Of a DNA stretch of 64,000 bases, positions 1-64,000 are shown in pieces. A program made the translations under genes and the position numbers. The stretch spans positions 164 through 64,163 of the forward strand of contig JBAZYH010000004.1 of assembly GCA_041659365.1 (NCBI GenBank), written 5' to 3'. The stretch is from Minisyncoccota bacterium. Lineage in GTDB: Bacteria; Patescibacteriota; Minisyncoccia; Phycocordibacterales; GWA1-40-21. Numbering within the stretch: position 1 is the first letter of the stretch; each line of letters opens with the position of its first letter. The notes beneath the pieces were generated by a model. The model ran no database searches. It was not told the origin of the DNA and worked only from the letters and a program-made list of their open reading frames with translations.

Positions 1-24
1 TACTCCGTCGCAATCCAGGTTAGT

Positions 25-175
25 ATTTATTTTTTTTGTATTGTCATTCCCGCGTAGGCGGGAATCCAGTATTATCGTATTTCCGTCTTTGCGAGGAACG
101 AAGCAATCCAGGTTTGTATTCAATTAATCATGGATTCCTGCCTACGCAGGAATGACACAATACATAGTTGTATTA
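25..175. repeat. Cluster of about 45-nt hairpin repeat units (types A and B, in inverted and direct orientation) at the window edge
   Basis: Units are tgtcattcccgcgtaggcgggaatccag, gtctttgcgaggaacgaagcaatccagg and tggattcctgcctacgcaggaatgacacaataca. The same termini (CTGGATT...GACAATACAAAA) recur at twelve or more loci. Confidence 0.8.
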
Positions 176-183
176 TTTTTGGG

Positions 184-268
184 GCTAAAACACTTTTAGT
201 AAAAAGTGTTCGCCCGAACTTTTTGGTACTATTGTAAAAAGTTATAGGGGGGGGTATAATTAAAACAT
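184..268 (+). promoter_or_regulatory. Promoter-associated element (GGGCTAAA-hairpin-TTCGCCCGAA), then a TATAAT box upstream of CDS 290
   Basis: gggctaaaacacttttagtaaaaagtgttcgcccgaac matches the elements upstream of tRNA-Val and tRNA-Trp. tataat lies at 263-268. Confidence 0.5.
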
Positions 269-289
269 TAGTAATTAATATATAAAAAT

Positions 290-556
290 ATGGGAGAAAT
301 ATTAAAAAATAGTGAACTAACAGACGAATCAAAAGTTGACGAATTTGAGTCTCAGAGAGATGAAAGATTAAAATATTTAAAATCACTTACAATCGAAGAT
401 TTAGAACAAGAACTAGAAGAGGTTAGTACAGCTCGTTATATACAGGGAGAAGAGAGAACCTTAACCCCAGAAACATCAGAACAATTTCATAAATATCTAG
501 CTATGATTGAAGAAGAGATAATATCGAAGAAAAAAGCAAAAAATCCTAAAAGTTAA
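290..556 (+). CDS. Hypothetical acidic protein (88 aa)
   Basis: ORF with a strong upstream promoter-like element. No recognisable domain. Confidence 0.4.
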   Translation: MGEILKNSELTDESKVDEFESQRDERLKYLKSLTIEDLEQELEEVSTARYIQGEERTLTPETSEQFHKYLAMIEEEIISKKKAKNPKS

Positions 557-618
557 TTTTCGGAGGTCGGACTTCAATTTCCGGAGGTCGAACTTCAGGG
601 TAAAAGTAGCTTATAAAA

Positions 619-648
619 TCAACCACTATTTGGTGGTTGATTTTGTTA
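619..648 (+). terminator. Rho-independent terminator hairpin
   Basis: aaatcaaccactatttggtggttgatttt: stem caaccac/gtggttg, then a T run. Confidence 0.6.
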
Positions 649-689
649 TTAAAAAACTTGGATTTTCGTTTAAAGGAATAATAATACAA

Positions 690-745
690 ATACGAACCTG
701 GATTGCCACAGGTGATTACACCTTCGCAAAGACGTGCAAAAAGGA
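690..745. repeat. B-type hairpin repeat unit
   Basis: cctggattgccacaggtgattacaccttcgcaaagacgtgcaaaaagg is nearly identical to 37196-37245. Confidence 0.8.
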
Positions 746-881
746 ATTGTATTTGAATTTTTACTAGCGAGCGAAGCTGAGTGTTTTGAAAGCCTTACGG
801 AGCAGAATTTTTAGTAAAAAATTTTGTGAGTAGAGAAAAACTGCCGTGACTGACGACAGTTTTATCCTTAATGTATTAACA

Positions 882-1000
882 TTAGCGAGCGAGTTTTCAC
901 TTTTTAAAACCATTTCGCAGTGCGACGGCATGAGAATAGCAGATTTCTAGCAAGAAATCATGCGCGGTTTTAAAAAGAGAAAAGGAGCGAGCCTCTACTT
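882..1000. repeat. About 118-bp structured element. An inverted copy lies at 60297-60415 (~95% identity).
   Basis: Direct comparison: ...gcgagcgagttttcactttttaaaaccatttcgcagtgcgacggcatgagaatagcagatttctagcaagaaatcatgcgcggttttaaaaagagaaaaggagcgagcc. Contains an internal hairpin ttttaaaacc...ggttttaaaa. Confidence 0.8.
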
Positions 1001-1158
1001 CCAGAATGGAGAATAAGCTATAACCATACTTATAATAATAAGTACTGCTACTACTGACCATGTAATTTTGATAACGTTTTTAGTTTTTTTGTTAAAAAGC
1101 ATGTTGTTATTATTCAATTATTCTTATAAAATACTATAAGGTTAAATATACATCAAAG

Positions 1159-1536
1159 ATGTTTGATTATCAACAGAAGAAAAAGATAAGGAAAGTTATA
1201 TATTCTAAAATTACTTTAGTAGTTCTATTTATTTTTATTATTATTCTTGCGAAGGCAAATTATGGTATATTTAAAAAAGAGAGGTTAAGTAGAGAAAATT
1301 ATAATATAGTAAAGGATGACTTCGATTCTTTAAAAGGAAGGAAAGTAGTGTTAGAATCTGAAATTAGTAGATTAAAAACAAGTGAAGGTGTAGAAGAAGA
1401 AATAAGGTCAAAGTTTGATGTTTCAAAACCAGGTGAAGTTGTAGTAAATATTATTGATTCTGGCAGTAGTACTTCTATAGAAGGTGAAGAAGTCGGTGTT
1501 GGTTTTTGGAATAAAATAATTAATTGGTTTAAATAG
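1159..1536 (+). CDS. FtsB/DivIC/FtsL-like septum formation initiator (N-terminal TM, then coiled coil)
   Basis: N-terminal hydrophobic helix (ITLVVLFIFIIILA) followed by a coiled-coil segment. Composition is typical of the FtsB/DivIC family. Confidence 0.5.
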   Translation: MFDYQQKKKIRKVIYSKITLVVLFIFIIILAKANYGIFKKERLSRENYNIVKDDFDSLKGRKVVLESEISRLKTSEGVEEEIRSKFDVSKPGEVVVNIIDSGSSTSIEGEEVGVGFWNKIINWFK

Positions 1537-1541
1537 TAATT

Positions 1542-1612
1542 GCGGGTGTAGTATAGTGGCAGTATGAGTGCTTCCCAAGCATTAGGCGTGAGTCCGATTC
1601 TCACTACCCGCA
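1542..1612 (+). tRNA. tRNA-Gly(CCC), probable. The D-arm does not pair canonically.
   Basis: Acceptor gcgggtg/tacccgc (one G-U). Anticodon stem agtgc/gcatt, loop ttCCCaa. T-arm gtgag-tccgatt-ctcac. The D-stem gtat/tatg is not complementary. Confidence 0.5.
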
Positions 1613-1705
1613 CAAATGTGACTTATTTTTTAGCTTTTGATATAATGTTTAATGTTATTAATTAATAGAGATGTCATATTTTAAAGAATATGTCTAAATA
1701 GAGTT

Positions 1706-1738
1706 TATGTCGTGTTTCAATGGACACTACGCGACATG
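1706..1738. promoter_or_regulatory. Hairpin motif GTCGYG-TTCAATGGAC-GCGAC just upstream of the glutaredoxin-like gene
   Basis: atgtcgtgtttcaatggacactacgcgacat. An inverted near-copy lies at 45988-46020. The same loop motif occurs in the tandem hairpins at 7331-7590. Confidence 0.5.
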
Positions 1739-1758
1739 ATTCTGCAGAATCAAATCAC

Positions 1759-1992
1759 ATGAAAAAAATAATAATGTATTCAACACCAACTTGTCATTAC
1801 TGTAATCTAGCCAAAGATTTTTTTGATGAACATAATGTAGAATATGATGTACATAATGTTTCTATCGATCTTGAAAAGAGAAAAGAAATGATGGATAAAA
1901 GTGGTCAAATGGGTGTGCCTGTAATATATATAGGCGATGATATGATACTTGGTTTTGACGAAGAAAAGATTAGAGATTTGTTAGGATTGTAA
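1759..1992 (+). CDS. Glutaredoxin/NrdH-like redoxin (CxxC = CHYC)
   Basis: MKKIIMYSTPTCHYCNLAKDFF...GVPVIYIGDDMILGFDEEKI is a thioredoxin-fold glutaredoxin signature. The start is placed at the internal ATG after the hairpin. Confidence 0.8.
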   Translation: MKKIIMYSTPTCHYCNLAKDFFDEHNVEYDVHNVSIDLEKRKEMMDKSGQMGVPVIYIGDDMILGFDEEKIRDLLGL

Positions 1993-2055
1993 TAAAAACA
2001 AAAACCACTTATAAGTGGTTTTTGTTTTTAGATGTGTTATATTTTACATGCATTT

Positions 2056-2127
2056 GCCTTTGTAGTTGAATGGATAGAACAATCCCGTCCTAAGGGATAG
2101 ATGTCAGTTCGATTCTGACCGAGGGCA
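2056..2127 (+). tRNA. tRNA-Arg(CCU)
   Basis: Acceptor gcctttg/cgagggc (two G-U). D-arm gttg-aatggata-gaac. Anticodon stem atccc/gggat, loop gtCCTaa. T-arm gtcag-ttcgatt-ctgac. Confidence 0.8.
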
Positions 2128-2160
2128 CATTTATTTTAGAAAAAGTGATATAATAAAAAC

Positions 2161-2427
2161 ATGGATCAAGAAGAAAAAGAAATTTTGCAAAAAACTTTTG
2201 AATTATCAGAAGAAAATAATAAAATTTTGCGTGGTTTAAGAAGTATTAATAGGTGGTCTTATGCTATGAAAATTATTTATTGGACATTTATTATCGTTGT
2301 TGCTTTTAGTGCATACTTTTTTGTTCAGCCTTATGTCGAAATATTAGATAATACATATAATAATATAAGAAATAACGTTAATACTATAAATAGTGTGGCT
2401 AAAAAGCTCCCTATGTCTTTTCAATAA
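2161..2427 (+). CDS. Hypothetical small membrane protein (88 aa)
   Basis: One predicted TM helix (IIYWTFIIVVAFSAYFFV). Confidence 0.4.
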   Translation: MDQEEKEILQKTFELSEENNKILRGLRSINRWSYAMKIIYWTFIIVVAFSAYFFVQPYVEILDNTYNNIRNNVNTINSVAKKLPMSFQ

Positions 2428-2506
2428 AAGGCTGGAAAAAAATATTAAAATAGTGTAATATGTTTGTTGTAGGAAACTACAACTGTCCTAAGACCTTTTA
2501 TTTTAA

Positions 2507-2565
2507 TAAAAGGTTCGGGCGAACATTTTGTTTTGTCAAAATGTTTTAGCCAAGATAGCTCAGTT
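2507..2565 (+). pseudogene. Decayed duplicate of the tRNA-Phe promoter plus the first 17 nt of tRNA-Phe
   Basis: gttcgggcgaac...tcaaaatgttttag, then gccaagatagctcagtt, identical to tRNA-Phe positions 1-17. Unrelated hairpins follow (tccgccagaggcgga, ccagcctattgaaagggctgg). Confidence 0.6.
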
Positions 2566-2658
2566 TCCGCCAGAGGCGGACCAGCCTATTGAAAGGGCTG
2601 GGGTAGAGATTTCGAGGTGGTTAGTATAGGGATGGTGTAAATTGTAAAATTTGTTTTT

Positions 2659-2734
2659 GCCAAGATAGCTCAGTTGGTAGAGCATTCCCCTGAAGAGGGA
2701 AGGGTCCCCAGTTCGAGCCTGGGTCTTGGCACCA
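2659..2734 (+). tRNA. tRNA-Phe(GAA), CCA encoded
   Basis: gccaaga-ta-gctc-agttggtag-agc. Anticodon stem ttccc/gggaa, loop ctGAAga. T-arm cccag-ttcgagc-ctggg. Acceptor 3' strand tcttggc, then acca. Confidence 0.9.
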
Positions 2735-2740
2735 AAATAA

Positions 2741-2790
2741 AAAATCGCAGTCTTTAAGACTGTGATTTTTTATTTTGGTGCCAAGAAGGA
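2741..2790 (+). terminator. Terminator hairpin followed by an inverted copy of the tRNA-Phe 3' end, forming an extended palindrome of about 60 bp
   Basis: cttggcaccaaaataaaaaatcgcagtctttaagactgtgattttttattttggtgccaag. Confidence 0.6.
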
Positions 2791-2919
2791 GTGAACTGCT
2801 TCACTCCGTCCCAGGCTCGAAAGACTTTTCAATATTTACGAAAGGTATTCTTTGAGTAAATCTGAAAGGTACCTGGCTACGTGGTAGCCGAGCTTGGGTC
2901 TGAAATTGTGTCATTACGA

Positions 2920-3010
2920 GAAGGTACTCCGACGTAGTAATCCAGGTTCATGTTTTATTTTAAAATTAATTCAACCTGGATTGCGACCACGTAAAAATGA
3001 TTACATTCAC
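2920..3010. repeat. Inverted pair of B-type hairpin repeat units
   Basis: tgtgtcattacgagaaggtactccgacgtagtaatccagg ... cctggattgcgaccacgtaaaaatgattacattcacgtggcacagcgtcaggatacttcctcgcaaagaca. Confidence 0.75.
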
Positions 3011-3121
3011 GTGGCACAGCGTCAGGATACTTCCTCGCAAAGACACTCAATAAACAACACAAATAAAAACACGAAGAATTTTCGCTTTGCGAAAATTCTT
3101 CGTGTTTTTACCTTATAAATT

Positions 3122-3574
3122 TTACGAACTTTTTACCTTCAACTTCGCCTGTCTGTTTTTGTCTAATTTTGGTAGTCTGATTGTTAGTAATCCATTTTTA
3201 TTTGTTGCTTCTGCTTCCTCAACCTCAATCTCTTGGGGAAGAATTATTGTTCTAGAAAAACAACCCCAATATAATTCTTTATGAAAAAAATCATCATCAT
3301 CTGAAGAATCAGATTCTTCTCTTTTTCCTTTAATAGTAACCATATCTCTAGTTATATTTATATCAAGATCGTCTGGTTTGGTACCAGCAACCATAGTTTT
3401 TATAATTATTTCACTAGGTGTTTGAAACATATCTATAGCAAGCTGGCCTTCTGTTTCGCATAGCATTTCTTCTGTTTCCTCATCTGAATCATCGTTTGAC
3501 GACTCTATTTCATTATAGTCATCATCAATTTTTACAATTCCTGTTAACCTCTCAAAAAAAGATTTCTTTTTCAT
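3122..3574 (-). CDS. Hsp20/alpha-crystallin family small heat-shock protein
   Basis: C-terminal GLLTIRLPK motif and ACD-like core, plus an acidic low-complexity insertion. Confidence 0.75.
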   Translation of the reverse strand: MKKKSFFERLTGIVKIDDDYNEIESSNDDSDEETEEMLCETEGQLAIDMFQTPSEIIIKTMVAGTKPDDLDINITRDMVTIKGKREESDSSDDDDFFHKELYWGCFSRTIILPQEIEVEEAEATNKNGLLTIRLPKLDKNRQAKLKVKSS

Positions 3575-3699
3575 CCCATTATAAATTTTAAAATTATTAA
3601 TTTGCGACTATTTTTAATTTAATATCAGTAATATTTATTCGTCGTTATTTTTTTATGTTAAATTTATAACGGGATAAATATTTTTTAACAAAAATAAAT

Positions 3700-4512
3700 T
3701 TAAATTTTTTCTAATTTTATTTTTTTAATTTTCTCAAAAGCTAGTAGTACTATTATAACAGCAACCCAGATTATTTCCAAAGCCATAAGAGATCCTCTTG
3801 CGTTACCAACCATAAAGAAATTAAATAGCGCATGTGTAATTATGGCGCAGACGAGTCCTGTGAGTGTCCATCCAAACCTACTCATTCTCTTGTTAAAGAA
3901 GTTAAAACCTATAAACATACCAACAGTCACAGATGATACGGTGTGAAGTAGTGTTGCTCCTATAAAGCGCATATTACCTGTAAGTACACTATTTGTAATC
4001 TGTCCTTTTGTTAGTGGGTCTATTAAAAAAAGCATATTTTCTACTGCAGCAAAACCAAGAGCAACAGTTATCATGTATATCATTGGATCTATTGCCTCGT
4101 CATCATCTTTTGATCTCAAAACAATAAAATAGGCTATTATAAATTTGAAAAACTCTTCTATTATTGGGGCAAAGAATATAACTATTATAAGTCTGTTTAA
4201 TATAATTTTTTCTTGTGAGGATATATGTTCAAGCCAAATTAGTAAGGGTTTTAAAAAATCTCCAGACAAAAGATTTCTAATATTTATTTCAGAAGAAAGT
4301 TTTTCAAAATATAAAGAACAAAAAACAGCAATAATACCTCCTATGAAAGCAATTATTATCATTAATTTTGGCTCAGGTTTCTCTTTGTCTTCTTTAAGCC
4401 AAAAAATAAGCCAGACAATCGCAGGTAAGATCCCGCCGATAAGGGCGTATATTAATGTTGTAATGTTTATGTCCACTAGTATTATTTTAACTCTTAATTG
4501 GCCAACTTTCAA
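3700..4512 (-). CDS. PrsW-like/CPBP-like intramembrane protease (multi-TM)
   Basis: Motifs EEFFK (EExxK), FIGATLLH and HALFN (HxxxN) in a polytopic membrane protein. Confidence 0.5.
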   Translation of the reverse strand: MKVGQLRVKIILVDINITTLIYALIGGILPAIVWLIFWLKEDKEKPEPKLMIIIAFIGGIIAVFCSLYFEKLSSEINIRNLLSGDFLKPLLIWLEHISSQEKIILNRLIIVIFFAPIIEEFFKFIIAYFIVLRSKDDDEAIDPMIYMITVALGFAAVENMLFLIDPLTKGQITNSVLTGNMRFIGATLLHTVSSVTVGMFIGFNFFNKRMSRFGWTLTGLVCAIITHALFNFFMVGNARGSLMALEIIWVAVIIVLLAFEKIKKIKLEKI

Positions 4513-6760
4513 TCATTAGTAGATTCTTTTTCTCGTCATTAATAGATGTCCATATTTCTTCTGTAAGAAATGGCATAAAAGGATGTAGGGAAGTAATAAT
4601 AATTCTAATAGTTTTTAATAGGAATTGTTTTCTAGATTCTATTTCCATTGACGCGGATTCTTGCGGACTAGACGCGGAAGATGCGGAATCTAATGCAAAT
4701 ATTTTTTTACTTTCCTCAAGTATTACATCAGCAAAATTCTTCCATGCGTATTGATATATTTTATCTCCAGCCATGTAGAACCTGTAGTCTTCCATATCTT
4801 TTGTTATATCGGATAGGAGAGATTCCCTTTCTTCTATAAGTTTTTTATCTACTTCAGAATATTTATCAAAATTTTCTGAATATTTTGTATCCTTTGTCGA
4901 TTCAAGGACAAATCTAGTAATATTCCAAACCTTATTTGCAAAGTTTTTATAACCTTTTATTTTATCTTCTGAAATGTTCATATCTGTGCCTGGAGTATTA
5001 CCAATAATAAGAGACATTCTTCCAGCATCAGTACCAAATTTTGCTGAAATATCTAATGGATCCATATTATTACCAAGAGATTTAGACATTTTTCTTCCTT
5101 TTGCATCCCTAATCATTCCATGAAAATAAACCGTTTCAAATGGAATTGTTCCAAGGTTGTATCCGGTCATCATTATCATTCTTGATACCCAGAAAGGTAA
5201 AATATCATAACCAGTTTCTAAAACATTTGTTGGGTGATAAAAACCAAGATCATTTGTTTTTTCTGGCCAACCTAAAGTTGAGAAAGTCCAAAGTGCAGAA
5301 GAAAACCAAGTATCCAAAGTATCTTCATCTTGTACCCACCCTTCACCTTTTGGATTTTCTATATCACAAAATGTTTCATTTCCTTTATAATAAACTGGAA
5401 TACGATGACCATACCAAATTTGTCTTGAAATACACCAATCTCTGAGATTATCTATCCAGTGAAAATAAACTTTTTCAAAGAAATCAGGAATCATCTTTAT
5501 TTGACCATTTTCTACAGATTTTTTCATTATTTCTTTTAGTGTGACAGTATCTCCAGACTCAATACCTTTTATTTCTGAGTGTTGTATTTTAAATGATTTG
5601 CTAACAGATATAAACCATTGAAGCTTTGGTAACGGTTCTATTATTCCGCCGGTCCTTTCTGCAGTTGAAATATTTTGTTTAACAGATTCTTCTTTTTCTA
5701 AAAGTCCTTCTGTTTTTAGCCATTCTACGATAATCTCTCGTGCTTCTGTTGTTTTCTTTCCTAAAATGTTTTCTCCACCAACTGTCATTTTTGCTACTTC
5801 ATTAATAACAATTTTATCTTTTGGAAGATTGTGTCTCTCAGCCATTTCCCAGTCGATTGTGCTATGTGCAGGAGTAACGCCTAGCGCACCAGTACCAAAT
5901 TCTTTATCTACTTCTTTATCCGCTATAATTTTAATATGAATAGAAACTCCACAAAAAATTGCGTCGTATTCTTTTCCTATATATTTTTGGTAACGTTCAT
6001 CTTCTGGATGCACAGCAACAGCAACATCACCAACTTTAGTTTCTGGTCTTGTTGTTGATATTGAAATAGGGAAGTCTTTTGAATATTTAAAGGTATAAAA
6101 TTTTGCATCTCTTTCCTCATAAACTATTTCGTCATCAGAAATAACAGTTTGGCCTTTCGGATCCCAATTAACAATCCTGTATCCTTTATAAATAAGTCCG
6201 TCATCATACATCTTTTTGAAAACTGTACGAACGGCAAGGTTTCTCTTTTCATCAAGAGTAAAAGCTTCACGAGACCAATCACAAGAAGCTCCCATAGTTT
6301 TTGTTTGGGAGATAATTGTATCGTGACTTTCTTTTGCAAATTCTTTAATCCTATGAACTAATTCTTCACGTCCCAAATCAAATCTAGATTTATTCTCATT
6401 CTTTTTTATTTCTTTCTCAACTTTTGATTGGGTAGCAATACCTGCATGATCTGTACCTGGAAGCCAAAGAGTTTTCTTACCACGCATTCTGTTATAACGA
6501 ATCATTACATCTTCAACTGTAAGGGTGAGTGCATGCCCCATATGAAGTTTGCCAGTTACGTTAGCTGGGGGCATCATTATTGAATATTTTTCTTTGTGTC
6601 TTTCTGGTAGATTATCAGGATTAAAATAACCAGATTCTTCCCATAGCTTATATATTCTAGGTTCAGTTTCTTGTGGGTTATATGGCTTTAAAAATTTGCT
6701 TGCCACGTTTGAATTTTCACTTTGTTCTTTATTTATCATATTTTTTTTGTTTAATTCCAT
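4487..6760 (-). CDS. valS: Valyl-tRNA synthetase (short form lacking the C-terminal coiled coil)
   Basis: PPANVTGKLHMGHALTLTVEDVMIRYNRMRGKKTLWLPGTDHAGIATQ (HIGH region) and KMSKSLGN. ValRS-type editing and anticodon domains. Confidence 0.85.
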   Translation of the reverse strand: MELNKKNMINKEQSENSNVASKFLKPYNPQETEPRIYKLWEESGYFNPDNLPERHKEKYSIMMPPANVTGKLHMGHALTLTVEDVMIRYNRMRGKKTLWLPGTDHAGIATQSKVEKEIKKNENKSRFDLGREELVHRIKEFAKESHDTIISQTKTMGASCDWSREAFTLDEKRNLAVRTVFKKMYDDGLIYKGYRIVNWDPKGQTVISDDEIVYEERDAKFYTFKYSKDFPISISTTRPETKVGDVAVAVHPEDERYQKYIGKEYDAIFCGVSIHIKIIADKEVDKEFGTGALGVTPAHSTIDWEMAERHNLPKDKIVINEVAKMTVGGENILGKKTTEAREIIVEWLKTEGLLEKEESVKQNISTAERTGGIIEPLPKLQWFISVSKSFKIQHSEIKGIESGDTVTLKEIMKKSVENGQIKMIPDFFEKVYFHWIDNLRDWCISRQIWYGHRIPVYYKGNETFCDIENPKGEGWVQDEDTLDTWFSSALWTFSTLGWPEKTNDLGFYHPTNVLETGYDILPFWVSRMIMMTGYNLGTIPFETVYFHGMIRDAKGRKMSKSLGNNMDPLDISAKFGTDAGRMSLIIGNTPGTDMNISEDKIKGYKNFANKVWNITRFVLESTKDTKYSENFDKYSEVDKKLIEERESLLSDITKDMEDYRFYMAGDKIYQYAWKNFADVILEESKKIFALDSASSASSPQESASMEIESRKQFLLKTIRIIITSLHPFMPFLTEEIWTSINDEKKNLLMIESWPIKS

Positions 6761-6956
6761 CGTAAGATTTTAACAGCGAACTATTCTCACAAAATTCTTT
6801 ACGTGGTCATTCACCCCATTAGAGTTTATATTTTGTGTTTTGTTTTCGTTCATTTTTTTATAATAAAATACACTTAGTTTTAGTGCTCCGTTTGATTAAA
6901 CTCTAACGAGGCAGGTTCTAAGATAATATCAGAAAAGAGTTATTTTTGAAAGAAAA

Positions 6957-6985
6957 AGAGGTCTCTTAGTGAGACCTTCTTTTTG
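6957..6985. terminator. Bidirectional terminator hairpin
   Basis: aagaggtctcttagtgagaccttcttttt. Confidence 0.6.
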
Positions 6986-6999
6986 GGTGACAAATAAAG

Positions 7000-7278
7000 T
7001 TAACTCCTGATAATTTTCCATTTTGTGGATGATCCTTTTCCTCTGAGCCTACAAACTTCAAGAAGTGTTTTGAGGGTTCGTGTTGTTCCACTATTGTCTA
7101 AGTTTGCAATCTTTGCAATTTGTTCGGTAGTGGCCGTACCACCAAGAGACTGTAGTGCATCAAAAACTCTTCTTTGACGCTCGTTCACTTTTTTGAGCCT
7201 TTCTTTGTTTGTGGTTTGCTTCTGGATATATAGTATTCTGATTTTGAGATAAGTAAAGAAAATTTTTACTTTATACAT
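7000..7278 (-). CDS. Small winged-helix DNA-binding regulator (start uncertain)
   Basis: RQRRVFDALQSLGGTATTEQIAKIANLDNSGTTRTLKTLLEV is a wHTH-like segment. The 5' part of the ORF overlaps a hairpin repeat, so the true start is probably internal or non-ATG. Confidence 0.45.
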   Translation of the reverse strand: MYKVKIFFTYLKIRILYIQKQTTNKERLKKVNERQRRVFDALQSLGGTATTEQIAKIANLDNSGTTRTLKTLLEVCRLRGKGSSTKWKIIRS

Positions 7279-7279
7279 T

Positions 7280-7312
7280 TGTCATTCCTGCGTAGGCAGG
7301 AATCCATAATTA
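7280..7312. repeat. A-type hairpin repeat unit
   Basis: tgtcattcctgcgtaggcaggaatccataat. Confidence 0.75.
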
Positions 7313-7330
7313 ATTCAATATCAATATATA

Positions 7331-7590
7331 AGGGAAGTTTTCTATTTTATTTGCGTCCCCCTAAAAGGACCCGCCCATTTTAATACAAATGTTTCGGGCA
7401 AGCAGTTGGGTGACGTGATTTTGCATTAAATATCTTAATAGATTAAAGGAAATATTCTATTTAGTTTGCGTCGCGCTTCAATGGACGATTGTGCGACGTG
7501 CTAATAAATTTAATAAATACATATATGGAAATTATCTATTAGTTTGCGTCCCCCCCAATTGGACAGTTGGGTGACGTGATCTTGCTAGAT
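7331..7590 (+). repeat. Three tandem copies of a hairpin-containing unit of about 80-120 bp (GGAAAtwTCTATTtAGTTTGCGTC ... GACGTG)
   Basis: Copies start near 7331, 7448 and 7528. Each has a conserved 5' box (ttctatt(t)agtttgcgtc), a GC stem (cgtcgc/gcgacg or cgtcccc/gggtgacg) and a GGAC-containing loop (ttcaatggac, caattggaca, aaaggaccc). Confidence 0.7.
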
Positions 7591-7860
7591 CAAAAAAGAC
7601 CGTGCCCGCAGTTGTACAAACGCTGGGGACACGGTCGAAATGAGAGAACAGGTGATAAAGATCACCCTTTTCTCTTGCGATACTTCGGATCTCTCATTTT
7701 ATCTCGATGAAGGGGTAAGGTGAGCCTTACTTTTACTCTTTCGCTCGCCACTACTTGAGTCCTTCTTTTTGTGACGGGCAATACCTTTCGGTGAGCCCGA
7801 GCTACAAACCGATGTCCGCAGATCTCACATTCACGGGTCAGTTTATTAGATTCTATACTT
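7590..7860. other. GC-rich (relative to the genome) structured non-coding segment of unknown function
   Basis: Multiple stable hairpins: gaccgtg...cacggtc, gtgataaagatcac, gagagaa...ttctctt. The minus strand carries caagtagtggcgagcgaaag, which resembles the conserved 23S rRNA motif CAGTAGCGGCGAGCGAA. Confidence 0.4.
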
Positions 7861-7989
7861 TTTATATATTAAGTCAAAGAGAATAGCCTTATTTTATCTA
7901 GCCCCTTGACCTGTTTTTATGATAGTTGTAAAATTTATATGGAATCGTAAATTAACAACACAATAGGTGGACAACCAAAGGAGGTCCTA

Positions 7990-8460
7990 ATGAATAAGGA
8001 AGTTCTTATAAAGATTGATTATTCTTTCAAAACTTTTTTTAGTAAAAAGAAAATCATTAGGAAGCTTTCTAATAAGAAAAAATGGTTAAGGAGGCGTTTA
8101 CTTGATAGAGTGAAGATGTTCTCTGATACTTTCAATGAGTCAACAGATGAACATAAAAGAGAGATGAATTTTTATCTCACCTATCTTTTTGAAGAGATTA
8201 CCTCTGAGCAAACTGTAAAAGAAATAGCTAACATGGGTTTTAGACCAGTCACTGCGTGGGAATTACAGTGTTTAGCTATTGAAGATGCTCGTTTGCCCGT
8301 GGAGTCTCATGTTCTGGCTCTCGGTTCTATTCATGAATATATTTTATCTGGTGGAAAACCAGAGATGTGTGTTGTTGGTTTTGTTAATTGTGAATTATGT
8401 ATAGAAAGGTGGAATGATAAAAGACAAACTGATCAGATTTTTGTTGTTACTGATATGTGA
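7990..8460 (+). CDS. Hypothetical protein (156 aa)
   Basis: ORF with a terminator hairpin at 8466-8492. No recognisable domain. Confidence 0.4.
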   Translation: MNKEVLIKIDYSFKTFFSKKKIIRKLSNKKKWLRRRLLDRVKMFSDTFNESTDEHKREMNFYLTYLFEEITSEQTVKEIANMGFRPVTAWELQCLAIEDARLPVESHVLALGSIHEYILSGGKPEMCVVGFVNCELCIERWNDKRQTDQIFVVTDM

Positions 8461-8557
8461 CAACAAAAGGGCGTCTCGCTTTGTAGACGCTCTTTTTAAA
8501 TTTTAAAAAGATAAAAACCACCATCTTTTTTAAGAGATGATGGTTCCATACAAATCT

Positions 8558-8911
8558 TCATTGAAACAGAGTATTTTGTCCCAAGAAGATTATTAAACTT
8601 GCTGTAATAATAGAGAAACCAAGAACTTCAGGAGTAATTTTGTTTAGGTTATTTTTTCTGAAGTTTAAATAACAAAGTACTACACAAGTGGTTATCATTA
8701 CAAAAGTAAGAGAAGTTGTTTTGAGTGATAATATCAAGCCTGCTTTTCTTGTAATAAAATCATCAGGCCTCATTACAATAAAAGCAAATTCTAGACTAAT
8801 CACCAGCCAGAAGGTGGCTAACATGATCCCATCGGTGAATCCTTTGAGTGATTTCATAGTAGCCTCCTTTATGAAGAGCGGATAACTTGTTAGGGAACTG
8901 TTCCCAAACAT
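8558..8911 (-). CDS. Hypothetical small membrane protein
   Basis: Three predicted TM segments. Confidence 0.35.
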   Translation of the reverse strand: MFGNSSLTSYPLFIKEATMKSLKGFTDGIMLATFWLVISLEFAFIVMRPDDFITRKAGLILSLKTTSLTFVMITTCVVLCYLNFRKNNLNKITPEVLGFSIITASLIIFLGQNTLFQ

Positions 8912-8968
8912 AATTAGCTTTTCCTTATATATAATATCACGCTTCGTATATAAAAAGTAAACAAATAA

Positions 8969-10261
8969 TTATAAACTCAAATTTCCATTGGCTTTAAAAT
9001 CTGTTTCTGGTTTTTTGCCAGATAAAATATTTAGATATCCCGCGACTGCTATCATAAAAGCATTGTCCGTAGAAGCACTAAATTCTGGAATCATAAGTTC
9101 AACATGAATATCTTCTGCGAGTTTTGCAAAATCACTTCTTATTTTTTTATTTGCACTTACACCACCACCGATTATTATAGTTTGTGCTCCGTATTGTTCA
9201 ACGGCTTGTTGGGTTTTTTTAATTATTACTTCTACTACAGCATCTTCAAATTCTCGAGCTATTTCTTGTTTGATAGAATCAGTTAATTTGGCTAAAACAT
9301 TTTTTTCAGAAAAATGTTCGCCCGACTCGTCTTTCTGTGAAGACGAGTTTAGGGTAATTTTTTGTACTGTATAAAGTACAGCAGTTTTTATTCCTGAGAA
9401 AGAAAAATTTAAATCATGAGAATGTATCATTGGACGAGGAAGAGGGAACGCGGATTTACGCGGACCAGACGCAGAATCATGCGGATGTTCAAGTCTATCC
9501 TTTTCTGCGAGTTTAGATATTTGTGGACCACCAGGATATGGTAGACCTAGTATTCTTGCAACCTTATCAAAAGCTTCTCCGATAGCATCATCTCTTGTGC
9601 TTCCAATTATTTCATATTTTTGGTTTTCTTTACTTAGGACAAGTTGGGTATGCCCACCGCTTATGAGGAGAGCAATGACGGGATAATTAGGGGATTGAAT
9701 GTTGAATGTTGGATGTTGAATATTAGTTTCTTTACATTCACTATTCAATATTCCACATTCTCGTTGTAGCATGGCTACAACGACATGTCCTTCCATGTGG
9801 TTTACAGGGATTATAGGGATGTTCCAGGCTTCTGATAATGCTTTTGCGAAGCATATACCAACCCAGAGTGCTGGTTCAAGCCCAGGGCCATTGGTGACCG
9901 CTATAGCATCTATGTCTGGTTTTTCTATTTTCTCAATGAGTTCAATTAAATCTTCAGATAGATCATTTTCTCTTGCTAGAATTTCTTTTATTCTTTCTTT
10001 TCTTGAATCTCGAATCATAAATCTTGAATCCTTTTTCATCCCGGCTTCCTCAAGACATTTTTCAAGTTGGGGAGTAAGGTTTAGAGCATGTTCCCTTTTT
10101 GCCATCATAGGATAAACACCACCATACTGTGCATGTATAGCTATTTGAGAATATAATTGGTTCCCAAGTATTTTTATTTTTGAACCAACAGAATCATTTT
10201 CTGTTTCAATAATACAAACCCCTGTTTCATCGCATGATGTTTCTATGCCTAAGATTTTCAT
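8969..10261 (-). CDS. tsaD: tRNA N6-adenosine threonylcarbamoyltransferase TsaD (Kae1/Gcp family) with lineage-specific insertions
   Basis: MKILGIETSCDETGVCII, HMEGHV, SGGHTQL, GEAFDKVARILGLPYPGGPQISKLAE, GGVSANKKIR. At 430 aa it is about 90 aa longer than typical, with inserted low-complexity segments. Confidence 0.9.
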   Translation of the reverse strand: MKILGIETSCDETGVCIIETENDSVGSKIKILGNQLYSQIAIHAQYGGVYPMMAKREHALNLTPQLEKCLEEAGMKKDSRFMIRDSRKERIKEILARENDLSEDLIELIEKIEKPDIDAIAVTNGPGLEPALWVGICFAKALSEAWNIPIIPVNHMEGHVVVAMLQRECGILNSECKETNIQHPTFNIQSPNYPVIALLISGGHTQLVLSKENQKYEIIGSTRDDAIGEAFDKVARILGLPYPGGPQISKLAEKDRLEHPHDSASGPRKSAFPLPRPMIHSHDLNFSFSGIKTAVLYTVQKITLNSSSQKDESGEHFSEKNVLAKLTDSIKQEIAREFEDAVVEVIIKKTQQAVEQYGAQTIIIGGGVSANKKIRSDFAKLAEDIHVELMIPEFSASTDNAFMIAVAGYLNILSGKKPETDFKANGNLSL

Positions 10262-10393
10262 AAGTTAAAGATTAACATTTTTTTGGGGAAAGGGAAGATG
10301 GCGAAAATTAAGGTGATATTTATTGTGTTTCTTTTCTGGACTTATTATTATAAAAGTGGTAGTTTTTGTTAAACAACAAGAAAGGAGTTCTTT

Positions 10394-10687
10394 ATGAGTT
10401 CAATCAGAATTATCTCAATCCCTCCTGGGCAAGCTCCGGAATGGGTTCGTAAAGAATGGATTGGAGTTGAAATCCCGCTTTCCGAACAGAAATCGAGTGG
10501 AATTCAGATGGGAGTTCGTGGTGGTGCAGCCAAAAATGTTGGTGGGTACCAGGTGGAAACTAGTAAGGCTATTGAAGCTTTGCAGAAGAAATCACCGATG
10601 GCCGCGAAGTGGTGGAAAGATAACGTACCGCTCGTCTCAATAGTACACCTTGTTTTTTCCAAAGAGGTGTGCGAGCTTGTATCGTAA
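10394..10687 (+). CDS. Hypothetical protein in a locally GC-rich (~50%) segment
   Basis: Composition differs from the flanks. Followed by terminators at 10712-10740 and 10932-10958. Confidence 0.35.
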   Translation: MSSIRIISIPPGQAPEWVRKEWIGVEIPLSEQKSSGIQMGVRGGAAKNVGGYQVETSKAIEALQKKSPMAAKWWKDNVPLVSIVHLVFSKEVCELVS

Positions 10688-11072
10688 CTGTCGTTTGAAT
10701 TTCAAAACTGCTGAACTAAAAATCCAGCAGTTTTTTTATATTAAATATTTTTACGGGGAAGTTCGACACTTACAGTGTCAGTACCTTCATTGGATATTTT
10801 TATTGGTATGCTTCGCATCTATAATAATGTGAGCCGCAATAATTTGTTCGTCGTCACTCACAAATTTTCCAGCCCCGGACTCAGCTTTTTTCCTACTGAA
10901 AAAATATGCTTCCGTCTTCACAAAAGCGAAAAAGACTGGAGAAGTCCAGTCTTTTTAAAATCCGCTTTTGTGAGCCTTCTCGAACTGTGACCTTGTGGTT
11001 CCTTACCCCATAATGTTATTTATAATGTTTTTAGTGTAACAGTTTAACCCTTCTCGTGAGACTATAAAATGG

Positions 11073-11390
11073 CTATTGTTTGTTTCCTATAATTATTTTG
11101 AAAGAGTCACTATCATCTTTGGGGTTTTCAATAATTTGACCGTTTATTGGCTGAGAATAAACAGCTTGATTAACTCCATTAACTTTATAGTTATTTCTAT
11201 CTAGATATTCTTTAATTTGGGATGCAAAATTATAAGCTTCACCATCACCTAATACAGAAGTTACATTAACAGAAGATCCAGTAGGAATTAATTGCTTGAG
11301 CTGTGTTTCTAGTGATGAATCTAATTTTCTTGGTTGGGGACCTAGATATACATTATTATTACCATTTATGTTGTTTTGATTGATATCCAT
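11073..11390 (-). CDS. Hypothetical N/Q-rich protein (105 aa). A 59-aa membrane-anchored ORF lies just upstream at 11400-11579 (-).
   Basis: ORF only. Confidence 0.3.
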   Translation of the reverse strand: MDINQNNINGNNNVYLGPQPRKLDSSLETQLKQLIPTGSSVNVTSVLGDGEAYNFASQIKEYLDRNNYKVNGVNQAVYSQPINGQIIENPKDDSDSFKIIIGNKQ

Positions 11391-11781
11391 ATATTTACTT
11401 TGTTAAGAATGCATAAATATAGTTAGCAACAATTGAAATTATAATTCCTATGATAAAACCTTCTCCGCGCATTTTCCAAGTAAACTTATTGTTTGTTTTT
11501 GTTTCATTACCTGAATCAGAAAGATGGGCGTTGTTCTCACCATTTGTATTATTTTGTTTTATATTTACAGACATAAATTTAAATATTACATATTTATAAT
11601 ACTTCTCGTGTTAGCACTTGTTGGTGACCCCTTTGTCCCTAGAATGGAACACCGTTCAAAGTGAAGTAAAACGATGGAATGAAGTATTTAATTTTTATAA
11701 AATAATTCCATCTTACTCAATATAAGCTTATAAATACGAATAATAAATAATATTTAATTACCGTTAAGGGTATAGAACACT

Positions 11782-12273
11782 ATGAATACTACATTTAAAC
11801 AATTAAATACTGAAACAGAAAAAATCAGCATTAAAGATTTTTTACTAAAACCATCAGCTTATTATCAAGTCGTTCCTAATCATTTTATAAAAATTGGTAG
11901 ACCAACATTTGATGGAAAAAATGAAAGTGAAGTAGTTGCGAAATTACAGTATGCCTTTTCTATAGGAGCAAAAGTCTCAGAAGCCTGTTGTTTTGCGGGT
12001 ATTTCAAAAGATTCATTCCATAGATATTGTAAAAGATATCCAGAGTTTCGCGACAAAATAGAGCTTTTACAAAACACACCAATTTTTATTTCTAGAGTTA
12101 TTATTTATAATGCAATATTAAATAATGATTTAAAAATATCCAAGTGGTATCTTGAAAAGAAATGTCCTGAAGAATTTTCTTACAATAGACCACTTATGAT
12201 TAAATTGAAACAAAAAGAAGAAAGAATAGAATATCTGGAAGGAATTTTAAAAAATAAGAAAATTTTGTTTTAA
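11782..12273 (+). CDS. HTH-domain protein (terminase small subunit-like or transposase-like HTH)
   Basis: AKVSEACCFAGISKDSFHRYCKRYPEF is a helix-turn-helix, similar to the TerS-like HTH of CDS 28182-28598. Confidence 0.45.
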   Translation: MNTTFKQLNTETEKISIKDFLLKPSAYYQVVPNHFIKIGRPTFDGKNESEVVAKLQYAFSIGAKVSEACCFAGISKDSFHRYCKRYPEFRDKIELLQNTPIFISRVIIYNAILNNDLKISKWYLEKKCPEEFSYNRPLMIKLKQKEERIEYLEGILKNKKILF

Positions 12274-12276
12274 TTA

Positions 12277-12771
12277 TTGGGATATAAAATTTGTGTTAAA
12301 ATTAGAATTATGAAAATAAAAGAAATTAAAAAAAGAATTAATAATGCATTAGATAGACTTTACGATGTTGATCAATTTATAATTGATAATGATCTCTGTG
12401 AAAGATGTATAAATTTTAGATTTGCTCTTCATTTGCAAAATAATTTTCCAGAATATTTTGTTGATTGTGAGTACAATAAATCTCATATTGGTTTAATTAA
12501 TGATCAAAAAAGAGTTTTGGATACAGGAAATGGTAACTTTATCGATATTATTATTGGAAAACGTTCTAGATCACCAAAAGATGATTTTATCTGTTTTGAA
12601 ACTAAAAAATCGAATAGTAATGATGTTTTAGGAATAGAGAACGATATTAATAAATTAAAAATATTAACAAGTGGTGGTCAATTTGATTATAAATATGGTT
12701 TTAAAATAGTTTTTTCATTATTAAGAAAAGATGTCATACTTGAAACTTATAAAAAAGCAAAGTTATTATAG
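12277..12771 (+). CDS. Putative PD-(D/E)xK-family nuclease
   Basis: FIDIIIG ...(17 aa)... ICFETKK fits the D...ExK spacing, with an upstream conserved E (ERCINF). Confidence 0.35.
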   Translation: MGYKICVKIRIMKIKEIKKRINNALDRLYDVDQFIIDNDLCERCINFRFALHLQNNFPEYFVDCEYNKSHIGLINDQKRVLDTGNGNFIDIIIGKRSRSPKDDFICFETKKSNSNDVLGIENDINKLKILTSGGQFDYKYGFKIVFSLLRKDVILETYKKAKLL

Positions 12772-12857
12772 AGTAATGGGCTATTTTGTGGACAATTACG
12801 GATTGCTTATAATAAAAAAATATCGTAATATGTAGATGTAAAGTTGTTGTTTTTAAA

Positions 12858-13997
12858 TTGTATTTTAAAATTACGAAAATGGCGTCCATAAATCTTATAG
12901 AAAAAATAACTAATCTTTTTGTAGAAGGTAAACATCAACAAATAATAGATGTTTTGAGTGAGGAATCTGTCAGATTAAAAAAAACTGGTAAAATGGTAGC
13001 CAGTAAAAAACTTCAAAACATTATTAAAAAAATACCTATTAATAAAAGTTCTTTTGTTGGAGCATCCTCTAATCATTCTGTAAAATCAATAGATATTTCA
13101 AATTATCGTGAAAATAATCTAGTAAAAAAATATTATTCTCAAGTTACACCAGAACAAGTGATTCTAAATATTTCTGCAAAAGATAAAATAGAAAATCTTT
13201 TTAAAGAATGGGAAGATTTTGATAGACTTTCTAAACATAATCTCTTCCCAACAAATAGAATTTTATTTTATGGTCCACCTGGTACAGGAAAAACTTTGTT
13301 AGCAAATGCAATTGCACAACACTTAGATTTTCCACTTGTTTTAGTTAGGTTGGATGAATTAATCTCTTCATTTTTAGGTGAAACTGGTAAAAATATTAGA
13401 GATATATTTGAAATTGCGTCAAAAGAACCCGTGGTGTTATTTTTAGATGAAATAGATACTATTGCTAAATTTAGATCTGATGAAAAAGAATTAGGTGAAT
13501 TAAAAAGAGTTGTTACAGTTTTGTTACAAAATATTGATTTTTTTCCAAATCAATCAATAATTATTGGCGCAACAAATCACGATGGTATTCTCGATAAAGC
13601 AATCTGGAGAAGATTTCCATTAAAATTGAAATTGGATTTACCCGATATTAATAGTAGAAAATTATTGTTTAAACTTTTTTTAAAAGGAACAGATCATAGT
13701 ATTGATTACGATTTAATAGCAAACATTACCGAAGGGTTAAACGGATCAGAGATTTTTGATATTGTTCAAAATGCAAAAAAACAATCAATACTTACAAACA
13801 GTAATAAGGTTACAAATATAATTATTGCCCAATCTTATCTAATAACATATAATATAGAAAAACCTCATATTGGATCGACTAAAAAAACAATATATGCTTT
13901 GTGTCAAAAACTCAAAGATTCTGGTTTAAAACTAAGAGAAATTGAAACTATATCTGGTATAGCATATACAACTCTTCGAGATAATTTAAAAAAATAA
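12858..13997 (+). CDS. AAA+ ATPase (classic AAA family), ietA-like
   Basis: Walker A ILFYGPPGTGKTLLANAIA, Walker B VLFLDEIDTI, second region of homology (IIGATNHDGILDKAIWRRF). Confidence 0.8.
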   Translation: MYFKITKMASINLIEKITNLFVEGKHQQIIDVLSEESVRLKKTGKMVASKKLQNIIKKIPINKSSFVGASSNHSVKSIDISNYRENNLVKKYYSQVTPEQVILNISAKDKIENLFKEWEDFDRLSKHNLFPTNRILFYGPPGTGKTLLANAIAQHLDFPLVLVRLDELISSFLGETGKNIRDIFEIASKEPVVLFLDEIDTIAKFRSDEKELGELKRVVTVLLQNIDFFPNQSIIIGATNHDGILDKAIWRRFPLKLKLDLPDINSRKLLFKLFLKGTDHSIDYDLIANITEGLNGSEIFDIVQNAKKQSILTNSNKVTNIIIAQSYLITYNIEKPHIGSTKKTIYALCQKLKDSGLKLREIETISGIAYTTLRDNLKK

Positions 13998-16354
13998 TGT
14001 ATACCTTACTTATTCCAAAAGAAAAAAGTAGACGGGAGAAAAAAACAGGTGGCGGACCATTCTGGAAAGCTTATTGGGAAAAAGAAGTTGAAAAAAATCC
14101 AACCTATTATGCTTCTCAGTACAGTAAGCGTATTTCAAATTTAGATTCTGCTATTGATGGTTTTAGAAATAAATATTCTAAAAAGGATAGGAGATATTAT
14201 GCTGAAATTAAATTAGACGAAAGAGTGTCGTCAAAATCTACTGAGCCAACGAAATTGTGGATAGAAGCAGGACTGACAGTTGTTGAAACCAAGGAGCGCA
14301 ATGGAGAAACTTTTTTTACGATAAGTGGATCACTCGAAGATTTTGCAAAATTTAAAAAAATTACAGGTTCTGCAACGTTCGATACTGCTCATAGTGGTAA
14401 AGGTAAGATTCAAGATATGTCTAGGCAGGTATTCGCTGTTACTGAAATCTATGATAAAAATGATTCAATTAATAACAGAATTTCTGTACATCTTAGAGAG
14501 TTGATAAAAGATAATTACTCTAAACAACTTGATTGTGTTATTACTATACATTATGAACGAAATATATCTGAATACGATATAATTTTTAATGAAATTGAGC
14601 AAAAAATTGGGGTTGGTAATCTTCATAAGAGAGACAAAGAATTTTTTATAAGTAATATGTCGTATCGTGCAAATGTTCATATCAAACAAATTATTGATTT
14701 ACTTACTGATTCAACGTACGGCTATATTGCCCGCATAAAAATAAATCCAGAATTTATTTTTCAAAGGTCTACTCCAAGTATAAATCTAACTTCAGTTCAA
14801 ATAGGTAAATTATTAACTGATGAAAAAGTTGTTTTTATTGATAGTGGAATAGATAATAAAGTAATAAATCCTTTTATTTCCCACTCAATGAATTTTTTGT
14901 CTGGTTCAGATATTCCTGACAAAAAACACGGCACAAGTGTGGCTAGTCGATTTTTATTTGGAAATAATTTTTTTGAAAAAGTATCAAAAGGAGAAAAAAT
15001 AGATCCAACTGCAAAAATTATTGATGTTCAGATTTTACATAAAGACCCTGATGGATCTTCATCTGTTGATCCTGATGTTTTAATGAAATCAATAAAAGAA
15101 TCAACAAATAAAATAGATGACGTCACTATATATAATTTATCAATTGCTTGTAAAGAGCCTATAAACGAACAAAATGATATTGATGATTCAACTGCTTTAA
15201 TCGATAGTATCTCGAGTAAAAAAGATATTCTCTTTATTACTGCAGTTGGAAATCAAAGTGGTAATTATACACTTGGTTACAAAGATATTTTTAAAGATGA
15301 ATCTTGTAATATATCATCACCTTCTGATGCAATAAATGCTCTTTCGGTTGGTTCTATATCTGAAATTGCTCATAAAGATACTTTGTGTGGCACTGTTGAT
15401 TACCCATCTCCTTTTACAAGAAAGGGTGGTTTTCGAAATGATATTAAAAAACCAGAACTTGTAGCGTATGGTGGTAACATCGAAAAAGATATAAATAATA
15501 AATATGATATAGCACATCTTATTACATCTACAAATAAATATGGCGTTGACATAATGAGCTTGGATGAATTTTCTAGAGATATTGGAACTAGTTTAAGTGC
15601 ACCATTAATTACAAGGAGTGCTACTCTAGTATTAGATTATTTAAAAAAATCAAATCTCTCACAACAAATTCCATTATTTAAATACAATAAAGCTAATCTA
15701 GTTAAGGCATTGCTGATACATTCAACCTCCAGAATTACTCAAGCAAAAATTAAAGACGATACTCTTAAAAGAGCGTATGGTTTTGGAAAAACAGATCATA
15801 TGTCAGCTCTGTTTGATGATACAGAGGATACAGTTACTATTACGTATGCTGATGCTATTAGTTTTTCAGAGAAAAAACAGAAAATTTTAATAAAACTGCC
15901 AGACTATCTTTTGGGTCAGAATATTGAGTTTGTCTTTACACTTGTTTATAATCCACCAGTTAATTCTAATTTTAAAGAATATAAAATGGTCAATCTTCAA
16001 GGTTCTGTTGGTCTTGTGTTTCCAAAAATGGAAAATGGAAAACCAAACGGAAAAATGGATGTAAAACCTTTAGCACCATCACATAGTTGGGATAATTATA
16101 AATCATCAGATTTTAATACAATTCACTATAAAAAAAATATTAAAAAATTAGATTATCTTGATTTACAAATTGGTATTCAAATGACAGTATCAAGTCAGCT
16201 TTTGAATGAAATACCAGAAGATAAAATTTTACAAAATTACGCAATCGTTCTTTCAATAAAAGATATGTCAAAAAAAGGTAAACTTAGAAGCCAGTTGCTT
16301 CTTAAAAATCAACTCGTTGAATTAATTGAAAATCAGGTAAAAATTACAATATAG
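13997..16354 (+). CDS. Subtilisin-like S8 serine peptidase with a long N-terminal domain, ietS-like
   Basis: Catalytic triad in D-H-S order: VVFIDSGID, HGTSVASR, GTSLSAPLITR. The start is adjacent to the ATPase stop. Confidence 0.8.
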   Translation: MYTLLIPKEKSRREKKTGGGPFWKAYWEKEVEKNPTYYASQYSKRISNLDSAIDGFRNKYSKKDRRYYAEIKLDERVSSKSTEPTKLWIEAGLTVVETKERNGETFFTISGSLEDFAKFKKITGSATFDTAHSGKGKIQDMSRQVFAVTEIYDKNDSINNRISVHLRELIKDNYSKQLDCVITIHYERNISEYDIIFNEIEQKIGVGNLHKRDKEFFISNMSYRANVHIKQIIDLLTDSTYGYIARIKINPEFIFQRSTPSINLTSVQIGKLLTDEKVVFIDSGIDNKVINPFISHSMNFLSGSDIPDKKHGTSVASRFLFGNNFFEKVSKGEKIDPTAKIIDVQILHKDPDGSSSVDPDVLMKSIKESTNKIDDVTIYNLSIACKEPINEQNDIDDSTALIDSISSKKDILFITAVGNQSGNYTLGYKDIFKDESCNISSPSDAINALSVGSISEIAHKDTLCGTVDYPSPFTRKGGFRNDIKKPELVAYGGNIEKDINNKYDIAHLITSTNKYGVDIMSLDEFSRDIGTSLSAPLITRSATLVLDYLKKSNLSQQIPLFKYNKANLVKALLIHSTSRITQAKIKDDTLKRAYGFGKTDHMSALFDDTEDTVTITYADAISFSEKKQKILIKLPDYLLGQNIEFVFTLVYNPPVNSNFKEYKMVNLQGSVGLVFPKMENGKPNGKMDVKPLAPSHSWDNYKSSDFNTIHYKKNIKKLDYLDLQIGIQMTVSSQLLNEIPEDKILQNYAIVLSIKDMSKKGKLRSQLLLKNQLVELIENQVKITI

Positions 16355-16624
16355 TGTTTGGTTTTCTGGGATTATTTTATATAAACCTTGCATTAAAAGT
16401 GTATATTGATATAATCAAATGACACAATTTAATAAGTAGAGACCTAACCCTTTTAAGATTTATTTTGAAAGGTATGGTCAAAAACGCACGATACAAAAAA
16501 CCCTCACATTAGGGCGTATCGTGCGTTGTATTGGGAAACTAATACAGAGGTTTAAAAACCTTCCTAGTGTGGGGCTTTTTCGTATCTACACACTAGACAT
16601 TATTAGTCTATTAACTTAAAAAAA

Positions 16625-17671
16625 ATGAAAGTGAAGCACGATATCACTCTCGGTGAATTAGGAGTAGTTTGTGGTTTAATTATTATTGTAATTTTTGCTA
16701 TTATTTATTGGTATATAGGAATACCTGCTTTAGTAATTTGGTATCTATTTAAAAAGAGAAAAAATAAATTTCCACTAAAAACAAATTTGATTATAGCTGG
16801 TGGCACTTTAGGTGTTGTATTTTCTGTCTTTTTCATAAATTTATATATTCATAGAACACCAAGTTTAACTATTTCTGAACCACAAGATTTAATAACTCTT
16901 CAGGTTGCAACCACTACGATTAAAGGGAAGGTTAGTCCGTCTTCAAGCAATTTAACTGTTAATGGTATAAGTATTAAGGCAAATTTCGGTGGACATTTCA
17001 TATATGAGGCTTCTTTAAAAAATGAAAATAATACCTATACTTTTATTGCAAATAATAAAGATAAAAGTCAAACACAAACACTAACAATTAAACGTATATT
17101 TACTGCAGATGAATTAGCTCAAATAGAACAAGCAAAAAAAGAGGCACTTGCTAAAGCGGAAAAAGATAAAGCAGATGAATTAAAAATAAGACTACAAAGA
17201 GAAATTGATAGTTTTAATAAGCCATTTGATAATAGTATTTATCGAAATGATATAACATCTCTTACTCTTGAAGTTATGTTATTTAGTGGTTGGGCAAAGT
17301 GGATTACAGAAGGAAAAGAATCTAATAATACAGAAGTTAAAAATTTAGCGAACCAATTAGAACAAAAGGTTTCCCAACGACAAATTAAAGAATTTCCTTT
17401 AATGAGAAAAACTTACGCTAAATTAATCGGAAATTTGTTATGGGAGCAAGATATATCAGTAGAAACACTTGGTGCTACAAATAAAACGATTCAACTTACA
17501 GGTGGAATTTTTGTGGCTAATAAAAGTAAATCAACGATTCAGGAACAATTATCTAAACAATTGAGGTTATTTAGATTTACAACAGCAAATTATAAGTGGT
17601 ATGAGTATGATGAAACATATACTTATTATGATATGGATAGTTACGTGGATAGTAAGGTAATTGAGTTATAA
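16625..17671 (+). CDS. Membrane-anchored protein with coiled coil (two N-terminal TM helices, lysine-rich coiled coil)
   Basis: TM helices at residues about 12-40 and 55-75. AKKEALAKAEKDKADELKIRLQREI coiled coil. Confidence 0.4.
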   Translation: MKVKHDITLGELGVVCGLIIIVIFAIIYWYIGIPALVIWYLFKKRKNKFPLKTNLIIAGGTLGVVFSVFFINLYIHRTPSLTISEPQDLITLQVATTTIKGKVSPSSSNLTVNGISIKANFGGHFIYEASLKNENNTYTFIANNKDKSQTQTLTIKRIFTADELAQIEQAKKEALAKAEKDKADELKIRLQREIDSFNKPFDNSIYRNDITSLTLEVMLFSGWAKWITEGKESNNTEVKNLANQLEQKVSQRQIKEFPLMRKTYAKLIGNLLWEQDISVETLGATNKTIQLTGGIFVANKSKSTIQEQLSKQLRLFRFTTANYKWYEYDETYTYYDMDSYVDSKVIEL

Positions 17672-17681
17672 AAAATAATTT

Positions 17682-18065
17682 ATGAATAATGTTATCTACA
17701 CTTATGGGCATAGTGCCCGTGCTTTTTCAGAGTTCTTAAAAGGGCTTAAAGAAAATAATATAGAAATATTAATAGATTGCAGAACTCACCCACATAGTCG
17801 CTTTTGCCCTTGGTTCAATCAAAAAGCCCTCTCAGAGGGTTTAAATAAGGAAAGTATCACTTATCTATTTAAAGGTAAAAACCTTGGTGGTATGGGGGAA
17901 AATATTGATTATGAAAAAACTATAGGCGAACTAGTAGAAATGGTTAAAAAGGGAAAGAAGGTTTGTGTTATGTGTAGTGAAAAAGATTATAGAAAATGTC
18001 ATAGATTTTTAATGCTCACTCCTTCATTTGAGACAATGGGTGTAAAAGTTGAACATATAGAGTAA
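17682..18065 (+). CDS. DUF488-family protein
   Basis: MNNVIYTYGHSARAFSEFLKGLKENNIEILIDCRTHPHSRFCPWFN matches the DUF488 N-terminal signature (IYTIGHS...LVDVR..P.SR). Confidence 0.6.
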   Translation: MNNVIYTYGHSARAFSEFLKGLKENNIEILIDCRTHPHSRFCPWFNQKALSEGLNKESITYLFKGKNLGGMGENIDYEKTIGELVEMVKKGKKVCVMCSEKDYRKCHRFLMLTPSFETMGVKVEHIE

Positions 18066-18075
18066 TATATATCTT

Positions 18076-18822
18076 ATGAAAGACAACTTCGTTAAAAAAT
18101 TACTTGAGCGATTAAGTCAAAAGCAAACCATTATAAAAAGAAATTATGGAGAAAATTTATATTTAGAAAATCGTAAAAAGTTAATATCTTTATTATTAAG
18201 TCACCCATATTATATTGAGGGAATTATTAAATTAAAAAATAGTATAAAAAATAGTAAAATTCCTGTTGGGGAAAGTAATGAAAAAGTATTTTTTTGGGAG
18301 CATTTCAATGATAATAATGTTCGTCTCATAAGAAAAAAGATTCAAAAATTAATATCAGAATTTAATTTTAATGTTTTATATATTAATGATATAGAACAAT
18401 TTACTTATGATTATATAATTTGTCCGTCTAGAATTGAAAAAATTTCAAAAGAGAATATACCCAGTTTGGTTATAGTTAATACAGACGAAGATAGAAAAAT
18501 TAATGCTCATTTATTTTCTTCAAATTCTCGATATATACAAATTTTTGACTGGACAACACTTAAAGATATACAAGAAAATTGGGATAAAATTAAAGAGGGT
18601 ATTTTAGAAAAATCTATAGAAATAGATGTGAGTGATGACCTTTCTAAACTTCTTTGGAAATTAAAATTAGAAGGAAAAAATATTAAAGAAATGACTTATG
18701 ACGTGAATACTAAATACAAATATTTGTTATCCAAAATAAAAGATAACCTCTTAGGCGAAGATAATACGAGGGTATATATACATCGCTATGAGACAAGGTT
18801 AAAAAAGTTAAAAGATTTTTAA
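18076..18822 (+). CDS. Hypothetical protein (248 aa)
   Basis: ORF only. Confidence 0.35.
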   Translation: MKDNFVKKLLERLSQKQTIIKRNYGENLYLENRKKLISLLLSHPYYIEGIIKLKNSIKNSKIPVGESNEKVFFWEHFNDNNVRLIRKKIQKLISEFNFNVLYINDIEQFTYDYIICPSRIEKISKENIPSLVIVNTDEDRKINAHLFSSNSRYIQIFDWTTLKDIQENWDKIKEGILEKSIEIDVSDDLSKLLWKLKLEGKNIKEMTYDVNTKYKYLLSKIKDNLLGEDNTRVYIHRYETRLKKLKDF

Positions 18823-19034
18823 AATATTACAGGTGACAATATCAACACCTGTAATATCGTAAAAAAGAATATTTTCCTAAGATATAAGAATGATATCTAA
18901 GGAAGATTTTAAAAAAGCTCTCGGAGAAAAGATTCATTCTATTTCAGAAGAAGATATAGAAAAACTGAGAATTGGAATGGATGAAATGGCGGAAATCCTT
19001 TTTGATATTTGGAATGATAAAATAATTAAATTAG

Positions 19035-20756
19035 ATGAAGGAAAAACAATTTCAACAACAAAAAATATGTAGTTTTGGAGTTGCTAGAGTTAGTTCTGAT
19101 AAACAAGCCCAAGAAGGTGAAAGTTTTGACGACCAAAGAGATGCGATTTCTCGCTTTGCTGAAAAGAAAGGTTGGGATAATGTTTGCACTTTTCAGTTTT
19201 CTCTTTCAGGTAGAACTGAGGTTGCCGAGCTTATTAAAAGAATAGTTGATTTTTTAGAGAAAACTCCACATAAAATAAAATACTGTATATTTAAAAAAAT
19301 TGACCGCATAACTAGAGCTGGAACTGATGGGTATTCTGAGATAAAAATAGCTCTCGAAAAATATGGTGTAGAAATAATTGATACTTACGAAATAATTCAA
19401 CCAGAAAGAAACACTCTGGAACATTTAGGTTTTGATTATGATTGGAGTCATTATTCTCCTACAGGGACAGCAATTTTAATGGAAGTTAATAGAGCCAAGG
19501 ATGAAACGCGGGATATTTTAACTAGGATGATTGGACAGGAAATAAGTCTTGTTCAACAAGGATATCGAGTCCGACAAGCTCCTGACGGTTTTAAAAATGA
19601 AACGATATATGTTAATGGTAAGAAAAAATGCATAATCGTTCCTAACTCACCAAGATGTGATTATTATCTAAAAATATTTGAATTGAGGGTTCAAGGAAAT
19701 CTCACTGATGAGGAAATTGTAAAACATATAAACGCTATCGGTTTTAAATCAAGACAAAAAATTATTTGGAATATTCACAGAAACCCTATCGGAAAAACTG
19801 AAGGGACGGCTTTAACAGTTAAGCAATTACAAAGAATTGTTCAACGTCCCGTTTATGCTGGTTTTAATTATGAAAAATGGACGCATTATAAGCTTATCAA
19901 GGGTCAATACGATGGAATTGTGTCAATTGATACTTTTAATAGAGCAAATCGTGGAAAAGTTTTTATTAAGGAAAATAATGATAAAAGTTATGAATTAATT
20001 CATAATTACTCAGCAATAAGACAATCTTCAAGAAACAAAAATAATCCATTATTTCCTTTTAAATGGGTATGCTGTGATAAATGTAAAAAACCATTTTTAG
20101 CAAGCTCTCCAAAAGGTAAATCTGGGGAGGGGTTTCCTGTATATCATTGTGGTGTAAAAAATAATTTATCTAGAAATCACAAATATTATGGTATACCAAA
20201 AGATGTTTTAGATTCAAATGTTGAAATCTTACTTAAATCTTTAGAGTTTAATGATGAATATCTAGATGTATTTGAAAAAGTTCTTATAAATAAATATAGA
20301 GAACGAGAAAAAGAAGTGGTTCAAGACTCATCAAATATAAATAGAAATATTTCTAATCTACAAAGTGAACAAGTAAATTTAATAAATCAATTAATTAATA
20401 TTGAGAGCAAGATTGCTCGTAAAAATATTGAAGAAAGGATTGAGAGACTAGAAATTGATATTAATAAAGCTCGTTCGCAGAGAGATGAAATGGAAATAAA
20501 AGAGCACGATATTAAATCTTATATTAGAAGTGCAAAATATTTAATGGAACACCCAAGAGAATTGCTTATAGAACCTGATGATTTTAATATTCAGAAAGCT
20601 TTAATGAACTTAGTTTTTGATACTATGCCGACCTACTCTGAAATAATCAATGGAACACCCAAATTAGCTTTAATTTTCAAGCTATCAGAACAATTTAAAA
20701 TAAACAAAAACCTATTGGTGACCTTACGGGGAATCGAACCCCGATTACAGCCTTGA
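19035..20756 (+). CDS. Large serine recombinase (integrase). Its 3' end overlaps tRNA-Glu.
   Basis: N-terminal resolvase catalytic domain (GVARVSSDKQAQEGESFDDQRDAI), recombinase domain, zinc ribbon (CDKCKKPF...YHCG), coiled coil. The last about 40 nt are the tRNA-Glu 3' part. Confidence 0.85.
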   Translation: MKEKQFQQQKICSFGVARVSSDKQAQEGESFDDQRDAISRFAEKKGWDNVCTFQFSLSGRTEVAELIKRIVDFLEKTPHKIKYCIFKKIDRITRAGTDGYSEIKIALEKYGVEIIDTYEIIQPERNTLEHLGFDYDWSHYSPTGTAILMEVNRAKDETRDILTRMIGQEISLVQQGYRVRQAPDGFKNETIYVNGKKKCIIVPNSPRCDYYLKIFELRVQGNLTDEEIVKHINAIGFKSRQKIIWNIHRNPIGKTEGTALTVKQLQRIVQRPVYAGFNYEKWTHYKLIKGQYDGIVSIDTFNRANRGKVFIKENNDKSYELIHNYSAIRQSSRNKNNPLFPFKWVCCDKCKKPFLASSPKGKSGEGFPVYHCGVKNNLSRNHKYYGIPKDVLDSNVEILLKSLEFNDEYLDVFEKVLINKYREREKEVVQDSSNINRNISNLQSEQVNLINQLINIESKIARKNIEERIERLEIDINKARSQRDEMEIKEHDIKSYIRSAKYLMEHPRELLIEPDDFNIQKALMNLVFDTMPTYSEIINGTPKLALIFKLSEQFKINKNLLVTLRGIEPRLQP

Positions 20757-20790
20757 AAAGGCCGTGTCCTAACCGTTAGACGATAAGGCC
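20716..20790 (-). tRNA. tRNA-Glu(UUC), CCA encoded
   Basis: Minus-strand read: ggcctta-tc-gtct-aacggtta-ggac. Anticodon stem cggcc/ggctg, loop ttTTCaa. T-arm cgggg-ttcgatt-ccccg. Acceptor 3' strand taaggtc, then acca. Confidence 0.85.
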
Positions 20791-20796
20791 AAACTA

Positions 20797-20970
20797 TTTA
20801 AATACCAAACAAATCAAACCCCGAATTTACCTTCTTACAGAAGCAGTATACCTGTTCTGTTTTTTATTTCACTATCGTTCATATAAAACTATCACAGGTT
20901 TTGAATTGCTCCATGTATTCGCAATTCAACCTCTCAAAGGCCCGTCTTCTAACCGTTAGACGATAAGGCC
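20797..20970 (-). pseudogene. Degenerate tandem pseudo-tRNA-Glu. The 5' 30 nt are about 90% identical, then an insertion of about 95 nt (hairpin), then a degenerate T-arm.
   Basis: + strand 20941-20970 cccgtcttctaaccgttagacgataaggcc against the tRNA cognate gccgtgtcctaaccgttagacgataaggcc. Downstream aattcggggtttgattt against aatcggggttcgattcc. Confidence 0.6.
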
Positions 20971-21086
20971 AATAATCTTTATTTTAGTATACGGTGTATT
21001 GTATAAAGTATAAAAAAATAAATTTCAAATACCGAAAAAATATAACATTTTTTTGTAAAAAAAGCAAAATAATGATAACCTTTATT

Positions 21087-21183
21087 AGTCAAATTTGGAG
21101 AGGTGGCTGAGTGGTTGAAGGCACCGCATTCGAAACGCGGCAAGCTCGAAAGGGTTTCGGGAGTTCGAATCTCCCTCTCTCCG
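21087..21183 (+). tRNA. tRNA-Ser(CGA), class II with a long variable arm
   Basis: ggagagg-tg-gct-gagtggttgaa-ggc. Anticodon loop ttCGAaa. Variable arm caagctcgaaagggtttcgg. T-arm gggag-ttcgaat-ctccc. Acceptor 3' strand tctctcc. Confidence 0.8.
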
Positions 21184-21197
21184 CAGAGTCGTGATAG

Positions 21198-21258
21198 CAC
21201 GAGATACATACTAAGAAACATCCTGGCTAGGATGTTTCTTAGTATGTATCTCGCGTAC
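21198..21258. terminator. Perfect inverted repeat of about 26 bp, a bidirectional terminator
   Basis: gcacgagatacatactaagaaacatcctggctaggatgtttcttagtatgtatctcgcg. Confidence 0.75.
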
Positions 21259-21271
21259 AATAAATATTTAT

Positions 21272-21934
21272 CTATTCCTCATCCTTAATCAATCCATCCT
21301 TAAGCCAGATAACCCGATCTACATATTTTTTATCTTCTGGTTCGTGTGTCACAACAAGAATCGTTTGTTTTAATTCTTTATTAAGTTTTTGAAAAAGTTT
21401 GAAAACAACTTCCGAAGAAACAGTATCAAGATTGGCAGTAGGTTCATCAGCAAAAAGAACTTTAGGATTATTAATTAAAGATCGTGCAATAGCTACTCTT
21501 TGTTGTTCTCCTCCAGACATCTCATTTGGGTAATGATTCATTCTATCTTTCAATCCAACTAAATCCAAAAGATGTTCTGCTCTTTCTTTTGCACTATCAT
21601 CACCAAAAGCCATAGCTGGGAAAGAAACATTCTCAAGTGCTGTAAATTCAGCAATTAAAGCATATTCTTGAAAGACATAACCTAAATACTGAAGTCTAAA
21701 TCTTGTTCTTTCTGAATCTGATAAAGTTAAAACATTAAATTTATTAATTACAACACTACCACTTGTTGGCATATCAAGTAACCCTAATTGATGTAACAAT
21801 GTTGATTTTCCAGATCCACTTCTGCCCATGAGTGCCACAAATTCTCCTTCAGCGATTTCAAGGGACACACCCTTTAATGCTAATGTTGGAACTTCTCCTG
21901 GATATGTTTTTATAAGATTTTCTACTTTAATCAT
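21272..21934 (-). CDS. ABC transporter ATP-binding protein (MacB/LolD/FtsE type)
   Basis: Walker A GRSGSGKST, ABC signature LSGGEQQRVAIAR, Walker B ILFADEPT. Confidence 0.85.
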   Translation of the reverse strand: MIKVENLIKTYPGEVPTLALKGVSLEIAEGEFVALMGRSGSGKSTLLHQLGLLDMPTSGSVVINKFNVLTLSDSERTRFRLQYLGYVFQEYALIAEFTALENVSFPAMAFGDDSAKERAEHLLDLVGLKDRMNHYPNEMSGGEQQRVAIARSLINNPKVLFADEPTANLDTVSSEVVFKLFQKLNKELKQTILVVTHEPEDKKYVDRVIWLKDGLIKDEE

Positions 21935-21944
21935 AATATTTTAA

Positions 21945-23177
21945 TTAGCCCCAGATTGATTTAAGAATATCTTCTCTTGCTACTATTTTAGCAGGAATAT
22001 ATCCAGCTAAAATTCCAGCAATGATAAGACTACTAATGTTTATAATAATTCCAAAAGATGTATAAACTAAAACTGCATCTCCAAATGGCATAGTAATAGG
22101 TTTAACTGCCATTATAGGAATGACTACAAAATATATAATTATTAACCCTCCAATGATTCCTAGTGCAGAATAAAATATTGATTGAATAATATATGATACT
22201 TCAATAATACTTTCTTTTATTCCAATAGCTTTTAAAATACCAATCTGTCTACGCTTGCTAACCGCATTAACGTAGATCATAACAAAGATAGTTATAGCTG
22301 AAACAATAATACTAATAACACTTACTATAACAGCGATAAGATTAAAAGCTGTAACAAGTATGCCAACAGTTGATAATCTAGATGTGTATTTTTCAAGCTT
22401 AAGATTAGGAATCATCTGGCTAATTTTATTGGTATATTCATCAAGTGTATTTTTCTCTAGATCAACTTTCACCATAATTTCTGAAGCACTATTGTAAGTA
22501 GATAGTAAACTTTCTGCTTCAGAGGTTGAAATAAAAGCAGCACTAGCAACAGATCCAACCATAGAAAGTTTGAATATGCCTACTATTGTATAAGTTCTAG
22601 TAATTCCATTTGAATAATTTATTTGTATTTTACTTCCAACAGTTGCACCTCCTAGGTCTTTGGTTTGTTTTGTGCCAAAACCACCCGATAGATTTGCCCC
22701 TAAAACTATTTCATCATCTTTTAAATTATCTGGAAATTTTCCAGATACCATATATTTATTTATAGTTAAAATATTTTTTTCCTCAGATTGAGTTACTCCA
22801 ATTATTTGGGCAGAAGTATATTTAAAATTACCATCTCTTTCTTTATCGTAGGATAAAGTACCCCCAAGTTGATAGTGTCTTGCAGTTCCAACAACCCCAG
22901 GAATTGTTTCAATTTCCGCACGTACTCTATCTTGATCGAAAACAAAAGGTTTAATGGTTGGTTCTTCTTGTGGCATAACAATAATATGTGCTGTTGAATT
23001 ATCTATCATTGATTTCATTACTCCATCAGAAAAACCATAAAGAAAACCCGAAACAAACATAAGGTTAAAAAAGGAAAGCGATAAAATAAAGATAATAAGA
23101 GCAATTGTAGATTTATGACCCTTTGTTATAGTTTTATATGCAATAAAGAATGCTGTTTTTAAATCAGTACTATTCAT
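21945..23177 (-). CDS. ABC transporter permease, FtsX/MacB-like (four TM, large periplasmic domain)
   Basis: N-terminal TM, periplasmic domain of about 220 aa, C-terminal three-TM FtsX-like region. Confidence 0.7.
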   Translation of the reverse strand: MNSTDLKTAFFIAYKTITKGHKSTIALIIFILSLSFFNLMFVSGFLYGFSDGVMKSMIDNSTAHIIVMPQEEPTIKPFVFDQDRVRAEIETIPGVVGTARHYQLGGTLSYDKERDGNFKYTSAQIIGVTQSEEKNILTINKYMVSGKFPDNLKDDEIVLGANLSGGFGTKQTKDLGGATVGSKIQINYSNGITRTYTIVGIFKLSMVGSVASAAFISTSEAESLLSTYNSASEIMVKVDLEKNTLDEYTNKISQMIPNLKLEKYTSRLSTVGILVTAFNLIAVIVSVISIIVSAITIFVMIYVNAVSKRRQIGILKAIGIKESIIEVSYIIQSIFYSALGIIGGLIIIYFVVIPIMAVKPITMPFGDAVLVYTSFGIIINISSLIIAGILAGYIPAKIVAREDILKSIWG

Positions 23178-23179
23178 AT

Positions 23180-24640
23180 CTATTTTTTACTTTGTGTAGA
23201 AACCATTACCTGTTCTCCCTCTTCGAGACCTGATATTATTTCTATCATACCTGCTGAATTTTTAATTCCAGTAGTCACATCTCTGTTGATTGTTTTTTTA
23301 TTTTCTAAAATCTGCACATATTTTTTATTATCTTTAATTCGTATTGCACTTACGGGAATAAATAGTGCATTCTCTTTAACATCTGTTCTAATTAAAACAT
23401 TAGCTGTCATTCCAGATTTAATATGTTCATCAACCTTATCAAATATAATTGTTGTCTCGTAATAGACCGCACCCTGAATTTCAGTCTCAGCTGGATCAAT
23501 AGAAACTATTTTCCCACTAAATTTCTGATTCTCAATTGCATCAAATGTAATCTCTGCTTCTTGTCCAACCTTAACATTGATAATTTTATCCTCTATAATA
23601 TTTAATTTAATTTGAAGAACATTTTCAGCAACAAATGATACAACTGGCTTATCTGGATTTATAATTTCTCCAATCTCGCCATTAATTTTAGTTATTAACC
23701 CAGATGATGGAGCTAAAATAATTAGTTCATTTCTTTGTGATTGAATTTTTTGAAGTAAGGCCTTAGCTTGATTAACTTGTGCTTGATATACAGCAATATC
23801 TAAAGATCTTGCAGGGGCTTTTTTTAATGCTAGTTCGGCAGTACGTTGATCTATTAAAGATTTTGCTTGTGAAAGAGCAGATTGATACGCATTATAATTA
23901 GCTAGATAATTAGAGGCTTTTTTATTTGGAATTTCAATAACCCAGTTGGTCGACAAAGTACTTGGATCTGATGGAAATTTAATATATAAGCCTGAATTAC
24001 CAAGTGGTTGCGGGGTAATAGTATTTGCTAACCCTGTTCCAGTGGTTAATCCTGACAAAGTATAGCTTGTTCCACCTGAGCTGTTGTATGTTTCTATTGT
24101 TATCTTACCCTCTTTACCAATATTGTATGTTCCGCTAATTGTCGGGGCAATATAATTATCTTCTTCTTCCTCAGGAACTGCTTCGGGGGTAGAATTTAAT
24201 AGATTTTGATAAGCATTATTAATCAGAGTTTCTTGTGTGTTTTTAGTCTGTTCAAGTGTAATTTGAGAAAGTGAGACTTCTTCATCAGAGGCTCCACCCA
24301 AAAGTTGATCTAGTTTTGCTTGTTGCAATTCAATACCTGCTTTCATCTCTGAAACTTGAGCGTCAAGCTCCGCAGTATCTTGTTTAGCAAGAATTTGACC
24401 AGCTAAAACCTTTTTTCCTGTTCCCGTATTAATTGATACCAATTTACCACTATTTTTAAAATGTAGATCTATTTTAGTGGGAAATTCAACTTTACCAGTC
24501 GCAGAAACATCTTGTACTAAAGTACCTCTTTTAACTGAAATTAATTCAGATGGAATATTATTATTCTTCCAAATAATAAAACCTATAATACTAATAATAA
24601 CTATAGCTCCTATGGTAATAAATAAAGTTTTTTTTCTCAT
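23180..24640 (-). CDS. Periplasmic adaptor (HlyD/MacA family membrane-fusion protein)
   Basis: N-terminal TM, long coiled coil (LDAQVSEMKAGIELQQAKLDQL...), beta-barrel and lipoyl-like regions typical of MFPs. Same operon as the ABC permease and ATPase. Confidence 0.7.
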   Translation of the reverse strand: MRKKTLFITIGAIVIISIIGFIIWKNNNIPSELISVKRGTLVQDVSATGKVEFPTKIDLHFKNSGKLVSINTGTGKKVLAGQILAKQDTAELDAQVSEMKAGIELQQAKLDQLLGGASDEEVSLSQITLEQTKNTQETLINNAYQNLLNSTPEAVPEEEEDNYIAPTISGTYNIGKEGKITIETYNSSGGTSYTLSGLTTGTGLANTITPQPLGNSGLYIKFPSDPSTLSTNWVIEIPNKKASNYLANYNAYQSALSQAKSLIDQRTAELALKKAPARSLDIAVYQAQVNQAKALLQKIQSQRNELIILAPSSGLITKINGEIGEIINPDKPVVSFVAENVLQIKLNIIEDKIINVKVGQEAEITFDAIENQKFSGKIVSIDPAETEIQGAVYYETTIIFDKVDEHIKSGMTANVLIRTDVKENALFIPVSAIRIKDNKKYVQILENKKTINRDVTTGIKNSAGMIEIISGLEEGEQVMVSTQSKK

Positions 24641-24766
24641 AAAATAAAATAATTGGACTTTTTTTAATAATACTGATACATTAAGTTAATGATTACATCA
24701 TGTTTCTTTATTGTAAACTATCTTAATCATAAAGTAATTCTATTAATAATGCAACCATACTAAATT

Positions 24767-25279
24767 ATGTCTCCTCTAAAATTAGAAACACGTGAGCAAA
24801 TAGTCAATAATTTGATGGTCTCAATTCGTAAAGAGATTCGTGCAGCTACCCTTTTTGTACACACAATGTCTGAAATTACAGGAATGCACCCTACAGATAT
24901 AAAATGTCTAGATTTTTTGAGTGATGTTAAATTCGCAACAGCTGGAGAATTAGCCAAAATTACAGGACTTACAACTGGTGCAATTACAGCAGTCATAGAT
25001 AGATTGGAAAAAATAGGTTTTGTAAAACGCGAGGCAGATAGTAAAGATAGAAGAAAAATTATAGTTAGAATAGTAGCAGAACATCCAAATAACCTAGAAC
25101 TAGTAAGAAATATTTTTGCAGATAAATTACCTAATAATTTATCTGAATACAAAGATGAAGAACTTAATCTAATTACAAATTGGAACAAAAAACTATCTGA
25201 TATTTTCCACAGTGAAATAGAAAAAATAAAAACTTCAAAGAAGGAATTAAACCCTAAATTAAAATCTAACAGTTTTTAA
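24767..25279 (+). CDS. MarR-family transcriptional regulator
   Basis: GELAKITGLTTGAITAVIDRLEKIGFVKREADSKDRRKIIVRI is a MarR winged helix. Confidence 0.75.
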   Translation: MSPLKLETREQIVNNLMVSIRKEIRAATLFVHTMSEITGMHPTDIKCLDFLSDVKFATAGELAKITGLTTGAITAVIDRLEKIGFVKREADSKDRRKIIVRIVAEHPNNLELVRNIFADKLPNNLSEYKDEELNLITNWNKKLSDIFHSEIEKIKTSKKELNPKLKSNSF

Positions 25280-26588
25280 AACTAATCTTCTTTTTACTCA
25301 AACAAATCCTGCTTTTCAAACACCCCAATAATTCTCTCTTTTCCAAATCACTCCCTTCCCTCAATACATATCTAGCATATCCTCGTATATCAACACTTGG
25401 TATACTAACTTTTTCTTTAGTTCCCAAAAAGAATTTTTGTAAGTTGGTAAATTTCTCAACATCCGTTTTAATTTTTTCTTTAATCTGAATCTCATTTATA
25501 TTAATCTTTTCAATTAATTCTTCGAACTGTTTGAGAATATCTTTTTCTTCTGTATAACCACATTTGCAGTCGGTGCCTCGTGCCTTGGTGCAACCATAAT
25601 AGACGTATCTTGTAATTGTTCCGTTCTTATATTTCTTAAATTTTTCATCAGCACATATACCCGATCCACAAAGTCCGCAGGTCATCATTTTGGTGAAAGC
25701 AAATTCTTTGTTTTCGATCCTTAAAACATTACTTTTTATTTGCTCTTGGACTAAATTAAATAACTCTTTCGTAATTAGCGGTTCATGCTTTCCTGTATAC
25801 CAATTACCAGATTTTTTGGGATATTCAAATACCCCATAATAGAATGGATTATCTAAAATTTTATAAAGATTACCTAAACTTAGATGTTTCTTACCAACTG
25901 CCGTTCTGAAGTTTAACTCAAACCTCAACCAGTTGTATATCTTCCTCCCACTCCAATGTTCATATGCTACTTTCTCAAACATTTTTTTGATAGTTGATGC
26001 TCTTTCTGGGTCAACCAACACTTCACATTTTTTATTTGTCATTTTTTGGTTTAAATAACCAGTAGGTGCTACCCCTGGCCTTAGTCCCATTTCACATCTA
26101 GTTCTCAATCCTCGTTTAACATTTACACTTTTATTATCATTTTCAAGTTTTGCTTGAGAACATAGAATCATTAATAGAAACTTTTCATTTGGTGAGTTCT
26201 TAAAGTGTTGTCCGTAAGTTCGTATCTCTAAAAGTAATTGTTGATCCATTAAATCAACCACACTCCCTAGGTCGCCTGCATTACGAGATAGACGATCTGG
26301 TGCCCAAGTTAATATCCCATTAAATCGTCCTCGTCGTATGTCTTCCAGTATTTCTTTGTATACTGGTCGTTGTCCTGATTCTTTAGCTGAATGAGATTCT
26401 TTTCTGATTTCAACTACTTCCAAGTCCTCACGTTCAGCAAGTTGTAACATTTCCTTAACCTGTGAATCAATTGAAAGAACCTGACGTTCTTCTGACTCAG
26501 TTGATTTTCTTGCATACAATACATATTTAATTTTCTCTACTTGGCTAATAATGGGATGGTTAAACTGTGCTGTTGTATATGTTTCCAT
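25266..26588 (-). CDS. Large serine recombinase (second copy)
   Basis: YARKSTESEERQ...(resolvase catalytic Ser), recombinase domain, zinc ribbon CGLCGSGICADEK...YYGCTKARGTDCKCGY. Confidence 0.85.
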   Translation of the reverse strand: METYTTAQFNHPIISQVEKIKYVLYARKSTESEERQVLSIDSQVKEMLQLAEREDLEVVEIRKESHSAKESGQRPVYKEILEDIRRGRFNGILTWAPDRLSRNAGDLGSVVDLMDQQLLLEIRTYGQHFKNSPNEKFLLMILCSQAKLENDNKSVNVKRGLRTRCEMGLRPGVAPTGYLNQKMTNKKCEVLVDPERASTIKKMFEKVAYEHWSGRKIYNWLRFELNFRTAVGKKHLSLGNLYKILDNPFYYGVFEYPKKSGNWYTGKHEPLITKELFNLVQEQIKSNVLRIENKEFAFTKMMTCGLCGSGICADEKFKKYKNGTITRYVYYGCTKARGTDCKCGYTEEKDILKQFEELIEKININEIQIKEKIKTDVEKFTNLQKFFLGTKEKVSIPSVDIRGYARYVLREGSDLEKRELLGCLKSRICLSKKKISFKNC

Positions 26589-26680
26589 ATACCAATGGTG
26601 TCAGAGAAAGAGTCTTTTGCTAAGTCTATGCAGAACTATGAATACGTAGTATGGTCGCGAGTATCTTTTTAATGATTTTA

Positions 26681-28243
26681 TTAACCCACATCTACATAAT
26701 CGCCGTAAAAAACGATATCATCGTCAGATACTCCACGTCTGTTCATATCAAACCAAGCCATAAGAATTGTTCCTTCGTTTGAATGTTTATCAAGAGTAGA
26801 ATTAATAAGTAGTGAAAATGCGTCAGCTATGTCGTCATGTTTCTCCACTCCAAATTCAACTAGTTGTTCGATAAGTTCCTCACATCCTTGTCTTGGAAAT
26901 TTAATAACTCCAGACTTTATTGACGTTGATGTTAAAGATAATCTAGTTCTTTTATCTCCCTTTGGTTTAACTGATTCAGCTTTGATCCCATGCAACTCAA
27001 GCATTTGAGGTAGTGCTTCTTGGTAAGCAACACTTTCAACAAACAATGTATCTTGAGACCTAGGCATTTGAGTATTCTTAAAGTTTTTCATTAGCTCAAC
27101 TTGATCGGGGAAATTTATTTTCTTAACAATTGGATTAGGAAGAATATAAATTTTCATTTTCTCCCTACGACCATACACATGAGCCGAGACAATTGCAGTG
27201 AAGTCGGCAGAATCTTTAGAAGATATAGCGAGGTCAACTCCTGCATAAGTGCCACGATATGCTTTATGTTTTGTCCCAGGTAATTCATCGTAGTATTGAA
27301 TCCACTCAGGATAAATAACTTGATCATCGCTTGGAATAATACGAAGTAGATATTCTCGTTGCCATGATATTTCACTAGCAACTTTCATTTTTTCATCTTC
27401 TATATCTTTTACATCTGGATACTTCCCAGGCCATAAACAAATATTGTCTTCATCGAGTAATGGGTATTGTTTAAAAATACCTTTTGATCTTTTATTTTCT
27501 ATATCTTCCCTTATTCTCATTAGTAATGAATCTTCGTGCAAAAGGTTACCAACAGCGATAAGTCTGGTTTTACGATCTCCTGCGGGGATTACTTCGCCAT
27601 ATAGCCATTGGTACGTCTTATCTCGTCCCTCACGAGTTTTGGTTGATTGTACGTCTTCTACGTCGTCACAGATTATCAGATCAGGTCTATGCTCATTGTG
27701 TCTAATTCCTCGTATACTCTGCTCTGTTGAGGCAACAGTAATACGAGCATTACTTTTATTAAATACCAAGGAATATGAACCCCATTCATCACTCTGTTCT
27801 TGGAATGGTCCCAAATCCCTTTTTAATAAATCATTACCCTCAAGTTCACTTCTAATATTCATCATATGTTGCTTTGCTTGTGTCCTTGTCTGACAGAAAA
27901 TTAAACAAAATTTCTTTTGTTGTTTTCCAAGTATTGCCCATATTGGGTAGGCAGTTGTAACCATTGTGGATTTACCAGATCCACGAAAAGCAACTACATA
28001 CAAATTCTCTGTGTCGCTACTTTCTAAATGGTGAATTATTTCTTTCTGAAAATCTGCTGTTTCGTATTTTACATAATGGGCATAATAGAAATGGAAAAAA
28101 TATAAGAAACTATCTCTTGTGATAGATGTTCTTACGAGCCTATCTTTCATCATCTTATTTACTAAACTATTTTCAATGATTTTAGTCATGGTTTTTCTTT
28201 TCGTTAATATTTTTAATAGATTTCGACTTAGTAATTGAGGCAA
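26681..28243 (-). CDS. Phage terminase large subunit-like protein
   Basis: Walker A VVAFRGSGKST, Walker B-like LIICDDVEDV, and a C-terminal RNaseH-like nuclease with acidic residues (AGVDLAISSKDSADFTAIV). Confidence 0.7.
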   Translation of the reverse strand: MPQLLSRNLLKILTKRKTMTKIIENSLVNKMMKDRLVRTSITRDSFLYFFHFYYAHYVKYETADFQKEIIHHLESSDTENLYVVAFRGSGKSTMVTTAYPIWAILGKQQKKFCLIFCQTRTQAKQHMMNIRSELEGNDLLKRDLGPFQEQSDEWGSYSLVFNKSNARITVASTEQSIRGIRHNEHRPDLIICDDVEDVQSTKTREGRDKTYQWLYGEVIPAGDRKTRLIAVGNLLHEDSLLMRIREDIENKRSKGIFKQYPLLDEDNICLWPGKYPDVKDIEDEKMKVASEISWQREYLLRIIPSDDQVIYPEWIQYYDELPGTKHKAYRGTYAGVDLAISSKDSADFTAIVSAHVYGRREKMKIYILPNPIVKKINFPDQVELMKNFKNTQMPRSQDTLFVESVAYQEALPQMLELHGIKAESVKPKGDKRTRLSLTSTSIKSGVIKFPRQGCEELIEQLVEFGVEKHDDIADAFSLLINSTLDKHSNEGTILMAWFDMNRRGVSDDDIVFYGDYVDVG

Positions 28244-28598
28244 GCTTGAGTGCCTGTTTTACTATTTTTGCTTGTGATGGAGTAAGTTCTTCCTTATCTT
28301 CTTTTGTAGTAATTTCTATCTTATCTCTGTAATTATCATTTCGGTGTTTCAACCAGAAAGAAATAGCCGACCAGTTCTTTTCTTTGATCATAGTAAGCAA
28401 TTGACTTTCGCTCATATCATTTACAAAAGCAACACCTTCAGACATAGCTTTATCCATTTTTGCAGAGAAAGATTTATCATCTTTTTTCCAACGATATACA
28501 CTATTTCTAGATACTCCTGTTTTTTCACATGCTACTTGCACGATAGGAACTTTCTTCAACTCTTCAAAGAATTGATCTTGTGATTTATTTTTCTTCAT
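28182..28598 (-). CDS. Terminase small subunit-like HTH protein
   Basis: VACEKTGVSRNSVYRWKKDD is an HTH. Located immediately upstream of TerL and overlapping it. Confidence 0.55.
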   Translation of the reverse strand: MKKNKSQDQFFEELKKVPIVQVACEKTGVSRNSVYRWKKDDKSFSAKMDKAMSEGVAFVNDMSESQLLTMIKEKNWSAISFWLKHRNDNYRDKIEITTKEDKEELTPSQAKIVKQALKLASITKSKSIKNINEKKNHD

Positions 28599-29868
28599 AA
28601 GATTTTATCTGGGCTTTTTTACCAGTAAATAATTCATAACGTTTTATAATCAAATCACAAAACTTTGGCTCTAGCTCTAAGCCATATACTCTTCGACCTA
28701 ATTGTTCACCTGCAAGGAGAGTGCTACCTGAACCCAAGAAACTATCTAAGATAATGTCATTTGGTTTTGTACATCGTTTTATAGCCTTCTCATGAAGAGT
28801 TATCGGTTTAGAAGTCGCATGTTCATAGTCCTTAGCTGAAAGCCTTTTAGCTGTCCATATCTCAAGAAAATCATCAACTTGTGCTACAAGTTCATTTCCT
28901 GTTCCGAATTCTTTGTTTAATACCTCATTAAGAGTTGTGATTGATTCTGCAAGGTATGGTCGTCCACGAATACCATAGACCGCAGGTTCATATGCTTTAT
29001 TGCAGAATATTTTAGGCACGGGGTTTTGTGAATTTTTCAGCCATAAGCAAACTCGTTTATTAGACACACCAAGTGATCTGTATATGTCCTGAATTAATCC
29101 TATATACACCTGATCGCAATAATAGAAAACGTGCGTACTAGGGTTAGATACTGCAAGTGCTGACTCTAAACTTTCTCGAATAAATGTTTTATATTCTTCA
29201 AAAGTTCTAGAATCTTTTACACTTCCTCCGTACTCTTTATTTCCACCAATTCCACCATCATAGTCTATATCTAGGTTATACACTGGGTCCGAATAGATCA
29301 TCGAAACTTTCTCTTCGCCTAACAGTCTTTTTAGATTTTCAGGTTTAGTTGAATCACCACAAAGAATTTTGTGTTTACCGAGAATAATAATATCTCCTAA
29401 TTTTGTTTTAGGTTCTGTTATTTTTTTGATTTCTTTTTCGATATCGAAATTATCTTCTTTAACTTCCTGATCTTCATCCCAGAATTTTGCAATTTCCATA
29501 TCTTCAAACCCCGCGAGTTGAAGAAGCTCCATGTCAAAAGATCTAAGGAGATCATAATCCCAGTCACCACCTAATTTATTTGAAGCAATTAGATATTGTT
29601 TCGATTCTATTTCTGTAAGCTTTCTATTTGGAATCCTTACGTCAATTATTTCTTCTCCACGATCTAATAACTGCAAAGCCCTAATCCTTTGGTGTCCTGC
29701 CAAAATAACTCCTGTTTTATCAATAGCAGGAATCTCAACTAAATTATACTTCTGCAAACTTTTCTTAATATCTGACATTTGCTTATCTGATATTTTGCGA
29801 GGATTGATCTTTTGAGGAATAAGATCATTAACATTTCTTTGGACCGTAGTCCATATGAGTTTACTCAT
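28585..29868 (-). CDS. ParB-like nuclease domain fused to a DNA methyltransferase (beta class, N6A/N4C)
   Basis: N-terminal ParB/Srx-like region (VEIPAIDKTGVILAGHQRIRALQLL). Methyltransferase motif IV SDPVYN (DPPY-type) precedes motif I ILDSFLGSGSTLLAGEQLGRRVYGLELE. Confidence 0.75.
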   Translation of the reverse strand: MSKLIWTTVQRNVNDLIPQKINPRKISDKQMSDIKKSLQKYNLVEIPAIDKTGVILAGHQRIRALQLLDRGEEIIDVRIPNRKLTEIESKQYLIASNKLGGDWDYDLLRSFDMELLQLAGFEDMEIAKFWDEDQEVKEDNFDIEKEIKKITEPKTKLGDIIILGKHKILCGDSTKPENLKRLLGEEKVSMIYSDPVYNLDIDYDGGIGGNKEYGGSVKDSRTFEEYKTFIRESLESALAVSNPSTHVFYYCDQVYIGLIQDIYRSLGVSNKRVCLWLKNSQNPVPKIFCNKAYEPAVYGIRGRPYLAESITTLNEVLNKEFGTGNELVAQVDDFLEIWTAKRLSAKDYEHATSKPITLHEKAIKRCTKPNDIILDSFLGSGSTLLAGEQLGRRVYGLELEPKFCDLIIKRYELFTGKKAQIKSYEEK

Positions 29869-30038
29869 ATTATTTTATTAATAAATTTAATAAAATGTAT
29901 AGATATAGAAAAAGCCTATTCCGTACACGAAATAAAAGAAGTTTGACTAAACTCAATTTATTTCTTGCGCGGAATAGGCATGGCTTTGAAGCGATACACT
30001 ATTCTACTTTTTACTACGCATTAACTAACATTTGTATT

Positions 30039-30461
30039 TTAATCCGTAGGTTTATTTTTTGCAAGCCCACGAATAATTCTTTGTCCATTTTTACTTTTTA
30101 TAAATTCGACCATATCTTTTCCAGCAACAATGGGAAGTCCTGCTTTTGGTATCTGTATTACGACTTCAAATCCATTTTTACGCTCTTCTTCTACGTACTT
30201 TACAAATGCAGGATCATTCTGTAATTGAGTAAGAATTTCCATTTTGAAAGTATTTGTATTTTCTACAATGGGTTCAGGTTTATTTATATGTTGATATATT
30301 CTACCTGGTTGCCCAATTGCATTAAAAGCTTTTTTAAGTTTACTTCCAAATGTACTGGGTCGTTTTGGACTAGCATGCAACATAATATCCGTTAAAAGAA
30401 TATTCTTATATTTTACTCCTTCTTTTCTTGCTGTTGGCTTAAATTCTAATTTGTATTCCAT
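30039..30461 (-). CDS. Hypothetical protein (140 aa), divergent from the repressor gene
   Basis: ORF only. Sits in a lysogeny-switch-like position. Confidence 0.35.
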   Translation of the reverse strand: MEYKLEFKPTARKEGVKYKNILLTDIMLHASPKRPSTFGSKLKKAFNAIGQPGRIYQHINKPEPIVENTNTFKMEILTQLQNDPAFVKYVEEERKNGFEVVIQIPKAGLPIVAGKDMVEFIKSKNGQRIIRGLAKNKPTD

Positions 30462-30492
30462 AGCTTTTTACACTTGCTTAAATTTATACTTA

Positions 30493-30518
30493 GGTGTATA
30501 CTATTGTATACTATTATG
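30493..30518. promoter_or_regulatory. Candidate operator: tandem GTATAC palindromes in the divergent region
   Basis: ttaggtgtatactattgtatactatt between the divergent gene 30039-30461 and the repressor gene. Confidence 0.4.
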
Positions 30519-31133
30519 AATAAAAACACAAGAGACAAAGATATATCAGTGCTTAAATTTATAAGAAATACGTTCATTAACAGCGGTACGGGTCCTTCCC
30601 TAAGAGAGATAAATGAGGTTACAGGAGGTAAATCTCCTCGATCTGCCAGTATCATTTTAGACAGACTTGAAAAAGATGGTTTTATAAAAAGACAGAATGG
30701 AAAAATAATTTCTATTGCTTTTGAAAAACCAAATTCTGTTTCAACGATTAATATACCATTAGTGGGAGCTGTACCCTGTGGTGCACCAATGTTGGCAGAA
30801 CAAAATATTGAAACTTATATTCCTGTTTCAACTGCTTTAGCAAAGAAAGGGTCAAATTATTTTCTTTTAAGAGCAACTGGGGATTCTATGAATCTAGCAG
30901 GGATAAATGATAAAGATATTCTTTTAGTTAGGCAACAAGAAACTGCTGATAATGGAGAAAAAGTTGTAGCTTTAATTGATGAAGAAGCTACTGTAAAAAT
31001 TTTAGATAAAAAAGACGATGTTGTAATTTTAAGACCAAAATCTTCAAATTCTTCACACAAGCCAATTATATTATCAAATAATTGTCAGATTCAGGGAGTC
31101 GTCGTGGCTGTACTTCCATCTGACTTATATTAA
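30516..31133 (+). CDS. LexA/CI-like repressor (wHTH plus S24 self-cleaving peptidase domain)
   Basis: SLREINEVTGGKSPRSASIILDRLEKDGFIKRQ. PLVGAVPCGAP cleavage region. GDSM catalytic Ser and a downstream Lys (VKIL). Confidence 0.75.
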   Translation: MNKNTRDKDISVLKFIRNTFINSGTGPSLREINEVTGGKSPRSASIILDRLEKDGFIKRQNGKIISIAFEKPNSVSTINIPLVGAVPCGAPMLAEQNIETYIPVSTALAKKGSNYFLLRATGDSMNLAGINDKDILLVRQQETADNGEKVVALIDEEATVKILDKKDDVVILRPKSSNSSHKPIILSNNCQIQGVVVAVLPSDLY

Positions 31134-31136
31134 AAT

Positions 31137-31415
31137 ATGAATACAATACTTATTTCATATGACCTAAATGGTCACGAAGATAGTGAGTCTTATAAAAAAC
31201 TCATAGAAAAAATTAAAGAATATCCAAGTTGGGCAAAACCTTTGGAGTCTTTTTTCTTAGTAAAAACAGATAGCAGTTCCTCTGAAGTACGAGATAATTT
31301 AACCCCATATATAGATTCAAACGACGAGCTCTTAACTATAAACGTTACTAATCGTGGTTGGGCTAGTAGGGGTATATCAACAAAAGTAAATGATTGGTTA
31401 AAGACAAACATGTAA
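31137..31415 (+). CDS. Hypothetical small protein with a weak Cas2-like/ferredoxin-fold N-terminal pattern
   Basis: MNTILISYDLNG...PLESFFLVKT weakly resembles the Cas2 beta1/beta3 pattern (VLVSYDI...SVFEC). No CRISPR array is present. Confidence 0.3.
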   Translation: MNTILISYDLNGHEDSESYKKLIEKIKEYPSWAKPLESFFLVKTDSSSSEVRDNLTPYIDSNDELLTINVTNRGWASRGISTKVNDWLKTNM

Positions 31416-31440
31416 TATTAAAAATTAATTTATAAAAAAT

Positions 31441-31647
31441 ATGTTACCAAAATATATAAAAAATTCGGGGAAACAATGGACACCCTCAGAAGAAAAACAA
31501 TTAAAATCATTAGCAAAAGACAATACACCCACTCGTGTAATTGGTCTTAAATTAGGTCGACCAGTAGGAGGAGTGCAAAATAAAGCATCAGAGCTAGGTG
31601 TAAGTTTAAAACCTACAAATCAAGCACCATATAATCGTAAAAAATAG
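31441..31647 (+). CDS. Hypothetical small basic protein (68 aa)
   Basis: ORF in the operon. Possible DNA-binding. Confidence 0.3.
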   Translation: MLPKYIKNSGKQWTPSEEKQLKSLAKDNTPTRVIGLKLGRPVGGVQNKASELGVSLKPTNQAPYNRKK

Positions 31648-31648
31648 C

Positions 31649-32041
31649 ATGGAAGCGAAATTAAAACATTTGGAATTTATCCAAGCAACAATTAATCGTA
31701 TGTCCAGTAATTCTTTTCTCTTAAAAGGATGGGCTATAACAATTATTGGTGGACTTTTTGCACTAACATTCAAAGAAACAAATTGCACCTATATTTATTT
31801 TTCTTCCATGCTTTTAATATTTTTTGCATTATTAGATTCATATTACCTATCAAGAGAAAGACTTTTTATTAAACTTTATAATCAGGCAAGAAAAGAGGAG
31901 GAACCTGATATAAAATTTTCTATGGACATTAGTAAATTTAAATCTGGATGTGATTGGTGTGATGCTCTCTTTTCTACCACTACAGGTTTATTTTATGGTG
32001 GACTACTTATTACTCAGTTTCTAATAATCTATTTTATTTAA
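31649..32041 (+). CDS. Small three-TM membrane protein (130 aa) immediately upstream of ThsB. Candidate effector.
   Basis: TM helices WAITIIGGLFALTF, IYFSSMLLIFFALLDSYYL and GLFYGGLLITQFLIIYFI. The stop abuts the ThsB start. Confidence 0.45.
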   Translation: MEAKLKHLEFIQATINRMSSNSFLLKGWAITIIGGLFALTFKETNCTYIYFSSMLLIFFALLDSYYLSRERLFIKLYNQARKEEEPDIKFSMDISKFKSGCDWCDALFSTTTGLFYGGLLITQFLIIYFI

Positions 32042-32042
32042 T

Positions 32043-33002
32043 ATGGCAAGATATGTATTTTTCAGCTTTCATCATGGGGGCGATTCAAAAAGAATAGGTG
32101 TTGTTAGAAATCATAATGTTACCAAGGATGATTATCAAGAGGCTGGATATATTGATTCTGCTGATTGGGAAAAGATTAAACTTCAAGGTAAAGATTCCGT
32201 AAAAAAATGGATCAATACTCAACTAAATGGGACATCTGTTACAGTTGTACTGATTGGTGCTAAAACCTCAGAACGAGAATGGGTTAATTATGAAATTCAA
32301 GAAAGTTTTAACAGGGGGAATGCATTACTTGGTGTTTATATACACAATATAAAAGGACTCGACCAGGTTACTACACCTAAAGGAGAAAATCCTTTTGATA
32401 ATTTTTCAATAGATGAAAATGGGAAACCTCTTAGTAGTATTGTTTCTACATATGATTGGGTAAATAATGATGGATATAATAATTTTAGTGAATGGGTAGA
32501 ATCAGCATATAAAAATTGGCAAAAACCAGAAAATTCTGTTTTAAAAAGTATTACTAAAATATCTACCGTAAACACAAATCTTGAAACACCACAAACAAAA
32601 ATATTAAGTCGTGATCAAGGTGAACAGTTTATTGAGGATATTGGGATTAAAACAAATTTAATATACAGAGTAGGACTTGACTGCGAAGTTAAACAGGATG
32701 GGTTTAGACCTTTTTTTCTTAAGAGTTCGAGTAATCCTTTGAAGAAAAAACGCTCTTTAGAATTTTTTATTAATTCTTGTACAGTTCCAAAACCGTATTC
32801 AATAAAATGGAAAGTAAAAAATACAGGGAGTGAAGCTTCCTCATTAAGTGCACTTAGAGGAGAAATAACTGACGATGCTGGTTTTGAAAGAAAAAAGGAA
32901 AATACCTTATATACAGGGACTCATTATGTTGAATGTTATGTGATAAAAGATAATCAATGTGTTGCTAAGGATAAAATTAATGTTCCCATATCATCTTATT
33001 AA
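32043..33002 (+). CDS. thsB: Thoeris ThsB-like TIR-domain protein with a C-terminal beta-rich extension
   Basis: RYVFFSFHHGGDSKRIGVVRNHNVTK, GTSVTVVLIGAKTSEREWVNYEI, GVYIHNIKG...KGENPFD and TYDWVNNDGYNNFSEWV. These closely follow the Bacillus cereus ThsB pattern (RVFFSFHY...VVRNHWVTK, NTSVTCVLIGS...RWVRYEI, GIHIN...GPNPFD, VYDWVADDGYNKFSSWV), recalled from memory and not searched. Confidence 0.8.
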   Translation: MARYVFFSFHHGGDSKRIGVVRNHNVTKDDYQEAGYIDSADWEKIKLQGKDSVKKWINTQLNGTSVTVVLIGAKTSEREWVNYEIQESFNRGNALLGVYIHNIKGLDQVTTPKGENPFDNFSIDENGKPLSSIVSTYDWVNNDGYNNFSEWVESAYKNWQKPENSVLKSITKISTVNTNLETPQTKILSRDQGEQFIEDIGIKTNLIYRVGLDCEVKQDGFRPFFLKSSSNPLKKKRSLEFFINSCTVPKPYSIKWKVKNTGSEASSLSALRGEITDDAGFERKKENTLYTGTHYVECYVIKDNQCVAKDKINVPISSY

Positions 33003-33018
33003 CTAATAATAAATAATT

Positions 33019-33510
33019 ATGAAAAGACAAGTTTTTTATAGTTTCCATTATGACAATGACCACTGGAGGGCATCTCAAGTCCGAAACATCGGAGCAATTG
33101 AAGGTAATAGACCTGCTCCAGATAATGATTGGGAGACAGTTAAAAAAGGTGGAGATCAAGCTATTGAACGCTGGATTAATGAACAAATGAAATATCGTTC
33201 TTGTACGATTGTTTTAATCGGATCAAAAACCGCTGATAGAAAATGGATAAAACATGAAATAAAGAAATCTTGGGAAAATGGAATGGGGTTAGTTGGCATA
33301 TATATTCATAACTTAAAAAATAGTGTTGGGTCACAGGGATATCAAGGGAGTAATCCTTTTGATAGTTTTAATCATAATGGAACACCATTAAATCAAATAA
33401 TTAAAACTTATAATCCTCCATACAATGACAGTAAACAAGTTTATGCTTATATAAGCAATAATATAGGTGCATGGGCTGATGAAGCAGTTTTAATTCGTCA
33501 AAAATACTAA
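33019..33510 (+). CDS. thsB: Second, shorter ThsB-like TIR-domain protein
   Basis: KRQVFYSFHYDNDHWRASQVRNIG, SCTIVLIGSKTADRKWIKHEI, GIYIHNLKN...GSNPFD. Confidence 0.75.
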   Translation: MKRQVFYSFHYDNDHWRASQVRNIGAIEGNRPAPDNDWETVKKGGDQAIERWINEQMKYRSCTIVLIGSKTADRKWIKHEIKKSWENGMGLVGIYIHNLKNSVGSQGYQGSNPFDSFNHNGTPLNQIIKTYNPPYNDSKQVYAYISNNIGAWADEAVLIRQKY

Positions 33511-33522
33511 TCAAATATCTAT

Positions 33523-34191
33523 ATGGATTTTGATGTTGCTATTTTAAATCTAAATAAAATTTTAGAAGAAAAACAACCATCAAAAATTAGTCCATCTTGG
33601 ATTTTTCAAAACTCTCCCCGTGTATATCGTTATATTTGGAAAAATATCAGGACCGAAAATAATGAAATTGACTGGGATATTGTTACTGATTCTTTAGATA
33701 GATCATTTCAGAAATGTTGGACTAGATACAGGTATAAAAAAGCCAAACTTTACGAGAAGCAGTCTGAAGTTGATCTAATCATAAATAAGTATAAAGATAA
33801 ACTTTATACATTTTTAACAGTTACAAATGAAAAAGATAAACATATTCAAGACAGAATGGTTATAAGCTTAGTTAGACTTGGACAAAAAGGAAATGTTTGT
33901 GCTCAAGAAGAGTTGATTAAATGGGTAACTTTTATTACTGACGACTGGATTGATCGTTACCCACAGATGTGCAGATGGAAAGGATATACAGATGAAGTAC
34001 CAGATAAGATTAGAGGATGTATCCGTTGTTATAGATATACAGGGTCTTTTCTTGGGTATCTTTTTAGAACTCTTGAATATTCAGTAAGGGGTAAACCTCC
34101 TTTGGTGTCTTTGAATGACAAGATTTTTGATGGTAGTAAAACCCTAGAAGAATATGCGAGGGTGGAGGAAGATTGGCAGATATATAAATAA
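33523..34191 (+). CDS. Hypothetical soluble protein (222 aa; W/R/Y/C-rich). Weak sigma-70 region 2-like pattern.
   Basis: No SIR2, SLOG or Macro signature. Co-oriented, with a 12-nt gap after the second TIR gene. Confidence 0.35.
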   Translation: MDFDVAILNLNKILEEKQPSKISPSWIFQNSPRVYRYIWKNIRTENNEIDWDIVTDSLDRSFQKCWTRYRYKKAKLYEKQSEVDLIINKYKDKLYTFLTVTNEKDKHIQDRMVISLVRLGQKGNVCAQEELIKWVTFITDDWIDRYPQMCRWKGYTDEVPDKIRGCIRCYRYTGSFLGYLFRTLEYSVRGKPPLVSLNDKIFDGSKTLEEYARVEEDWQIYK

Positions 34192-34196
34192 AGGAC

Positions 34197-34463
34197 TTGC
34201 TATATATTCAAATAATTGTAATATCTAGCGATATGAGAAGAAGATGGCAAAAAGATTATATATCTAAGAATGGTTATTCACCAGAAACCAACAGATTAGT
34301 GGGAAGCTTATCTTATGTTATTTTTTATTCAATTATATTTTATATAGCCTTTAAGGTATGGGGAATGGATGTTTTAGATGATGTTTGGTTCTGGGTTTTT
34401 AACGTTATATCTTATCCGTTTGTTGGTTGGTTTCTAAGAAAAATTAAGTTCTGGGTTTATTAA
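34197..34463 (+). CDS. Small two-TM membrane protein (88 aa) at the operon end
   Basis: LSYVIFYSIIFYIAFKVWG and FWVFNVISYPFVGWFL helices. Confidence 0.4.
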   Translation: MLYIQIIVISSDMRRRWQKDYISKNGYSPETNRLVGSLSYVIFYSIIFYIAFKVWGMDVLDDVWFWVFNVISYPFVGWFLRKIKFWVY

Positions 34464-34689
34464 AAGTTACAGTTGAATGTAACCTTTAACCTCAATCCCG
34501 TGTCACTTTTGTCACTTTTTTAATTCGCACGAGATACGTCGTTATGGTAATATAAAATTATTAGAAATAACGTTACAGGGCTTGTCATCGAAAGGTCCTA
34601 ACACGAGTGTCCCCGCATTTAAAAATCCACTGGAAACAGTGTGTTTTTTATACGGGGAGAAACGAGCAAACTTCTTTGCTCGTGTGTGA

Positions 34690-34772
34690 GATTCGAAAGA
34701 TTTTTCCATACGAGCTTTTGCGAGGAGGAAAAATACCTGGCTATGTGATAGCCGAATCTCCCCCTCTCCGCA
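34690..34772 (+). repeat. attR-like site: 20-nt near-identical direct copy of the tRNA-Ser 3' end, preceded by a module also found downstream of tRNA-Phe
   Basis: 34753-34772 cgaatctccccctctccgca against tRNA-Ser 21166-21185 cgaatctccctctctccgca (19/20). Upstream tacctggctatgtgatagccga matches 2868-2890 tacctggctacgtggtagccga. Confidence 0.65.
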
Positions 34773-34869
34773 AAATATATTATTGTTAAAATATAATATC
34801 CATGTTATAATTAACAAGGTTTAGTTTGGATTAACCATGAAGGTTATTCCTTAACAAAAGGAGTTTGAG

Positions 34870-35160
34870 ATGAAGAATGAGATGAATTTTCGTACTGCAT
34901 TTTGGGGACATGGAGCACCTTTCGGGTTTGTCTTTTTTGTTCTCATTGTGTGTATTTTATTGGTAACCGCTTCTAACTCTCAGCAGTTTTGTGAACCTGA
35001 GGGAGATTTCACGAAGTATCTTTATATAGCGAATGAGATTAACTACCAATTCATTTTGGTTTGTTCATCTCTAGTTTCGTTTATTATTTGTTTAATGATC
35101 ACTTTCTGGAAGATGAAAATCCGTCCGATTTTGGGTGTGGAGGATTATTTAATTCCGTGA
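34870..35160 (+). CDS. Hypothetical small membrane protein (96 aa)
   Basis: Two or three TM helices. Terminator hairpin at 35164-35190 (gaggccagcgacaagtcgctggcctc). Confidence 0.4.
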   Translation: MKNEMNFRTAFWGHGAPFGFVFFVLIVCILLVTASNSQQFCEPEGDFTKYLYIANEINYQFILVCSSLVSFIICLMITFWKMKIRPILGVEDYLIP

Positions 35161-35215
35161 GTTTGAGGCCAGCGACAAGTCGCTGGCCTCTTAATTTGTT
35201 TTTCGGTATTTTTGT

Positions 35216-35284
35216 GATAATATCTTGATTATAAATAAGGGCTAAACAATTTTTAAATTGTCGCCCGAATATTTTTATATTTTA
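35216..35284 (+). promoter_or_regulatory. tRNA promoter element (GGGCTAAAC - hairpin - TGTCGCCCGAA - TATATTTTAG)
   Basis: gggctaaacaatttttaaattgtcgcccgaatatttttatattttag ends immediately before tRNA-Val +1. Homologous to 60556-60619 and 184-225. Confidence 0.6.
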
Positions 35285-35357
35285 GGGCGGTTAGCTCAGT
35301 TGGTAGAGCATTTCTTTGACGTAGAAAGGGTCACAGGTTCGAATCCTGTACCGCCCA
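35285..35357 (+). tRNA. tRNA-Val(GAC)
   Basis: gggcggt-ta-gctc-agttggtag-agc. Anticodon stem tttct/agaaa, loop ttGACgt. T-arm acagg-ttcgaat-cctgt. Acceptor 3' strand accgccc. Confidence 0.85.
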
Positions 35358-35693
35358 CAAACGTTAATAAAACCTGAACCGCTTCAGGTTTTTAGTTTGT
35401 GGGAAGCGCAGTGATATTTTGTTAGCAAACAAAATCACGAGCTGGGGTCACGAGTACTTACGTAGAATTTGAGCATAGCGAAAAATTATACTTAGTAACT
35501 CGTGTACACACCAAATAGAGATCCTTTAAAAAATGAGTGACGACGAACAAAAAACTCGTGACCGATCCCTGCACTTCTAAATTAAATCTTACAGAATAAG
35601 AGTCCTTGTCTTTACTATATTTCCCCTTGACCTTCCCTTACAAAAGTCTAATATTACTTATAGAGAAGTTCAAACTAAAGGAAAGGAATTCTT

Positions 35694-36209
35694 ATGGAAA
35701 AAGAAGAGGAAAAAACATTAAATATAGCGGTGGTTGTTTTTATCACCTTTGGTGATTTTGTCTTATTGGCTAAAAAAACGAAAAAAATAGGAAAAGGACT
35801 TTGGAGTGGCTATGGTGGTGGTATTGAAGAAGGGGAAACCCCAGAAGATACTGCTGTTAGAGAAACTTCTGAGGAAACTAAACGTGGTATCACAATAAGA
35901 AAAAAAAGTTTGACTAGAGTTGCTGATACATACTTTCATAATACAAAGGAAGATGGAAGTACTTTTGACCTTAATGTTATTGTTTTCTTGGCAGATAAAC
36001 ATGAAGGTACTCCAAATCCATCAGATGAAATGTCAGATCCCACTTGGTTTAATAAGAAAAACCTTCCCTTAGATAAAATGTTTCCGGCAGATAAATTTTG
36101 GGTTCCACAAGTATTGGCTGGTAAAAAATGTATAGTAAAAGCAAGCTACGGTCCACATCAAGCTTATATGATTGGTGAGCCGGAAATAGAATATGTAGAT
36201 TCATTTTAA
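35694..36209 (+). CDS. NUDIX hydrolase
   Basis: Nudix box GGGIEEGETPEDTAVRETSEETK. Confidence 0.75.
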   Translation: MEKEEEKTLNIAVVVFITFGDFVLLAKKTKKIGKGLWSGYGGGIEEGETPEDTAVRETSEETKRGITIRKKSLTRVADTYFHNTKEDGSTFDLNVIVFLADKHEGTPNPSDEMSDPTWFNKKNLPLDKMFPADKFWVPQVLAGKKCIVKASYGPHQAYMIGEPEIEYVDSF

Positions 36210-36232
36210 AAAGAGGGGAAAACCCCTCTTTT

Positions 36233-37165
36233 TTACTTTGTCTTTAACCACTTATAGATATCTTCTAGGGCTTTTATTGCATCTCCAACAGCAATGTTAT
36301 TTTGTTTGTATAATCCATCTGTACAATCACCAGCAGACCAAATACCTTCCTCAGAAGTTTTTTGTGTTTTAGGATCTACTATTATTTCTTCTTTATCATT
36401 TAATTTTACCAAACCATTTTTAATATATTCTACAGACGGATTTGCTCCAATCTCAACAAAAATTCCTTGTACTGGTAATTCTTTTTCTTCCCCAGTCACC
36501 TTATCTTTATAAATTATTCCTGATACAAATTTGTCTCCTTTAACTTCGAGTAGATCTATATTTGTTACTCCTTTAATCTTTGGATCGGAGAGGACTTTTT
36601 TGATCGTTATAGGGTCAGCTTTAAAATCACTTCTTTGTAATATTGCTACACTTTTTGCGTATGTTAAAAGTTGGGTTGCTGATTCAAAAGCACTATTTCC
36701 TCCACCTATGACAGCCACATCCATGTCTGCAAACATCGGGGCATCACAAGTCGCACAGTAAGTAATGCCTTTTCCTTCAAATTCTTCTGCACCCTTTATT
36801 TTTATTTTTCTTCGAACACTTCCAGAAGCAATCAAAATTGTTTTTGCAGTATATTTATTTTTGTTTGTTGTAATTGTAAAAGAACCGTCTTCATTTTTAA
36901 TTAAATCTAAGACAGTTTCTTTTTCTTTTATTTCAACAGTATCGCTAGAGTAAGCTTTAAGATGTTTTTCTAGATTTGAGGCTAGTTCTTCTCCTTTGAT
37001 AGAGACAGTCCCTATCCAGTTTTGTATATTTTCAGAAACTACACTTTGATTACGAAAATTTTCTGTTATAAAAACAGTTTTTATTTTTTTTCTGGCAGCA
37101 TAAACTCCTCCAGCTACTCCAGCTGGTCCACCACCGATGATACAGAGGTCAAAGATTGATTCCAT
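36233..37165 (-). CDS. trxB: Thioredoxin-disulfide reductase
   Basis: FAD site CIIGGGPAGVAGGVYAARK, redox-active CATCDAPMF, NAD(P)H site AVIGGGNSAFESA. Confidence 0.85.
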   Translation of the reverse strand: MESIFDLCIIGGGPAGVAGGVYAARKKIKTVFITENFRNQSVVSENIQNWIGTVSIKGEELASNLEKHLKAYSSDTVEIKEKETVLDLIKNEDGSFTITTNKNKYTAKTILIASGSVRRKIKIKGAEEFEGKGITYCATCDAPMFADMDVAVIGGGNSAFESATQLLTYAKSVAILQRSDFKADPITIKKVLSDPKIKGVTNIDLLEVKGDKFVSGIIYKDKVTGEEKELPVQGIFVEIGANPSVEYIKNGLVKLNDKEEIIVDPKTQKTSEEGIWSAGDCTDGLYKQNNIAVGDAIKALEDIYKWLKTK

Positions 37166-37189
37166 AAAATATTTTTAATTTTGATAAGA

Positions 37190-37250
37190 ATAATTAAACC
37201 TGGATTGCCACAGGTGATTACACCTTCGCAAAGACGCACAAAAAAATTGG
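37190..37250. repeat. B-type hairpin repeat unit between trxB and ftsZ
   Basis: aacctggattgccacaggtgattacaccttcgcaaagacgcacaaaaaaa. Confidence 0.8.
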
Positions 37251-37273
37251 CATTTACGATAATGAGTGAGTCT

Positions 37274-38467
37274 TTATTTCTTGTTACGTCTCAAGAAAGC
37301 TGGAACAGCACCCCAATCATCCTCATCTTCTATTTTGGAGTCACTTTTCAATTCGTTAATATTTATTGGTTCTGGCTTTGTTTCTTTTTCTTGTTCAGAA
37401 GATGAACTAAAAATACTAGTTTTCTTTTCTTCTTCAATCTTTGGTGATGCTCCTACCATTGATTGGAATAAGGTTTTCTTTGCTGGTGCATCTGTAAAAC
37501 CGGAGGCAATAACCGTTATTTTGATTTCTCCCTTTTTAAGTTTATCACTATATACTGTACCAAAAATAACTTTTGCATTTGGATCAATCGATTCTGTAAT
37601 AATTTTTGCTGCATCTTGTATTTCAAAAAGAGTTAGGTCGTCACCTCCTGCTATAGAAAAGAGAACTCCTTTTGCGCCATTTATTGAGACTTCAAGGAGG
37701 GGTGAGTTGATAGCCATTTTTGCTGCTTCTTCTGCTCTTTTTTCTCCTGATGCAAAACCAATACCCATAAGTGCTGAACCTGCATTTTCTATGACAGCTC
37801 TTATATCTGCGAAGTCTATATTTATGGTTCCTGGTGTCGTAATTAAGTCTGAGATACCCTCAACTGCTTGTTTTAATATATCATCACAAATTGCGAAAGC
37901 TGACTTTGCTGTTGTATCCTTTGTAACCATAGTCATAAGTCTGTCGTTTGGTACTACTATGATAGCGTCAACATTATTTCTAAGTTCATCTATAGCTTGA
38001 CTTGCTATTCTGTTTCTCTGTAAACCTTCAAACATAAAAGGTCTTGTAACTACAGCGATAGTAAGTATTCCAAGTTCTTTTGCAATTTTTGCTATGATAG
38101 GGGCAGCACCACTGTATGTTCCTCCACCAGCTCCACCAGCAACAAAAACCATATCAGCACCTTTTAGCGCTTCTTGTATTTCTTCTTTTGTTTCTTCCGC
38201 AGCTCTTTTACCGAGTTCAGGGTTCATTCCTGTACCGAGTCCTTTCGTAAGATTTTTTCCTATATGAATTTTTCTTGGTGATAGGGAATTGTGAAGATCT
38301 TGTGCGTCTGTATTTACTGCAATAAACTCAACACCTTTAACCTTTGAGTTAATCATGTGATTGAGTGCATTTTTTCCTGAACCTCCTGTTCCTATTACCT
38401 TTATTCTTGCAAAAGTTTCTACATCTGGTTTGATTTGTGGCATTTTTTTCTGATTGGCTTTCAGCAC
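37274..38467 (-). CDS. ftsZ: Cell division GTPase FtsZ
   Basis: IKVIGTGGSGKNALNHMI and GLGTGMNPELG (tubulin signature GGGTGTG-like), with a C-terminal acidic tail. Confidence 0.9.
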   Translation of the reverse strand: MLKANQKKMPQIKPDVETFARIKVIGTGGSGKNALNHMINSKVKGVEFIAVNTDAQDLHNSLSPRKIHIGKNLTKGLGTGMNPELGKRAAEETKEEIQEALKGADMVFVAGGAGGGTYSGAAPIIAKIAKELGILTIAVVTRPFMFEGLQRNRIASQAIDELRNNVDAIIVVPNDRLMTMVTKDTTAKSAFAICDDILKQAVEGISDLITTPGTINIDFADIRAVIENAGSALMGIGFASGEKRAEEAAKMAINSPLLEVSINGAKGVLFSIAGGDDLTLFEIQDAAKIITESIDPNAKVIFGTVYSDKLKKGEIKITVIASGFTDAPAKKTLFQSMVGASPKIEEEKKTSIFSSSSEQEKETKPEPININELKSDSKIEDEDDWGAVPAFLRRNKK

Positions 38468-38729
38468 AAGTTATTTTTTCTACTGGAAAAATCCATTAGA
38501 TGCAACAACTTTTTGCATTGAGCAAAAATTAATAACTAATCCCGTTTAAAGTCCATGCAAACTTTTTTACGGGTACTAATAAAAACGAACTTATTTCTTT
38601 CTTAGCCTCAATAATAACAGAATATTCAAAAAAAAGAAAACAGTTGTCACTAGGCACTTTTTGTGCTCAAAAAGTGCCTAAATAAGTGGAAAGTTTGTAA
38701 AGTTTATAAAGTAAAAAGTAATGAAAAAT

Positions 38730-38780
38730 ACTGGATTCCCCCTCTTAAGGCGGGCAGGCTGTCTGCACGGGAATGACAAT
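38730..38780. repeat. A-type hairpin repeat unit
   Basis: ctggattccccctcttaaggcgggcaggctgtctgcacgggaatgacaatacaaaaac. Confidence 0.75.
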
Positions 38781-38832
38781 ACAAAAACATAAAAAAAGGA
38801 TCCCCGTGGTGAGGACCCTTGTTTGAAAGTGT

Positions 38833-39057
38833 TTATTTCTTCCTTAAAATTGCTATGATGCCAATCAGGATGAAGAAACACTCTAATACGATTACTGGCC
38901 ATGCTTTTGCGGGCAGGAGACTGATGGCGATTGCTGCGGCTGCAATAATCTGAACCAGATTATACAACCTGCCTGTTGCCTCAATCTTCTTGTTAACGAC
39001 CAACGCGTAGTTGACCAGAAACATTACCATGCCAACCCAACCGATGATAGTGAACAT
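38833..39057 (-). CDS. Small two-TM membrane protein (about 75 aa)
   Basis: MFTIIGWVGMVMFLVNYALVV...IIAAAAIAISLLPAKAWPVIVLECFFILIGIIAIL. Higher GC than the flanks. Confidence 0.4.
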   Translation of the reverse strand: MFTIIGWVGMVMFLVNYALVVNKKIEATGRLYNLVQIIAAAAIAISLLPAKAWPVIVLECFFILIGIIAILRKK

Positions 39058-39264
39058 GTGAAGCTCCTTTTGTTGAAAAAATCGAAGTTGCTTATCCTTA
39101 TAAAGTATAGCACATATGATTATAAAAGTCAAGTATTTTGTATTTTCTTTATTTAATTAACAAGATAGGCTTATAAAATAAGGATATATTTAGATAGAAT
39201 ATTGAATGTTGAATGTAGAAGAATAAAAAACAGATATGGACCCCATTCCTCAATAGTATAATAG

Positions 39265-39315
39265 AAAATTCTGGATTCCCGTCTGCACGGGAATGACACA
39301 ATACATAGTTGCATT
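39265..39315. repeat. A-type hairpin repeat unit
   Basis: ctggattcccgtctgcacgggaatgacacaatacatagttgcatt. Confidence 0.75.
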
Positions 39316-39365
39316 ATTTTCAGGGGGGGGGTAAAATTATGGTATTAGTAAAGTAATTATATTTT

Positions 39366-39737
39366 ATGGAAAAAATACCACAAAATCAAACAGATGTTCC
39401 AGTGGCTGAAACAAAAGCTGAAGAACAGAAATTAGAATGGGGACCAGAACTTGGTAGAATGTCTTGGTACGACGCTGAAAATAAGATTGCAGAATTAAAT
39501 GCAGGTTTATTAGAAGGAGAAAAGCCATGGCGATTACCGACAAAAGATGAATTAGTTGCTGAGTTTAACAAAGCAGGTAAAACCCCTATCGATTTCCAAG
39601 ACGACTACTATTGGTCTGGTACCGCACTTACATATGATTTGGAAGATAGCGACCATTTTCATATAGTCAGTATGGACAAGGCCTATGTGTACCACGACGA
39701 AAAGGGTGTCGAATACTATATTCGTTTGGTTCGTTAG
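39366..39737 (+). CDS. DUF1566-like (Lcl C-terminal domain-like) protein in a GC-richer segment
   Basis: WRLPTKDELVAEF and YWSGT motifs are typical of DUF1566. Flanked by hairpin repeats on both sides. Confidence 0.45.
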   Translation: MEKIPQNQTDVPVAETKAEEQKLEWGPELGRMSWYDAENKIAELNAGLLEGEKPWRLPTKDELVAEFNKAGKTPIDFQDDYYWSGTALTYDLEDSDHFHIVSMDKAYVYHDEKGVEYYIRLVR

Positions 39738-39839
39738 TATTTATCTTTTATTGTATTCACACTAGCGAGAGAAGCTGAACATTTTGAATTCACCAAGGTC
39801 CCACCTTGTCAAAAAATAGCCTTGCGGGAGCAGGGTTAT

Positions 39840-39900
39840 TTTTGTGTATAAATACAAACCTGGATTGCCACGCTTCGCTCGCAATGACAATACAAAAAAG
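39840..39900. repeat. B-type hairpin repeat unit
   Basis: aacctggattgccacgcttcgctcgcaatgacaatacaaaaaag. Confidence 0.75.
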
Positions 39901-39952
39901 TAAGAAGATTTTACTTTATGAACTTTACAAACTTTATGAACTTTCTACTTAA

Positions 39953-41179
39953 CTAGGGGAGAAACTGCTGACACCACCCACTAACTCCTTTGTAAAGATT
40001 TTTGACAGAGATACCTAAACCAAAAGATGTGTTGGGTAATGAATTGTCTTTATTTTTTAGTCCAAACATTGATAGACCATATGCAACTGACCAAGTGGAA
40101 TCTTTTAACTCACTATTTTTAATGTTACTTATTAGATTAATAGATGCAATTTTTGATGGGAGTTTAAGTGAAGCTCTAGCGATATCTTCTATTGTTTCTA
40201 TTCCAGAACCACCACCAGTAAGAATAATACCAGCTGGCAAAAGGCCACTTCTTCCAATCTTTTTTAGATGAGACTCTATCAAATCAAAAATATCAGAAAG
40301 TCTTGCTAATATAATTTCATCAAGTTTCTTTTTAGGATACTGCATTTCACTGGCTGTTCCGATTTTGATATTTTCGGCTTCATTTATTGGGATTCTAAAA
40401 CCAAGAGCAATGTCATTTGTTATGTCGTTGCTTCCTATAGGGAATACCTCAAGTGATATTGGTATGTTGTTTTCAAATACAACTAGAGATACTGTTTCTG
40501 ATCCAATATTTGCAAGTACACAGCCAGCTATTTTTTGGGTCTTTGTAAGATTCACTATACTAGCCGCTATAGGCGAGGCAATTACATCGATTACATCTAT
40601 ACCAGCTTCTTCTACTGCTTTAACTAAGTCATTTAGATGTTGTTCAAGACAAACAATAAATAATACTCTCGCTTCGAGTTTTGTTCCGTGCATTCCAGCT
40701 GGTCTTCCCATGAGTAGCTGGCCATCAATCTTGTAGGCTATTGGAATAGAATAAACAATTTTTTTGTTTATTAATATATTTTGAGGGAGCTCACTTTCTA
40801 CTACAGCAAGTACATTTCTAACATCGAGGTCTGTAATTTCAGAATCTGCTTTTGATATCATTACTGAACCCTTACCTATAACTGAACTTAGGCTGATACC
40901 TCCTATAGATATATAGGCTTTCTTGATTTTGATTTTTGACTCTCTTTCTGCTTGTTTAACGGCGGTATTAATACATTTTGTAACATCATCCATATTAATG
41001 ATGTATCCATGCCTTAAACCTTTTGATTCTGCATATCCAGTACCTATTATGTTTGAAGAATATGAGTTGTCTTCTTGTTTGATACTTTCAGTAACAACCA
41101 CTTTTATTTGGTATGTTCCTATATCTATTCCTACTGAAATTTTTCTTGACATAATATTATTAGTAAAAACTTTTACCAT
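39953..41179 (-). CDS. ftsA: Cell division protein FtsA (actin-like ATPase)
   Basis: ISVGIDIGTYQIKVVV (phosphate-1) and LTGGGSGIETIEDIA (adenosine motif). Confidence 0.8.
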   Translation of the reverse strand: MVKVFTNNIMSRKISVGIDIGTYQIKVVVTESIKQEDNSYSSNIIGTGYAESKGLRHGYIINMDDVTKCINTAVKQAERESKIKIKKAYISIGGISLSSVIGKGSVMISKADSEITDLDVRNVLAVVESELPQNILINKKIVYSIPIAYKIDGQLLMGRPAGMHGTKLEARVLFIVCLEQHLNDLVKAVEEAGIDVIDVIASPIAASIVNLTKTQKIAGCVLANIGSETVSLVVFENNIPISLEVFPIGSNDITNDIALGFRIPINEAENIKIGTASEMQYPKKKLDEIILARLSDIFDLIESHLKKIGRSGLLPAGIILTGGGSGIETIEDIARASLKLPSKIASINLISNIKNSELKDSTWSVAYGLSMFGLKNKDNSLPNTSFGLGISVKNLYKGVSGWCQQFLP

Positions 41180-41290
41180 TTAATTATATCAAAGACATTT
41201 TTTAATAGCGAGAGAAAATTATAAAAAACTGTTTATTACTTATTTTAATTAAGTTTTTAGGTTATAGGTTTTAGGTTCAAGAAAAAAACT

Positions 41291-41432
41291 GGATTGCTTC
41301 GCTTTGCTCGCAAAGACAATAAAAAACACGAAAGAGTTTTATAAAACTCTTTCGTGTGTCTTTGCGAGCAAAGCGAAGCAATCCAGGGTTGTATTTAATG
41401 AATCATGGATTCCGGTCTTCACCAGAACAACA
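41291..41432. repeat. Perfect 100-bp palindrome built from two inverted B-type units around a central hairpin, plus an A-like unit
   Basis: ctggattgcttcgctttgctcgcaaagacaataaaaaacacgaaagagttttataaaactctttcgtgtgtctttgcgagcaaagcgaagcaatccag. Confidence 0.85.
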
Positions 41433-41441
41433 CAAGAAAAA

Positions 41442-41834
41442 CTAAATCTTAAAAAATTTTCTATATTTAATTTCTTCTTTTTCCATTTCTTCACCATGGT
41501 CGTATCCCTTGAGGTGAACTAATCCGTGTATAAATAAGAATGGTAGGAAATTAATATATGTCCTTTCAAATTTCGGAGCCTTCTTTTTTGCAATTTCTTG
41601 GCAAATAAATATTTCACCGACTTCTTTTTCTATAGGAAAACTCAAAATATCAGTAGGGGAATCTACTTTTCTGTATGTTTTGTTTAGAGAATGAATTTTT
41701 TTCTTTCCAATAAAAGTAAGGTTTAATTCATACTTCTTTCCTAATATCTTTTCTTTGAACTCGACAAAAGGCAAGCTTGGAAGCTTGCCTTTTGTTTTAT
41801 TAATTATTGAAAATTTTTCAGAACTCCCTGACAT
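41442..41834 (-). CDS. ybeY: rRNA maturation endoribonuclease YbeY
   Basis: HGLVHLKGYDH metal-binding motif (HxxxHxxxxxH). Confidence 0.8.
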   Translation of the reverse strand: MSGSSEKFSIINKTKGKLPSLPFVEFKEKILGKKYELNLTFIGKKKIHSLNKTYRKVDSPTDILSFPIEKEVGEIFICQEIAKKKAPKFERTYINFLPFLFIHGLVHLKGYDHGEEMEKEEIKYRKFFKI

Positions 41835-42082
41835 TATTTTCTTTTTTGTTGATTCTCTCTTTCTACCATCTTTCCCATCTTTATAAGATTTTCTACTTCG
41901 GCTTTTTTACCAAGTGCAGATAGTTTGTTTATCTTTGTTTTATATGGAGAAAGTTTTCTACCAGAGTATCTTATAGATCTTACTCTTGGAAGTATTCCTG
42001 AACCCTGAACCTTTTTGGTAAAGCGTCTAAGTATACTTGCGTTACTTTCATTACTATTTTTTTCTACCTCAATATTTATCAT
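41834..42082 (-). CDS. rpsU: 30S ribosomal protein S21
   Basis: ASILRRFTKKVQGSGILPRVRSIRYSGRK and a basic C-terminus. Confidence 0.7.
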   Translation of the reverse strand: MINIEVEKNSNESNASILRRFTKKVQGSGILPRVRSIRYSGRKLSPYKTKINKLSALGKKAEVENLIKMGKMVERENQQKRK

Positions 42083-42129
42083 ATGTGTTTAGGATATTAA
42101 CATTTTTAAATTGAAAAAGCAACAGTCTT

Positions 42130-43338
42130 TTATTCAGATAATTTTTTGATATATTCTGCTAAATCTTTTATTGGTATTGTTTTCTGTGTCCTAGTTGAAT
42201 TTTCTCTTACCATTACTGAATTTTCTAATGACTCTTTTTTACCCATTATTATTACATAAGGTACTTTTGTCTTTTCAACTAATGCAAACTGACTTCCAAA
42301 CTTATCTCTACCAAGCATGTGGTGTACAAAAACTTTTTCTTTTTTTAGTGTTTCTATAACATCAAGGCTTTTGTGTTTTGCCTCATCACCAAGCTGTATG
42401 TAAAAGGCGATTGGTTTTGTAATTTTTGATATTTTTTTAATTGTTGCCTTTTTCTTTAAAAATATTTTTATTCCTGCACATGGTATGTCTTTTTTGTTTC
42501 CTATTTTTTGTGCAAAACCATCATTTCTAAAACCAACAGCAAGTATTTCTTCATTTGATGCATCTTTTATTTTATATATGGTACCAAAACAGTATTTTTT
42601 ATCTGGGACGAGACAGTTGTTTATTTTATAAGGAATTTCCATTGTCTCTATATATTCTAAAATTTCTTTGAAATGTAATCTGCTTTCATCAGATAAACAA
42701 CTTATGGATGTCGGTGACGCGTCCTTTATCTTGGCACAATCACATTCTTCACATGACAAAACATAAAAAGGATCTTTTTTAAAATTCTGTCTACAATGTG
42801 CTGGTAGTGAGTTTAGATTTTTTTTAAAATAATTTACTAATTCTTTTGAAAATTTATTTACTGATTCTTTGTCACCAATAGTATTGATTTCTATTGAGAA
42901 ATCTTTGTAGCCATTGTCTTTAAGTATAGATAAAGTTGTTTTGATAAGAAGTGCTTCGGCTATACTCTTTTCTGTACCCATCACTTCAAGGTTTATAGTG
43001 TCTTTTGCACGCTCTTTAATATTTGTACTTTCATGCATAAGCATTATTGGTTGTGACTGAGAAGACATTTCATTTTCAATGTACCATCTTATTAGAGAAG
43101 CTCTTTCTTCTGCAAAAGTTTGTGAGAATATCCAAGACAAATCATTGTTTTTTGAAAAGCTGTCTTTTAGGGGTGATACTTTGTTTATGTCCTCTTTGGA
43201 TATTTGAAGATTTTTTATTGGTGTAAAACCGTAGTAGATTACAGCTTCTGAGTTTTTATTTATAGGAAGAAACTCGATAAACTTTGATGAGTCTTTTTCT
43301 TTTTTGAGTTTTTTTTCTGCTTTTTTATCTTTTTTCAT
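42130..43338 (-). CDS. HisRS-like class II aminoacyl-tRNA synthetase paralog (HisZ-like; catalytic motifs unclear)
   Basis: C-terminal class II anticodon-binding domain (VPYVIIMGKKESLENSVMVRENSTRTQKTIPIKDL). The N-terminal core is divergent with Cys-rich insertions. Confidence 0.4.
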   Translation of the reverse strand: MKKDKKAEKKLKKEKDSSKFIEFLPINKNSEAVIYYGFTPIKNLQISKEDINKVSPLKDSFSKNNDLSWIFSQTFAEERASLIRWYIENEMSSQSQPIMLMHESTNIKERAKDTINLEVMGTEKSIAEALLIKTTLSILKDNGYKDFSIEINTIGDKESVNKFSKELVNYFKKNLNSLPAHCRQNFKKDPFYVLSCEECDCAKIKDASPTSISCLSDESRLHFKEILEYIETMEIPYKINNCLVPDKKYCFGTIYKIKDASNEEILAVGFRNDGFAQKIGNKKDIPCAGIKIFLKKKATIKKISKITKPIAFYIQLGDEAKHKSLDVIETLKKEKVFVHHMLGRDKFGSQFALVEKTKVPYVIIMGKKESLENSVMVRENSTRTQKTIPIKDLAEYIKKLSE

Positions 43339-43396
43339 TTGATCTTGTAAGATTATTTGGAACGCGACATAAACTAAATTAATTTCTTTATTTTTA

Positions 43397-44005
43397 TTAA
43401 TAATTATTGTGTTCTCCTGGTAGTATTGAAATATTTGTTAAGGGAAAAAGTCTGACGAGAGCTCTTCCTTTTATATTTTCTTCTGGAAGGGTGCCCCAAA
43501 ATCTTGAGTCTGAACTATTGTGTCTGTTGTCTCCCATAACAAAGTATTCGTTTGCCCCCAATTCATTTTTTTGATTAATTTCTGAAAAGATCTCTGAGTT
43601 TGGTGATAATTTATCTATATATGCATATGGCTCGTCTAGTAGCATCCCTTCGGGATTTTTGTCATTATAAATCTTTACCGTGTCTCCAACTATCTCGACA
43701 GTTTCTCCAGGTAAACCTATTATTCTCTTGATAAAATAAACTGTCTTGTTTGTATCGTAATGTGATGTTTCTAGCCCTCTAGGTGGAACTTTAAATACGA
43801 TTACATCTCCTCTTTGTGGTATATCAAATCTGTAAGATACCTCGTCTACTATTAGGTAGTTTCCATCACTAAAAGTTTGACTCATTGATTCTCCAGATAC
43901 GACAAAAGGCTGTGCTATAAAAACCCTAATAGGAATAACTATTGCGAGAGAAAGGGCAACTACGCTCACTATCTCTTGAAAAGACTTTTTTATTGATGAT
44001 TGCAT
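43397..44005 (-). CDS. lepB: Signal peptidase I
   Basis: SGESMSQTF (catalytic Ser), GDNRHNSSDSRFWG box E. Confidence 0.85.
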   Translation of the reverse strand: MQSSIKKSFQEIVSVVALSLAIVIPIRVFIAQPFVVSGESMSQTFSDGNYLIVDEVSYRFDIPQRGDVIVFKVPPRGLETSHYDTNKTVYFIKRIIGLPGETVEIVGDTVKIYNDKNPEGMLLDEPYAYIDKLSPNSEIFSEINQKNELGANEYFVMGDNRHNSSDSRFWGTLPEENIKGRALVRLFPLTNISILPGEHNNY

Positions 44006-44114
44006 TTGAATGTTATTCTATTACTAAAAACCGTTTGACACAAGCTATTTTTATATTTTATAATTTTATGGTCTATTTTACACTTTTATCTTTTTACCTT
44101 AATATATACCTTAT

Positions 44115-44741
44115 ATGAACTATATAATTGTTGGTCTTGGTAACCCAGGACAAGAATATGAAGATACAAGGCATAATACTGGCTGGATGGCGGTAGATGC
44201 TCTAGTCAAAAGAATTTCCGCCAAAGGCGGATCCGCCTCTGGCGGAGGTGCGGAAGAATGGAAAGAAGATAAGAAAATTAAATCTGAAACGGCAAAAGCA
44301 AAAATAGGTAAAAATACTGCTTTACTTATAAAACCAAAAACTTTTATGAATAAGTCGGGCGATGCTGTAAGAAGTTTGGTAAAAACAAAAAAAGTGGCAG
44401 AGACTTTGGTAGTTGTTCATGATGATATGGATATACCTTTTGGTAAGATTAAATTATCTTTTAATAAAAGTTCTGGTGGGCACAGGGGAGTCGAGTCTAT
44501 TATAAAAGCTGTAAAGACGGAAGGTTTTATAAGGATGAGAGTTGGTATCTGTCCGACTACCGCGAGTGGTAAATTAAAAAAGCCACAAGGAGAAGAGGCT
44601 GTGATAAAACTTATTCTTGATAAAATTAAAGCAAAGGATTTGGATGATTGGAAGAAAATAATGAAAAGAGCAGGTGAGGGGCTTGAACTTATAGTTAGTG
44701 AGGGGAAGGATAAGGCGATGGGTTATATAAATAGTTTATAA
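44115..44741 (+). CDS. pth: Peptidyl-tRNA hydrolase with a Gly/Lys-rich insertion
   Basis: MNYIIVGLGNPGQEYEDTRHNTGWMAVDAL. The catalytic His is in the RHN motif. Confidence 0.85.
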   Translation: MNYIIVGLGNPGQEYEDTRHNTGWMAVDALVKRISAKGGSASGGGAEEWKEDKKIKSETAKAKIGKNTALLIKPKTFMNKSGDAVRSLVKTKKVAETLVVVHDDMDIPFGKIKLSFNKSSGGHRGVESIIKAVKTEGFIRMRVGICPTTASGKLKKPQGEEAVIKLILDKIKAKDLDDWKKIMKRAGEGLELIVSEGKDKAMGYINSL

Positions 44742-44859
44742 AGTTAAAAGTTCATAAAGTTCATAAAGTAAATAGAAAAGGGGTTTTCGCTTTGCGAAAA
44801 CCCCCTTTTGTATTTAATAAAACTAAGGTGAGGCCTTGAATCTTTAAAAAGGCGTCTCC

Positions 44860-45065
44860 TTAGTTTTATGTATTGTCATTCCCTTGAAGAAGGGAATCCA
44901 TTGCGCGTCATTGCGAGGTACGAAGCAATCCAGGTTTAATTAATTAGTCTCGTTTTTCAAAAAAAATAACACACAATTTTAACCTGGATTGCGACGTCAG
45001 AGTACTTCCTCGCAAAGACATACAAAAAAATGGATTCCTGCCTACGTGGGAATGATAAATCTAAT
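44860..45065. repeat. Composite hairpin-repeat element with terminal inverted repeats (inverted A, inverted B, spacer, B, A)
   Basis: tattgtcattccc... ...gggaatgataaat termini. Internal gtcattgcgaggtacgaagcaatccagg and cctggattgcgacgtcagagtacttcctcgcaaagaca. Confidence 0.8.
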
Positions 45066-45227
45066 ACATTGACAAATTACAATACAGCGTGTATAATTAT
45101 ATATAATATAGTTCTTTAATAAAAACAGTTAGTCATAGCCAAAAGTCTTTAGAATATTGAGGTCTCTTGGCTATGACTACTACTGTTGTAGATCAAGCAA
45201 AACACAAAAAAGAAAGGATGATGACAA

Positions 45228-45902
45228 GTGAAAAACACACTCGTTACATCTCTGAATGGTCAAGTGCAAGCGATCATTGATATGGTCGGCATTGCAGCGA
45301 TGAACACGGTTAGAATCCGAAGTGAAGAACTCACTACGGCAGCTCGTCAGCGAGTGCTCGCTCAAGGTGACAAGTTTACCATTGAGCTATCAGCGTTTAT
45401 CACTGCCAAGATGGCTGAACTCGCCGAACAAGTTATTGGCTATCTCAAACTCATCTCCGGCGACGAAACCATCATAATCGGCGAAACCGATGGCACAGAC
45501 ACAATCGCTCTTGCGAGGGACGTGTTTACAGGTTGGGTTGACCCTGACTTCGTGAACTACGGTACAGACGTCAAAGGCCAACCGACCAAGGAAACGAAAG
45601 TACAAGTTCTAGAGATGATCAAGGACGGCAACCTCGCTCAGATCTTTGGTGGTTTTGGTGAGAATCTCGACCGCTTATGCTTGTCGCAAAGTCAAATTAT
45701 CCGTTTTGTGAAGGATCACAGTAAGTGGCTCCTCACGGGTAGTAATCATGGAACTTTCTTTTTATTCAAGGTACAAGGAGAGTTCTTTATCGCGGACGTG
45801 CTTTTGGGTGAGAGTATTATCGGTGTAGATGCTCGACATTTGTTGGATGGCGTTGTCTGGGATGCTGATCGTCGCCGTCGTGTTGTGGTTCCACAATTGT
45901 GA
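45228..45902 (+). CDS. Hypothetical protein in a GC-rich (~50%) segment, probable GTG start
   Basis: Compositionally foreign ORF bracketed by hairpin-repeat elements. Terminator cagctcgtttatc...gataaacgagctg at 45926-45968. Confidence 0.45.
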   Translation: MKNTLVTSLNGQVQAIIDMVGIAAMNTVRIRSEELTTAARQRVLAQGDKFTIELSAFITAKMAELAEQVIGYLKLISGDETIIIGETDGTDTIALARDVFTGWVDPDFVNYGTDVKGQPTKETKVQVLEMIKDGNLAQIFGGFGENLDRLCLSQSQIIRFVKDHSKWLLTGSNHGTFFLFKVQGEFFIADVLLGESIIGVDARHLLDGVVWDADRRRRVVVPQL

Positions 45903-46089
45903 CACTCAGTCACTTTTCTTGTACAGCTCGTTTATCTTTCTACTTCGGTGGACTGATAAACGAGCTGTTTTTGCTTCTGCAGAAGCATGTCGCGTAGTGT
46001 CCATTGAAACGCGACATAAATTAATAGACAATTTCCTTATATAAATTTTATACTCATCTACGCCATGGCGTAGATGAGCATTTTTGTTT

Positions 46090-46200
46090 GAGTTGTCTTT
46101 GCGAGCGAATGCGAAGCAATCCAGGATTGTATTTTATTTTAAATTAATTAATTAACCTGGATTGCTACGGGGTACCTCGCAATGACAATACAAAAGTGGA
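46090..46200. repeat. Palindromic pair of B-type hairpin units
   Basis: tgtctttgcgagcgaatgcgaagcaatccagg ... cctggattgctacggggtacctcgcaatgacaatacaaaag. Confidence 0.8.
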
Positions 46201-46310
46201 TTATTTTTTTATCAAAATTTTAATTTTTAAGATAAATTACAAAAGGCGCGCCCCGAAGGGGCGCGTCTTTTAGTTTGTATTTACTTTATAAACTTTCTAC
46301 TTTTAACTTT

Positions 46311-47450
46311 TTACTTCTTTGTTTCTTCTTTATTTTCAAAACTCAATCCCATCTTTTGATTCTTTGGTTCAAAGACGTTTATTTTGAAAGAATAGTTTTT
46401 ACCCAAACTTATTTTTTCTTTCATCTTTGCTTCAGAACCGAAATCTGATACGTGTACAAGTCCTGCTACTCCTTCTTCGATACTTGCAAGCGCACCGTAT
46501 TTATTGAATTTGATAACAACAGCTTCAACAACATCTCCTTTCTTATACTTCTTTTCTGCTTCAAGCCAAGGGTTTGTCTTAAGTGCTTTTATAGATAGGG
46601 ATATTTTACCATCTTTGATATCTATAACTTTGACTTTTACTTTGTCTCCGATTTTGAATAGTGTTCTTGGGTCTTCAACAAGTATCCAATCTATTTCTGA
46701 AATATGTACAAGTCCTTCAAGTCCATCTTCAATTTTTACGAATACTCCGAAGTCTACAGCACCAGTGATTTCTCCTTCAAAAGTATCTCCAACTTTGTAT
46801 TTATCTGTAGCCTTTTGTTTCTCTTTCTTTTCAAGATTCTTTTCTGAGAATATTAGCTTACCTTCTTTTGGTGAAGCTGTAATCATTGCAACAGAAATTT
46901 TCTGTCCAACAAGTTTTTTAAGTTCTTCAAGAATTCTATCTTTGTCTCCATCTTCAACTTTAGGATAATGTTCAGAACCAAGTTGTGATGCTGGTAGGAA
47001 ACCGATAATACCTTGCCATGTGATAATAAGACCTCCTTTGTTTGCTTCCTGAACTGGAAGTTCAAAAATTCTTTTATCTCTAATAGCCTTTTCTGCTTCA
47101 TCCCAAATAAGAGCTTGTCTCGCTTCTTTAAGAGAAAGTTCTATATAACCTTCATCGTTTATGGTGCTTACTATTTTAGCTGAAACTGTATCTCCAATAT
47201 TTATTTTTCTTATAACATCTCTTGCTGTTATAAATTCCTTTCCATATATAAGACCAGTACCGTATGGTTGTAAGTCTACATATACTCTTGATTTTTCTAT
47301 ACCAATAACGGCACCTTCAATAACTTCTCCGCTCATTGGAGGGTTTTTTGTATCATTGAAAATCTTTGCCATTAAGCTATCTTTTTTAGCTTTAGCTTTT
47401 TCTTCTGATATAGAATCTACTTCTGTTGATTTAATTTCTTTATCTTTCAT
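46311..47450 (-). CDS. rpsA: 30S ribosomal protein S1 (four S1 domains)
   Basis: Repeated S1 OB-fold motifs (GxV.G.V..I...G.FV). 379 aa. Confidence 0.8.
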   Translation of the reverse strand: MKDKEIKSTEVDSISEEKAKAKKDSLMAKIFNDTKNPPMSGEVIEGAVIGIEKSRVYVDLQPYGTGLIYGKEFITARDVIRKINIGDTVSAKIVSTINDEGYIELSLKEARQALIWDEAEKAIRDKRIFELPVQEANKGGLIITWQGIIGFLPASQLGSEHYPKVEDGDKDRILEELKKLVGQKISVAMITASPKEGKLIFSEKNLEKKEKQKATDKYKVGDTFEGEITGAVDFGVFVKIEDGLEGLVHISEIDWILVEDPRTLFKIGDKVKVKVIDIKDGKISLSIKALKTNPWLEAEKKYKKGDVVEAVVIKFNKYGALASIEEGVAGLVHVSDFGSEAKMKEKISLGKNYSFKINVFEPKNQKMGLSFENKEETKK

Positions 47451-47691
47451 AATTAAAATAATCCGCTCGAGGCGGACAATGTTTGTACGCCAAAAAGTTT
47501 CGTGGTTTTTAATAAAATTAAAACACTACGAGGTTAGCTTTTTGTGCAACCTAATAACAGAATTGAGTTTACTATACTAATTTATTATTGTAAAGGTTCG
47601 CTCGCTGATACAAATATGATAAAAAACGAGGAGACACCTTTTTGAGGATTTAAGGTCTCACCTCGTTTTTATTAGTTTATTAATAATTTCA

Positions 47692-48369
47692 TTGATTCGG
47701 CTCGTGTTATTTGATACAATAATCGACATTATGATAATCACTTACCAAGGAGTTGAATTTTTTAAGGTCCAGTTTGGAGATACTGTTCTTGCTTTTAATC
47801 CAATATCAAAAGAATCAAAATTTAAAAATACTAGATTTTTTGCTGACATAGCTCTTGTTAGTCTTAATCATCTCGATATGAATGGTACTGAGAATCTTTC
47901 ATACAACGGCAAGGAACCTTTTGTTATTTCTGGTCCAGGAGAATATGAAGTTAAAGATGTTTTTATAAAAGGTTTTGCTTCCAAGAGTATGTATGATGGA
48001 AAAGAAAGAGTAAATACTATTTATTCTGTGACTCTTGAAAATATGAACCTCTGTTTCTTAGGAGCTATTTCTGATATAAATCTTTCGAAAGAGGTTAAAG
48101 AGTCTTTAGGTGATGTTGATATACTTTTTGTTCCTATTGGAGATGATGGTGTTTTGGATGCTGCGAAAGCAGAAAAGCTTTCTGTTGAAATAGAGCCTAA
48201 AATTATTATTCCAATGCATTATGGTGAGATCGGTACTAAAGATGCTTTAAAGAGATACCTAAAGGAAGCTGGAGAAGATAATGTTAAACCAATAGATAAG
48301 TTGACCGTAAAGAGGAAGGATCTTGATGGTAAGTTAGGAGAGTCAGTAGTTCTTTCTTGTGGTGAATAG
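47692..48369 (+). CDS. MBL-fold metallo-hydrolase (UPF0173-like)
   Basis: Beta-lactamase fold pattern with ...SLNHLD... and ...IPMHYGE. Confidence 0.45.
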   Translation: MIRLVLFDTIIDIMIITYQGVEFFKVQFGDTVLAFNPISKESKFKNTRFFADIALVSLNHLDMNGTENLSYNGKEPFVISGPGEYEVKDVFIKGFASKSMYDGKERVNTIYSVTLENMNLCFLGAISDINLSKEVKESLGDVDILFVPIGDDGVLDAAKAEKLSVEIEPKIIIPMHYGEIGTKDALKRYLKEAGEDNVKPIDKLTVKRKDLDGKLGESVVLSCGE

Positions 48370-48393
48370 TTTTATTAATTTAATTTAAAAGAA

Positions 48394-50844
48394 ATGGCAG
48401 AAGAAAAAGAAATCAAAATTGAAGCTAAAACTTTAACGAATAGAAACATTTCAGCAGAAATGAAAGAATGTTATTTGGATTATGCTATGTCTGTTATTAC
48501 ACAGAGAGCTCTTCCTGATGTACGTGATGGATTAAAACCTGTTCATAGAAGGATTCTTTTTGCTATGCATCAAATGGGTCTTACCGCTGGAGGAAAAACA
48601 AGAAAATCTGCTGCAGTAGTGGGAGAAGTTTTAGGTAATTACCACCCACACGGTGATACTTCTGTTTATGAGGCAATGGTGAAGCTTGCTCAAGATTTTG
48701 CGCATAGATATCCAATGGTTATTGGACAGGGAAACTTTGGTAGTATCGATGGAGATTCTCCTGCTGCTATGAGGTATACTGAGGCAAAGATGTCTAAGAT
48801 TGCTGGTGAAATGCTCAAAGACCTCGACAAAGAAACTGTAGACTGGAGACCAAACTATGACAACACAAAGAAAGAGCCTGAAGTTCTTCCATCTGCTGTA
48901 CCAAACCTACTTTTAAATGGAACACTTGGTATTGCTGTTGGTATGGCTACAAACATACCCCCACATAATTTGGGCGAAGTTATTGATGCGACTCTTCATT
49001 TGGCAGATAATCCCGAAGCAACCACAGAAGATCTTTTGCAGTTTATAAAAGGGCCAGATTTTCCAACAGGAGGAACTATATATAATCAAGTGGATATACA
49101 GCACGCTTACTCTACAGGAAGAGGCGGTGTTGTAACTAGAGGTCAAGCAGAAATTATCGAAGACAAGAAAGGTATGTTTCAGATAATAATTACTTCTATT
49201 CCTTATAGAGTAAATAAAGCAGAGCTTATTATGTCTATTGCTGACCATGTTCGAGAGAAAAGAGTTGAAGGTATAAAAGGTCTTCGTGACGAGTCTTCAA
49301 AAGATATAAGAATCTCTATAGATTTAAAAAATGGAGTACAACCTCAAAGTATTTTAAATTATTTATATAAACATACCCAGCTTGAGGATACTTTTCACTT
49401 TAACCTCGTTGCTCTTATAGAAGGTATTCCAAAAACACTTTCACTTAAAACATTTTTAGATGAATTTCTTATCCACAGAAAAATAGTTATAAAAAGAAGA
49501 ACTGAATTTGATTTGAGAAAGGCTGAAGCCAGAGAGCATATTCTTCTTGGTTTGAAAAAAGCACTTGATCATATAGACGAAATAATTAAGCTTATTAAGA
49601 AGTCTAAAGATGTAGATGAAGCAAGAGCTCAGCTTATGAAAGTTTTTAAGTTTTCTGAACTTCAAGCAAACGCTATTCTTGAGATGAAGCTTCAAAAGCT
49701 CGCTGGTCTTGAAAGAAAGAAAATTGAGGATGAATTAAATGCAATTCAAGCTCTTATTAAAGATTTGAAGGATATACTTTCTAAACCAAAGAGAATTCTT
49801 CAAATTATTAAGGATGAACTTATTGAAATTAAACAGAAATACGGTGATGAAAGAAGAACGAAAGTCGTAAAAGGTGGAGTTAAAAATCTTTCAGAAGAGG
49901 ATCTTATTGCCGATGAACCAAGTATGCTCGTGCTTACTGCTGGAGGCTATGTAAAAAGAACAAATCCAGATGAATATAAAAAGCAAAAGAGAGGTGGGGT
50001 GGGTGTTATAGATCTCGACACAAAAGATGAGGATTTTATAACTCATTTCTTAACTGCCACAAATCACAATGATATTTTATTCTTTTCAGATAAAGGTAAG
50101 GCTTATCAGATTAAAATGTATGATCTACCAGAAGGTAAGAGGGCCACAAAGGGTAAGGCGATTGTAAATTTCTTGGCTGTATCAGGTGAAGAAAAGATTA
50201 CTTCAGTACTTGCGATGCCAAAAGAATTAAAGAACCTTAAACTTTCATTAATACTCGTTACAAAGAATGGTACAGCAAAAAGAGTAGATGCTGACGGTTT
50301 TAAAGACGTAAGGAGGAATGGTCTTATTGCTATAACTTTAGATAAAGGAGATGAGCTTAGATCCGCCCTGTTTATGTCAGAGGGAGATGAAGTAATACTT
50401 TCAACAGCAAAGGGTCAATCTATAAGATTTAAAGATAAAGATGTAAGAGTTATGGGTAGAAATGCTTCTGGTGTAAGGGGAATGAAACTTGGGAAAGGCG
50501 ATTATATTGTTGGTACAGATATTGTCAGAAAAGGAATGCAGAATCCAGAATTATTGGTTATAAGCTCAAATGGTTACGGTAAGAAAACTCCACTTGATGA
50601 ATATAAAGTTCAAGGAAGGGGAGGTTCTGGTATTAAGACTATGAAAGTCACTCCAAAGACAGGTGAAATTATTTCTTCTAAAGTTGTCACAGATGAAGAA
50701 GACGAAATTGCAGCTATTTCAAAAAAGAGTCAGGTCATAAGAGTCGGTGTAAAAGAAATTCCAAGTCTTGGAAGACAAACACAAGGAGTAAGAATAATGA
50801 AACTTAGAGAAGGAGATTCGATTGCATCGATTACTTGTATCTAA
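48394..50844 (+). CDS. gyrA: DNA gyrase subunit A
   Basis: [26 protein letters not shown] with the active-site Tyr region, and C-terminal beta-pinwheel repeats. Confidence 0.95.
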
Positions 50845-51220
50845 GAAAAATAAAGAGAGAAACGATTATATTTTTCTAGACCCCGTGAAATATTTTGTTA
50901 ATACAAAATAAAACAACTGAGCTTAATTTTGTTCAGTTGTTTTATTTCACTGGGGTAGAGTAAGTAAGGTTTAATATGGAGCACGCGAAACCCCTTTTTC
51001 TTTTCCACATTTTTTATTAGCTTGTTTTTGGATATAGGTTTATAATAAGAGATAGTACGGAGAACCCAGTCATTTTTTTAAAGTTAATAAGGGTAATGTT
51101 TGGCTTTCGAAATTTACCCCGGTGAAATATCCGCCAAAGGCGGAGAAGACTTAAAAAAGTCTTCCTTTCATGGGGTGATGATTTTCTAAAGCTCATTATT
51201 ATTCGCTAAGAAAATCAATC

Positions 51221-51724
51221 ATGTTTTCAGACCCAGAAGAAATTATTCAACGATTTGAATTAATAAAAGCTAGTCATGTTGCTGACTTTGGTTCAGGATC
51301 AGGTTTTTATTCTTTTGCTGCAGCTGAAGCTGTTGGTGAAAATGGAGTAGTTTATTCTATAGATGTACAGAAAGATTTACTTCAAAAACTTAAAAATGAA
51401 GCAAGAAATGTTAGACATCTAACAAATATAGAAATAATTTGGGGAGATGTAGATAATATTGGTGGTACTAAGCTTAAAGAAGGTTCTATAGATGCAGTAA
51501 TTGCCGCAAACATATTTTTTCAACTTGAAAATAAAGAAAATGCCTGTTTAGAAATAAAAAGAATTCTTAAAAGTAAAGGCAGGGTACTTTTAGTAGATTG
51601 GATCAATGCCAACTCTTTTAATAAAGAAGAAGCACGAAAATTATTTATTAAGAATGGTTTTGCTGAGGAGAGAGAAATAGATGCTGGTGTTAAGCATTAT
51701 GGTTTAATTTTTATTAAAATATAA
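51221..51724 (+). CDS. Class I SAM-dependent methyltransferase
   Basis: Motif I VADFGSGSGFYSFAAA. Confidence 0.7.
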   Translation: MFSDPEEIIQRFELIKASHVADFGSGSGFYSFAAAEAVGENGVVYSIDVQKDLLQKLKNEARNVRHLTNIEIIWGDVDNIGGTKLKEGSIDAVIAANIFFQLENKENACLEIKRILKSKGRVLLVDWINANSFNKEEARKLFIKNGFAEEREIDAGVKHYGLIFIKI

Positions 51725-51727
51725 AAT

Positions 51728-53026
51728 ATGGATAATCTAAGTAATTTTGAAAAGATATTGTTGGTTGTTTTTGGCTTTCTCGCTGCTCTAGGTTTATTGG
51801 CTTTTTCTACTTACAAGACAAATAATAGTGGAGGTAGTGATATCGAAGTTGTTGTTTGGGGTAATTTAGATAAAATGTCTTTTGATAATTTTATTAGTAC
51901 TGTTATGGATGAACAGAATAAGAAATTAAATATAAAATATGTCCAGAAGAATTATGATACCTTAGACAATGATTTACTAGAATCCATAGCTTCTGGTGTT
52001 GCACCAGACACTGTTATATTATCTAATGAATTTATAAAGAAATATTCAGACAAGATTTATCCAATATCATACGAGACATTACCAGAAAGGACTTTTAAGG
52101 ATACTTATATTCAAGAGGCAGAATTACTTTTAAGACAGGATGGTATCTTTGGAGTTCCTTTTTTTGTTGATCCTCTTATTATGTATTGGAACAGAGATAT
52201 GTTTGCAAGCGCGGGTATAGCAAACCCTCCAGAGAAATGGTCCGAGTTCCCACTTTTAGCAAGTAAGCTTTCAAAGACTGATAGTAATGCAAATATCATT
52301 AAAAGCTTTGTTTCTTTTGGTGAATATAGAAACGTAAATAATATTAAGGGGTTATTGAGTTCTTTAATAATTCAGACTGGTAATCCGATTGTTAATTATA
52401 AAGATGGTAAATTTAAATCTTATCTTTTAAGTGAATCTTCAAATAGTAACTTCGGTGATGTAAGTTCTGCTATTAGTTTCTTTACTGAATATTCTAACCC
52501 TAAAAAGTCTGTCTATTCCTGGAATAGATCATTGCCGTTTTCTAAACAATCTTTCTTGAGTGAAGATCTGTCAATTTATTTTGGTATGTCATCTGAATAC
52601 AATAGTATAAAACAAAAGAATCCAAATCTTAATTTTGATATTTCCTTATTGCCTCAAGTTGTTGATACTAAAGCGAAGTCTACTTTTGGTGATTTTTATT
52701 CTTTTATATTTTTGAAGAATTCAAAGAATTTGTTAAATACTTACAATGTAGTTTCTTATATTACAGGCTCCGAATCGATAAAGGTCTTTCTTAAAAATTT
52801 TGATTTAGCTCCAGCGAGAAAGGATATTATTTCTTTGGGTACAAACGACCCAGTTAAAAATATTTTTTATAAGTCAGCTCTTATATCAAAGGGGTGGATA
52901 GATCCTGATACAAAAAAGACAGACCAAATATTTCAAAATATGATAGAAGATATAACTACAGGTAAACTGCAAGTGTCTGATTCTGTAAAAAAGGCGGGCA
53001 CAGAAATGAATTATTTGTTACAATAG
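51728..53026 (+). CDS. Extracellular solute-binding protein-like protein (ABC SBP family 1-like) with an N-terminal anchor
   Basis: N-terminal TM, then an SBP-like region (LESIASGVAPDTVILSNEFIKKY...YWNRDMF). Confidence 0.45.
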   Translation: MDNLSNFEKILLVVFGFLAALGLLAFSTYKTNNSGGSDIEVVVWGNLDKMSFDNFISTVMDEQNKKLNIKYVQKNYDTLDNDLLESIASGVAPDTVILSNEFIKKYSDKIYPISYETLPERTFKDTYIQEAELLLRQDGIFGVPFFVDPLIMYWNRDMFASAGIANPPEKWSEFPLLASKLSKTDSNANIIKSFVSFGEYRNVNNIKGLLSSLIIQTGNPIVNYKDGKFKSYLLSESSNSNFGDVSSAISFFTEYSNPKKSVYSWNRSLPFSKQSFLSEDLSIYFGMSSEYNSIKQKNPNLNFDISLLPQVVDTKAKSTFGDFYSFIFLKNSKNLLNTYNVVSYITGSESIKVFLKNFDLAPARKDIISLGTNDPVKNIFYKSALISKGWIDPDTKKTDQIFQNMIEDITTGKLQVSDSVKKAGTEMNYLLQ

Positions 53027-53030
53027 ATTT

Positions 53031-53399
53031 ATGAGAAAAATTTTATTAAATTTATTTTTGGGTTTTATTATATTGTTACCTGTTTTATCTCATTCTGCTT
53101 TGATTAATAGTGGAGACCCAGAAACTTATAATCTAGATTCTATAAAAGGTATAATAAAGGAAGGTGTAAAATGGTTTTTTGGTATTGCAGCTTCAATAGC
53201 AGCAATAGGTTTTGCAGTTGCTGGAATAAAGATTTTGATTAACCCTGGTAGTAGTTCAGAAAGAGAGGCTGCAAAAGAGGTGTTTAAGAAGACGGCTATA
53301 GGTTTATTAATTGCTGTTGTTGGACCAGCTATCGTTGTGGCGATTATTAGAGAGTTCGTTAGTGATGGAACGAATCCTCTAAGGTTTTTTAATTTTTAA
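53031..53399 (+). CDS. TrbC/VirB2-like pilin family protein (paralog 1)
   Basis: N-terminal signal/TM plus two hydrophobic helices separated by a small polar loop (GSSSEREAAKE). Confidence 0.6.
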   Translation: MRKILLNLFLGFIILLPVLSHSALINSGDPETYNLDSIKGIIKEGVKWFFGIAASIAAIGFAVAGIKILINPGSSSEREAAKEVFKKTAIGLLIAVVGPAIVVAIIREFVSDGTNPLRFFNF

Positions 53400-53408
53400 A
53401 TAAAATAA

Positions 53409-53744
53409 ATGAAAAAAATAACAATTAATTTATTATCGATCATTATATTATCTTTTGTATTTATTCCTTTAATTTCCTCTGCTATTGGATTAACTGATCC
53501 TTTGGGGGGGATTGATATAAAAGATTTTATATCAAAAATTCTTAGTTATATCGTTAAGGTTGGTGGTGTCGTTGCGACCTTTGCTTTTATTTATACAGGT
53601 TTTCTGTTTGCTTTTGCAAAAGGTAATTCTGGAGCTTTAGAAAAAGCAAAAAGTGCTTTGATAGGTACGGTCATAGGTATGGCTATATTGTTGGGCGCGG
53701 AGCTTATAGGTAGTATGATTATGGATACTGTTTCTAGTATTTAA
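53409..53744 (+). CDS. TrbC/VirB2-like pilin family protein (paralog 2)
   Basis: Signal peptide. Mature region VGGVVATFAFIYTGFLFAFAKGNSGALEKAKSALIGTVIGMAILLGA. Confidence 0.6.
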   Translation: MKKITINLLSIIILSFVFIPLISSAIGLTDPLGGIDIKDFISKILSYIVKVGGVVATFAFIYTGFLFAFAKGNSGALEKAKSALIGTVIGMAILLGAELIGSMIMDTVSSI

Positions 53745-53748
53745 TAAA

Positions 53749-54093
53749 ATGAATATTTCAAATATATATAAAAAGAATAAAATGAATTCCTTAAATCGTA
53801 TTTTTTTATTTTTTATTTTAATATTTTCTTTTTACTTTAAAACATCTTTTGCGGCTGAAACTTTTAGGGATATGGTAGAAAGGATTATTAGTACAATAAT
53901 AAAACCAGTAGGTGGTTTATTTGTTTCTGCCGCTTTGGTTGCTTTTGTTTGGGGTATAACAAAGTATATGAAGGGTGGTGGAATGGAAAAAGATGATGCG
54001 AAACAACTTATGTTTTGGGGGTTGATAGGTTTAACTGTAATTTCAGCAGTCGGTGCTTTTGTTGCTGCTTTTAAAAACACATTAGGTGTTTAA
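53749..54093 (+). CDS. TrbC/VirB2-like pilin family protein (paralog 3)
   Basis: VAFVWGITKYMKGGGMEKDDAKQLMFWGLIGLTVISAV. Confidence 0.6.
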   Translation: MNISNIYKKNKMNSLNRIFLFFILIFSFYFKTSFAAETFRDMVERIISTIIKPVGGLFVSAALVAFVWGITKYMKGGGMEKDDAKQLMFWGLIGLTVISAVGAFVAAFKNTLGV

Positions 54094-54183
54094 AAGTGTT
54101 TATAACTTATACATTGATAAATATACGTATAAGTATTATAATTTATTAGAAGTTAGAGGTCGTTAATTTATTTTTAAAAAAAG

Positions 54184-54495
54184 ATGAAAAAAGTATTAAT
54201 ATGGACTTTGTCTACGAGTACTCCGTTATTTGTTCTTGCTGAAGGTGGAGGTGTGGCGGATATGATTACGGCTGTTGGTACTGTTATAAATGCAATTTTA
54301 CCTGTTTTGGTGTCTCTTGCTGTTGTGTATTTTATTTATCAGGTTATACAGTATACTATTGCAGATGGTAGTGGTAAGGATACAAAGGGTATAGTTTGGG
54401 GGTTGATAGGTTTGACAATAATTGTAGGAGTTTGGGGATTTGTTAATGCTATTATGTCTACGTTAAGTATTAGTAGTATGGATCAATTGAATTGA
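54184..54495 (+). CDS. TrbC/VirB2-like pilin family protein (paralog 4)
   Basis: AVVYFIYQVIQYTIADGSGKDTKGIVWGLIGLTIIVGVWGF. Confidence 0.6.
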   Translation: MKKVLIWTLSTSTPLFVLAEGGGVADMITAVGTVINAILPVLVSLAVVYFIYQVIQYTIADGSGKDTKGIVWGLIGLTIIVGVWGFVNAIMSTLSISSMDQLN

Positions 54496-54568
54496 TATAA
54501 TTATTATAGTTTTTATTGTATAATTTAATAGTCGTTTATTTATTAGAAATAATTAAAAATTTGTTTTT

Positions 54569-54907
54569 ATGAAAAAAATTTTAATAGGTTCGGGTGTGGC
54601 TCTGTTTCCATTATTAACTCTCGCTGCTGGTCTTACTGATTTAGCTGATAAGGTTTCTGAACTCTTTAATAAAGCTTTACCTTTGTTAATTAGTTTTGCT
54701 GTTATTTACTTTGCATGGCAGGTTATTCAATATACTATTGCTGGAGATGAAGGTAAGAAAGAAAATGCAAAGATGGGTATCCTTTGGGGTATTGTTGGAC
54801 TTTTCGTTATTGTTTCTGTTTGGGGTTTGGTAGGATTCTTAGGAGACACCCTTGATATAGAGGCTGGTGGTGGTATTTCTTTGCCTGAATTACCACAAGG
54901 AGAATAA
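54569..54907 (+). CDS. TrbC/VirB2-like pilin family protein (paralog 5)
   Basis: AVIYFAWQVIQYTIAGDEGKKENAKMGILWGIVGLFVIVSVWGL. Confidence 0.6.
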   Translation: MKKILIGSGVALFPLLTLAAGLTDLADKVSELFNKALPLLISFAVIYFAWQVIQYTIAGDEGKKENAKMGILWGIVGLFVIVSVWGLVGFLGDTLDIEAGGGISLPELPQGE

Positions 54908-54909
54908 AA

Positions 54910-55215
54910 ATGTTTTCTTTATTTGTTCAAAAAGTATATGCACAGGGTGGTAATTTTGGTGGATCATCTGGATCAAACTTTGATTCAATCCTAACTAATA
55001 TCGCGACAAATATCGTTGAGCCAATAAACATGTTTCTTGCTGCCGCTGCTCTGATGTATTTTTTATGGGGTGTTTTTAACTTCATTAAAGGCGCTGATAA
55101 TTCTGGTAAAAGAGAAGAGGGTATTCAACATATAATGTGGGGTTTGTTTGGTTTAGTTCTTACAATCTCTGTAGAGGGTTTTATATCAGTGATCAAGAAT
55201 ACTTTAGGTGTATAA
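54910..55215 (+). CDS. TrbC/VirB2-like pilin family protein (paralog 6)
   Basis: ALMYFLWGVFNFIKGADNSGKREEGIQHIMWGLFGLVLTIS. Confidence 0.55.
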   Translation: MFSLFVQKVYAQGGNFGGSSGSNFDSILTNIATNIVEPINMFLAAAALMYFLWGVFNFIKGADNSGKREEGIQHIMWGLFGLVLTISVEGFISVIKNTLGV

Positions 55216-55297
55216 GATAAACAAATATTAAAATAAAAAAAACGGGATGCGCCACAGAGACCAGAGGTCTAAGGGTGCATCCCGTTTTTGTCATCAT

Positions 55298-56110
55298 TCA
55301 TTCTTGAAAGATGACAAAACTGATCATTTTATTACATTTGTACTGCGGTTCGAGGGAGACTTTTCCAAAGTATTCTACCTCGTTACCTTTTTGTCTTTTG
55401 TTGAGGAACACTTTTCCTGTCCCCCCACTTCTCCTGTTCTTGTATGAACCGCTCCACCTCCACAACTCACTTTCATCTGTTAGTGCGTAGAGTTTTTCCC
55501 CATTGAACGTGCCATAACATTCTCTTGAACCTGTTACTGGTCCTAGTTTGTATCGGGCACCTTTTTCTGGTATTTGATCGTCGTTCGACAAATCAAATTC
55601 AATGGATGAATCTTCTCGTGTAATGAAGTGTACTTTAAACGTACCTCCAGGTATGTGAGGGTAGCCACTTGTGATACCCTCTGGTCTTTCCCACCTTAGT
55701 CGCCAGACCTTTTGCCTGACTTCTTTGGTGGGTTTTACCAGATTTGCTCCCTGTTGTATCCCTACACACTTAACGTACCCAGGCTTTCTCTCCATAATCC
55801 ATGGTATATAGCTATCCCAGATTGGATGCCAGAACCACCAGACTAGGATAACAGATCCGAGTATGATAACCCATTTAAGTATCTTTTTAATGGTATTATT
55901 CCAGAATATTTTTATTCGTATTCTGGGTATTTTGAAAGACGGGAAATATTTTCTAATAAACACACACAATATTATAACTACCAATATAATCCCAACTCCA
56001 AATATTCCCCATGTTGAATATGATAGATTTTCTTTTTTCCCTATTGTGAGGAAAAGAAGAATAACTACTGACCCAATCATAGATAATACTTTGATGATAT
56101 AGAGTATCAT
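55298..56110 (-). CDS. Membrane protein with a C-terminal beta-rich soluble domain (possible NfeD-like partner of the SPFH protein)
   Basis: Four N-terminal TM helices, then a C-terminal domain of about 150 aa. Co-transcribed downstream of the SPFH gene. Confidence 0.35.
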   Translation of the reverse strand: MILYIIKVLSMIGSVVILLFLTIGKKENLSYSTWGIFGVGIILVVIILCVFIRKYFPSFKIPRIRIKIFWNNTIKKILKWVIILGSVILVWWFWHPIWDSYIPWIMERKPGYVKCVGIQQGANLVKPTKEVRQKVWRLRWERPEGITSGYPHIPGGTFKVHFITREDSSIEFDLSNDDQIPEKGARYKLGPVTGSRECYGTFNGEKLYALTDESELWRWSGSYKNRRSGGTGKVFLNKRQKGNEVEYFGKVSLEPQYKCNKMISFVIFQE

Positions 56111-56119
56111 TTGACCTCC

Positions 56120-57193
56120 TTATGGTCCTGGAATAACAACATTAGCTGCATTACCACCGAGGCTAAGGTATTTTAATTCCTTATTCTCCGAGATAGATTG
56201 CGCTGTTAATACACCAACGAAGGTTTCACCTTTACCTCCGAGCGAATCAAGTTTTTGCTTCAGTACTTTTGCTTCAGCTTGACCCGTCCTCTCTTTAGCT
56301 TTTGCTATACCCTCTGCTGTTATCTCAGCTGTCTTTGCTTTTATTGCTGCAACTCTTTGTTCCTTTTCTGCTGCTGTGATATCTGCATCTCCTAACAATT
56401 CTTTATCTGATTTAGCTTTGAGTACTTTTTGAAAGTCCTCTTCAGGTTCTATATCCATGATGTCGACAGTGCGTATTTCTATACCTGCGACACTTTTAGG
56501 ATCACTATGTAAAAGTACTGCTTTTTCTATCTTTGCTTTTATTGCCCCAGTACTTTTTTGTGTCATTACGCTCATTGGTTTAATACCACCAACAACACCA
56601 CGTAATGAGTCTTTTGCAGGATTGATAAAATATGAAGGCCAATTTGGTCCTAGTGATATTGTTTTCGCCGGGTCCATTATTTCAATTCCAATTCTTGTTT
56701 TGAAATTAAATTTAATTGTTCCTCTTGATTCTACATCCCTATATTCAACAGGATATGCTGATCTAAAAAACATTGATTCAGCAGTTACAGTTTCTCCTTC
56801 AGGTGAAGTACCATCTATAAGTCTCTTTGGAAACTCGTATTTATAAATGGAACATAAACCTATCCATCTTACGCCGAACAGTTGCCAAAATATACTGCCC
56901 CTATTTCCTTGGTGAAATTTTTCTTCACCATTTTCAATCAGTCCGGTTTCTTCGTTAATATGTTTACCAAGACCTTTTAGGTTGGCAAGATATTGAACCA
57001 CTGGACCACCAATAGTCTTTATAACGAACTTAATACGTCCGTTTTTTATACTCGTAACCAGGATGTTTTTTTCTGCTAAAGCAGAAAAGCTCAACCGAAG
57101 TCCAAGATATAAAACAGATAATAAGAATACAATACTCAAGAAGAACAACATGATATACCTCCTTGCACTTTGTGGGTGCGATTCATTTGTCAA
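56120..57193 (-). CDS. SPFH/band-7 (flotillin/YqiK-like) domain protein
   Basis: N-terminal TM, SPFH core, C-terminal Ala/Lys/Glu-rich coiled coil (EKEQRVAAIKAKTAEITAEGIAKAKERTGQAEAKV). Confidence 0.6.
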   Translation of the reverse strand: MTNESHPQSARRYIMLFFLSIVFLLSVLYLGLRLSFSALAEKNILVTSIKNGRIKFVIKTIGGPVVQYLANLKGLGKHINEETGLIENGEEKFHQGNRGSIFWQLFGVRWIGLCSIYKYEFPKRLIDGTSPEGETVTAESMFFRSAYPVEYRDVESRGTIKFNFKTRIGIEIMDPAKTISLGPNWPSYFINPAKDSLRGVVGGIKPMSVMTQKSTGAIKAKIEKAVLLHSDPKSVAGIEIRTVDIMDIEPEEDFQKVLKAKSDKELLGDADITAAEKEQRVAAIKAKTAEITAEGIAKAKERTGQAEAKVLKQKLDSLGGKGETFVGVLTAQSISENKELKYLSLGGNAANVVIPGP

Positions 57194-57334
57194 TGATCAG
57201 TCGAAAAGGGGAAAGCACACGCTTTCCACCAGACTTATCTCTGTCTATAATGATAGCATATTTAGAAAGAAAAGTCAATAATGATGTTGCCTATTTTTAT
57301 GGCTTATTGTATACTTGTTTTGCCTTTATATCGG

Positions 57335-57665
57335 GTAGCTACTCCAATCGTAAGGTTGGGGAGGAAAGTCCGAACACAGCCATTCTTTTGAGTGGAGTAG
57401 GGTAGCGGGTAACGCCCGTCTAGAGTAATCTAAGAGGTGCGAACAGTGACGCCAATGCCGAAAGGCTAGGGTTCCTTCGGGAATAATCTTATTGGAAAAT
57501 AAGAGTGCAACGGCAAAATTCCTTACCTCTGTGCAAGGCCGTGTCCGCTTTATGCGGAAGTGCCGCTTGAGCTAAATAGTAATATTTAGCCCAGATAAAT
57601 GGTTATCCGATTGTAGTAATACAGTCGACAGAATTCGGCTTATAGATGTAGAGGTTATGGGAGGG
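57335..57665 (+). ncRNA. rnpB: RNase P RNA (bacterial type A), approximate ends
   Basis: P4 5' strand gaggaaagtccgaacacagcc (consensus GGAAAGUCCGGGCUCCA) and 3' strand acagaattcggcttata (consensus ACAGAACCCGGCUUA). Recognised by eye against the P4 consensus. A GC terminator hairpin follows (ggggcgcgcctaacggcgcgtccc at 57660-57690). Confidence 0.8.
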
Positions 57666-57781
57666 GCGCGCCTAACGGCGCGTCCCTTTCTCTTTGTATT
57701 TATTGTTTATAAAAATTGAAAATTTTTAATTATATCAATTTTAATCTATACTTCTTTTTTTACTAGAATGATAATATAAAT

Positions 57782-57813
57782 TTACACATATACGCTATAG
57801 CGTATATGTGTAA
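57782..57813. promoter_or_regulatory. Perfect 28-32-bp palindrome next to the -10 of gene 57832. An identical copy lies downstream at 58214-58247.
   Basis: ttacacatatacgctatagcgtatatgtgtaa. tataat at about 57818. Confidence 0.7.
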
Positions 57814-57831
57814 AAAGTATATAATATATAA

Positions 57832-58215
57832 ATGAGCAAATATAATTATAAAGGAATATGGGTTAACTCTTTTGGTATTCCGACAAGTAGTCCTGATTTC
57901 AATAGAAGAAAAAATACAATCGATAGAACAAGGGATATTTATAATATGTCTTTTTCATCTAATTTTAAAAAAGATTCGCCAAAGAACCTAATAGTTGTTT
58001 ATGATATTCCTGAAGAAAAGAAGAAGGAAAGAGACTGGTTCCGTCGTAATTTAAAAAGGCTCGGTTTTATAATGATTCAAAGAAGTATCTGGGTTGGGCC
58101 TTCACCACTACCAAAAAGTTTCGTTGATTATGTTAAATCAATAGGATTAAAAGATAAAGTAAAAATCTTTAGATTAGCAAAAGAATATTCAGAAAAAAAT
58201 AATAATTTTAATTAA
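57832..58215 (+). CDS. Hypothetical protein with a weak Cas2-like/ferredoxin-fold pattern, flanked by identical palindromes
   Basis: LIVVYDIPEEKKKERDWFRRNLKRLGFIMIQRSIWV. Confidence 0.35.
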   Translation: MSKYNYKGIWVNSFGIPTSSPDFNRRKNTIDRTRDIYNMSFSSNFKKDSPKNLIVVYDIPEEKKKERDWFRRNLKRLGFIMIQRSIWVGPSPLPKSFVDYVKSIGLKDKVKIFRLAKEYSEKNNNFN

Positions 58216-58247
58216 TACACATATACGCTATAGCGTATATGTGTATT
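58214..58247. repeat. Second copy of the 28-bp palindrome
   Basis: taatacacatatacgctatagcgtatatgtgtatta. Confidence 0.7.
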
Positions 58248-58347
58248 AATTAGTCACACTTTGTAGTAAATTGATTATAAATAATACTATTTTATTAACA
58301 GTTTTATTTTAACACCTAATCTTGTATACTAGAATAAATATAAAATA

Positions 58348-60018
58348 ATGGTTAAAAGAATCTTCGATCTTTTTTATAAGGAGATAAAGGGGTTGCACGA
58401 AGCGGCTTATCTTTTGGCGTTCTTTGCTTTTCTTTCACAGCTCCTTGCTTTATTGAGAGATAGAGTGCTTGCTTCAACTTTTGGTGCAAGTAATACTCTT
58501 GATATATACTATTCTTCTTTTAGGATTCCAGATTTTATATTTGTAACGGTTGCTTCTATTGTTTCTATCTCGGTCCTTGTTCCTTTTATTACTGATAAAC
58601 TTGATAAGTCTGAAGAAGAAGGAAAGAAATTTATAAATAGTGTCTTCTCATCTTTTTCAATTATTATTTTTATAACAAGTATTATATTTTATTTTTTAAT
58701 TCCTTATTTAGTACCTTTTATTTTCCAAGGAATGTCAGATACAACTGAGATAGTAAAAATGTCTAGAATACTTTTATTTTCTCCTATATTACTTGGTTTT
58801 TCAAATTTCTTTGCAAGCATTACACAGGTAGGTAAAAGATTTTTGATCTATGCTTTAAGCCCACTTTTTTATAACATCGGAATAATATTAGGGGTATTAT
58901 TTTTCTATCCAGTTTTTGGAATATATGGATTAGCTTACGGAGTAATTCTTGGTGCATTAATGCATTTATTCATACAAGTTCCTTTTGTTGTGGAAAGTAA
59001 ATTATTTAGAATGTTTCCGATTAATTTTGATTTTAGTTCAGTAAAAAAGGTTATACTTATTTCTATACCAAGGACTATTACTTTGGGTATGACACAAATA
59101 TCAATAATAGTTTTGCTTGGTATTGCTTCACTTATGAAAGAGGGAACAATCTCTATTTTTAATTTTGCCTATAATCTTCAGTCCGTACCACTTTCTATAA
59201 TAGGTGTAAGCTATTCTGTTGCAGCTTTTCCTACACTTTCAAAATTCTTTTCTGGGGGTAAGAGGGATGAATTTTTATCACACATAGTTTCTGGTGCCCG
59301 ATATATTCTTTTTTGGTCTATACCTATAACAATTCTTTTTGTTGTTTTGCGTGCTCAGATAGTTAGAACTGTTTATGGCGCGGGGGAGTTTAGTTGGGCT
59401 AATACGAAACTTACTGCGGCAGCTCTCGCAATCTTTGCTTTCTCTGTAGTTGCACAGTCGCTCGTGTTACTTTTTATAAGAGGATTCTATGCTATGGGAA
59501 ATACAAAGAAATCACTTTATGCAAGTTTATTGACAGGATTGCTTTCCATTGGATTTTCATTTTTATTTATAAGATTATTTGAACATTTTTATATATTTAA
59601 ATATTTTATTGAAAATTTATTTAGAATAGATGATACTGCTGGAAGTGAGGTACTTATGATAGCTTTAGGGTTTACATTGGCACAGATTGTTAATTGTGCC
59701 GTACTGTGGATTTCCTTTGAGAAAGAATTTAAAGGATTTTCAGTCCCGTTACTTAATACGTTTTTTCAGAGTTTTTCTGCCTCAGTAATAATGGGATTTG
59801 TTGCTTATATGGGATTAAATATATTTGATAATATTTATAACATCAATACTTTAATTGGTATTTTTTTACAAGGTTTTTCTGCCGGTGTTTTGGGTATTAT
59901 TTCAGCTCTGGTTGTGTTAAAACTGCTCGGTAGTGTAGAGTTAGATGAAATATGGAAAGCTTTCCATAAGAAGTTTTGGAAGGCAAAGACGACTATTCCA
60001 GATACAAATCAGCTATAG
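58348..60018 (+). CDS. murJ: Lipid II flippase MurJ (MviN family)
   Basis: About 14 TM helices. N-terminal RDRVLASTFGASNTLDIYY is typical of MurJ. Confidence 0.8.
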   Translation: MVKRIFDLFYKEIKGLHEAAYLLAFFAFLSQLLALLRDRVLASTFGASNTLDIYYSSFRIPDFIFVTVASIVSISVLVPFITDKLDKSEEEGKKFINSVFSSFSIIIFITSIIFYFLIPYLVPFIFQGMSDTTEIVKMSRILLFSPILLGFSNFFASITQVGKRFLIYALSPLFYNIGIILGVLFFYPVFGIYGLAYGVILGALMHLFIQVPFVVESKLFRMFPINFDFSSVKKVILISIPRTITLGMTQISIIVLLGIASLMKEGTISIFNFAYNLQSVPLSIIGVSYSVAAFPTLSKFFSGGKRDEFLSHIVSGARYILFWSIPITILFVVLRAQIVRTVYGAGEFSWANTKLTAAALAIFAFSVVAQSLVLLFIRGFYAMGNTKKSLYASLLTGLLSIGFSFLFIRLFEHFYIFKYFIENLFRIDDTAGSEVLMIALGFTLAQIVNCAVLWISFEKEFKGFSVPLLNTFFQSFSASVIMGFVAYMGLNIFDNIYNINTLIGIFLQGFSAGVLGIISALVVLKLLGSVELDEIWKAFHKKFWKAKTTIPDTNQL

Positions 60019-60086
60019 TTGTGGGTTGAAAAGAGTTGCTTTTTTAATTATTTTAAGATATACTCATAAAACTAATTTAAATAGAT

Positions 60087-60245
60087 ATGTCACAAGACCA
60101 ATTAATAAAACTTGCTTGTAAAGACTGTAAAAGAGTCAATTACTGGAGCAGAAAAAACAAAAAGAAAGTTGAGCGCAAAATTGAGCTCAAGAAGTATTGT
60201 AAATGGTGTAAAAAGAACACTATTCACAAAGAAGTAAAAAAGTAA
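60087..60245 (+). CDS. rpmG: 50S ribosomal protein L33 (52 aa; below the ORF-track threshold)
   Basis: MSQDQLIKLACKDCKRVNYWSRKNKKKVERKIELKKYCKWCKKNTIHKEVKK with a C4 zinc ribbon. Terminator agtaatccccctaaggattact+T6 at 60241-60275. Confidence 0.8.
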   Translation: MSQDQLIKLACKDCKRVNYWSRKNKKKVERKIELKKYCKWCKKNTIHKEVKK

Positions 60246-60296
60246 TCCCCCTAAGGATTACTTTTTTTCTTCTTTTTCTTTTTGCACCATTTACTA

Positions 60297-60415
60297 AAGG
60301 GGGGTCGAGGAAAAGGCTCGCTCCTTTTCTTTTTTTAAAACCGCACATGATTTCTTGCTAGAAATCTGCTATTCTCGTGCCGTCGCACTGCGAAATGGTT
60401 TTAAAAAGAGAAAAC
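60297..60415. repeat. Inverted copy of the 882-1000 structured element
   Basis: The reverse complement aligns at about 95% identity over about 118 bp with 882-1000. Confidence 0.8.
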
Positions 60416-60454
60416 TCGCTCGCAATTGTAAATGCAGGATACCTTTTAATATAT

Positions 60455-60510
60455 TTTGTATGTCTTTGCGAGAAGGTACTCCGACGTGGCAATCCAGGTT
60501 AGTATTAATA
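60455..60510. repeat. B-type hairpin repeat unit (inverted)
   Basis: tgtctttgcgagaaggtactccgacgtggcaatccaggttagtat. Confidence 0.75.
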
Positions 60511-60555
60511 GTTTTTGAGTTTTATTTTTATATTATTATATGCTATATTAGCTCG

Positions 60556-60619
60556 GTAAGGGCTAAACCATTCGCTCGTGGCGAATGGTCGCCCGAAACA
60601 TTTATTAAAATGTTTTTAG
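60556..60619 (+). promoter_or_regulatory. tRNA promoter element (GGGCTAAACC - hairpin - GGTCGCCCGAA - TAAAAT - gtttttag)
   Basis: gggctaaaccattcgctcgtggcgaatggtcgcccgaaacatttattaaaatgtttttag ends immediately before tRNA-Trp. Confidence 0.6.
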
Positions 60620-60690
60620 GGGCCTATAGTTCAGTGGTAGAATAATCGTCTCCAAAACGATTGACCGAGGTTCAAATCCTCGTGGGCCCG
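60620..60690 (+). tRNA. tRNA-Trp(CCA)
   Basis: gggccta-ta-gttc-agtggta-gaat. Anticodon stem atcgt/acgat, loop ctCCAaa. T-arm cgagg-ttcaaat-cctcg. Acceptor 3' strand tgggccc. Confidence 0.85.
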
Positions 60691-60760
60691 CAATGATTCG
60701 CAAAAATGGCTATAATGCCATTTGAGCGAATTATCATTGCAAGCCCACGGGGATTTGAAA
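60691..60760 (+). terminator. Long hairpin, then an inverted degenerate copy of the tRNA-Trp 3' end
   Basis: gcaatgattcgc...gcgaattatcattgc, then aagcccacggggatttgaaa, the reverse complement of caaatccccgtgggctt (tRNA 3' end caaatcctcgtgggccc). Confidence 0.55.
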
Positions 60761-60883
60761 GACGGAGCGCGACGGCGCGAGTCGGGGTCGAGAGTTTTTC
60801 TAGCAAGAAAAAACTCGTGACCTAATCCTCGTGGAAGTTGTATTGATTCTGTAAGGTTCGAAACTCCTCGTGAACTCGTTTAC

Positions 60884-60910
60884 TTAAAAGTCTCTAATTC
60901 CTTTTAAATA
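60884..60910. repeat. 27-bp hairpin (ttaaaagtctctaattccttttaaata). A direct copy lies at 61963-61989 on the other side of the APH-like gene.
   Basis: Direct sequence identity at 26/27 bp. Confidence 0.7.
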
Positions 60911-60935
60911 AAAAATTAATGTTATAATTAGATTA

Positions 60936-61931
60936 TTGGAATTCAAAACAGAAAAACATTCATCAATGATACATTTTAAAAATCAACCGAAACTTTCTGG
61001 TGTAGAAATCGACCAGAAGCGAGATGAAAGACGTTTAATACTCATTCCACAAATTGAGATTTTTTTATCCACAGATGACTTGTTTAAAGGGAAAGAAATT
61101 GAAGTTGAATTTTCTCACGAAGGTATTTCTTCTTTAGTTTGTTTTATTGAAATGGAAGAAGAAAAATTTGTTCTAAAAATCGCATTAAATAATACTGTGT
61201 CGGAAGGTAGTGAAGCTTTATTTCTTAAGACTTGGGAAAATGCTGGAATCTCAACACCGCATGTGTTTAAAGAGGGTAAAATTGCTGACAATTCATATGT
61301 TTTGATGGAATATATTGATGCTCCCACCGCAGAGGCAAAATACAAAGATGATGAAAGTGCAAAAGAAAATATGTATTTCGAGGCGGGTAAAATTTTGCGA
61401 AATATGCATAAACCAGAATCTGTTGGTTTTGGTAAGGTTACGGATGGCGAAGGTGAGTATTCCTCGTTTAAAGAATGGATTGACTCTCCAGATATGGAAA
61501 ATAGAGTAAAGTACGTAGAAGATAATAATTTAATAAATTCAGAGTACGGTACTTTTTCTCAGGCTAGAGATATTCTTGTAAAATATGTTGGAGATAGTAA
61601 TAAAAGTAGTTATTGTCATTTTGACTATAGTGCTGGACATCTTTTTGCTACAGAACCTTTAACAGTATTTGATCCAAATCCATTATTTAATAATGGATAT
61701 ATAGATTTGGGACGAACCTTGGTAAACTATATTGCAGTTTCTGGACTTTATCCAAAATCATTTGTTGAGGGTTATAGTGGAGAAAGTGGATTAGATGAAA
61801 AAGTTTTGCATGCTGCAATATTTCTCAATATTATTTATAAACTTCCATATCAACATCAAAAAGGAAAAATACATGTCATACAAAATTTTCAAAATTATCT
61901 AAGTAAGAATAAATTTTTGTTGGAAAAGTAG
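60936..61931 (+). CDS. Phosphotransferase (APH/choline-kinase-like protein kinase fold) family protein
   Basis: Kinase-like catalytic loop YCHFDYSAGHL and DxG-like IDLGRT. Confidence 0.45.
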   Translation: MEFKTEKHSSMIHFKNQPKLSGVEIDQKRDERRLILIPQIEIFLSTDDLFKGKEIEVEFSHEGISSLVCFIEMEEEKFVLKIALNNTVSEGSEALFLKTWENAGISTPHVFKEGKIADNSYVLMEYIDAPTAEAKYKDDESAKENMYFEAGKILRNMHKPESVGFGKVTDGEGEYSSFKEWIDSPDMENRVKYVEDNNLINSEYGTFSQARDILVKYVGDSNKSSYCHFDYSAGHLFATEPLTVFDPNPLFNNGYIDLGRTLVNYIAVSGLYPKSFVEGYSGESGLDEKVLHAAIFLNIIYKLPYQHQKGKIHVIQNFQNYLSKNKFLLEK

Positions 61932-62003
61932 TTTTGGTAGGCTCGTCTGTGCCGCCCTTTATTTAAAAGTCTCTAATGCCTTTTAAATAAGATATTGTAT
62001 TTC

Positions 62004-62915
62004 CTAAATCTTACTTTTCAAATATCTCATCACTTTCTCATCTTCCTTCGGCTTAAACCACTTAATATTCTTATTACGTTTAAACCACGTCCTCTGCCTC
62101 TTCACAAACTGCCATATCTCTCTATTAAGATTATCTATCATTTCTTCCTTACTTATTTTCTTCTGTAAAAATAAAGCTGTATTTTTATATTCAAGTCCAA
62201 AAGACTCAAGCCTTTTCCATGTTGTACCTTTATCGTGTATTCTTTGAATTTCTTCTATCATTCCAATTTTGATACGTTTAATAAGTCTTAAAGCTATTCT
62301 ATCTTTTAGTATTTGATCTTTTGTATCAAGTCCAATAAAAACAAAATCATATTCACTTGGTTTTTCTACAACAGTAGGAACACTTCCAAGCTCTTTTGCA
62401 ATCTCTAAAGCTCTTACAAGGCGAACTTTATTGTTTTTATCAATAGTTTTTGCTCTTTCTGGAGAAAGTTTCTTTAATAATTCAAAAAGTTTTTCTGTAG
62501 ATTTGTTTTCTAATTCTTTTCTATATTTTAAATTTAATTTAACTTCTGGAAGTATAATATTTTTCACCACACTATCTATGTAGTATCCTGTACCGCCACA
62601 TATTATTGGAGTTTTTCCTTTTGAAATAATTTCTTTTATTTTCTTATCAGCAAGTTCTTTGTATTTTGCCATTGAGAAAAAAGTACTTGGTTTAACTACA
62701 TCAAGTAAATAATGGGGAATACCCAGCATCTCTTTTTTAGTGATTTTACCACTACCAAGATCCATGCCTTTAAAGACTTGTCTAGAATCAGCAGAGATTA
62801 TTTCTCCGTTGTATTTTTTAGCTATGTTTACGGCTAGGTCACTTTTACCTGTGGCTGTAGGGCCGAGGACTACTATAACTTTGGGCTTATTAGTTGTTTT
62901 TTGTAAAATTTTCAT
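62004..62915 (-). CDS. miaA: tRNA dimethylallyltransferase
   Basis: P-loop VIVVLGPTATGKSDLAV and ISADSRQVFKGMDLGSGKIT. Confidence 0.85.
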   Translation of the reverse strand: MKILQKTTNKPKVIVVLGPTATGKSDLAVNIAKKYNGEIISADSRQVFKGMDLGSGKITKKEMLGIPHYLLDVVKPSTFFSMAKYKELADKKIKEIISKGKTPIICGGTGYYIDSVVKNIILPEVKLNLKYRKELENKSTEKLFELLKKLSPERAKTIDKNNKVRLVRALEIAKELGSVPTVVEKPSEYDFVFIGLDTKDQILKDRIALRLIKRIKIGMIEEIQRIHDKGTTWKRLESFGLEYKNTALFLQKKISKEEMIDNLNREIWQFVKRQRTWFKRNKNIKWFKPKEDEKVMRYLKSKI

Positions 62916-63564
62916 AAATTTCTCTTTTTCTTGATAAGGTTGGTAATTTCTTAGAATAGTATATTTTAGGAAGTAATTCTAGTGATTTCTTTTTCATAAA
63001 TTTAATTGTATACAAATCAGACCGATTATCTATTTTTGATTTTGTTGTATGTATTCTACCCAGTATTTTTGTGTTTTCATATATCTTATTTGATAACCAT
63101 TCTATATGAGGCCTACTGACAGAAATAAATCTCACAAATAATCTTTTATAAATATATTTAATATTTTTACGTGTATTATATTTATCTAAGTAAGTCGTAA
63201 TAGAGCCATCACCATCTAAATGTCCTCTTAGAAAATCTATAAAAAATTTATCAGGAATTTTTATCTCTCCTAAAATTTTACTCTTATTAGACATTAAACC
63301 AATACTTACTAACCATTTATAAAAAACAATATCACCAAATTGTACTCGATGGGAGATAATACCTTTATAATTTTTGGTTATACCTATTTTGTTTTTAATC
63401 TTTAGACATTTTTTAAAATTCTCTAATTGTTCAATATCTGACGATGTCATTATTATGTGACGCTTATCAGGTGACAAACAACCATCTGTTGTCAATAAAC
63501 CAACGATATATGCCAAATCAGGCGTCCATTTTAACGCTTTTGTTTGTATTTTTATTCCTGCCAT
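62890..63564 (-). CDS. Free-standing LAGLIDADG homing endonuclease (two motifs)
   Basis: LAYIVGLLTTDGCL and FLRGHLDGDGSI. Overlaps the miaA start by 26 nt and lies directly downstream of tRNA-Leu. Confidence 0.75.
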   Translation of the reverse strand: MAGIKIQTKALKWTPDLAYIVGLLTTDGCLSPDKRHIIMTSSDIEQLENFKKCLKIKNKIGITKNYKGIISHRVQFGDIVFYKWLVSIGLMSNKSKILGEIKIPDKFFIDFLRGHLDGDGSITTYLDKYNTRKNIKYIYKRLFVRFISVSRPHIEWLSNKIYENTKILGRIHTTKSKIDNRSDLYTIKFMKKKSLELLPKIYYSKKLPTLSRKREIYENFTKNN

Positions 63565-63571
63565 AATTTTG

Positions 63572-63653
63572 TGGGCGTGGTGGGACTCGAACCCACATGA
63601 GTTTCCTCACACGATTTTGAGTCGTGCGCGTAGACCAATTCCGCCACACGCCC
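63572..63653 (-). tRNA. tRNA-Leu(CAA), class II
   Basis: Minus-strand read: gggcgtg-tg-gcg-gaattggtcta-cgc. Anticodon stem cacga/tcgtg, loop ctCAAaa. Variable arm tgaggaaactcat. T-arm gtggg-ttcgagt-cccac. Acceptor 3' strand cacgccc. Confidence 0.85.
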
Positions 63654-63752
63654 TACTTTTTTATTGTATACAATTTATGAACAAAAATCAATTTTTTAAT
63701 ATTATACTAATGTGATAAAATACATAAATAATTAAGTTAATAAAATAAATAA

Positions 63753-64000
63753 ATGACACAATTTTACGGAGATTCAATATTTTGGGTTGAGGCAGATAAA
63801 ATAAAACCAAACCCATTTCAGCCGAGAAAAGAATTTGACGAAGCTAGATTAAAAGACTTGTCTGAATCCATAAGACAATATGGTGTTTTGCAGCCCCTAG
63901 TTGTCACCAGAAGGGAGTATCAGACGGAAGATGGTGGACTTGCTGTAGAATATGAACTTATTTCAGGAGAGAGAAGGCTTAGGGCTTCTAAGATGGCGAA
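63753..64000 (+). CDS. parB: Chromosome partitioning protein ParB, N-terminal part (truncated by the window end)
   Basis: QPRKEFDEARLKDLSESIRQYGVLQPLVV and LISGERRLRASKMA (ParB box). Confidence 0.75.
   Translation, partial: MTQFYGDSIFWVEADKIKPNPFQPRKEFDEARLKDLSESIRQYGVLQPLVVTRREYQTEDGGLAVEYELISGERRLRASKMA

What the first reader, a model, noticed from the sequence alone, without database searches (positions are those of the whole stretch)
11782..18065. Defense-island-like cassette: putative PD-(D/E)xK nuclease, AAA ATPase plus S8 subtilase pair (ietAS-like), membrane coiled-coil protein and DUF488
A classic AAA ATPase (Walker A, Walker B, second region of homology) is immediately followed by a 785-aa subtilase, its start adjoining the ATPase stop at 13997. 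The subtilase has D-H-S triad motifs DSGID, HGTSV and GTSLSAP and a long N-terminal domain. This is the architecture reported for the ietAS antiphage pair. Upstream sit an HTH protein and a small protein with a D...ExK nuclease-like motif. Downstream are a TM/coiled-coil protein and a DUF488 protein. All lie on one strand and end at a serine integrase, consistent with an integrated defense island.
Basis: partly seen in the sequence, partly recalled or inferred. Interest (0 to 1): 0.6.

Follow-up and report, generated by a model that had tools for sequence, protein, structure and literature searches.

The report
IetAS defence pair on CPR island

Summary
All ORFs and motifs are at the stated coordinates, and the ATPase stop and protease start share one base (TAATG at 13995-13999).

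The IetAS reading is supported.
- PADLOC IetA and IetS profiles match full-length (5e-95 and 1e-64).
- The AAA-then-S8 order recurs in every CPR relative examined and in 69 of 88 loci from genome and viral scans.
- Asp282, His311, Asn419 and Ser532 are invariant.
- The protease has no signal peptide.
- Neighbours in relatives are restriction-modification systems and other defence genes.
- NCBIfam equivalog cut-offs are not reached, so this is a divergent CPR clade.

The small upstream protein is a PD-(D/E)xK nuclease related to PD-λ-3 component A. The "HTH protein" is terminase-small-subunit-like.

The cassette is not one operon. A LOOT RNA (Rfam RF03000, 84 bits, 16441-16562) has its own promoter-like element. 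It precedes the membrane-protein, DUF488 and 248-aa genes. In 8 of 8 LOOT copies examined, a membrane-protein gene follows. Two of those copies are on viral contigs without IetAS.

The island is about 10912-20745. It ends at a serine integrase that overlaps tRNA-Glu.

Verdict: a new member of a known kind. The IetAS mechanism is still unsolved.

The parts
10912..20745 (.). Probable extent of the integrated island (approximate ends)
   Evidence: An independent Logan contig (L090, SRR18595301, 9834 bp) is 100% identical to exactly this interval and breaks at both ends. GC is 0.23-0.30 inside against 0.32-0.38 in the flanks. Relatives L007, L008 and L010 have tRNA-Glu and tRNA-Ser next to tsaD with none of these genes.
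11073..11390 (-). 105-aa protein, no family match
   Evidence: ORF. No hit in Pfam, PHROGs or PADLOC. Present on the island contig L090.
11395..11574 (-). 59-aa protein with a C-terminal hydrophobic segment, no family match
11782..12273 (+). Terminase-small-subunit-like HTH protein (163 aa)
   Evidence: PHROG 4102 'terminase small subunit', E 4.9e-12. Its HTH stretch resembles the TerS-like gene that precedes the large terminase on viral contig L172. No Pfam or PADLOC hit.
12310..12771 (+). PD-(D/E)xK nuclease, homologue of PD-λ-3 component A (153 aa)
   Evidence: PADLOC PD-Lambda-3_A, E 3.3e-16. E31, D79 and E97xK99 are invariant in 29 homologues. AlphaFold2 model has pLDDT 88. Best Foldseek hits are all restriction-endonuclease-fold proteins (3ijm, Cas4 SSO0001, CinB, DrdV, NucC), with weak E-values from 2.7e-3.
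12879..13997 (+). ietA: classic-clade AAA+ ATPase (372 aa), the putative antitoxin or regulator
   Evidence: PADLOC IetA 5.1e-95, profile positions 3-369 of 374. NCBIfam IteA 3.9e-87, 293 bits. In 372-aa numbering, Walker A K138, Walker B D190/E191, pore loop F165-L166-G167 and R244/R245 are conserved; all but F165 are invariant in 32 homologues. The model shows an N-terminal helical bundle, AAA core, lid and three C-terminal helices. Nearest structures are p97 D2, FtsH, PAN and Vps4.
13997..16354 (+). ietS: cytoplasmic S8 subtilase (785 aa), the putative toxin or effector
   Evidence: PADLOC IetS 1.1e-64, residues 47-767 on profile positions 44-727 of 749. NCBIfam IteS 2.1e-51. D282, H311, N419 and S532 are invariant in 24 sequences that include Pseudomonas-type IetS. 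No hydrophobic segment. One-base overlap with ietA.
16388..16415 (+). Promoter-like element for the LOOT unit (TTGCAT, 16-nt spacer, TATAAT)
   Evidence: Read from the sequence. A -10-like hexamer lies upstream of the LOOT copies whose flanks were read, and a conserved AAYTKAATA follows it in most of them. This is inference; no transcript data exist.
16441..16562 (+). LOOT RNA (Rfam RF03000)
   Evidence: 83.8 bits against a gathering score of 46.4, full length 1-121 of 121. On 8 copies, 92.5% of cells are paired and 20 of 28 pairs carry compensatory changes. Slid controls give 32-48% paired and 4-9 pairs.
16564..16596 (+). Extra 3' hairpin beyond the Rfam LOOT model, with GGGCTTTTT at the 5' arm and loop
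   Evidence: A hairpin is predicted at this place in each of the 7 copies folded (weakest in L088). The stem sequences differ, and a G-run followed by a T-rich tract recurs at the 5' arm and loop. No T-run follows the stem, so it does not look like an intrinsic terminator.
16625..17671 (+). 348-aa membrane protein: two N-terminal TM segments, Ig-like Glucodextran_B domain, coiled coil, unknown C-terminal domain
   Evidence: Pfam Glucodextran_B 6e-11. TM windows. 40% identical over residues 23-199 to a protein downstream of IetAS in L088.
17682..18065 (+). DUF488 protein (127 aa)
   Evidence: Pfam DUF488 1.4e-14. PADLOC candidate PDC-M45B 7.5e-28. 62-63% identical homologues occupy the same position (LOOT, TM gene, DUF488) in L001 and L087.
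18076..18822 (+). 248-aa protein, no family match
   Evidence: No hit in Pfam, PADLOC, NCBIfam, PHROGs or PDB sequences.
18890..19072 (+). 60-aa protein just before and overlapping the integrase gene; possible directionality factor
   Evidence: A similar 53-aa gene precedes the serine recombinase in L001 (E 2e-4). The function is inferred from position only.
19035..20756 (+). Large serine recombinase (573 aa)
   Evidence: Pfam Resolvase 3.8e-9 plus Recombinase. PHROG 95 integrase 1.7e-28. Its last 41 nt overlap tRNA-Glu.
20716..20790 (-). tRNA-Glu(UUC), probable attachment site
   Evidence: ARAGORN and Rfam. Identical to the tRNA-Glu of relative L008, which has no island.
20934..20972 (.). Degenerate second copy of the 5' half of tRNA-Glu
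   Evidence: 89% identical to 20756-20792. Absent from L007, L008 and L010. Possibly a scar of site-specific integration; unresolved.

Best explanation
The core of the finding (12879-16354) is a two-gene IetAS system carried on an integrative island of about 10 kb in a Candidatus Paceibacterota (CPR) genome.

**The two proteins**
- IetA is a classic-clade AAA+ ATPase. It has intact Walker A and B motifs, arginine fingers and an aromatic pore loop, so it is a substrate-threading unfoldase of the p97/FtsH/PAN type.
- IetS is a cytoplasmic subtilase with an intact Asp-His-Ser triad, flanked by large N- and C-terminal domains.
- The two genes overlap by one base and are probably translationally coupled.

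**Likely mechanism, by analogy with characterised IetAS systems**
- There the protease is the toxin and the ATPase the antitoxin.
- Defence in those systems is abortive infection, triggered by a phage protein.
- The likely mechanism here is that IetA uses ATP to keep IetS inactive in uninfected cells. A phage trigger then relieves this, and IetS proteolysis stops the cell before phage release.
- The same toxin-antitoxin behaviour would also stabilise the island.

**Other modules on the island**
- A PD-(D/E)xK nuclease homologous to PD-λ-3 component A and a TerS-like HTH protein lie upstream.
- A separate transcription unit lies downstream. It has a promoter-like element, a LOOT RNA leader, then the membrane-protein, DUF488 and 248-aa genes.
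- The island ends at a large serine integrase inserted at tRNA-Glu.

**Shown:** family identity, catalytic residues, gene pairing, island context, and the presence and structure of the LOOT RNA.

**Inferred:** toxin/antitoxin roles, abortive infection, the trigger, and the operon structure.
For: **Family identity**
- PADLOC IetA 5.1e-95 and IetS 1.1e-64, both full length.
- NCBIfam IteA and IteS are the top hits.

**Active sites**
- Invariant D282, H311, N419 and S532 in IetS.
- Invariant K138, D190, E191, R244, R245 and pore-loop L166-G167 in IetA, with F165 conserved.
- IetA structural neighbours are p97 D2, FtsH, PAN and Vps4.
- No signal peptide or TM segment.

**Pairing**
- AAA immediately upstream of S8 in L001, L002/L003, L004/L005, L087, L088 and L089.
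- The same arrangement in L091-L094 and in 69 of 88 scanned loci overall.

**Defence neighbourhoods in relatives**
- Type I restriction-modification, an MmeI-like enzyme, D12 methylases, NERD, Fic, and MazG plus an SLFN-like helicase.

**Literature**
- IetAS is a protease-toxin / ATPase-antitoxin pair.
- Protease activity is needed for defence, and ietA mutants cannot be cloned (PMC13069673).
- It shows an abortive-infection phenotype and is triggered by SPβ YosG (10.1101/2022.08.27.505566).

**Island**
-.

**LOOT unit**
-.
Against: - NCBIfam equivalog cut-offs are not reached (293 bits against 510 for IteA; 175 against 900 for IteS).
- The precomputed Pfam N-terminal families PF27210 and PF27160, which mark canonical IetS-type proteins, are not recorded for any protein of the CPR clade. 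The clade is therefore divergent and may differ in sensing.
- No experiment exists for any CPR IetAS.
- No solved IetA or IetS structure was detectable by sequence or fold.
- The exact left end of the island and its att sites are not resolved.
Confidence: 0.8

Rival explanations
1. The pair acts mainly as an addiction (post-segregational killing) module that stabilises the island, as IetAS was first described on an Agrobacterium Ti plasmid. Phage defence would be secondary or absent in this host.
For: [quoted passage not shown] Here it sits on a mobile island with an integrase. Relatives also lie beside tyrosine or serine recombinases.
Against: Several relatives sit in chromosomal defence clusters with restriction-modification systems and no nearby integrase in the stretch seen (L002, L089, L004). 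The two roles are not mutually exclusive.
Confidence: 0.25
2. The whole cassette from 11782 to 18822 is one multi-gene system. The nuclease, LOOT RNA, membrane protein and DUF488 would be obligatory accessory parts of IetAS, in the way the helicase is in ietHAS.
For: LOOT lies 78-233 nt after ietS in 4 of about 12 CPR IetAS loci. DUF488 follows in 3 of them. Three-gene IetAS variants exist (ietHAS).
Against: The nuclease homologue is absent from the other IetAS loci, and elsewhere it has unrelated neighbours. LOOT has its own promoter-like element. LOOT also occurs on viral contigs L172 and L188 with no IetAS in the stretch held. Six CPR IetAS loci have no LOOT. The three DUF488-bearing loci are the closest relatives (73-100% IetS identity), so shared descent explains the linkage.
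Confidence: 0.1
3. The pair is a housekeeping protein-quality-control ATPase with an unrelated secreted protease that happens to be adjacent.
For: The AAA core resembles FtsH, PAN and Cdc48.
Against: The best profile matches are IetA and IetS over the full length, by more than 40 orders of magnitude. There is no signal peptide, TM segment or FtsH protease domain. The pairing is conserved. The pair is absent from close relatives of the host at this locus. The context is a low-GC mobile island.
Confidence: 0.02

Closest known systems
IetAS (Gao et al. 2020 anti-phage system; originally the ietA/ietS stability module of an Agrobacterium Ti plasmid)
   Same: AAA+ ATPase gene immediately followed by a large cytoplasmic S8 protease gene of about 750-800 aa. 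Full-length matches to IetA and IetS profiles. Intact catalytic motifs. Location on mobile or defence islands.
   Different: The host is a CPR/Patescibacteria bacterium. Scores fall below the NCBIfam equivalog cut-offs. The IetS N-terminal region lacks the precomputed PF27210 and PF27160 hits seen in proteobacterial-type IetS. No functional data exist.
ietHAS (Liu-DS4; IetAS with an SNF2 helicase; PMC13069673)
   Same: It shows that IetAS cores recruit extra genes. The protease is essential and the ATPase behaves as an antitoxin.
   Different: There is no helicase here. The adjacent genes are a small PD-(D/E)xK nuclease and a TerS-like protein, and they are not conserved with the pair.
PD-λ-3 (Vassallo et al. 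2022; an abortive-infection system containing a PD-(D/E)xK domain)
   Same: The 153-aa protein matches the PD-Lambda-3_A profile (3.3e-16) and has the E...D...ExK signature and fold. PD-λ-3 is listed with a PD-(D/E)xK domain (PMC10952713) and acts by abortive infection (PMC13190303).
   Different: No other PD-λ-3 component was detected beside it. One survey reported PD-λ-3 only in Proteobacteria. Neighbours of its homologues vary.
LOOT RNA motif (Rfam RF03000; found by comparative genomics, typed as an sRNA of unknown function)
   Same: Full-length match at 84 bits. The multi-helix structure is kept through compensatory changes.
   Different: Each copy seen here has a promoter-like element, and most share a 5' AAYTKAATA stretch. 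An extra 3' hairpin lies outside the Rfam model. Each copy lies 57-84 nt upstream of a gene for a membrane protein on a mobile element or phage contig. This looks more like a 5' leader than a free-standing sRNA.
Phage-inducible chromosomal islands and other small integrative islands that carry defence cargo
   Same: About 10 kb. Integrase at a tRNA. A TerS-like gene without a large terminase or structural genes. Defence cargo.
   Different: No replication, repressor or capsid-remodelling genes were recognised. The integrase is a large serine recombinase. No helper phage is known. The resemblance is only suggestive.

Membership tests
IetAS | An AAA+ ATPase that matches IetA profiles over its full length | tested here: met
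   PADLOC PDLC02196, E 5.1e-95, residues 10-378 on profile positions 3-369 of 374. Three further IetA models match at 1e-43 to 1e-82.
IetAS | An S8 serine protease that matches IetS profiles, with an intact catalytic triad | tested here: met
   PADLOC PDLC02197, E 1.1e-64, residues 47-767. D282, H311, N419 and S532 are invariant across 24 homologues.
IetAS | The two genes are adjacent, on the same strand, ATPase first, and conserved as a pair | tested here: met
   One-base overlap at 13997. Same order in 6 further CPR loci and in 69 of 88 loci from genome and viral scans. Six of the 19 exceptions are cut by a contig end.
IetAS | Scores reach NCBIfam's curated equivalog cut-offs for IteA and IteS | tested here: not met
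   IteA 292.8 bits against a cut-off of 510. IteS 175.1 bits against 900. This is a divergent subfamily, not an equivalog of the curated exemplars.
IetAS | The protease is intracellular (no signal peptide or membrane anchor) | tested here: met
   No 19-residue window with Kyte-Doolittle score above 1.6 in IetA or IetS.
IetAS | The protease is toxic and neutralised by the ATPase; the pair protects against phage by abortive infection | not testable with these tools
   Known only from the literature for other members.
PD-λ-3 | Component A (PD-(D/E)xK nuclease) | tested here: met
   PD-Lambda-3_A 3.3e-16. Invariant E31, D79 and E97xK99. Restriction-endonuclease-like fold.
PD-λ-3 | The complete system, with any further component next to A | tested here: inconclusive
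   No other PD-λ-3 profile matched any neighbour. I could not verify the gene composition of PD-λ-3 from the papers held.
LOOT RNA (RF03000) | Covariance-model score above the gathering threshold over the full model | tested here: met
   83.8 bits against 46.4, positions 1-121 of 121.
LOOT RNA (RF03000) | Helices maintained by compensatory changes | tested here: met
   8 copies give 92.5% paired cells and 20 of 28 pairs with double changes. None of 500 shuffles reaches this, and slid controls give 32-48%. The central stem also covaries in the single-sequence folds.
Integrative element with a large serine recombinase | Resolvase catalytic domain plus Recombinase domain in a protein of more than 500 aa at the island edge | tested here: met
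   Pfam Resolvase 3.8e-9 and Recombinase 8e-4 (just below the Pfam cut-off). PHROG integrase 1.7e-28.
Integrative element with a large serine recombinase | Defined attL and attR, and an empty attB in related genomes | tested here: inconclusive
   No flanking direct repeat of the tRNA 3' half. Relatives lack the island, but their synteny is rearranged. Contig L090 suggests ends near 10912 and 20745.
Phage satellite (PICI-like) | Integrase plus a packaging-redirection gene plus replication and regulatory modules | tested here: inconclusive
   Only an integrase and a TerS-like protein were recognised. No primase/replicase or repressor was found.
PADLOC candidate PDC-M45 | Components A, B and C together | tested here: inconclusive
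   The DUF488 protein matches B (7.5e-28) and weakly C (2e-6). No gene matches A. The candidate itself is unvalidated as far as I know.

The most novel reading that the evidence does not exclude
The LOOT RNA is not a free-standing sRNA. It would be the structured 5' leader of a cassette led by its own promoter on CPR phages and integrative islands, followed by one or more membrane-protein genes (here also DUF488). That cassette would be an RNA-controlled superinfection-exclusion or defence unit that repeatedly travels directly behind ietS and may be functionally coupled to it. This would give a first functional context to an orphan RNA class, and a first candidate RNA-regulated immunity module in CPR bacteria.
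Probability: 0.15. Interest if true: 0.7.

Novelty: new member of a known kind. Interest (0 to 1): 0.38.

Why it matters
IetAS is a validated anti-phage system whose mechanism is still unsolved. A compact, divergent clade from CPR bacteria widens the sequence space available for structural and mechanistic work. These organisms have tiny genomes, an episymbiotic lifestyle and, as far as I know, few recognised defence systems. The finding also shows that they acquire abortive-infection modules on small tRNA-targeting islands.

The by-product may be more useful. The orphan LOOT RNA now has a reproducible genomic context. It has its own promoter-like element and lies directly upstream of membrane-protein genes on mobile elements and phage contigs. 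That turns 'unknown sRNA' into a testable leader or regulator hypothesis.

Tried and rejected
**Attachment sites and the empty site**
- Searches for att-type direct repeats of the tRNA-Glu 3' half at the left end found nothing. Only 9-13-nt chance-level similarities were seen by eye.
- Exact-protein look-ups of the flanking 97-aa ORF and of TsaD, meant to find an empty site in other samples, found no record.
- The ABC-transporter look-up gave only a 3.4 kb contig that stops before the island.
- TsaD-anchored metagenome loci showed relatives without the island. Local synteny is rearranged, so the exact junction could not be read.

**Unavailable resources**
- PF27210 and PF27160, the IetS N-terminal families in the precomputed annotation, are not in the local Pfam copy. 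Their absence in this protein could not be retested.
- The supplement of Weinberg et al. 2017 that describes LOOT is not held. What its discoverers said about gene context is unverified.

**Negative or weak searches**
- Pfam on isolated IetA and IetS terminal regions gave only noise. There was one weak HTH hint for the IetA C-terminus (E 0.15). The AlphaFold2 model does show three short C-terminal helices.
- Two DNA-pattern hits for LOOT on viral contigs were false positives or too weak (L171, L183, L185).
- A marginal LOOT-like hit in background locus L021 was not confirmed by Rfam.
- The upstream genes of the related islands L001 and L087 match no PHROG or PADLOC family. They are not similar to the TerS-like or nuclease genes here.
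- The partner gene of the nuclease homologue P0133 is unrelated to the TerS-like protein.

**Rejected idea**
- LOOT as an obligatory IetAS component was rejected as the leading reading. It occurs without IetAS on viral contigs and is missing from half of the CPR IetAS loci.

Full report

Yes.
- 11782-12273 (163 aa)
- 12277-12771 (164 aa from a TTG; the database protein starts at ATG 12310 and is 153 aa)
- 12858-13997 (379 aa from a TTG; the annotated protein starts at ATG 12879 and is 372 aa)
- 13997-16354 (785 aa)
- 16625-17671 (348 aa)
- 17682-18065 (127 aa)
- 18076-18822 (248 aa)
- 18890-19072 (60 aa)
- 19035-20756 (573 aa)

The named motifs are present. The ATPase has GPPGTGKT and FLDEID. 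The protease has DSGID 282-286, HGTSV 311-315 and GTSLSAP 530-536.

The ATPase stop codon (13995-13997) and the protease ATG (13997-13999) share one base (TAATG). This arrangement is typical of translational coupling.

Pfam confirms AAA (1e-31), Peptidase_S8 (7.5e-25), DUF488 (1.4e-14) and Resolvase plus Recombinase.

GC is 0.23-0.30 across 11-19 kb, against 0.32-0.38 in the flanks.

**2. Where the window comes from**

The protease, nuclease and ATPase are each 100% identical to proteins of a 66.9 kb contig. NCBI annotates that contig as 'MAG: Candidatus Paceibacterota bacterium'. This is a member of the Candidate Phyla Radiation (Patescibacteria).

**3. The ATPase-protease pair is IetAS**

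*Profile matches*
- Against PADLOC-DB, the ATPase matches four IetA models. The best is 5.1e-95, covering residues 10-378 on profile positions 3-369 of 374.
- The protease matches seven IetS models. The best is 1.1e-64, covering residues 47-767 on profile positions 44-727 of 749. The match therefore includes the long N- and C-terminal regions, not just the S8 core.
- In NCBIfam the top hits are 'anti-phage ATPase IteA' (3.9e-87) and 'S8 family anti-phage peptidase IteS' (2.1e-51).
- The next hits for the ATPase (PAN, FtsH, CdvC, CDC48) are 47 or more orders of magnitude weaker.
- Both NCBIfam scores are below the strict equivalog cut-offs (293 against 510 bits; 175 against 900 bits).
- I therefore place the pair in the IetAS family as a divergent subfamily, not as an equivalog of the curated exemplars.

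*Catalytic competence*
- An alignment of 24 proteases runs from 74% down to 17% identity and includes Pseudomonas, Nitrincola and Methanothrix proteins.
- In that alignment D282, H311, the oxyanion N419 and S532 are invariant.
- In 32 ATPase homologues, using 372-aa numbering, these are invariant: Walker A G132-T139 (K138), Walker B D190/E191, second-region R244/R245, and L166-G167 of the pore-loop motif F165-L166-G167.
- Neither protein has a hydrophobic segment, so the protease is cytoplasmic.

*Structural neighbours*
- The ATPase's closest solved relatives by sequence are Cdc48/p97 D2 domains.
- An AlphaFold2 model (pLDDT 84) shows an N-terminal three-helix bundle, a disordered linker, the AAA core and lid, and three short C-terminal helices at 335-369.
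- Those C-terminal helices may be an HTH. The only sequence support is a Pfam hint at E 0.15.
- Foldseek places the model among p97, FtsH, PAN/Rpt and Vps4. All of these are substrate-threading unfoldases.
- No IetA or IetS structure is detectable in the PDB copies searched.

**4.

The protease has a clade of about 37 CPR-type homologues at 31-76% identity. Contigs were fetched for six of them.

| Locus | IetS identity | Neighbours of the AAA-S8 pair |
|---|---|---|
| L001 | 74% | D12 methyltransferases and recombinases |
| L087 | 73% | MmeI-like enzyme |
| L088 | 48% | Tyrosine integrase next to a tRNA |
| L002/L003 | 47% | Type I restriction-modification system and a GIY-YIG/DUF4357 gene |
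| L089 | 40% | Type I restriction-modification, Fic, NERD |
| L004/L005 (Dojkabacteria) | 33% | MazG plus an SLFN-like helicase |

- An AAA gene of 364-379 aa ends within a few bases of the protease start in every one of the six.
- A degenerate-pattern scan of one genome per species, plus IMG/VR, gave 88 loci. In 69 of them an IetA-like gene lies directly upstream on the same strand.
- Six of the 19 exceptions are truncated by a contig end. Most of the rest are Bacteroidota-type loci.
- The 'housekeeping FtsH plus secreted protease' alternative is therefore rejected.

**5. How it most likely works**

*What the literature establishes for other members*
- IetAS was first found as a plasmid-stabilising toxin-antitoxin pair, with the protease as toxin and the ATPase as antitoxin.
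- Protease activity is required for defence.
- Plasmids carrying mutated ietA cannot be constructed.
- The anti-phage mechanism 'remains unknown'. These four points come from PMC13069673, April 2026.
- A Bacillus cereus IetAS behaves as an abortive-infection system.
- That system becomes toxic when the SPβ protein YosG is co-expressed (10.1101/2022.08.27.505566).

*What the sequence adds here*
- IetA has everything needed for ATP-driven threading: the pore loop, Walker motifs and arginine fingers.
- IetS has an intact triad.

*My inference*
- An IetA hexamer holds IetS in check in an ATP-dependent way, by engaging a terminus or the N-domain of IetS.
- A phage product, or the collapse of ATP or protein homeostasis, releases IetS.
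- Released IetS then degrades host or phage proteins and aborts the infection.
- The same logic makes the pair an addiction module for the island. The two roles are compatible.

**6. The other genes of the 'cassette'**

(a) *The 153-aa protein*
- It matches PD-Lambda-3_A (3.3e-16).
- 29 homologues, mostly from CPR and other uncultured bacteria, share invariant E31, D52-C-E-Y, D79 and E97-x-K99.
- Its model (pLDDT 88) has the α-β-β-β-α-β core.
- Its best Foldseek hits are all restriction-endonuclease-fold proteins (3ijm, Cas4 SSO0001, CinB, DrdV, NucC). Their E-values are weak, from 2.7e-3, with TM scores around 0.5.
- PD-λ-3 is listed as containing a PD-(D/E)xK domain and acts by abortive infection.
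- No second PD-λ-3 component was detected here.
- A homologue elsewhere (P0133) is coupled to an unrelated 264-aa gene in another mobile or defence context.
- I treat it as an independent nuclease module of uncertain completeness.

(b) *The 163-aa 'HTH protein'*
- It matches PHROG 4102, terminase small subunit (4.9e-12).
- Its HTH resembles the TerS-like gene that precedes a large terminase on viral contig L172.
- The island has no large terminase or structural genes.

(c) *The region after ietS*
- It is not a silent spacer. Rfam finds a full-length LOOT RNA at 16441-16562 (83.8 bits against a gathering score of 46.4).

**7. The LOOT RNA unit**

*Where LOOT is found*
- LOOT is also present 78-233 nt downstream of ietS, on the same strand, in L001, L087 and L088.
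- In L091 (Nomurabacteria, IetS 76%) it lies 1.5 kb downstream, after two extra genes.
- In L093 (IetS 40%) it lies on the opposite strand, 3.3 kb away.
- It is absent from L002/L003, L004/L005, L089, L092, L094 and L095. It is also absent from the non-CPR IetS loci of the genome and viral scans.
- In 960 kb of unrelated TsaD-anchored loci only one marginal hit appeared, and Rfam did not confirm it.
- Two DNA-pattern scans of IMG/VR recovered two further genuine LOOT copies on viral contigs. L172 scores 57.9 bits and lies next to a terminase. L188 scores 87.6 bits. Neither has an IetAS in the stretch held.

*Structure*
- On the eight copies, 92.5% of cells pair and 20 of 28 pairs show compensatory changes.
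- With the 3' partners slid by 1-3 columns, 32-48% pair and 4-9 pairs show such changes.
- The central stem has a different, complementary sequence in each of the four copies folded singly.

*Three features recur across the copies*
- A -10-like hexamer lies upstream of each of the seven copies whose flanks were read. In the window the element is TTGCAT, 16 nt, TATAAT at 16388-16415. A conserved AAYTKAATA follows it in most copies.
- An additional hairpin lies immediately 3' of the Rfam model. Its stem sequence differs between copies, and a GGGCTTTTT-like tract sits at its 5' arm and loop. No T-run follows it.
- A gene for a protein with an N-terminal transmembrane segment starts 57-84 nt after the end of the Rfam match, in 8 of 8 cases.

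| Copy | Gene that follows LOOT |
|---|---|
| Window | 348-aa protein |
| L001 | 115 aa |
| L087 | 127 aa, zinc ribbon plus TM |
| L088 | 242 aa, with PHROG 'superinfection exclusion' hits |
| L091 | 62 aa |
| L093 | 88 aa |
| L172 | 164 aa |
| L188 | 180 aa |

*Operon reading*
- In the window, the membrane gene, DUF488 and the 248-aa gene are separated by only 10 nt each. They are probably co-transcribed behind LOOT.
- The order LOOT, TM gene, DUF488 recurs in L001 and L087.
- My reading is that LOOT heads a separate, moron-like unit of CPR mobile elements. It is more likely a 5' leader than a free sRNA.
- Its frequent position behind ietS reflects co-carriage on related islands rather than membership of IetAS.
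- Sampling is small, and six of the eight copies were found through IetS, so this is a lead and not a result.

**8. The island**

- The serine recombinase gene runs 41 nt into tRNA-Glu(UUC) (20716-20790, minus strand).
- A Logan contig from a different run (SRR18595301) is 100% identical to window 10912-20745 and ends at both points. This is what an assembly graph does at the edges of a variably present element, or at a conserved tRNA.
- Three relatives (TsaD 62-67% identical) have the divergent tRNA-Glu/tRNA-Ser pair directly beside tsaD. They have none of the island genes.
- The pair is inverted relative to tsaD compared with the window, so a rearrangement accompanies the insertion.
- The window's tRNA-Glu is identical to that of L008.
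- A degenerate 37-39-nt copy of its 5' half lies at 20934-20972. It exists only in the window. It may be a scar of integration by this or an earlier element.
- No direct repeat of the 3' half marks the left end. From general knowledge, this is acceptable for serine integrases, which need only a 2-bp crossover core.
- Exact att sites remain undefined.

**9. Comparison with what is known, and novelty**

- The pair is a member of the known IetAS kind. It is new in host (CPR) and in sequence (a divergent clade of at least 37 protease clusters and more than 100 ATPase clusters).
- It does not show a new architecture.
- The nuclease and TerS-like genes and the LOOT-led operon are neighbours, not demonstrated components.
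- The most interesting by-product is the reproducible context of the orphan LOOT RNA.

**10. Verdict**

- Observation: confirmed.
- Interpretation: supported.
- Novelty: new member of a known kind.
- Interest: moderate-low for the IetAS call itself, raised somewhat by the LOOT observation and by the unsolved IetAS mechanism.

Noticed in passing
window 16441-16562 (+), with a promoter-like element at 16388-16415 and an extra hairpin at 16564-16596: A full-length LOOT RNA (Rfam RF03000, 84 bits) lies between ietS and the membrane-protein gene. In 8 of 8 LOOT copies examined, a gene for a TM protein starts 57-84 nt after the end of the Rfam match. Four copies sit directly after ietS, and two are on viral contigs without IetAS in the stretch held.
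   Followed up: yes
window 20934-20972: A degenerate duplicate of the 5' half of tRNA-Glu lies 143 nt beyond the intact gene. It is absent from three related genomes. It may be a scar of integration at this tRNA; the origin is unresolved.
   Followed up: partly
window 8969-21184 compared with L007, L008 and L010: In relatives the tRNA-Glu(-)/tRNA-Ser(+) pair lies directly beside tsaD. In the window the pair is inverted relative to tsaD and separated from it by about 10.4 kb (a 97-aa ORF plus the island). A local rearrangement therefore accompanies the insertion.
   Followed up: partly
window 10394-10687 (+): A 97-aa ORF with higher GC lies between tsaD and the island. It has no Pfam, PHROG or PADLOC match and no counterpart in the related loci. 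The exact sequence is not on record in the gene-position index.
   Followed up: partly
window 53031-55215 (+): Six consecutive small genes (101-122 aa) encode similar proteins with a signal-peptide-like N-terminus and two hydrophobic segments. The region has very strong GC skew. They look like a tandem paralogue array of pilin-like or secreted membrane proteins.
   Followed up: no
window 57323-57658 (+): Bacterial RNase P RNA class A (119 bits).
   Followed up: no
L172 (IMGVR_UViG_3300022868_001602) 3261-5810: A viral contig carries a TerS-like HTH gene and a large terminase. On the opposite strand it carries a LOOT RNA followed by a 164-aa TM protein. L188 carries a related zinc-ribbon/TM protein behind its LOOT copy.
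   Followed up: partly
L008 6866-9420: In a relative without the island, the DNA next to the 3' end of tRNA-Glu holds a trypsin-like protease-like ORF, small membrane proteins and an MBL-fold-like ORF. These labels were read by eye from the translations and not checked against profiles. In L010 the same position holds housekeeping-looking genes. The tRNA-Glu flank may be a variable hotspot.
   Followed up: no
window 8969-10261 (-): TsaD here is 430 aa, against 395 aa in L008 and 412 aa in L010. The relatives differ in length through lineage-specific insertions, which are common in CPR proteins.
   Followed up: no

Follow-up and report, generated by a model that had tools for sequence, protein, structure and literature searches.

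General features of phage satellites, some of which are also set out in the tycheposon preprint cited below, include a size of ~10-15 kb, an integrase of their own, a specific integration site, a repressor facing a divergent operon, one or more packaging genes without a complete virion module, and hotspots that hold anti-phage cargo. The integrase of PICIs is a tyrosine recombinase. Capsid-forming PICIs (cfPICIs), likewise satellites, have TerS and TerL genes of their own, to which they add capsid, portal, protease and head-tail connectors. SPbeta, which carries the serine integrase SprA, has a complete phage genome of 134 kb and sits in a protein-coding gene. The tycheposons of Prochlorococcus are tRNA-targeted, and some of them carry adaptive cargo while others are satellite-like; they form tandem arrays, leave partial tRNAs and degenerate remnants, and include a minority with large serine recombinases, their hallmark being a deep-branching tyrosine recombinase together with replication genes. 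PICI-like tycheposons are free of cargo and have TerS or a capsid protein (bioRxiv 10.1101/2020.12.28.424599).

The locus studied here lies in a window of 64,000 nt, that is, the whole stretch of DNA analysed (Minisyncoccota bacterium, GCA_041659365.1, contig JBAZYH010000004.1, positions 164-64,163, forward strand). The host is a Candidatus Paceibacterota (CPR) bacterium with a tiny genome. The best explanation of the locus as a whole, to which we give a probability of roughly 0.7, is a cargo-carrying member of a phage-satellite-like family, integrated at tRNA-Ser by a large serine recombinase (LSR). The element shares with PICIs and other satellites the features listed above. It differs from PICIs in having an LSR instead of a tyrosine recombinase and in combining TerS, TerL and a ParB-methylase with no recognised primase or replication module in a CPR host. 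Like cfPICIs, it encodes both TerS and TerL, but none of the additional cfPICI virion genes was found in it. Its LSR has the three-domain architecture of SprA, and in the attP reconstructed for the family a short core is enclosed by the arms of an imperfect inverted repeat, as it is in SPbeta and similar serine-integrase prophages; in contrast to SPbeta, the family measures 6-15 kb, is without virion genes and targets tRNA 3' ends. Tycheposons are likewise tRNA-targeted integrative elements, for which cargo or satellite-like forms, tandem arrays, remnants and an LSR minority are described, whereas the present family combines an LSR, TerS plus TerL, and cargo in one element.

Because tRNA-Ser, a gene for a 96-aa protein and tRNA-Val are contiguous in two related species (L005 and L006, in the order tRNA-Glu, tRNA-Ser, 96-aa gene, tRNA-Val), the ~13.5 kb between tRNA-Ser and the 96-aa gene/tRNA-Val in the window is an insertion. 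The tRNA-Ser of the empty site is of identical type and is followed directly by the right flank, and the window DNA to the right of 34772 aligns with the sequence directly 3' of the tRNA-Ser in both species. The earlier note had suggested checking related genomes for absence of the segment, and in these two it is absent from the locus. No genome of the same species without the element was found. Base composition does not distinguish the island, the GC content being 0.30-0.37 within it and 0.23-0.44 elsewhere in the window. A single integrated mobile element of ~13.4 kb at the tRNA-Ser 3' end, 21186-34617, best explains the insertion, and all the genes that had been read from the sequence in the note (MacA/MacB/ATPase efflux, MarR, LSR, TerL, TerS, ParB-methyltransferase, repressor and TIR) are present in it:

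21272-21934, minus strand: ABC ATPase of the MacAB-like efflux operon, first cargo (Pfam)
21945-23177, minus strand: FtsX permease of the efflux operon (Pfam)
23180-24640, minus strand: HlyD-type adaptor of the efflux operon (Pfam)
24767-25279, plus strand: MarR, regulator of the first cargo, divergent from the efflux operon (Pfam)
25266-26588, minus strand: LSR of 440 aa with Resolvase, Recombinase and Zn ribbon domains and a YARKS catalytic motif
26681-28243, minus strand: TerL, terminase large subunit (phrog_38, E=3e-79; PDB terminases)
28182-28598, minus strand: TerS, terminase small subunit (PHROGs)
28585-29868, minus strand: ParB-like domain fused to an N6/N4 DNA methyltransferase
30039-30461, minus strand: conserved 140-aa core protein, whose gene opens the operon that diverges from the repressor
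30474-31133, plus strand: repressor with LexA-DNA-binding and S24 peptidase domains (Pfam)
31137-31415, plus strand: phrog_1090 protein with a weak Cas2-like match
31441-31647, plus strand: 68-aa HTH protein
31649-32041, plus strand: PDC-M50A membrane protein of 130 aa, second cargo, TIR defence cassette (PADLOC, E=5e-43)
32043-33002, plus strand: protein with TIR and AGS_C sensor domains (Pfam, PADLOC)
33019-33510, plus strand: ThsB-type TIR protein (Pfam, PADLOC)
33523-34463, plus strand: 222-aa protein and 88-aa membrane-like ORF

The LSR, whose closest solved relative is SPbeta SprA/YokA (E=3e-14), is the only recombinase that Pfam and PHROGs detected among all ORFs of the element; there is no tyrosine integrase. 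It has more than 500 metagenomic relatives, and 95 loci (15 from IMG/VR and 80 from metagenomes) were examined; the order ParB-methyltransferase, TerS, TerL, LSR is shared by these loci. The family backbone consists of a LexA/S24-type repressor divergent from an operon for the 140-aa protein, ParB-methylase, TerS, TerL and LSR, together with a tRNA-side end palindrome and a ~120-nt distal cis block, and elements with both ends mapped measure 6.5-15.4 kb. No description of such a widespread element family was found in the literature searched. The true start of the window repressor is probably ~14 codons downstream of the annotated one; its homologues have 205 aa. Homologues of the 140-aa protein occur in many family loci, and family members have the 222-aa protein as a conserved feature of their distal end (76% identity in L177); no function could be inferred for either, and the AF2 model of the 140-aa protein (pLDDT 75) gave no fold match.

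A phage-satellite lifestyle is most likely, because the element has its own terminase, whereas Pfam and PHROGs searches found in it neither capsid, portal or tail genes nor any recognisable gene for replication; in the relatives sampled, too, no structural genes were found, capsid and portal genes among them. Alternatively, the element could be an integrative defence and cargo island in which the terminase-like genes serve another role, such as interfering with phage packaging or acting as an abortive nuclease, and which is transferred by other routes. This is rather unlikely, although several observations fit it. Defence systems dominate the cargo, no replication module was found, two tandem TerL paralogues occur in four loci, an unexpected arrangement if TerL only serves packaging, and TerL or TerS is missing altogether in some members (L097, L108, L170 and L171); the packaging genes are therefore not essential for persistence. 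Against such an island stand the strict phage-like order of ParB-methylase, TerS and TerL, all present in 30 of the 45 loci that extend 5 kb or more upstream of the LSR, the alignment of TerL with phage terminases over almost its full length, and the layout of repressor and divergent operon, which is that of inducible elements.

The element also carries two sets of cargo genes. The efflux operon and MarR are internal cargo, because variable cargo sits between the family core and the convergent tRNA. The 3' ends of the MarR and LSR genes overlap by 14 nt, and the same tail-to-tail overlap is seen where this slot holds FUR with ZnuABC (L179 and L180) or an HlyD+MFS pump (L097). Other slots lie between TerL and LSR and beyond the repressor, and the defence cargo of relatives comprises RM systems, Shedu, CBASS, caspase-like and TIR proteins, and reverse transcriptases. 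In L005, a decayed copy at tRNA-Glu retains the palindrome, the efflux and MarR block with unchanged polarity relative to the tRNA, and, of the LSR gene, ~85 nt from the 3' end. Between L005 and the window, the ABC and FtsX proteins share 94% identity, against 74-82% for core proteins, a difference in sequence identity that points to recent transfer. The second cargo resembles Thoeris and the PADLOC candidate system PDC-M50 in having a membrane protein that matches PDC-M50A and two TIR proteins that match PDC-M50B/ThsB (PADLOC, E down to 2e-72). It differs from Thoeris in lacking the ThsA (SIR2/Macro) effector, and from both in that one TIR protein has a C-terminal AGS_C sensor domain, whose other matches were to the C-terminal ends of oligonucleotide-cyclase models in PADLOC.

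The ends of the element and the sequences around them are as follows:

21097-21184 (ARAGORN) or 21097-21183 (Rfam), plus strand: tRNA-Ser(CGA), the integration target
21166-21185, plus strand: first copy of a 20-mer, CGAATCTCCCTCTCTCCGCA, from the T-loop to the tRNA 3' end
21181-21185, plus strand: last tRNA-Ser bases CCGCA, proposed core
21189-21202, no strand: tRNA-side end palindrome, TCGTGATAGCACGA, separated from the tRNA end by 3 nt; it marks the LSR-proximal end throughout the family
21200-21253, no strand: perfect, terminator-like hairpin with a 25-bp stem, located between tRNA and ABC gene and shared with L005
34500-34617, minus strand: conserved LSR-distal cis region, proposed attR junction
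34502-34515, minus strand: exact repeat GTGACAAAAGTGAC in the distal cis region
34522-34617, minus strand: ~96-nt block of the distal cis region, with an outer edge that imitates the target tRNA's 3' end and has CCGCA (34613-34617) as its last bases
34618-34752, plus strand: tRNA-trailer module, probably outside the element
34753-34772, plus strand: second copy of the 20-mer (19/20), immediately followed by the right flank homologous to L005

Downstream of the LSR, the nearest tRNA is oriented convergently to it in all 32 of 32 loci, with Ser, Gln, Trp, Asn, Asp and Glu tRNAs as targets; the gap between LSR and tRNA is 99-149 nt in four loci (L084, L086, L110 and L112) and elsewhere holds up to 9 kb of cargo. 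The palindrome is near-identical in L097, similar in L160 and reads TTGAGCTAGCTCAA in L150, and across the family it covaries with the half-sites of the distal block. In two independent assemblies (L102 and L103), which represent a relative with an 83%-identical LSR and not the window element itself, an attP junction was found in which the tRNA-side palindrome is fused directly to the conserved distal block, the segments being, in order, CTCGTGCTATCACGACT, TGGCGGAGAGCG and TCGTGTTAGAACC. The reconstructed attP of ~50 bp includes TCCTAACACGAGTGTCCCCGCAGAGTCGTGATAGCACGAG. Judged from these sequences, the junctions of the window element are most likely 21185/21186 and 34617/34618, with a 5-bp core CCGCA. 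The element's own LSR would have inserted it into the extreme 3' end of tRNA-Ser(CGA), and the crossover is predicted at CC, the centre of the imperfect inverted repeat CACGA-N14-TCGTG in the reconstructed attP.

The earlier note had instead taken the 20-nt repeat as the attL/attR core of an element spanning 21186-34752, which would make the 135-nt module an att arm of the element. The repeat itself is real and highly non-random: the sole other match of CGAATCTCCCTCTCTCCGCA in the window is at 34753-34772, on the same strand and with one mismatch, where 100 shuffles gave 0.00 expected chance matches, and empty-site homology resumes exactly past 34772. In L097 and L137, a 19-nt exact tRNA copy with a spacer of 130-155 nt also lies outside the distal block, and in L137 the spacer is built like the window module. 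At this frequency the arrangement must be connected with the family, and it keeps an outer-junction model alive, doubtful as we consider it. The inner junctions are likely, because no tyrosine integrase is present, the attP of relatives is free of the module, and the distal block directly adjoins host DNA in L177 and L084. Furthermore, the L097 spacer is unrelated in sequence despite a near-identical distal block and a 93%-identical LSR, and long identity cores are unusual for serine integrases. The module type, moreover, stands alone, with no element attached, behind tRNA-Phe here and in other species, and the same structure occurs behind tRNA-Val and tRNA-Glu genes, which bears out the suggestion in the note that the module may be a recurrent sequence. 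The similarity to the region downstream of tRNA-Phe holds over ~200 columns at 75% identity, with slightly shifted coordinates, TACCTGGCTAYGTGRTAGCCGA matching at 2870-2891 and 34734-34755. In the module (fold z=-6.4), a terminator hairpin and an antisense pseudo-copy of the tRNA-Ser 3' end, which is interrupted by a hairpin, are followed by the hairpin GGCTATgtgATAGCC. The 20-mer is therefore probably not the crossover site and most likely belongs to a separate tRNA-trailer module that pre-existed 3' of the tRNA, and the note's full version of the element is improbable.

It is very improbable that the locus is a decayed prophage, in which a complete temperate phage lost its structural and lysis genes and TerS/TerL came to lie beside the integrase by accident. 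TerS, TerL, the ParB-methylase, a CI/LexA-like repressor and an integrase are typical prophage genes, but dozens of loci with LSR identities of only 50-93% repeat this gene order, again with no structural genes. In 14 of these loci, no more than 400 nt separate TerL from the LSR, and the DNA that elsewhere lies between the two genes is defence cargo and not head genes. The mapped elements, moreover, keep to the size range given above. Marginally less probable still are two tandem elements, in which a separate LSR element would have inserted at the MarR 3' end, beside an efflux/MarR island next to the tRNA. The gene overlap and the presence in L005 of the efflux block without the other parts of the element might speak for this, but the family palindrome lies between the efflux operon and the tRNA, other cargo occupies the exact slot with the same overlap, and L005 is a deletion derivative because it retains part of the LSR gene and the same palindrome. 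The view of the note that the efflux, phage-like and TIR genes share one element is thus upheld.

As a phage-satellite-like element, the insertion at tRNA-Ser would be kept silent by its repressor, and induction would switch on the divergent operon. Neither a recombination directionality factor nor a replication initiator nor a helper phage was identified, and the LSR, with a putative directionality factor, would excise the element. TerS and TerL would then package it into the capsids of a helper phage.

The tRNA-Ser(CGA) gene of the window is the site of a tRNA-integrated genomic island, a segment that is missing from the same locus in the relatives L005 and L006. The host was assigned to the CPR/Paceibacteria type through its thioredoxin reductase, a neighbour of the locus, in a scan of species-representative genomes, and one protein has an exact counterpart in a Candidatus Paceibacterota MAG. 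In these two loci from related species, the closest ones with enough flank, the genes for tRNA-Glu, tRNA-Ser(CGA), a 96-aa protein and tRNA-Val are contiguous, with ~430-495 nt from tRNA-Ser to tRNA-Val, and window positions 34773-35284 could be aligned to the DNA immediately 3' of their tRNA-Ser. Therefore, the window holds ~13.5 kb of extra DNA, and the absence from related genomes by which the earlier note proposed to check its island was found. No conspecific empty site was found, as exact-protein look-ups for contigs of the same species gave a 1.8-kb NUDIX contig only and none for the large serine recombinase (LSR) of the element. Composition, also proposed as a check, was computed and was non-discriminating, since neither GC content nor skew sets the island apart from the rest of the window. 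The repeat from which the island had been proposed was confirmed: at three or fewer mismatches the 20-mer CGAATCTCCCTCTCTCCGCA has a single further match in the window, on the same strand and with 1 mismatch, where 0.00 matches were expected (100 shuffles). The mismatch was rejected as a marker of the native copy, because the C variant is found in L005 and the T variant in L006 and in the window tRNA. At its distal boundary, the island has two direct repeats of the 3' end of the tRNA: this 20-mer copy and a core copy of 5-8 nt.

Features of the element and its boundaries in the window
21097-21184, tRNA-Ser(CGA) (ARAGORN)
21166-21185, 20-mer CGAATCTCCCTCTCTCCGCA
21181-21185, core CCGCA at the tRNA
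21186-34617, element as delimited here (13,432 bp)
21189-21202, tRNA-side palindrome TCGTGATAGCACGA
25266-26588, minus strand, LSR
30461-25266, minus strand, operon facing the repressor
30474-31133, plus strand, LexA_DNA_bind + Peptidase_S24 repressor
34502-34515, minus strand, motif GTGACAAAAGTGAC
34522-34617, conserved distal block of ~96 nt
34610-34617, core copy of the tRNA 3' end (CCGCA at 34613-34617)
34618-34752, tRNA-trailer module of 135 nt
34753-34772, copy of the 20-mer

On the tRNA side, members of the element's family end in a palindrome of 14-16 bp, located 2-4 nt from the tRNA. Its sequence in L097 is near-identical to that of the window, and it reads TCGTGCTAGCACGA in L160 and TTGAGCTAGCTCAA in L150. 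The palindrome half-site covaries with two direct copies in the conserved block at the far end. The tandem half-site motif GTGACAAAAGTGAC occurs exactly, at the far element end and always in one orientation, at more than 20 loci, even among members whose LSRs are just 50-93% identical to the window LSR, and it is likely a protein-binding site, for which an operator, pac or an origin are candidates. At its outer edge, the distal block looks like the 3' terminus of whichever tRNA type is the target; the block gave no supported RNA structure (RNAalifold, 17-18 members, both strands) and matched no Rfam family. In L102 and L103, two independently assembled contigs, the palindrome is fused straight to the distal block (CTCGTGCTATCACGACT|TGGCGGAGAGCG|TCGTGTTAGAACC) without any intervening DNA, a junction of attP or tandem type as judged by its sequence, and in L177 and L084 the block directly abuts host DNA. 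Joining the window ends likewise gives ...TCCTAACACGA-GTGTCCCCGCAGAG-TCGTGATAGCA..., the two halves of which form an imperfect inverted repeat about a centre of 14 nt, and the reconstructed attP, CACGA-GTGTCCCCGCAGAG-TCGTG, has the same geometry, as far as sequence goes, as CACGA-CTTGGCGGAGAGCG-TCGTG in L102/L103. The core common to the tRNA and the distal end is CCGCA, with CC at the dyad. Serine integrases use attP sites of such geometry, which are about 50 bp long, show imperfect dyad symmetry around a central dinucleotide and have a short core in common with attB. From the L102/L103 junction, the abutment on host DNA and the geometry of the window ends, we place the element at 21186-34617; the predicted junctions are ...GGTCCTAACACGAGTGTCCCCGCA|GAGTCGTGATAGCACGAG... 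for attP and tRNA-Ser...CTCTCCGCA|TTTAAAAATCCACTGG... for attB.

The earlier note had instead taken the 20-mer repeat as the attL and attR of the element, which predicts an attP consisting of the 20-mer flanked by ...GTGATAGC and GAGTCGTG..., and an attB in which tRNA-Ser is followed by AAATATATTATTG. L097 and L137 agree with this placement in having a 19-nt tRNA copy and a 130-155-nt spacer outside their distal blocks. However, it was not borne out by L102/L103, where nothing lies between palindrome and block, or by L177/L084, where the block meets host DNA, and we therefore consider an outer junction unlikely. Most simply, the 20-nt repeat is a duplication made by, or part of, the tRNA-trailer module, later split by the big element. 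The 19-nt copies with spacers in L097 and L137 thus indicate that the module is enriched next to family elements. In L137, the DNA at ~7130-7180, upstream of the 19-nt tRNA-Gln fragment, resembles the tRNA-side end of another element (GACGCGACTCGAGCGTCGC), suggesting that two family elements form a tandem array there.

The module, which is followed by the 20-mer copy, comprises, in this order, a terminator hairpin, a pseudo-copy of the tRNA 3' end in antisense that is interrupted by a hairpin, and the hairpin GGCTATgtgATAGCC. Folded as RNA, the module far outscores shuffled controls (z=-6.4), and it matched no Rfam family. The suspicion that the att-proximal sequence is a recurrent one was right, since the same architecture was found at 6 of the 180 tRNAs tested, namely the window tRNA-Phe, to which no element is attached, and tRNA-Phe in L008 and L026, tRNA-Val in L005 and tRNA-Glu in L018 and L052. 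The resemblance to the DNA behind tRNA-Phe is likewise real, with 75% identity over ~200 columns. The antisense copy found in L008 is an exact match to that species' own tRNA-Phe. At the other tRNAs (for instance, window 2735-2900 and L008 ~18950-19213) the order is terminator hairpin, antisense copy of the last 11 nt of the tRNA, hairpin of 23-25 nt with the conserved loop GCAAACTNCTTTGC, and antisense T-arm copy, the antisense parts matching each species' own tRNA. Even a clean direct repeat of a tRNA can be part of a small adjoining module and not of the large island between its copies.

The LSR (440 aa) contains Resolvase (PF00239), Recombinase (PF07508) and zinc ribbon (PF13408) domains with the catalytic motif YARKS at residues 25-29, and its best solved relative is SPbeta SprA/YokA. 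It is the sole recombinase of the element and lies 4 kb from the tRNA; no tyrosine recombinase or other integrase was found among any ORF, including unannotated ones, by Pfam, PHROGs, PADLOC and PDB sequence searches. The classical island form, with a tyrosine integrase adjoining the tRNA, does not apply to this element. The genes named earlier were each recovered in Pfam, PHROGs and PADLOC: an ABC/FtsX/HlyD efflux triplet, a divergent MarR, the LSR, TerL, TerS, a ParB-methyltransferase fusion, the LexA/S24 repressor and two TIR proteins. The repressor faces the minus-strand operon that ends with the LSR, a layout kept in relatives of the element.

Scans with TerL and the LSR, from more than 500 LSR relatives, gave 15 IMG/VR contigs and 80 metagenome loci. 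The gene order ParB-methylase, TerS, TerL, LSR is common to the family loci retrieved. Among the 45 loci with 5 kb or more of DNA upstream of the LSR, 30 have ParB-methylase, TerS and TerL, all oriented alike; in 14 of them, no more than 400 nt separate the end of TerL from the start of the LSR. The recurrence of this adjacency across loci shows that TerL beside the integrase is a conserved design and not a deletion scar. Upstream, many loci have a gene for a LexA-like repressor and a conserved one for a 140-aa protein. The first tRNA downstream of the LSR is convergent with it in all 32 loci with such a tRNA, and the targets are tRNA-Ser (several anticodons), Gln, Trp, Asn, Asp and Glu. The gap between LSR and tRNA is 99-149 nt in L084, L086, L110 and L112, and elsewhere 0.7-9 kb filled with cargo. 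L093, L094, L095 and L096 each have two TerL paralogues, which stand in tandem between TerS and the LSR and are 46-51% identical to that of the window.

Cargo is found in three slots. The post-LSR slot carries Type I, IIG and ISP restriction-modification, Shedu, an Hsp70 system or a helicase-nuclease, as well as an HlyD+MFS pump in L097 and FUR+ZnuABC in L179/L180; the TerL-LSR slot carries reverse transcriptases and a type III-like restriction-modification system; and the slot beyond the repressor carries CBASS, a caspase-like protease or TIR proteins. The window has a MacAB-like operon with MarR in the first and a TIR/PDC-M50 cassette in the last. The family palindrome separates the efflux operon from tRNA-Ser, which places the efflux genes within the element. 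In L005 the same efflux and MarR block is located 3' of tRNA-Glu, with the same polarity relative to the tRNA, and comes with the palindrome and ~85 nt of the LSR 3' end; it is therefore what deletion has left of a related element at another tRNA. The ABC and FtsX proteins of L005 and the window are 94% identical, which exceeds the 74-82% of core proteins and points to an exchange between the two lineages in the recent past. The efflux block of L005 is on the opposite side of the tRNA pair; a single inversion was rejected as an explanation of this, because it would flip the tRNAs too; independent integrations at tRNA-Ser and tRNA-Glu fit better. The decayed L005 relative spans 12092-16575 and has an inner direct repeat of ~53 nt (12098-12150 and 16306-16358) and an outer repeat of the tRNA-Glu 3' end, ttccccgtaaggtcac (12076-12091 and 16560-16575). 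A piece of ~170 nt (16406-16575) resembles the distal part of trailer modules (GGTGCCCAGAC...GGGAGATAAGTG).

The window defence cassette encodes two ThsB-type TIR proteins, and its best PADLOC assignment is the candidate system PDC-M50 A+B. PADLOC detected no ThsA effector in the element, and the cassette does not fall under the definition of Thoeris (ThsB and ThsA). The plus-strand gene at 32043-33002 encodes an unusual fusion, in which a ThsB-type TIR domain is joined to an AGS_C sensor domain at the C-terminus. The other matches of this sensor domain were to the C-terminal ends of PADLOC models for oligonucleotide (CBASS-type) and Pycsar cyclases; the PDC-M50A membrane protein precedes this fusion, and a stand-alone ThsB TIR follows it.

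A second island (10302-20756) lies on the other (3') side of tRNA-Glu, where L005 has its efflux island and where L005 homology ends at ~10301. It has its own 573-aa LSR (19035-20756), the stop codon of which is 40 nt inside the tRNA-Glu gene, and carries an AAA ATPase (12858-13997), a subtilase S8 (13997-16354), a Glucodextranase_B-domain protein and a DUF488 protein. A LOOT RNA (RF03000, 16441-16562, plus strand; 83.8 bits against a gathering score of 46.4, Rfam) is located in the gap that separates the subtilase gene from the following ORF. A 37-nt partial copy (89%) of the 5' half of tRNA-Glu (20936-20972 against 20756-20792) lies 180 nt from the intact gene; this duplication is found in L006 and not in L005, whose single tRNA-Glu aligns with the partial copy. 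With respect to tRNA-Val, the divergent pair of tRNA-Glu and tRNA-Ser is the other way round in L007 and L008 than in L005, L006 and the window, which suggests recombinase-mediated inversions at this hotspot.

Beside the insertion, synteny, orientation rule, end motifs, attP junction in relatives and cargo content observed for the element and its family, a lifestyle can be proposed. The LSR would catalyse integration and, with a directionality factor, excision; the LexA/S24 repressor would silence the divergent operon until cleaved or inactivated; TerS and TerL may package the excised DNA into helper-phage capsids, proposed because the element is without virion genes; and the ParB-methylase may protect or mark the DNA. 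The candidates for the directionality factor (RDF), the 140-aa and a 68-aa protein, had no informative matches, and an AF2 model of the former (pLDDT 75) had no Foldseek match in the PDB with E < 1; RDFs are not known to share a common sequence family. TerS and TerL in the absence of capsid, portal and tail genes, in the window and the relatives sampled, and a master repressor divergent from an operon are features of a satellite. A simple satellite is at odds, however, with the lack of an own replication module (no primase, helicase or Rep match in the element by Pfam and PHROGs), with members missing terminase genes, and with the TerL duplication in four loci. Megablast of 25200-34800 against 50,697 phage records gave no match. 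A complete temperate prophage does not fit, as portal, major capsid, tail and lysis genes were not detected and the 13.4 kb leave no space for them, the ORFs being accounted for except for a few unassigned ones of up to 222 aa.

Taken jointly, we tentatively propose, at a probability of about 0.35, that these elements are undescribed, widespread phage satellites of CPR/Patescibacteria, which would enter and leave the genome through a serine integrase that has been retargeted to the 3' ends of many different tRNAs, with the outer edge of attP tracking the target tRNA (Ser, Gln, Trp, Asn, Glu), would have their own TerS and TerL, and would be the main vehicles of defence systems and transporters in these minimal genomes. 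In addition, the module would be a family-linked functional element, such as a landing pad, a decoy att site or a recombination footprint. In its proposed workings, the element is likened to PICI-type satellites, and it shares cargo and tRNA targeting with tycheposons, cargo-carrying and tRNA-targeting elements of which a minority use LSRs (10.1101/2020.12.28.424599). It differs in its serine integrase, in having both terminase subunits without capsid genes, in combining satellite-like and cargo functions in a single element, and in its host, a CPR bacterium. The literature searched gave no relevant description of serine-recombinase or terminase elements in CPR/Patescibacteria.

CPR bacteria have tiny genomes, and descriptions of mobile elements from them are, to our knowledge, few; CRISPR is described as rare and phage biology as little known in this group. 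The family would add serine integrases with a natural tRNA-gene attB and a modular, retargetable attP, which are of interest for integrase tool discovery. Its members carry efflux pumps, metal transporters and defence systems (TIR, CBASS, Shedu, RM, RT) from one tRNA site to another and, apparently, also between species. If true, such a conserved and abundant family would be a principal channel of gene flow, and of defence against phages, in the CPR radiation.

Follow-up and report, generated by a model that had tools for sequence, protein, structure and literature searches.

Does the operon of eight genes at 30516–34463 of the window (the whole 64,000-nucleotide stretch of DNA analysed here) encode a new anti-phage system, and which of its products would act as the effector? 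Re-measurement of the open reading frames and their spacing bore out the eight co-oriented, tightly packed genes described in an earlier note on this DNA, all of them on the + strand and separated, in order, by 3, 25, 1, 1, 16, 12 and 5 nt. The canonical ThsA, which that note had reported missing, was indeed absent, since profile searches (Pfam, PADLOC, PHROG and NCBIfam) of the operon, and of the genes located between 21.3 and 37.2 kb, detected neither a SIR2 nor a SLOG nor a Macro domain. The same note had taken the arrangement to be undescribed; this did not hold, as the 130-aa transmembrane (TM) protein together with ThsB is the PADLOC candidate PDC-M50 and matches type V Thoeris, which consists of ThsB and ThsF/'DUF2270' (Yirmiya et al., bioRxiv 10.64898/2025.12.03.692087). 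Rather than a new system, the locus is a member of a recently described anti-phage kind, with two TIR sensor enzymes and a three-helix membrane killer. We consider it likely that the three genes thsF, thsB1 and thsB2 together form the functional unit, a type V Thoeris system carried as cargo by a ~9-kb integrative element whose master repressor is the S24 protein encoded by the first gene of the operon.

The membrane protein and its TIR partners

The gene at 31649–32041 (+) encodes a 130-aa protein that matched PDC-M50A in PADLOC (4.6e-43) and phrog_19896 in PHROG (4.2e-34). Consistently with the earlier reading of a three-TM protein whose stop codon abuts ThsB, it has three hydrophobic helices, placed at residues 2–43, 47–82 and 110–129 in an AF2 model (pLDDT 87), and lies 1 nt from the TIR gene that follows; ThsF has also been described with three TM helices (bioRxiv 10.64898/2025.12.03.692087). 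We surveyed 80 loci with homologues of this protein, from many phyla, and sought companion genes within 6 kb of the TM gene. A TIR gene adjoined the homologue in 77 loci (76 with a same-strand neighbouring TIR detected by phmmer, L061 being added by Pfam), and these TIRs included ThsB-type variants, an LRR-Roc-COR-TIR protein and other, more divergent TIR-like sequences. Such pairing of a single effector family with many TIR types is the signature of Thoeris. At one locus (L069), a TIR sharing 71% identity with the validated type V ThsB of Bacillus sp. 1NLA3E immediately precedes a TM protein that is 47% identical to that of the window. On Terribacillus and Priestia plasmids, homologues of the 130-aa protein adjoined homologues of the B. 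thuringiensis ThsB, likewise validated as type V. Because TIR genes are such regular neighbours of the TM gene, and because its relatives neighbour close homologues of validated type V ThsB proteins, the 130-aa protein is very probably ThsF, the type V effector, and is predicted to act as a signal-gated membrane disruptor. PF10028 was matched by seven of 138 members of the TM family (best E 1.4e-5); the 130-aa protein of the window did not match Pfam DUF2270, and close relatives scored E 0.012–0.24, under the 25-bit cut-off.

The two proteins that the earlier note had called ThsB-like gained profile support as such. ThsB1 (32043–33002, +) and the stand-alone TIR ThsB2 (33019–33510, +) matched ThsB_TIR PF08937 (6.7e-23 and 4.6e-28, respectively) and the PADLOC ThsB profile (3.7e-60 and 1.6e-72), and both also matched PDC-M50B. 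The likeness to Bacillus cereus ThsB, suggested earlier, was confirmed by a full-length alignment of the ThsB1 TIR (about 32043–32516) with the solved protein (6LHY/9B7D, E 3e-30), in which the catalytic-site region is kept and the YEI glutamate is included. ThsB2 is 59–60% identical, and ThsB1 44% identical, to TIRs given as 'DUF2270 - Type V' (Table S1, Yirmiya et al.). The C-terminal extension noted on the first TIR is real, although it is more than a mere extension: this region (about 32622–32993) is a complete AGS_C domain (Pfam PF18134, 1e-38, profile positions 4–129 of 129), matching the C-terminus of the SMODS cyclase P0274 at 61% identity over 132 aa. The AGS-C domain was reportedly defined by Burroughs et al. 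in 2015. Its fusion to a TIR is rare, being found in five of 120 clusters among the matches listed.

The predicted integrative element and its probable S24 repressor

The Thoeris genes are cargo on a predicted ~9-kb integrative element, in line with the earlier note, which placed them behind an S24 repressor in a phage-like island. The backbone of the element (25266–30461, − strand), divergent from the operon, comprises a serine integrase (25266–26588; PHROG 3.8e-61), TerL (26681–28243; 3.2e-79), TerS (28182–28598; 3e-9), a ParB-DNA methyltransferase (28585–29868; PHROG MTase 8.6e-84) and a 140-aa protein (30039–30461). The same backbone was found beside TM-TIR cassettes at nine surveyed loci (L001, L003, L008, L010, L022, L023, L064, L079 and L085). 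A tRNA-Val (GAC) at 35285–35358 (+; ARAGORN, Rfam 71.4 bits) lies next to the right end of the island, and the Nudix and thioredoxin reductase genes beyond it are host flank; thioredoxin reductase homologues also flank the related cassettes L008 and L015. The host of the element is probably a member of the Patescibacteria.

The first gene of the operon (ATG 30516; 30516–31133, +) encodes a 205-aa winged-HTH and S24 peptidase protein, in agreement with its earlier description as a LexA/CI-like self-cleaving repressor. It matched Peptidase_S24 (2.7e-29) and LexA_DNA_bind (8.5e-9) in Pfam and the LexA equivalog TIGR00498 in NCBIfam (155.5 bits, above the cut-off of 110.95). Its autocleavage residues are intact, with Cys-Gly at the position of Ala84-Gly85 in an alignment with E. 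coli LexA, and with the Ser (GDSM) and Lys (TVKIL) kept. The divergent start codons are separated by only 54 nt, and in this region the sequence reads as a promoter and predicted operator (30474–30515, +), with a −35 box TTGCTT (30474–30479), a 17-nt spacer and a −10 box TATACT (30497–30502). The tandem GTATAC palindromes reported there are present as a perfect TGTATACTAT x2 (repeat family D7) at 30495–30514, which overlaps the −10 box and the predicted start site, ends one base 5' of the ATG, and has an exact 16-mer pattern occurring once within the window. The position of the −10 box and start site just 5' of the ATG predicts a near-leaderless mRNA. This layout recurs in L023, the closest S24 orthologue, as TTGCAA-17-TATACT followed by GTATAC..TTATAC ahead of the ATG. 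We infer that TGTATACTAT x2 is the operator of S24, which is most likely the autoregulated, self-cleaving master repressor of the mobile element.

A reading with a real but clearly smaller chance of being right is that S24 is a dedicated Thoeris regulator, which would keep thsF and thsB near-silent until DNA damage or phage-induced RecA activation, like CapH/CapP control of CBASS. The intact autocleavage residues and the overlap of the putative operator with the −10 box are consistent with this role, as are the 19 loci of the 80, from several phyla, at which S24 adjoins the TM gene (8 co-oriented, 11 divergent), and the absence of S24 from the TIR-less element copies L083 and L084. However, S24 is missing from 59 of the 80 TM-TIR loci, L085 has the cassette without it, and L086 combines cargo 98–99% identical to that of the window with a different S24; repressor swapping around constant cargo is typical of immunity regions. 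At L008 and L064, moreover, S24 heads the backbone operon (S24-p140-MTase-TerS-TerL-Int) and not the Thoeris genes. Full silence of genes 3' of S24 is impossible, because the repressor gene itself needs transcription in order to repress, and a promoter-like site at 31606–31635 lies just upstream of thsF. The induction-coupled expression proposed earlier is just one of two readings, since expression in the quiescent state is also expected from genes that share a transcript with the maintenance repressor of the element. With S24 as master repressor, its action at the divergent control region, where its putative operator overlaps its own −10 box, would leave the Thoeris genes at a basal level in the quiescent element, on one transcript with S24 as in lambda cI-rexAB, and RecA-stimulated self-cleavage would derepress them further, as in lexA-dinF.

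Proposed signalling and the remaining genes

If the locus works like the validated type V systems, phage infection would activate one or both TIRs, ThsB1 via its fused AGS-C and ThsB2 via its own surface, and the active TIR would convert NAD+ to a cyclic ADP-ribose isomer, for which 3'cADPR is the simplest guess. This signal may bind the conserved charged cytoplasmic helices (residues 1–25 and 63–82) of an oligomeric ThsF, which would then open or disrupt the membrane and abort the infection. In the validated systems, TIRs produce 3'cADPR only once infection has occurred, and this molecule triggers ThsF toxicity (bioRxiv 10.64898/2025.12.03.692087). The identity of the signal is uncertain here because type XI TIRs of cluster 2661146773, the TIR clade of the window, made none of the known signals, and because the 1NLA3E system is not activated by 3'cADPR (bioRxiv 10.64898/2025.12.03.692087).

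It seems unlikely that the TIRs are instead NAD+-depleting effectors, with the 130-aa protein as sensor, anchor or unrelated partner and no true signalling Thoeris, a caveat that Yirmiya et al. raised for untested configurations (bioRxiv 10.64898/2025.12.03.692087). Stand-alone bacterial TIR NADases such as SpbK are known. Against these points stand the infection-dependent 3'cADPR production and ThsF toxicity of the validated systems, the full-length homology of the ThsB1 TIR to the signal-producing B. cereus ThsB, the joining of AGS-C elsewhere to signal-generating cyclases, and a SLOG sensor domain fused to one member of the TM family, which indicates a ligand-gated TM module.

The 92-, 68- and 88-aa genes are variable accessories, not conserved partners. 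The 92-aa protein (31137–31415, +; phrog_1090, PHROG 1.2e-23), formerly read as Cas2-like, matched Cas2 weakly and below threshold (Pfam E 9e-4, 19.8 bits, cut-off 23.8); its gene was found in none of the 80 loci within 6 kb of the TM gene, nor in the sister loci L086, L087 and the ERZ1426830 contig, and is not a conserved part of the system. The 68-aa protein (31441–31647, +), basic as the earlier note had it (K+R 14 versus D+E 4), is probably a small DNA-binding regulator, judging by its match to the PHROG 'transcriptional regulator' phrog_323 (8.8e-10); its gene, which stands between S24 and the TM gene at just two loci, L079 and L086 (survey count 1/80), is an occasional cassette companion. 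The 88-aa product (34197–34463, +), a probable two-TM protein with no family match in Pfam, PADLOC, PHROG or NCBIfam, has a homologue near the TM-TIR pair in a single locus of the 80 (L064), so that the proposal that small TM proteins replace ThsA as effector stands for the 130-aa protein and falls for this one. The 222-aa protein (33523–34191, +), whose best fold match is sigma-factor region 2, is a backbone gene product of the recombinase-terminase-methylase element and not a Thoeris component. The earlier note hypothesised a single new multi-component system made up of all eight gene products, with the 222-aa protein as a novel signal-binding module and either the 88-aa protein alone or both TM proteins as executioner, which is highly improbable. 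The tight co-orientation with gaps of 1–25 nt and the position of the 222-aa gene directly 3' of the TIR gene(s) in all four TIR-AGS-C loci (window, L085, L086 and L087) fit it, but the 222-aa gene was found no more than 6 kb from the TM gene in 1/80 loci, takes up the same place in the backbone of L083/L084 with no TIR gene present, and has ~400 homologues versus five fusion clusters among the matches listed, and its sigma-region-2-like fold, with these counts, led us to reject it as signal receptor.

Comparison with known systems

As in type V Thoeris, a small three-TM effector gene abuts a TIR gene; the cluster to which the TIRs belong has members listed as type V, and homologues of both validated ThsB proteins neighbour the TM family. 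The locus differs in its two ThsB paralogues, one of them fused to AGS-C, in a gene order with the effector first, in a 130-aa protein under the Pfam DUF2270 threshold, and in a Patescibacteria-like host with the genes lying behind a LexA-like repressor as cargo of an integrative element that has terminase genes. Both HMMs of PDC-M50 (PADLOC-DB v2; A, the TM protein; B, the ThsB-like TIR) matched strongly in adjacent genes, whereas this bioinformatic candidate models a two-gene unit with no AGS-C fusion and no repressor; a literature search found no paper naming it. Type I Thoeris (B. cereus MSX-D12, ThsB with SIR2-SLOG ThsA) shares a TIR alignable over its full length, including the catalytic region, but the locus has no SIR2-SLOG protein and, in place of an NADase, a membrane protein as its predicted effector. 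With type II (TIR with a Macro-TM effector, His-ADPR) the locus would share an effector that acts on the membrane in response to a TIR product; unlike type II, it has no Macro domain, its TIRs are of another clade and its effector has only 130 aa.

The lambda cI-rexA-rexB and E. coli lexA-dinF operons each begin with the gene of a self-cleaving S24 repressor, autoregulated from a leaderless or near-leaderless promoter, and have passenger genes downstream, which in cI-rexA-rexB form a defence module. The operon studied here likewise has S24 first and passengers downstream, its regulation being predicted from the sequence, while its operator motif is unrelated to lambda operators and known SOS boxes. 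Finally, ThsB1 resembles CBASS and Pycsar cyclases with a C-terminal AGS-C in its complete domain, close to that of a SMODS protein, yet carries it on a TIR and not on a nucleotidyltransferase or cyclase, of which the locus has none. The one unusual feature of the locus is this putative sensor domain, borrowed from another immune system.

Membrane protein and TIR genes

All eight same-strand ORFs proposed as an operon in the earlier note were found where it had placed them, separated by gaps of 3, 25, 1, 1, 16, 12 and 5 nt. They encode, on the plus strand, an S24 repressor (30516-31133), a 92-aa and a 68-aa protein, a 130-aa membrane protein (31649-32041), the TIR proteins ThsB1 (32043-33002) and ThsB2 (33019-33510), a 222-aa protein (33523-34191) and an 88-aa protein (34197-34463). 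The reported absence of a canonical ThsA was borne out for the ORFs between 21.3 and 37.2 kb that were scanned with Pfam, PADLOC, PHROGs or NCBIfam, among which no SIR2-SLOG (type I ThsA) or Macro + TM (type II) protein was found.

The 130-aa protein, a putative ThsF whose stop codon lies 1 nt from the thsB1 start, has three hydrophobic segments in its sequence, and its AF2 model (pLDDT 87) consists of three helices (2-43, 47-82 and 110-129) arranged as a long helical hairpin plus a C-terminal helix. The conserved charged residues sit in both cytoplasmic helix extensions. With the PADLOC models, the 130-aa protein matched PDC-M50A (4.6e-43) and the TIR proteins matched PDC-M50B (1.7e-60 for ThsB1, 1.2e-63 for ThsB2), which gives the locus the adjacent A- and B-matching genes by which PADLOC defines PDC-M50. 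A literature search with this name returned no paper, and PDC-M50 receives no description in the text of PADLOC's preprint on 'embedded defences'.

The family of the 130-aa protein, hereafter TM130, is very large and scarcely covered by Pfam. A word-indexed database yielded 773 matches (identity about 54-99% among the 120 matches listed), and an exhaustive profile search gave 5,137 representatives at 50% clustering. A fusion with a SLOG (SLOG cluster-2) domain was seen in one of the members. We surveyed 80 loci from many phyla around TM130 homologues, scoring their ORFs for TIR domains. A ThsB-type TIR like those of the window lay directly downstream of the membrane-protein gene in 62 of them, a second ThsB_TIR clade ('FVSYKYGD...', PF08937 30.5 bits) beside it in eight, and an LRR-Roc-COR-TIR protein in one. 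Six further loci had other TIR-like ORFs up- or downstream, among which that of L069 (Exiguobacterium) passes ThsB_TIR and that of L057 has no Pfam match. In all, a TIR or TIR-like gene adjoined the membrane-protein gene in 77 of the 80 loci, and a Thoeris effector would be expected to show just such pairing of a single family with many TIR clades. The missing effector of this 'ThsA-less' Thoeris locus can now be assigned, with the probability discussed below, to a membrane-protein family of 5,137 clusters at 50% identity.

Several variants were seen within this family. At L061 (1449-3983), a Bacteroidetes MAG, the gene directly downstream of the ThsF-family gene encodes the 845-aa LRR-Roc-COR-TIR protein, an NLR/ROCO-like TIR sensor. 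Three ThsF-family proteins of 351-378 aa (P0414, P0417 and P0504) carry N-terminal extensions of 220-245 aa; that of P0414, the one checked, had no Pfam match. Matches to Pfam 8xMP (octameric membrane protein), the best at 1.6e-27, were obtained for three members and hint at the oligomeric state; a literature search on 8xMP found nothing relevant. In PLSDB, with each query matched separately, 134 plasmid records held ThsF-family genes and 124 held B. thuringiensis-type ThsB, with near-equal genus spread: Klebsiella accounted for about 40 records and Escherichia for 36, most of them conjugative plasmids. Among the records listed, all ThsF-family matches were annotated as 'hypothetical protein' or had no annotated feature.

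Two TIR proteins and an AGS-C fusion

Both TIR calls stood up to HMM searches, with PF08937 matched at 6.7e-23 by ThsB1 and 4.6e-28 by ThsB2, and the PADLOC ThsB model at 3.7e-60 and 1.6e-72, respectively. The resemblance to Bacillus cereus ThsB, which the earlier note had drawn from recall, proved sound: the TIR domain of ThsB1 aligns over its entire length with the solved MSX-D12 ThsB (6LHY/9B7D, E 3e-30), including the 'W(V/I)xYEI' catalytic-glutamate region, at which ThsB2 has KWIKHEI. Both proteins thereby show the conserved catalytic glutamate expected of a type V TIR protein. Two ThsBs behind one effector are uncommon within the 80-locus survey. Since ThsB2 resembles TIRs of other lineages, e.g. 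that of locus L039 (1e-70), its similarities suggest a separate acquisition.

The C-terminal extension noticed on ThsB1 is real, and turned out to be more than an extension, namely a complete AGS_C domain (PF18134, 1e-38). This PF08937 + PF18134 fusion occurs in five clusters among the 120 ThsB1 matches listed, and all four fusions with readable context come after a TM130-family gene; no AGS-C domain was present in the 80 survey loci. Over 132 residues, the AGS-C part of ThsB1 shares 61% identity with the C-terminal end of a SMODS + AGS-C protein of 444 aa and, because of this identity, a TIR protein appears to have acquired the domain from a cyclase of the CBASS type in a rare and fairly recent transfer. 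PADLOC cyclase HMMs matched ThsB1 through the AGS-C domain alone (profile positions about 290-430), and Pfam found no SMODS or cyclase domain of a CBASS/Pycsar signal generator at the locus. We know of no trigger for AGS-C, and a literature search on AGS_C found nothing relevant.

Repressor, accessory genes and mobile element

The first gene had been read as a LexA/CI-like self-cleaving repressor, and its product (ATG at 30516) indeed matched Peptidase_S24 (2.7e-29) and LexA_DNA_bind (8.5e-9) in Pfam and scored 155.5 bits against the NCBIfam LexA equivalog TIGR00498 (cut-off 110.95). In an alignment with E. coli LexA, both catalytic residues, Ser (GDSM) and Lys (TVKIL), are conserved and Cys-Gly stands at the Ala84-Gly85 position; UmuD is also cleaved at Cys-Gly. 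The protein therefore combines an N-terminal wHTH and an S24 domain with the Ser/Lys dyad and an Ala/Cys-Gly site. The tandem GTATAC motif described before this gene was recovered by repeat search and sequence reading as two perfect copies of TGTATACTAT at 30495-30514, a candidate operator. It overlies the -10 element and the predicted start site of the S24 promoter (-35 TTGCTT, 17-nt spacer, -10 TATACT), a few bases 5' of the ATG. The same promoter layout with a similar repeat is found at L023, which has the closest S24 orthologue, and other S24 genes likewise have a -10 element 6-12 nt 5' of the ATG. The exact tandem pattern is unique in the 64-kb window and, because GTATAC-N4-GTATAC has no second good copy there, a regulon cannot be inferred from it.

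S24 genes adjoin the membrane-protein gene in 19 of the 80 loci (8 co-oriented, 11 divergent), and at L008 and L064 the S24 gene heads the backbone operon instead. Compared with window 30516-34191, locus L086 is 98-99% identical from the 68-aa gene through ThsF, ThsB1 and ThsB2 to the 222-aa gene; its S24 is only distantly related to that of the window (3e-20) and the 92-aa gene is missing, so that the immunity/repressor module is swapped between the two. A Thoeris-specific regulator, which adjacency to the membrane-protein gene might suggest, is the weaker alternative; the whole pattern fits S24 as the master repressor of the element, which would occupy a divergent switch and carry the defence genes along as passengers on its transcript.

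Other features of control were noted alongside. A promoter-like site at 31606-31635 (TTAAAA-18-TATAAT, 10/12 matches, by consensus match only) is contained in the 3' end of the 68-aa gene, with thsF 14 nt further downstream, and could provide repressor-independent expression. In Saccharibacteria and Nomurabacteria MAGs, a gene for a LexA-methyltransferase fusion divergently adjoins ThsF-ThsB: a full LexA (wHTH + S24) is fused to a DNA methyltransferase of N6_N4 type at L012 (4483-5910, minus strand) and of C5 type at L015 (1893-3536, minus strand), and S24 ORFs of similar length occur at L018, L026, L028 and L056. Such a fusion of self-cleaving repressor and methylase is unusual.

The earlier proposal had looked to the small genes for further components. 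The 88-aa, 68-aa and 92-aa genes co-occurred with the membrane-protein gene in one, one and none of the 80 loci. The 'Cas2-like' label of the 92-aa protein did not hold, with PF09827 at 19.8 bits (cut-off 23.8) and PADLOC Cas2b at E 0.013; it is matched best by phrog_1090, a family without known function, and its gene is missing from near-identical sister loci. PDB sequence searches with the 92-aa and 68-aa proteins gave nothing meaningful. The 222-aa protein, considered earlier as a signal binder, has about 400 homologues (62-93% identical among the matches listed), and a BFVD search with its model gave nothing significant; its fold may resemble region 2 of the sigma-70 family. Its gene is the first one divergent from the backbone in L083/L084 and comes after the TIR gene in L085, L086 and L087, as would follow from insertion of the Thoeris cassette ahead of it; by position, it behaves as a backbone gene. 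By co-occurrence and backbone position, three of the four proposed 'unknown' components thus fall outside the system, and in total five of the eight operon genes drop out as candidates, which saves experimental effort.

Upstream of the operon, the backbone (25266-30461, minus strand) encodes a serine integrase, the terminase proteins TerL and TerS, a ParB-methyltransferase and a protein of 140 aa. The stretch from 25.3 to 34.5 kb showed neither capsid nor portal genes. The backbone recurs beside TM-TIR cassettes in nine loci (L001, L003, L008, L010, L022, L023, L064, L079 and L085), and L083/L084, from a complete Nomurabacteria genome, has it without any TIR. A compact element (window 25266-34463; the same nine loci and L083/L084) is thereby seen to recur in Patescibacteria-type contigs, in the order serine recombinase, TerL, TerS, ParB-methyltransferase and a divergent variable cargo region, and could represent a family of prophages that are satellite-like or degraded. 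Serine integrases leave no long repeats. Rfam detected only tRNAs over 20-37 kb.

Downstream of the operon, about 400 nt (34464-34869) contain no convincing gene. Within 34542-35190, before tRNA-Val, lies a 96-aa two-TM ORF (34870-35160), and after it comes a terminator-like hairpin (35165-35190) stronger than any other in the region. A second block of very low GC (23-30%) at 11782-20790 holds an AAA ATPase (12858-13997) with an S8 subtilase of 785 aa (13997-16354) directly after it, as well as a DUF488 protein and a serine recombinase of 573 aa that ends at tRNA-Glu/tRNA-Ser. The block may be a further island, in which ATPase and protease would be a candidate defence pair.

Relation to type V Thoeris

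Type V Thoeris pairs ThsB with ThsF, which has three TM helices and carries the annotation DUF2270; the validated systems are two from Bacillus, and the signal in one is 3'cADPR (Yirmiya et al., bioRxiv 10.64898/2025.12.03.692087). Their ThsF proteins are IMG 2624526260 (B. thuringiensis DAR 81934) and 2506742001 (Bacillus sp. 1NLA3E), and the published ThsF ring has basic pockets between protomers. TIRs listed as 'DUF2270 - Type V' in Table S1 of that preprint are 59-60% identical to ThsB2 and 44% to ThsB1. At L069, the TIR shares 71% identity with the ThsB of the validated 1NLA3E system and is directly followed by a membrane protein 47% identical to the 130-aa protein; on Terribacillus and Priestia plasmids (L088/L089), TM130 homologues adjoin homologues of the validated B. 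thuringiensis ThsB (47-49% identical). The TM130 family borders DUF2270, DUF3278 and 8xMP, and 7 of 138 diverse members match PF10028 (DUF2270; best E 1.4e-5). The 130-aa protein is probably ThsF, and only probably, since it has no PF10028 match in Pfam itself, its close relatives stay below the curated threshold (E 0.012-0.24, <25 bits) and the comparison with validated ThsF is indirect.

The '3TM' effector class of the same preprint was rejected as a match, its TIRs forming a different clade ('SHSW...YSVP') that stood beside the membrane-protein gene in none of the 80 loci. At L087 (365-604), the place between S24 and ThsF where the window has its 68-aa gene is taken by a DUF2188 gene (79 aa), and DUF2188 is listed as a putative Thoeris effector by Yirmiya et al. 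(bioRxiv 10.64898/2025.12.03.692087).

A reading that joins these strands, to which we would give somewhat less than even chances, is that AGS-C is a portable infection-sensing module, swappable among signal synthases of unrelated chemistry (CD-NTases, Pycsar cyclases and TIRs), and that in ultra-small Patescibacteria a single ThsF pore is fed by two differently triggered ThsB sensors, with an SOS-sensitive repressor of the element in control. If so, the natural pair of cyclase-AGS-C and TIR-AGS-C (61% identical in the AGS-C domain) would offer a clean route to what AGS-C senses, and a natural swap between two signalling chemistries is in itself a useful experimental handle.

The idea that a small membrane protein replaces ThsA was right for the 130-aa protein, and the system itself is probably, from these comparisons, of a known kind, type V Thoeris / PDC-M50. 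Its presence here would bring type V into genomes of Patescibacteria type and onto small integrative elements with terminase genes, which form a recurring family. New compared with the known systems are the arrangement with two sensors, the chimera of ThsB and AGS-C, which is rare, and the Patescibacteria-type mobile-element setting.
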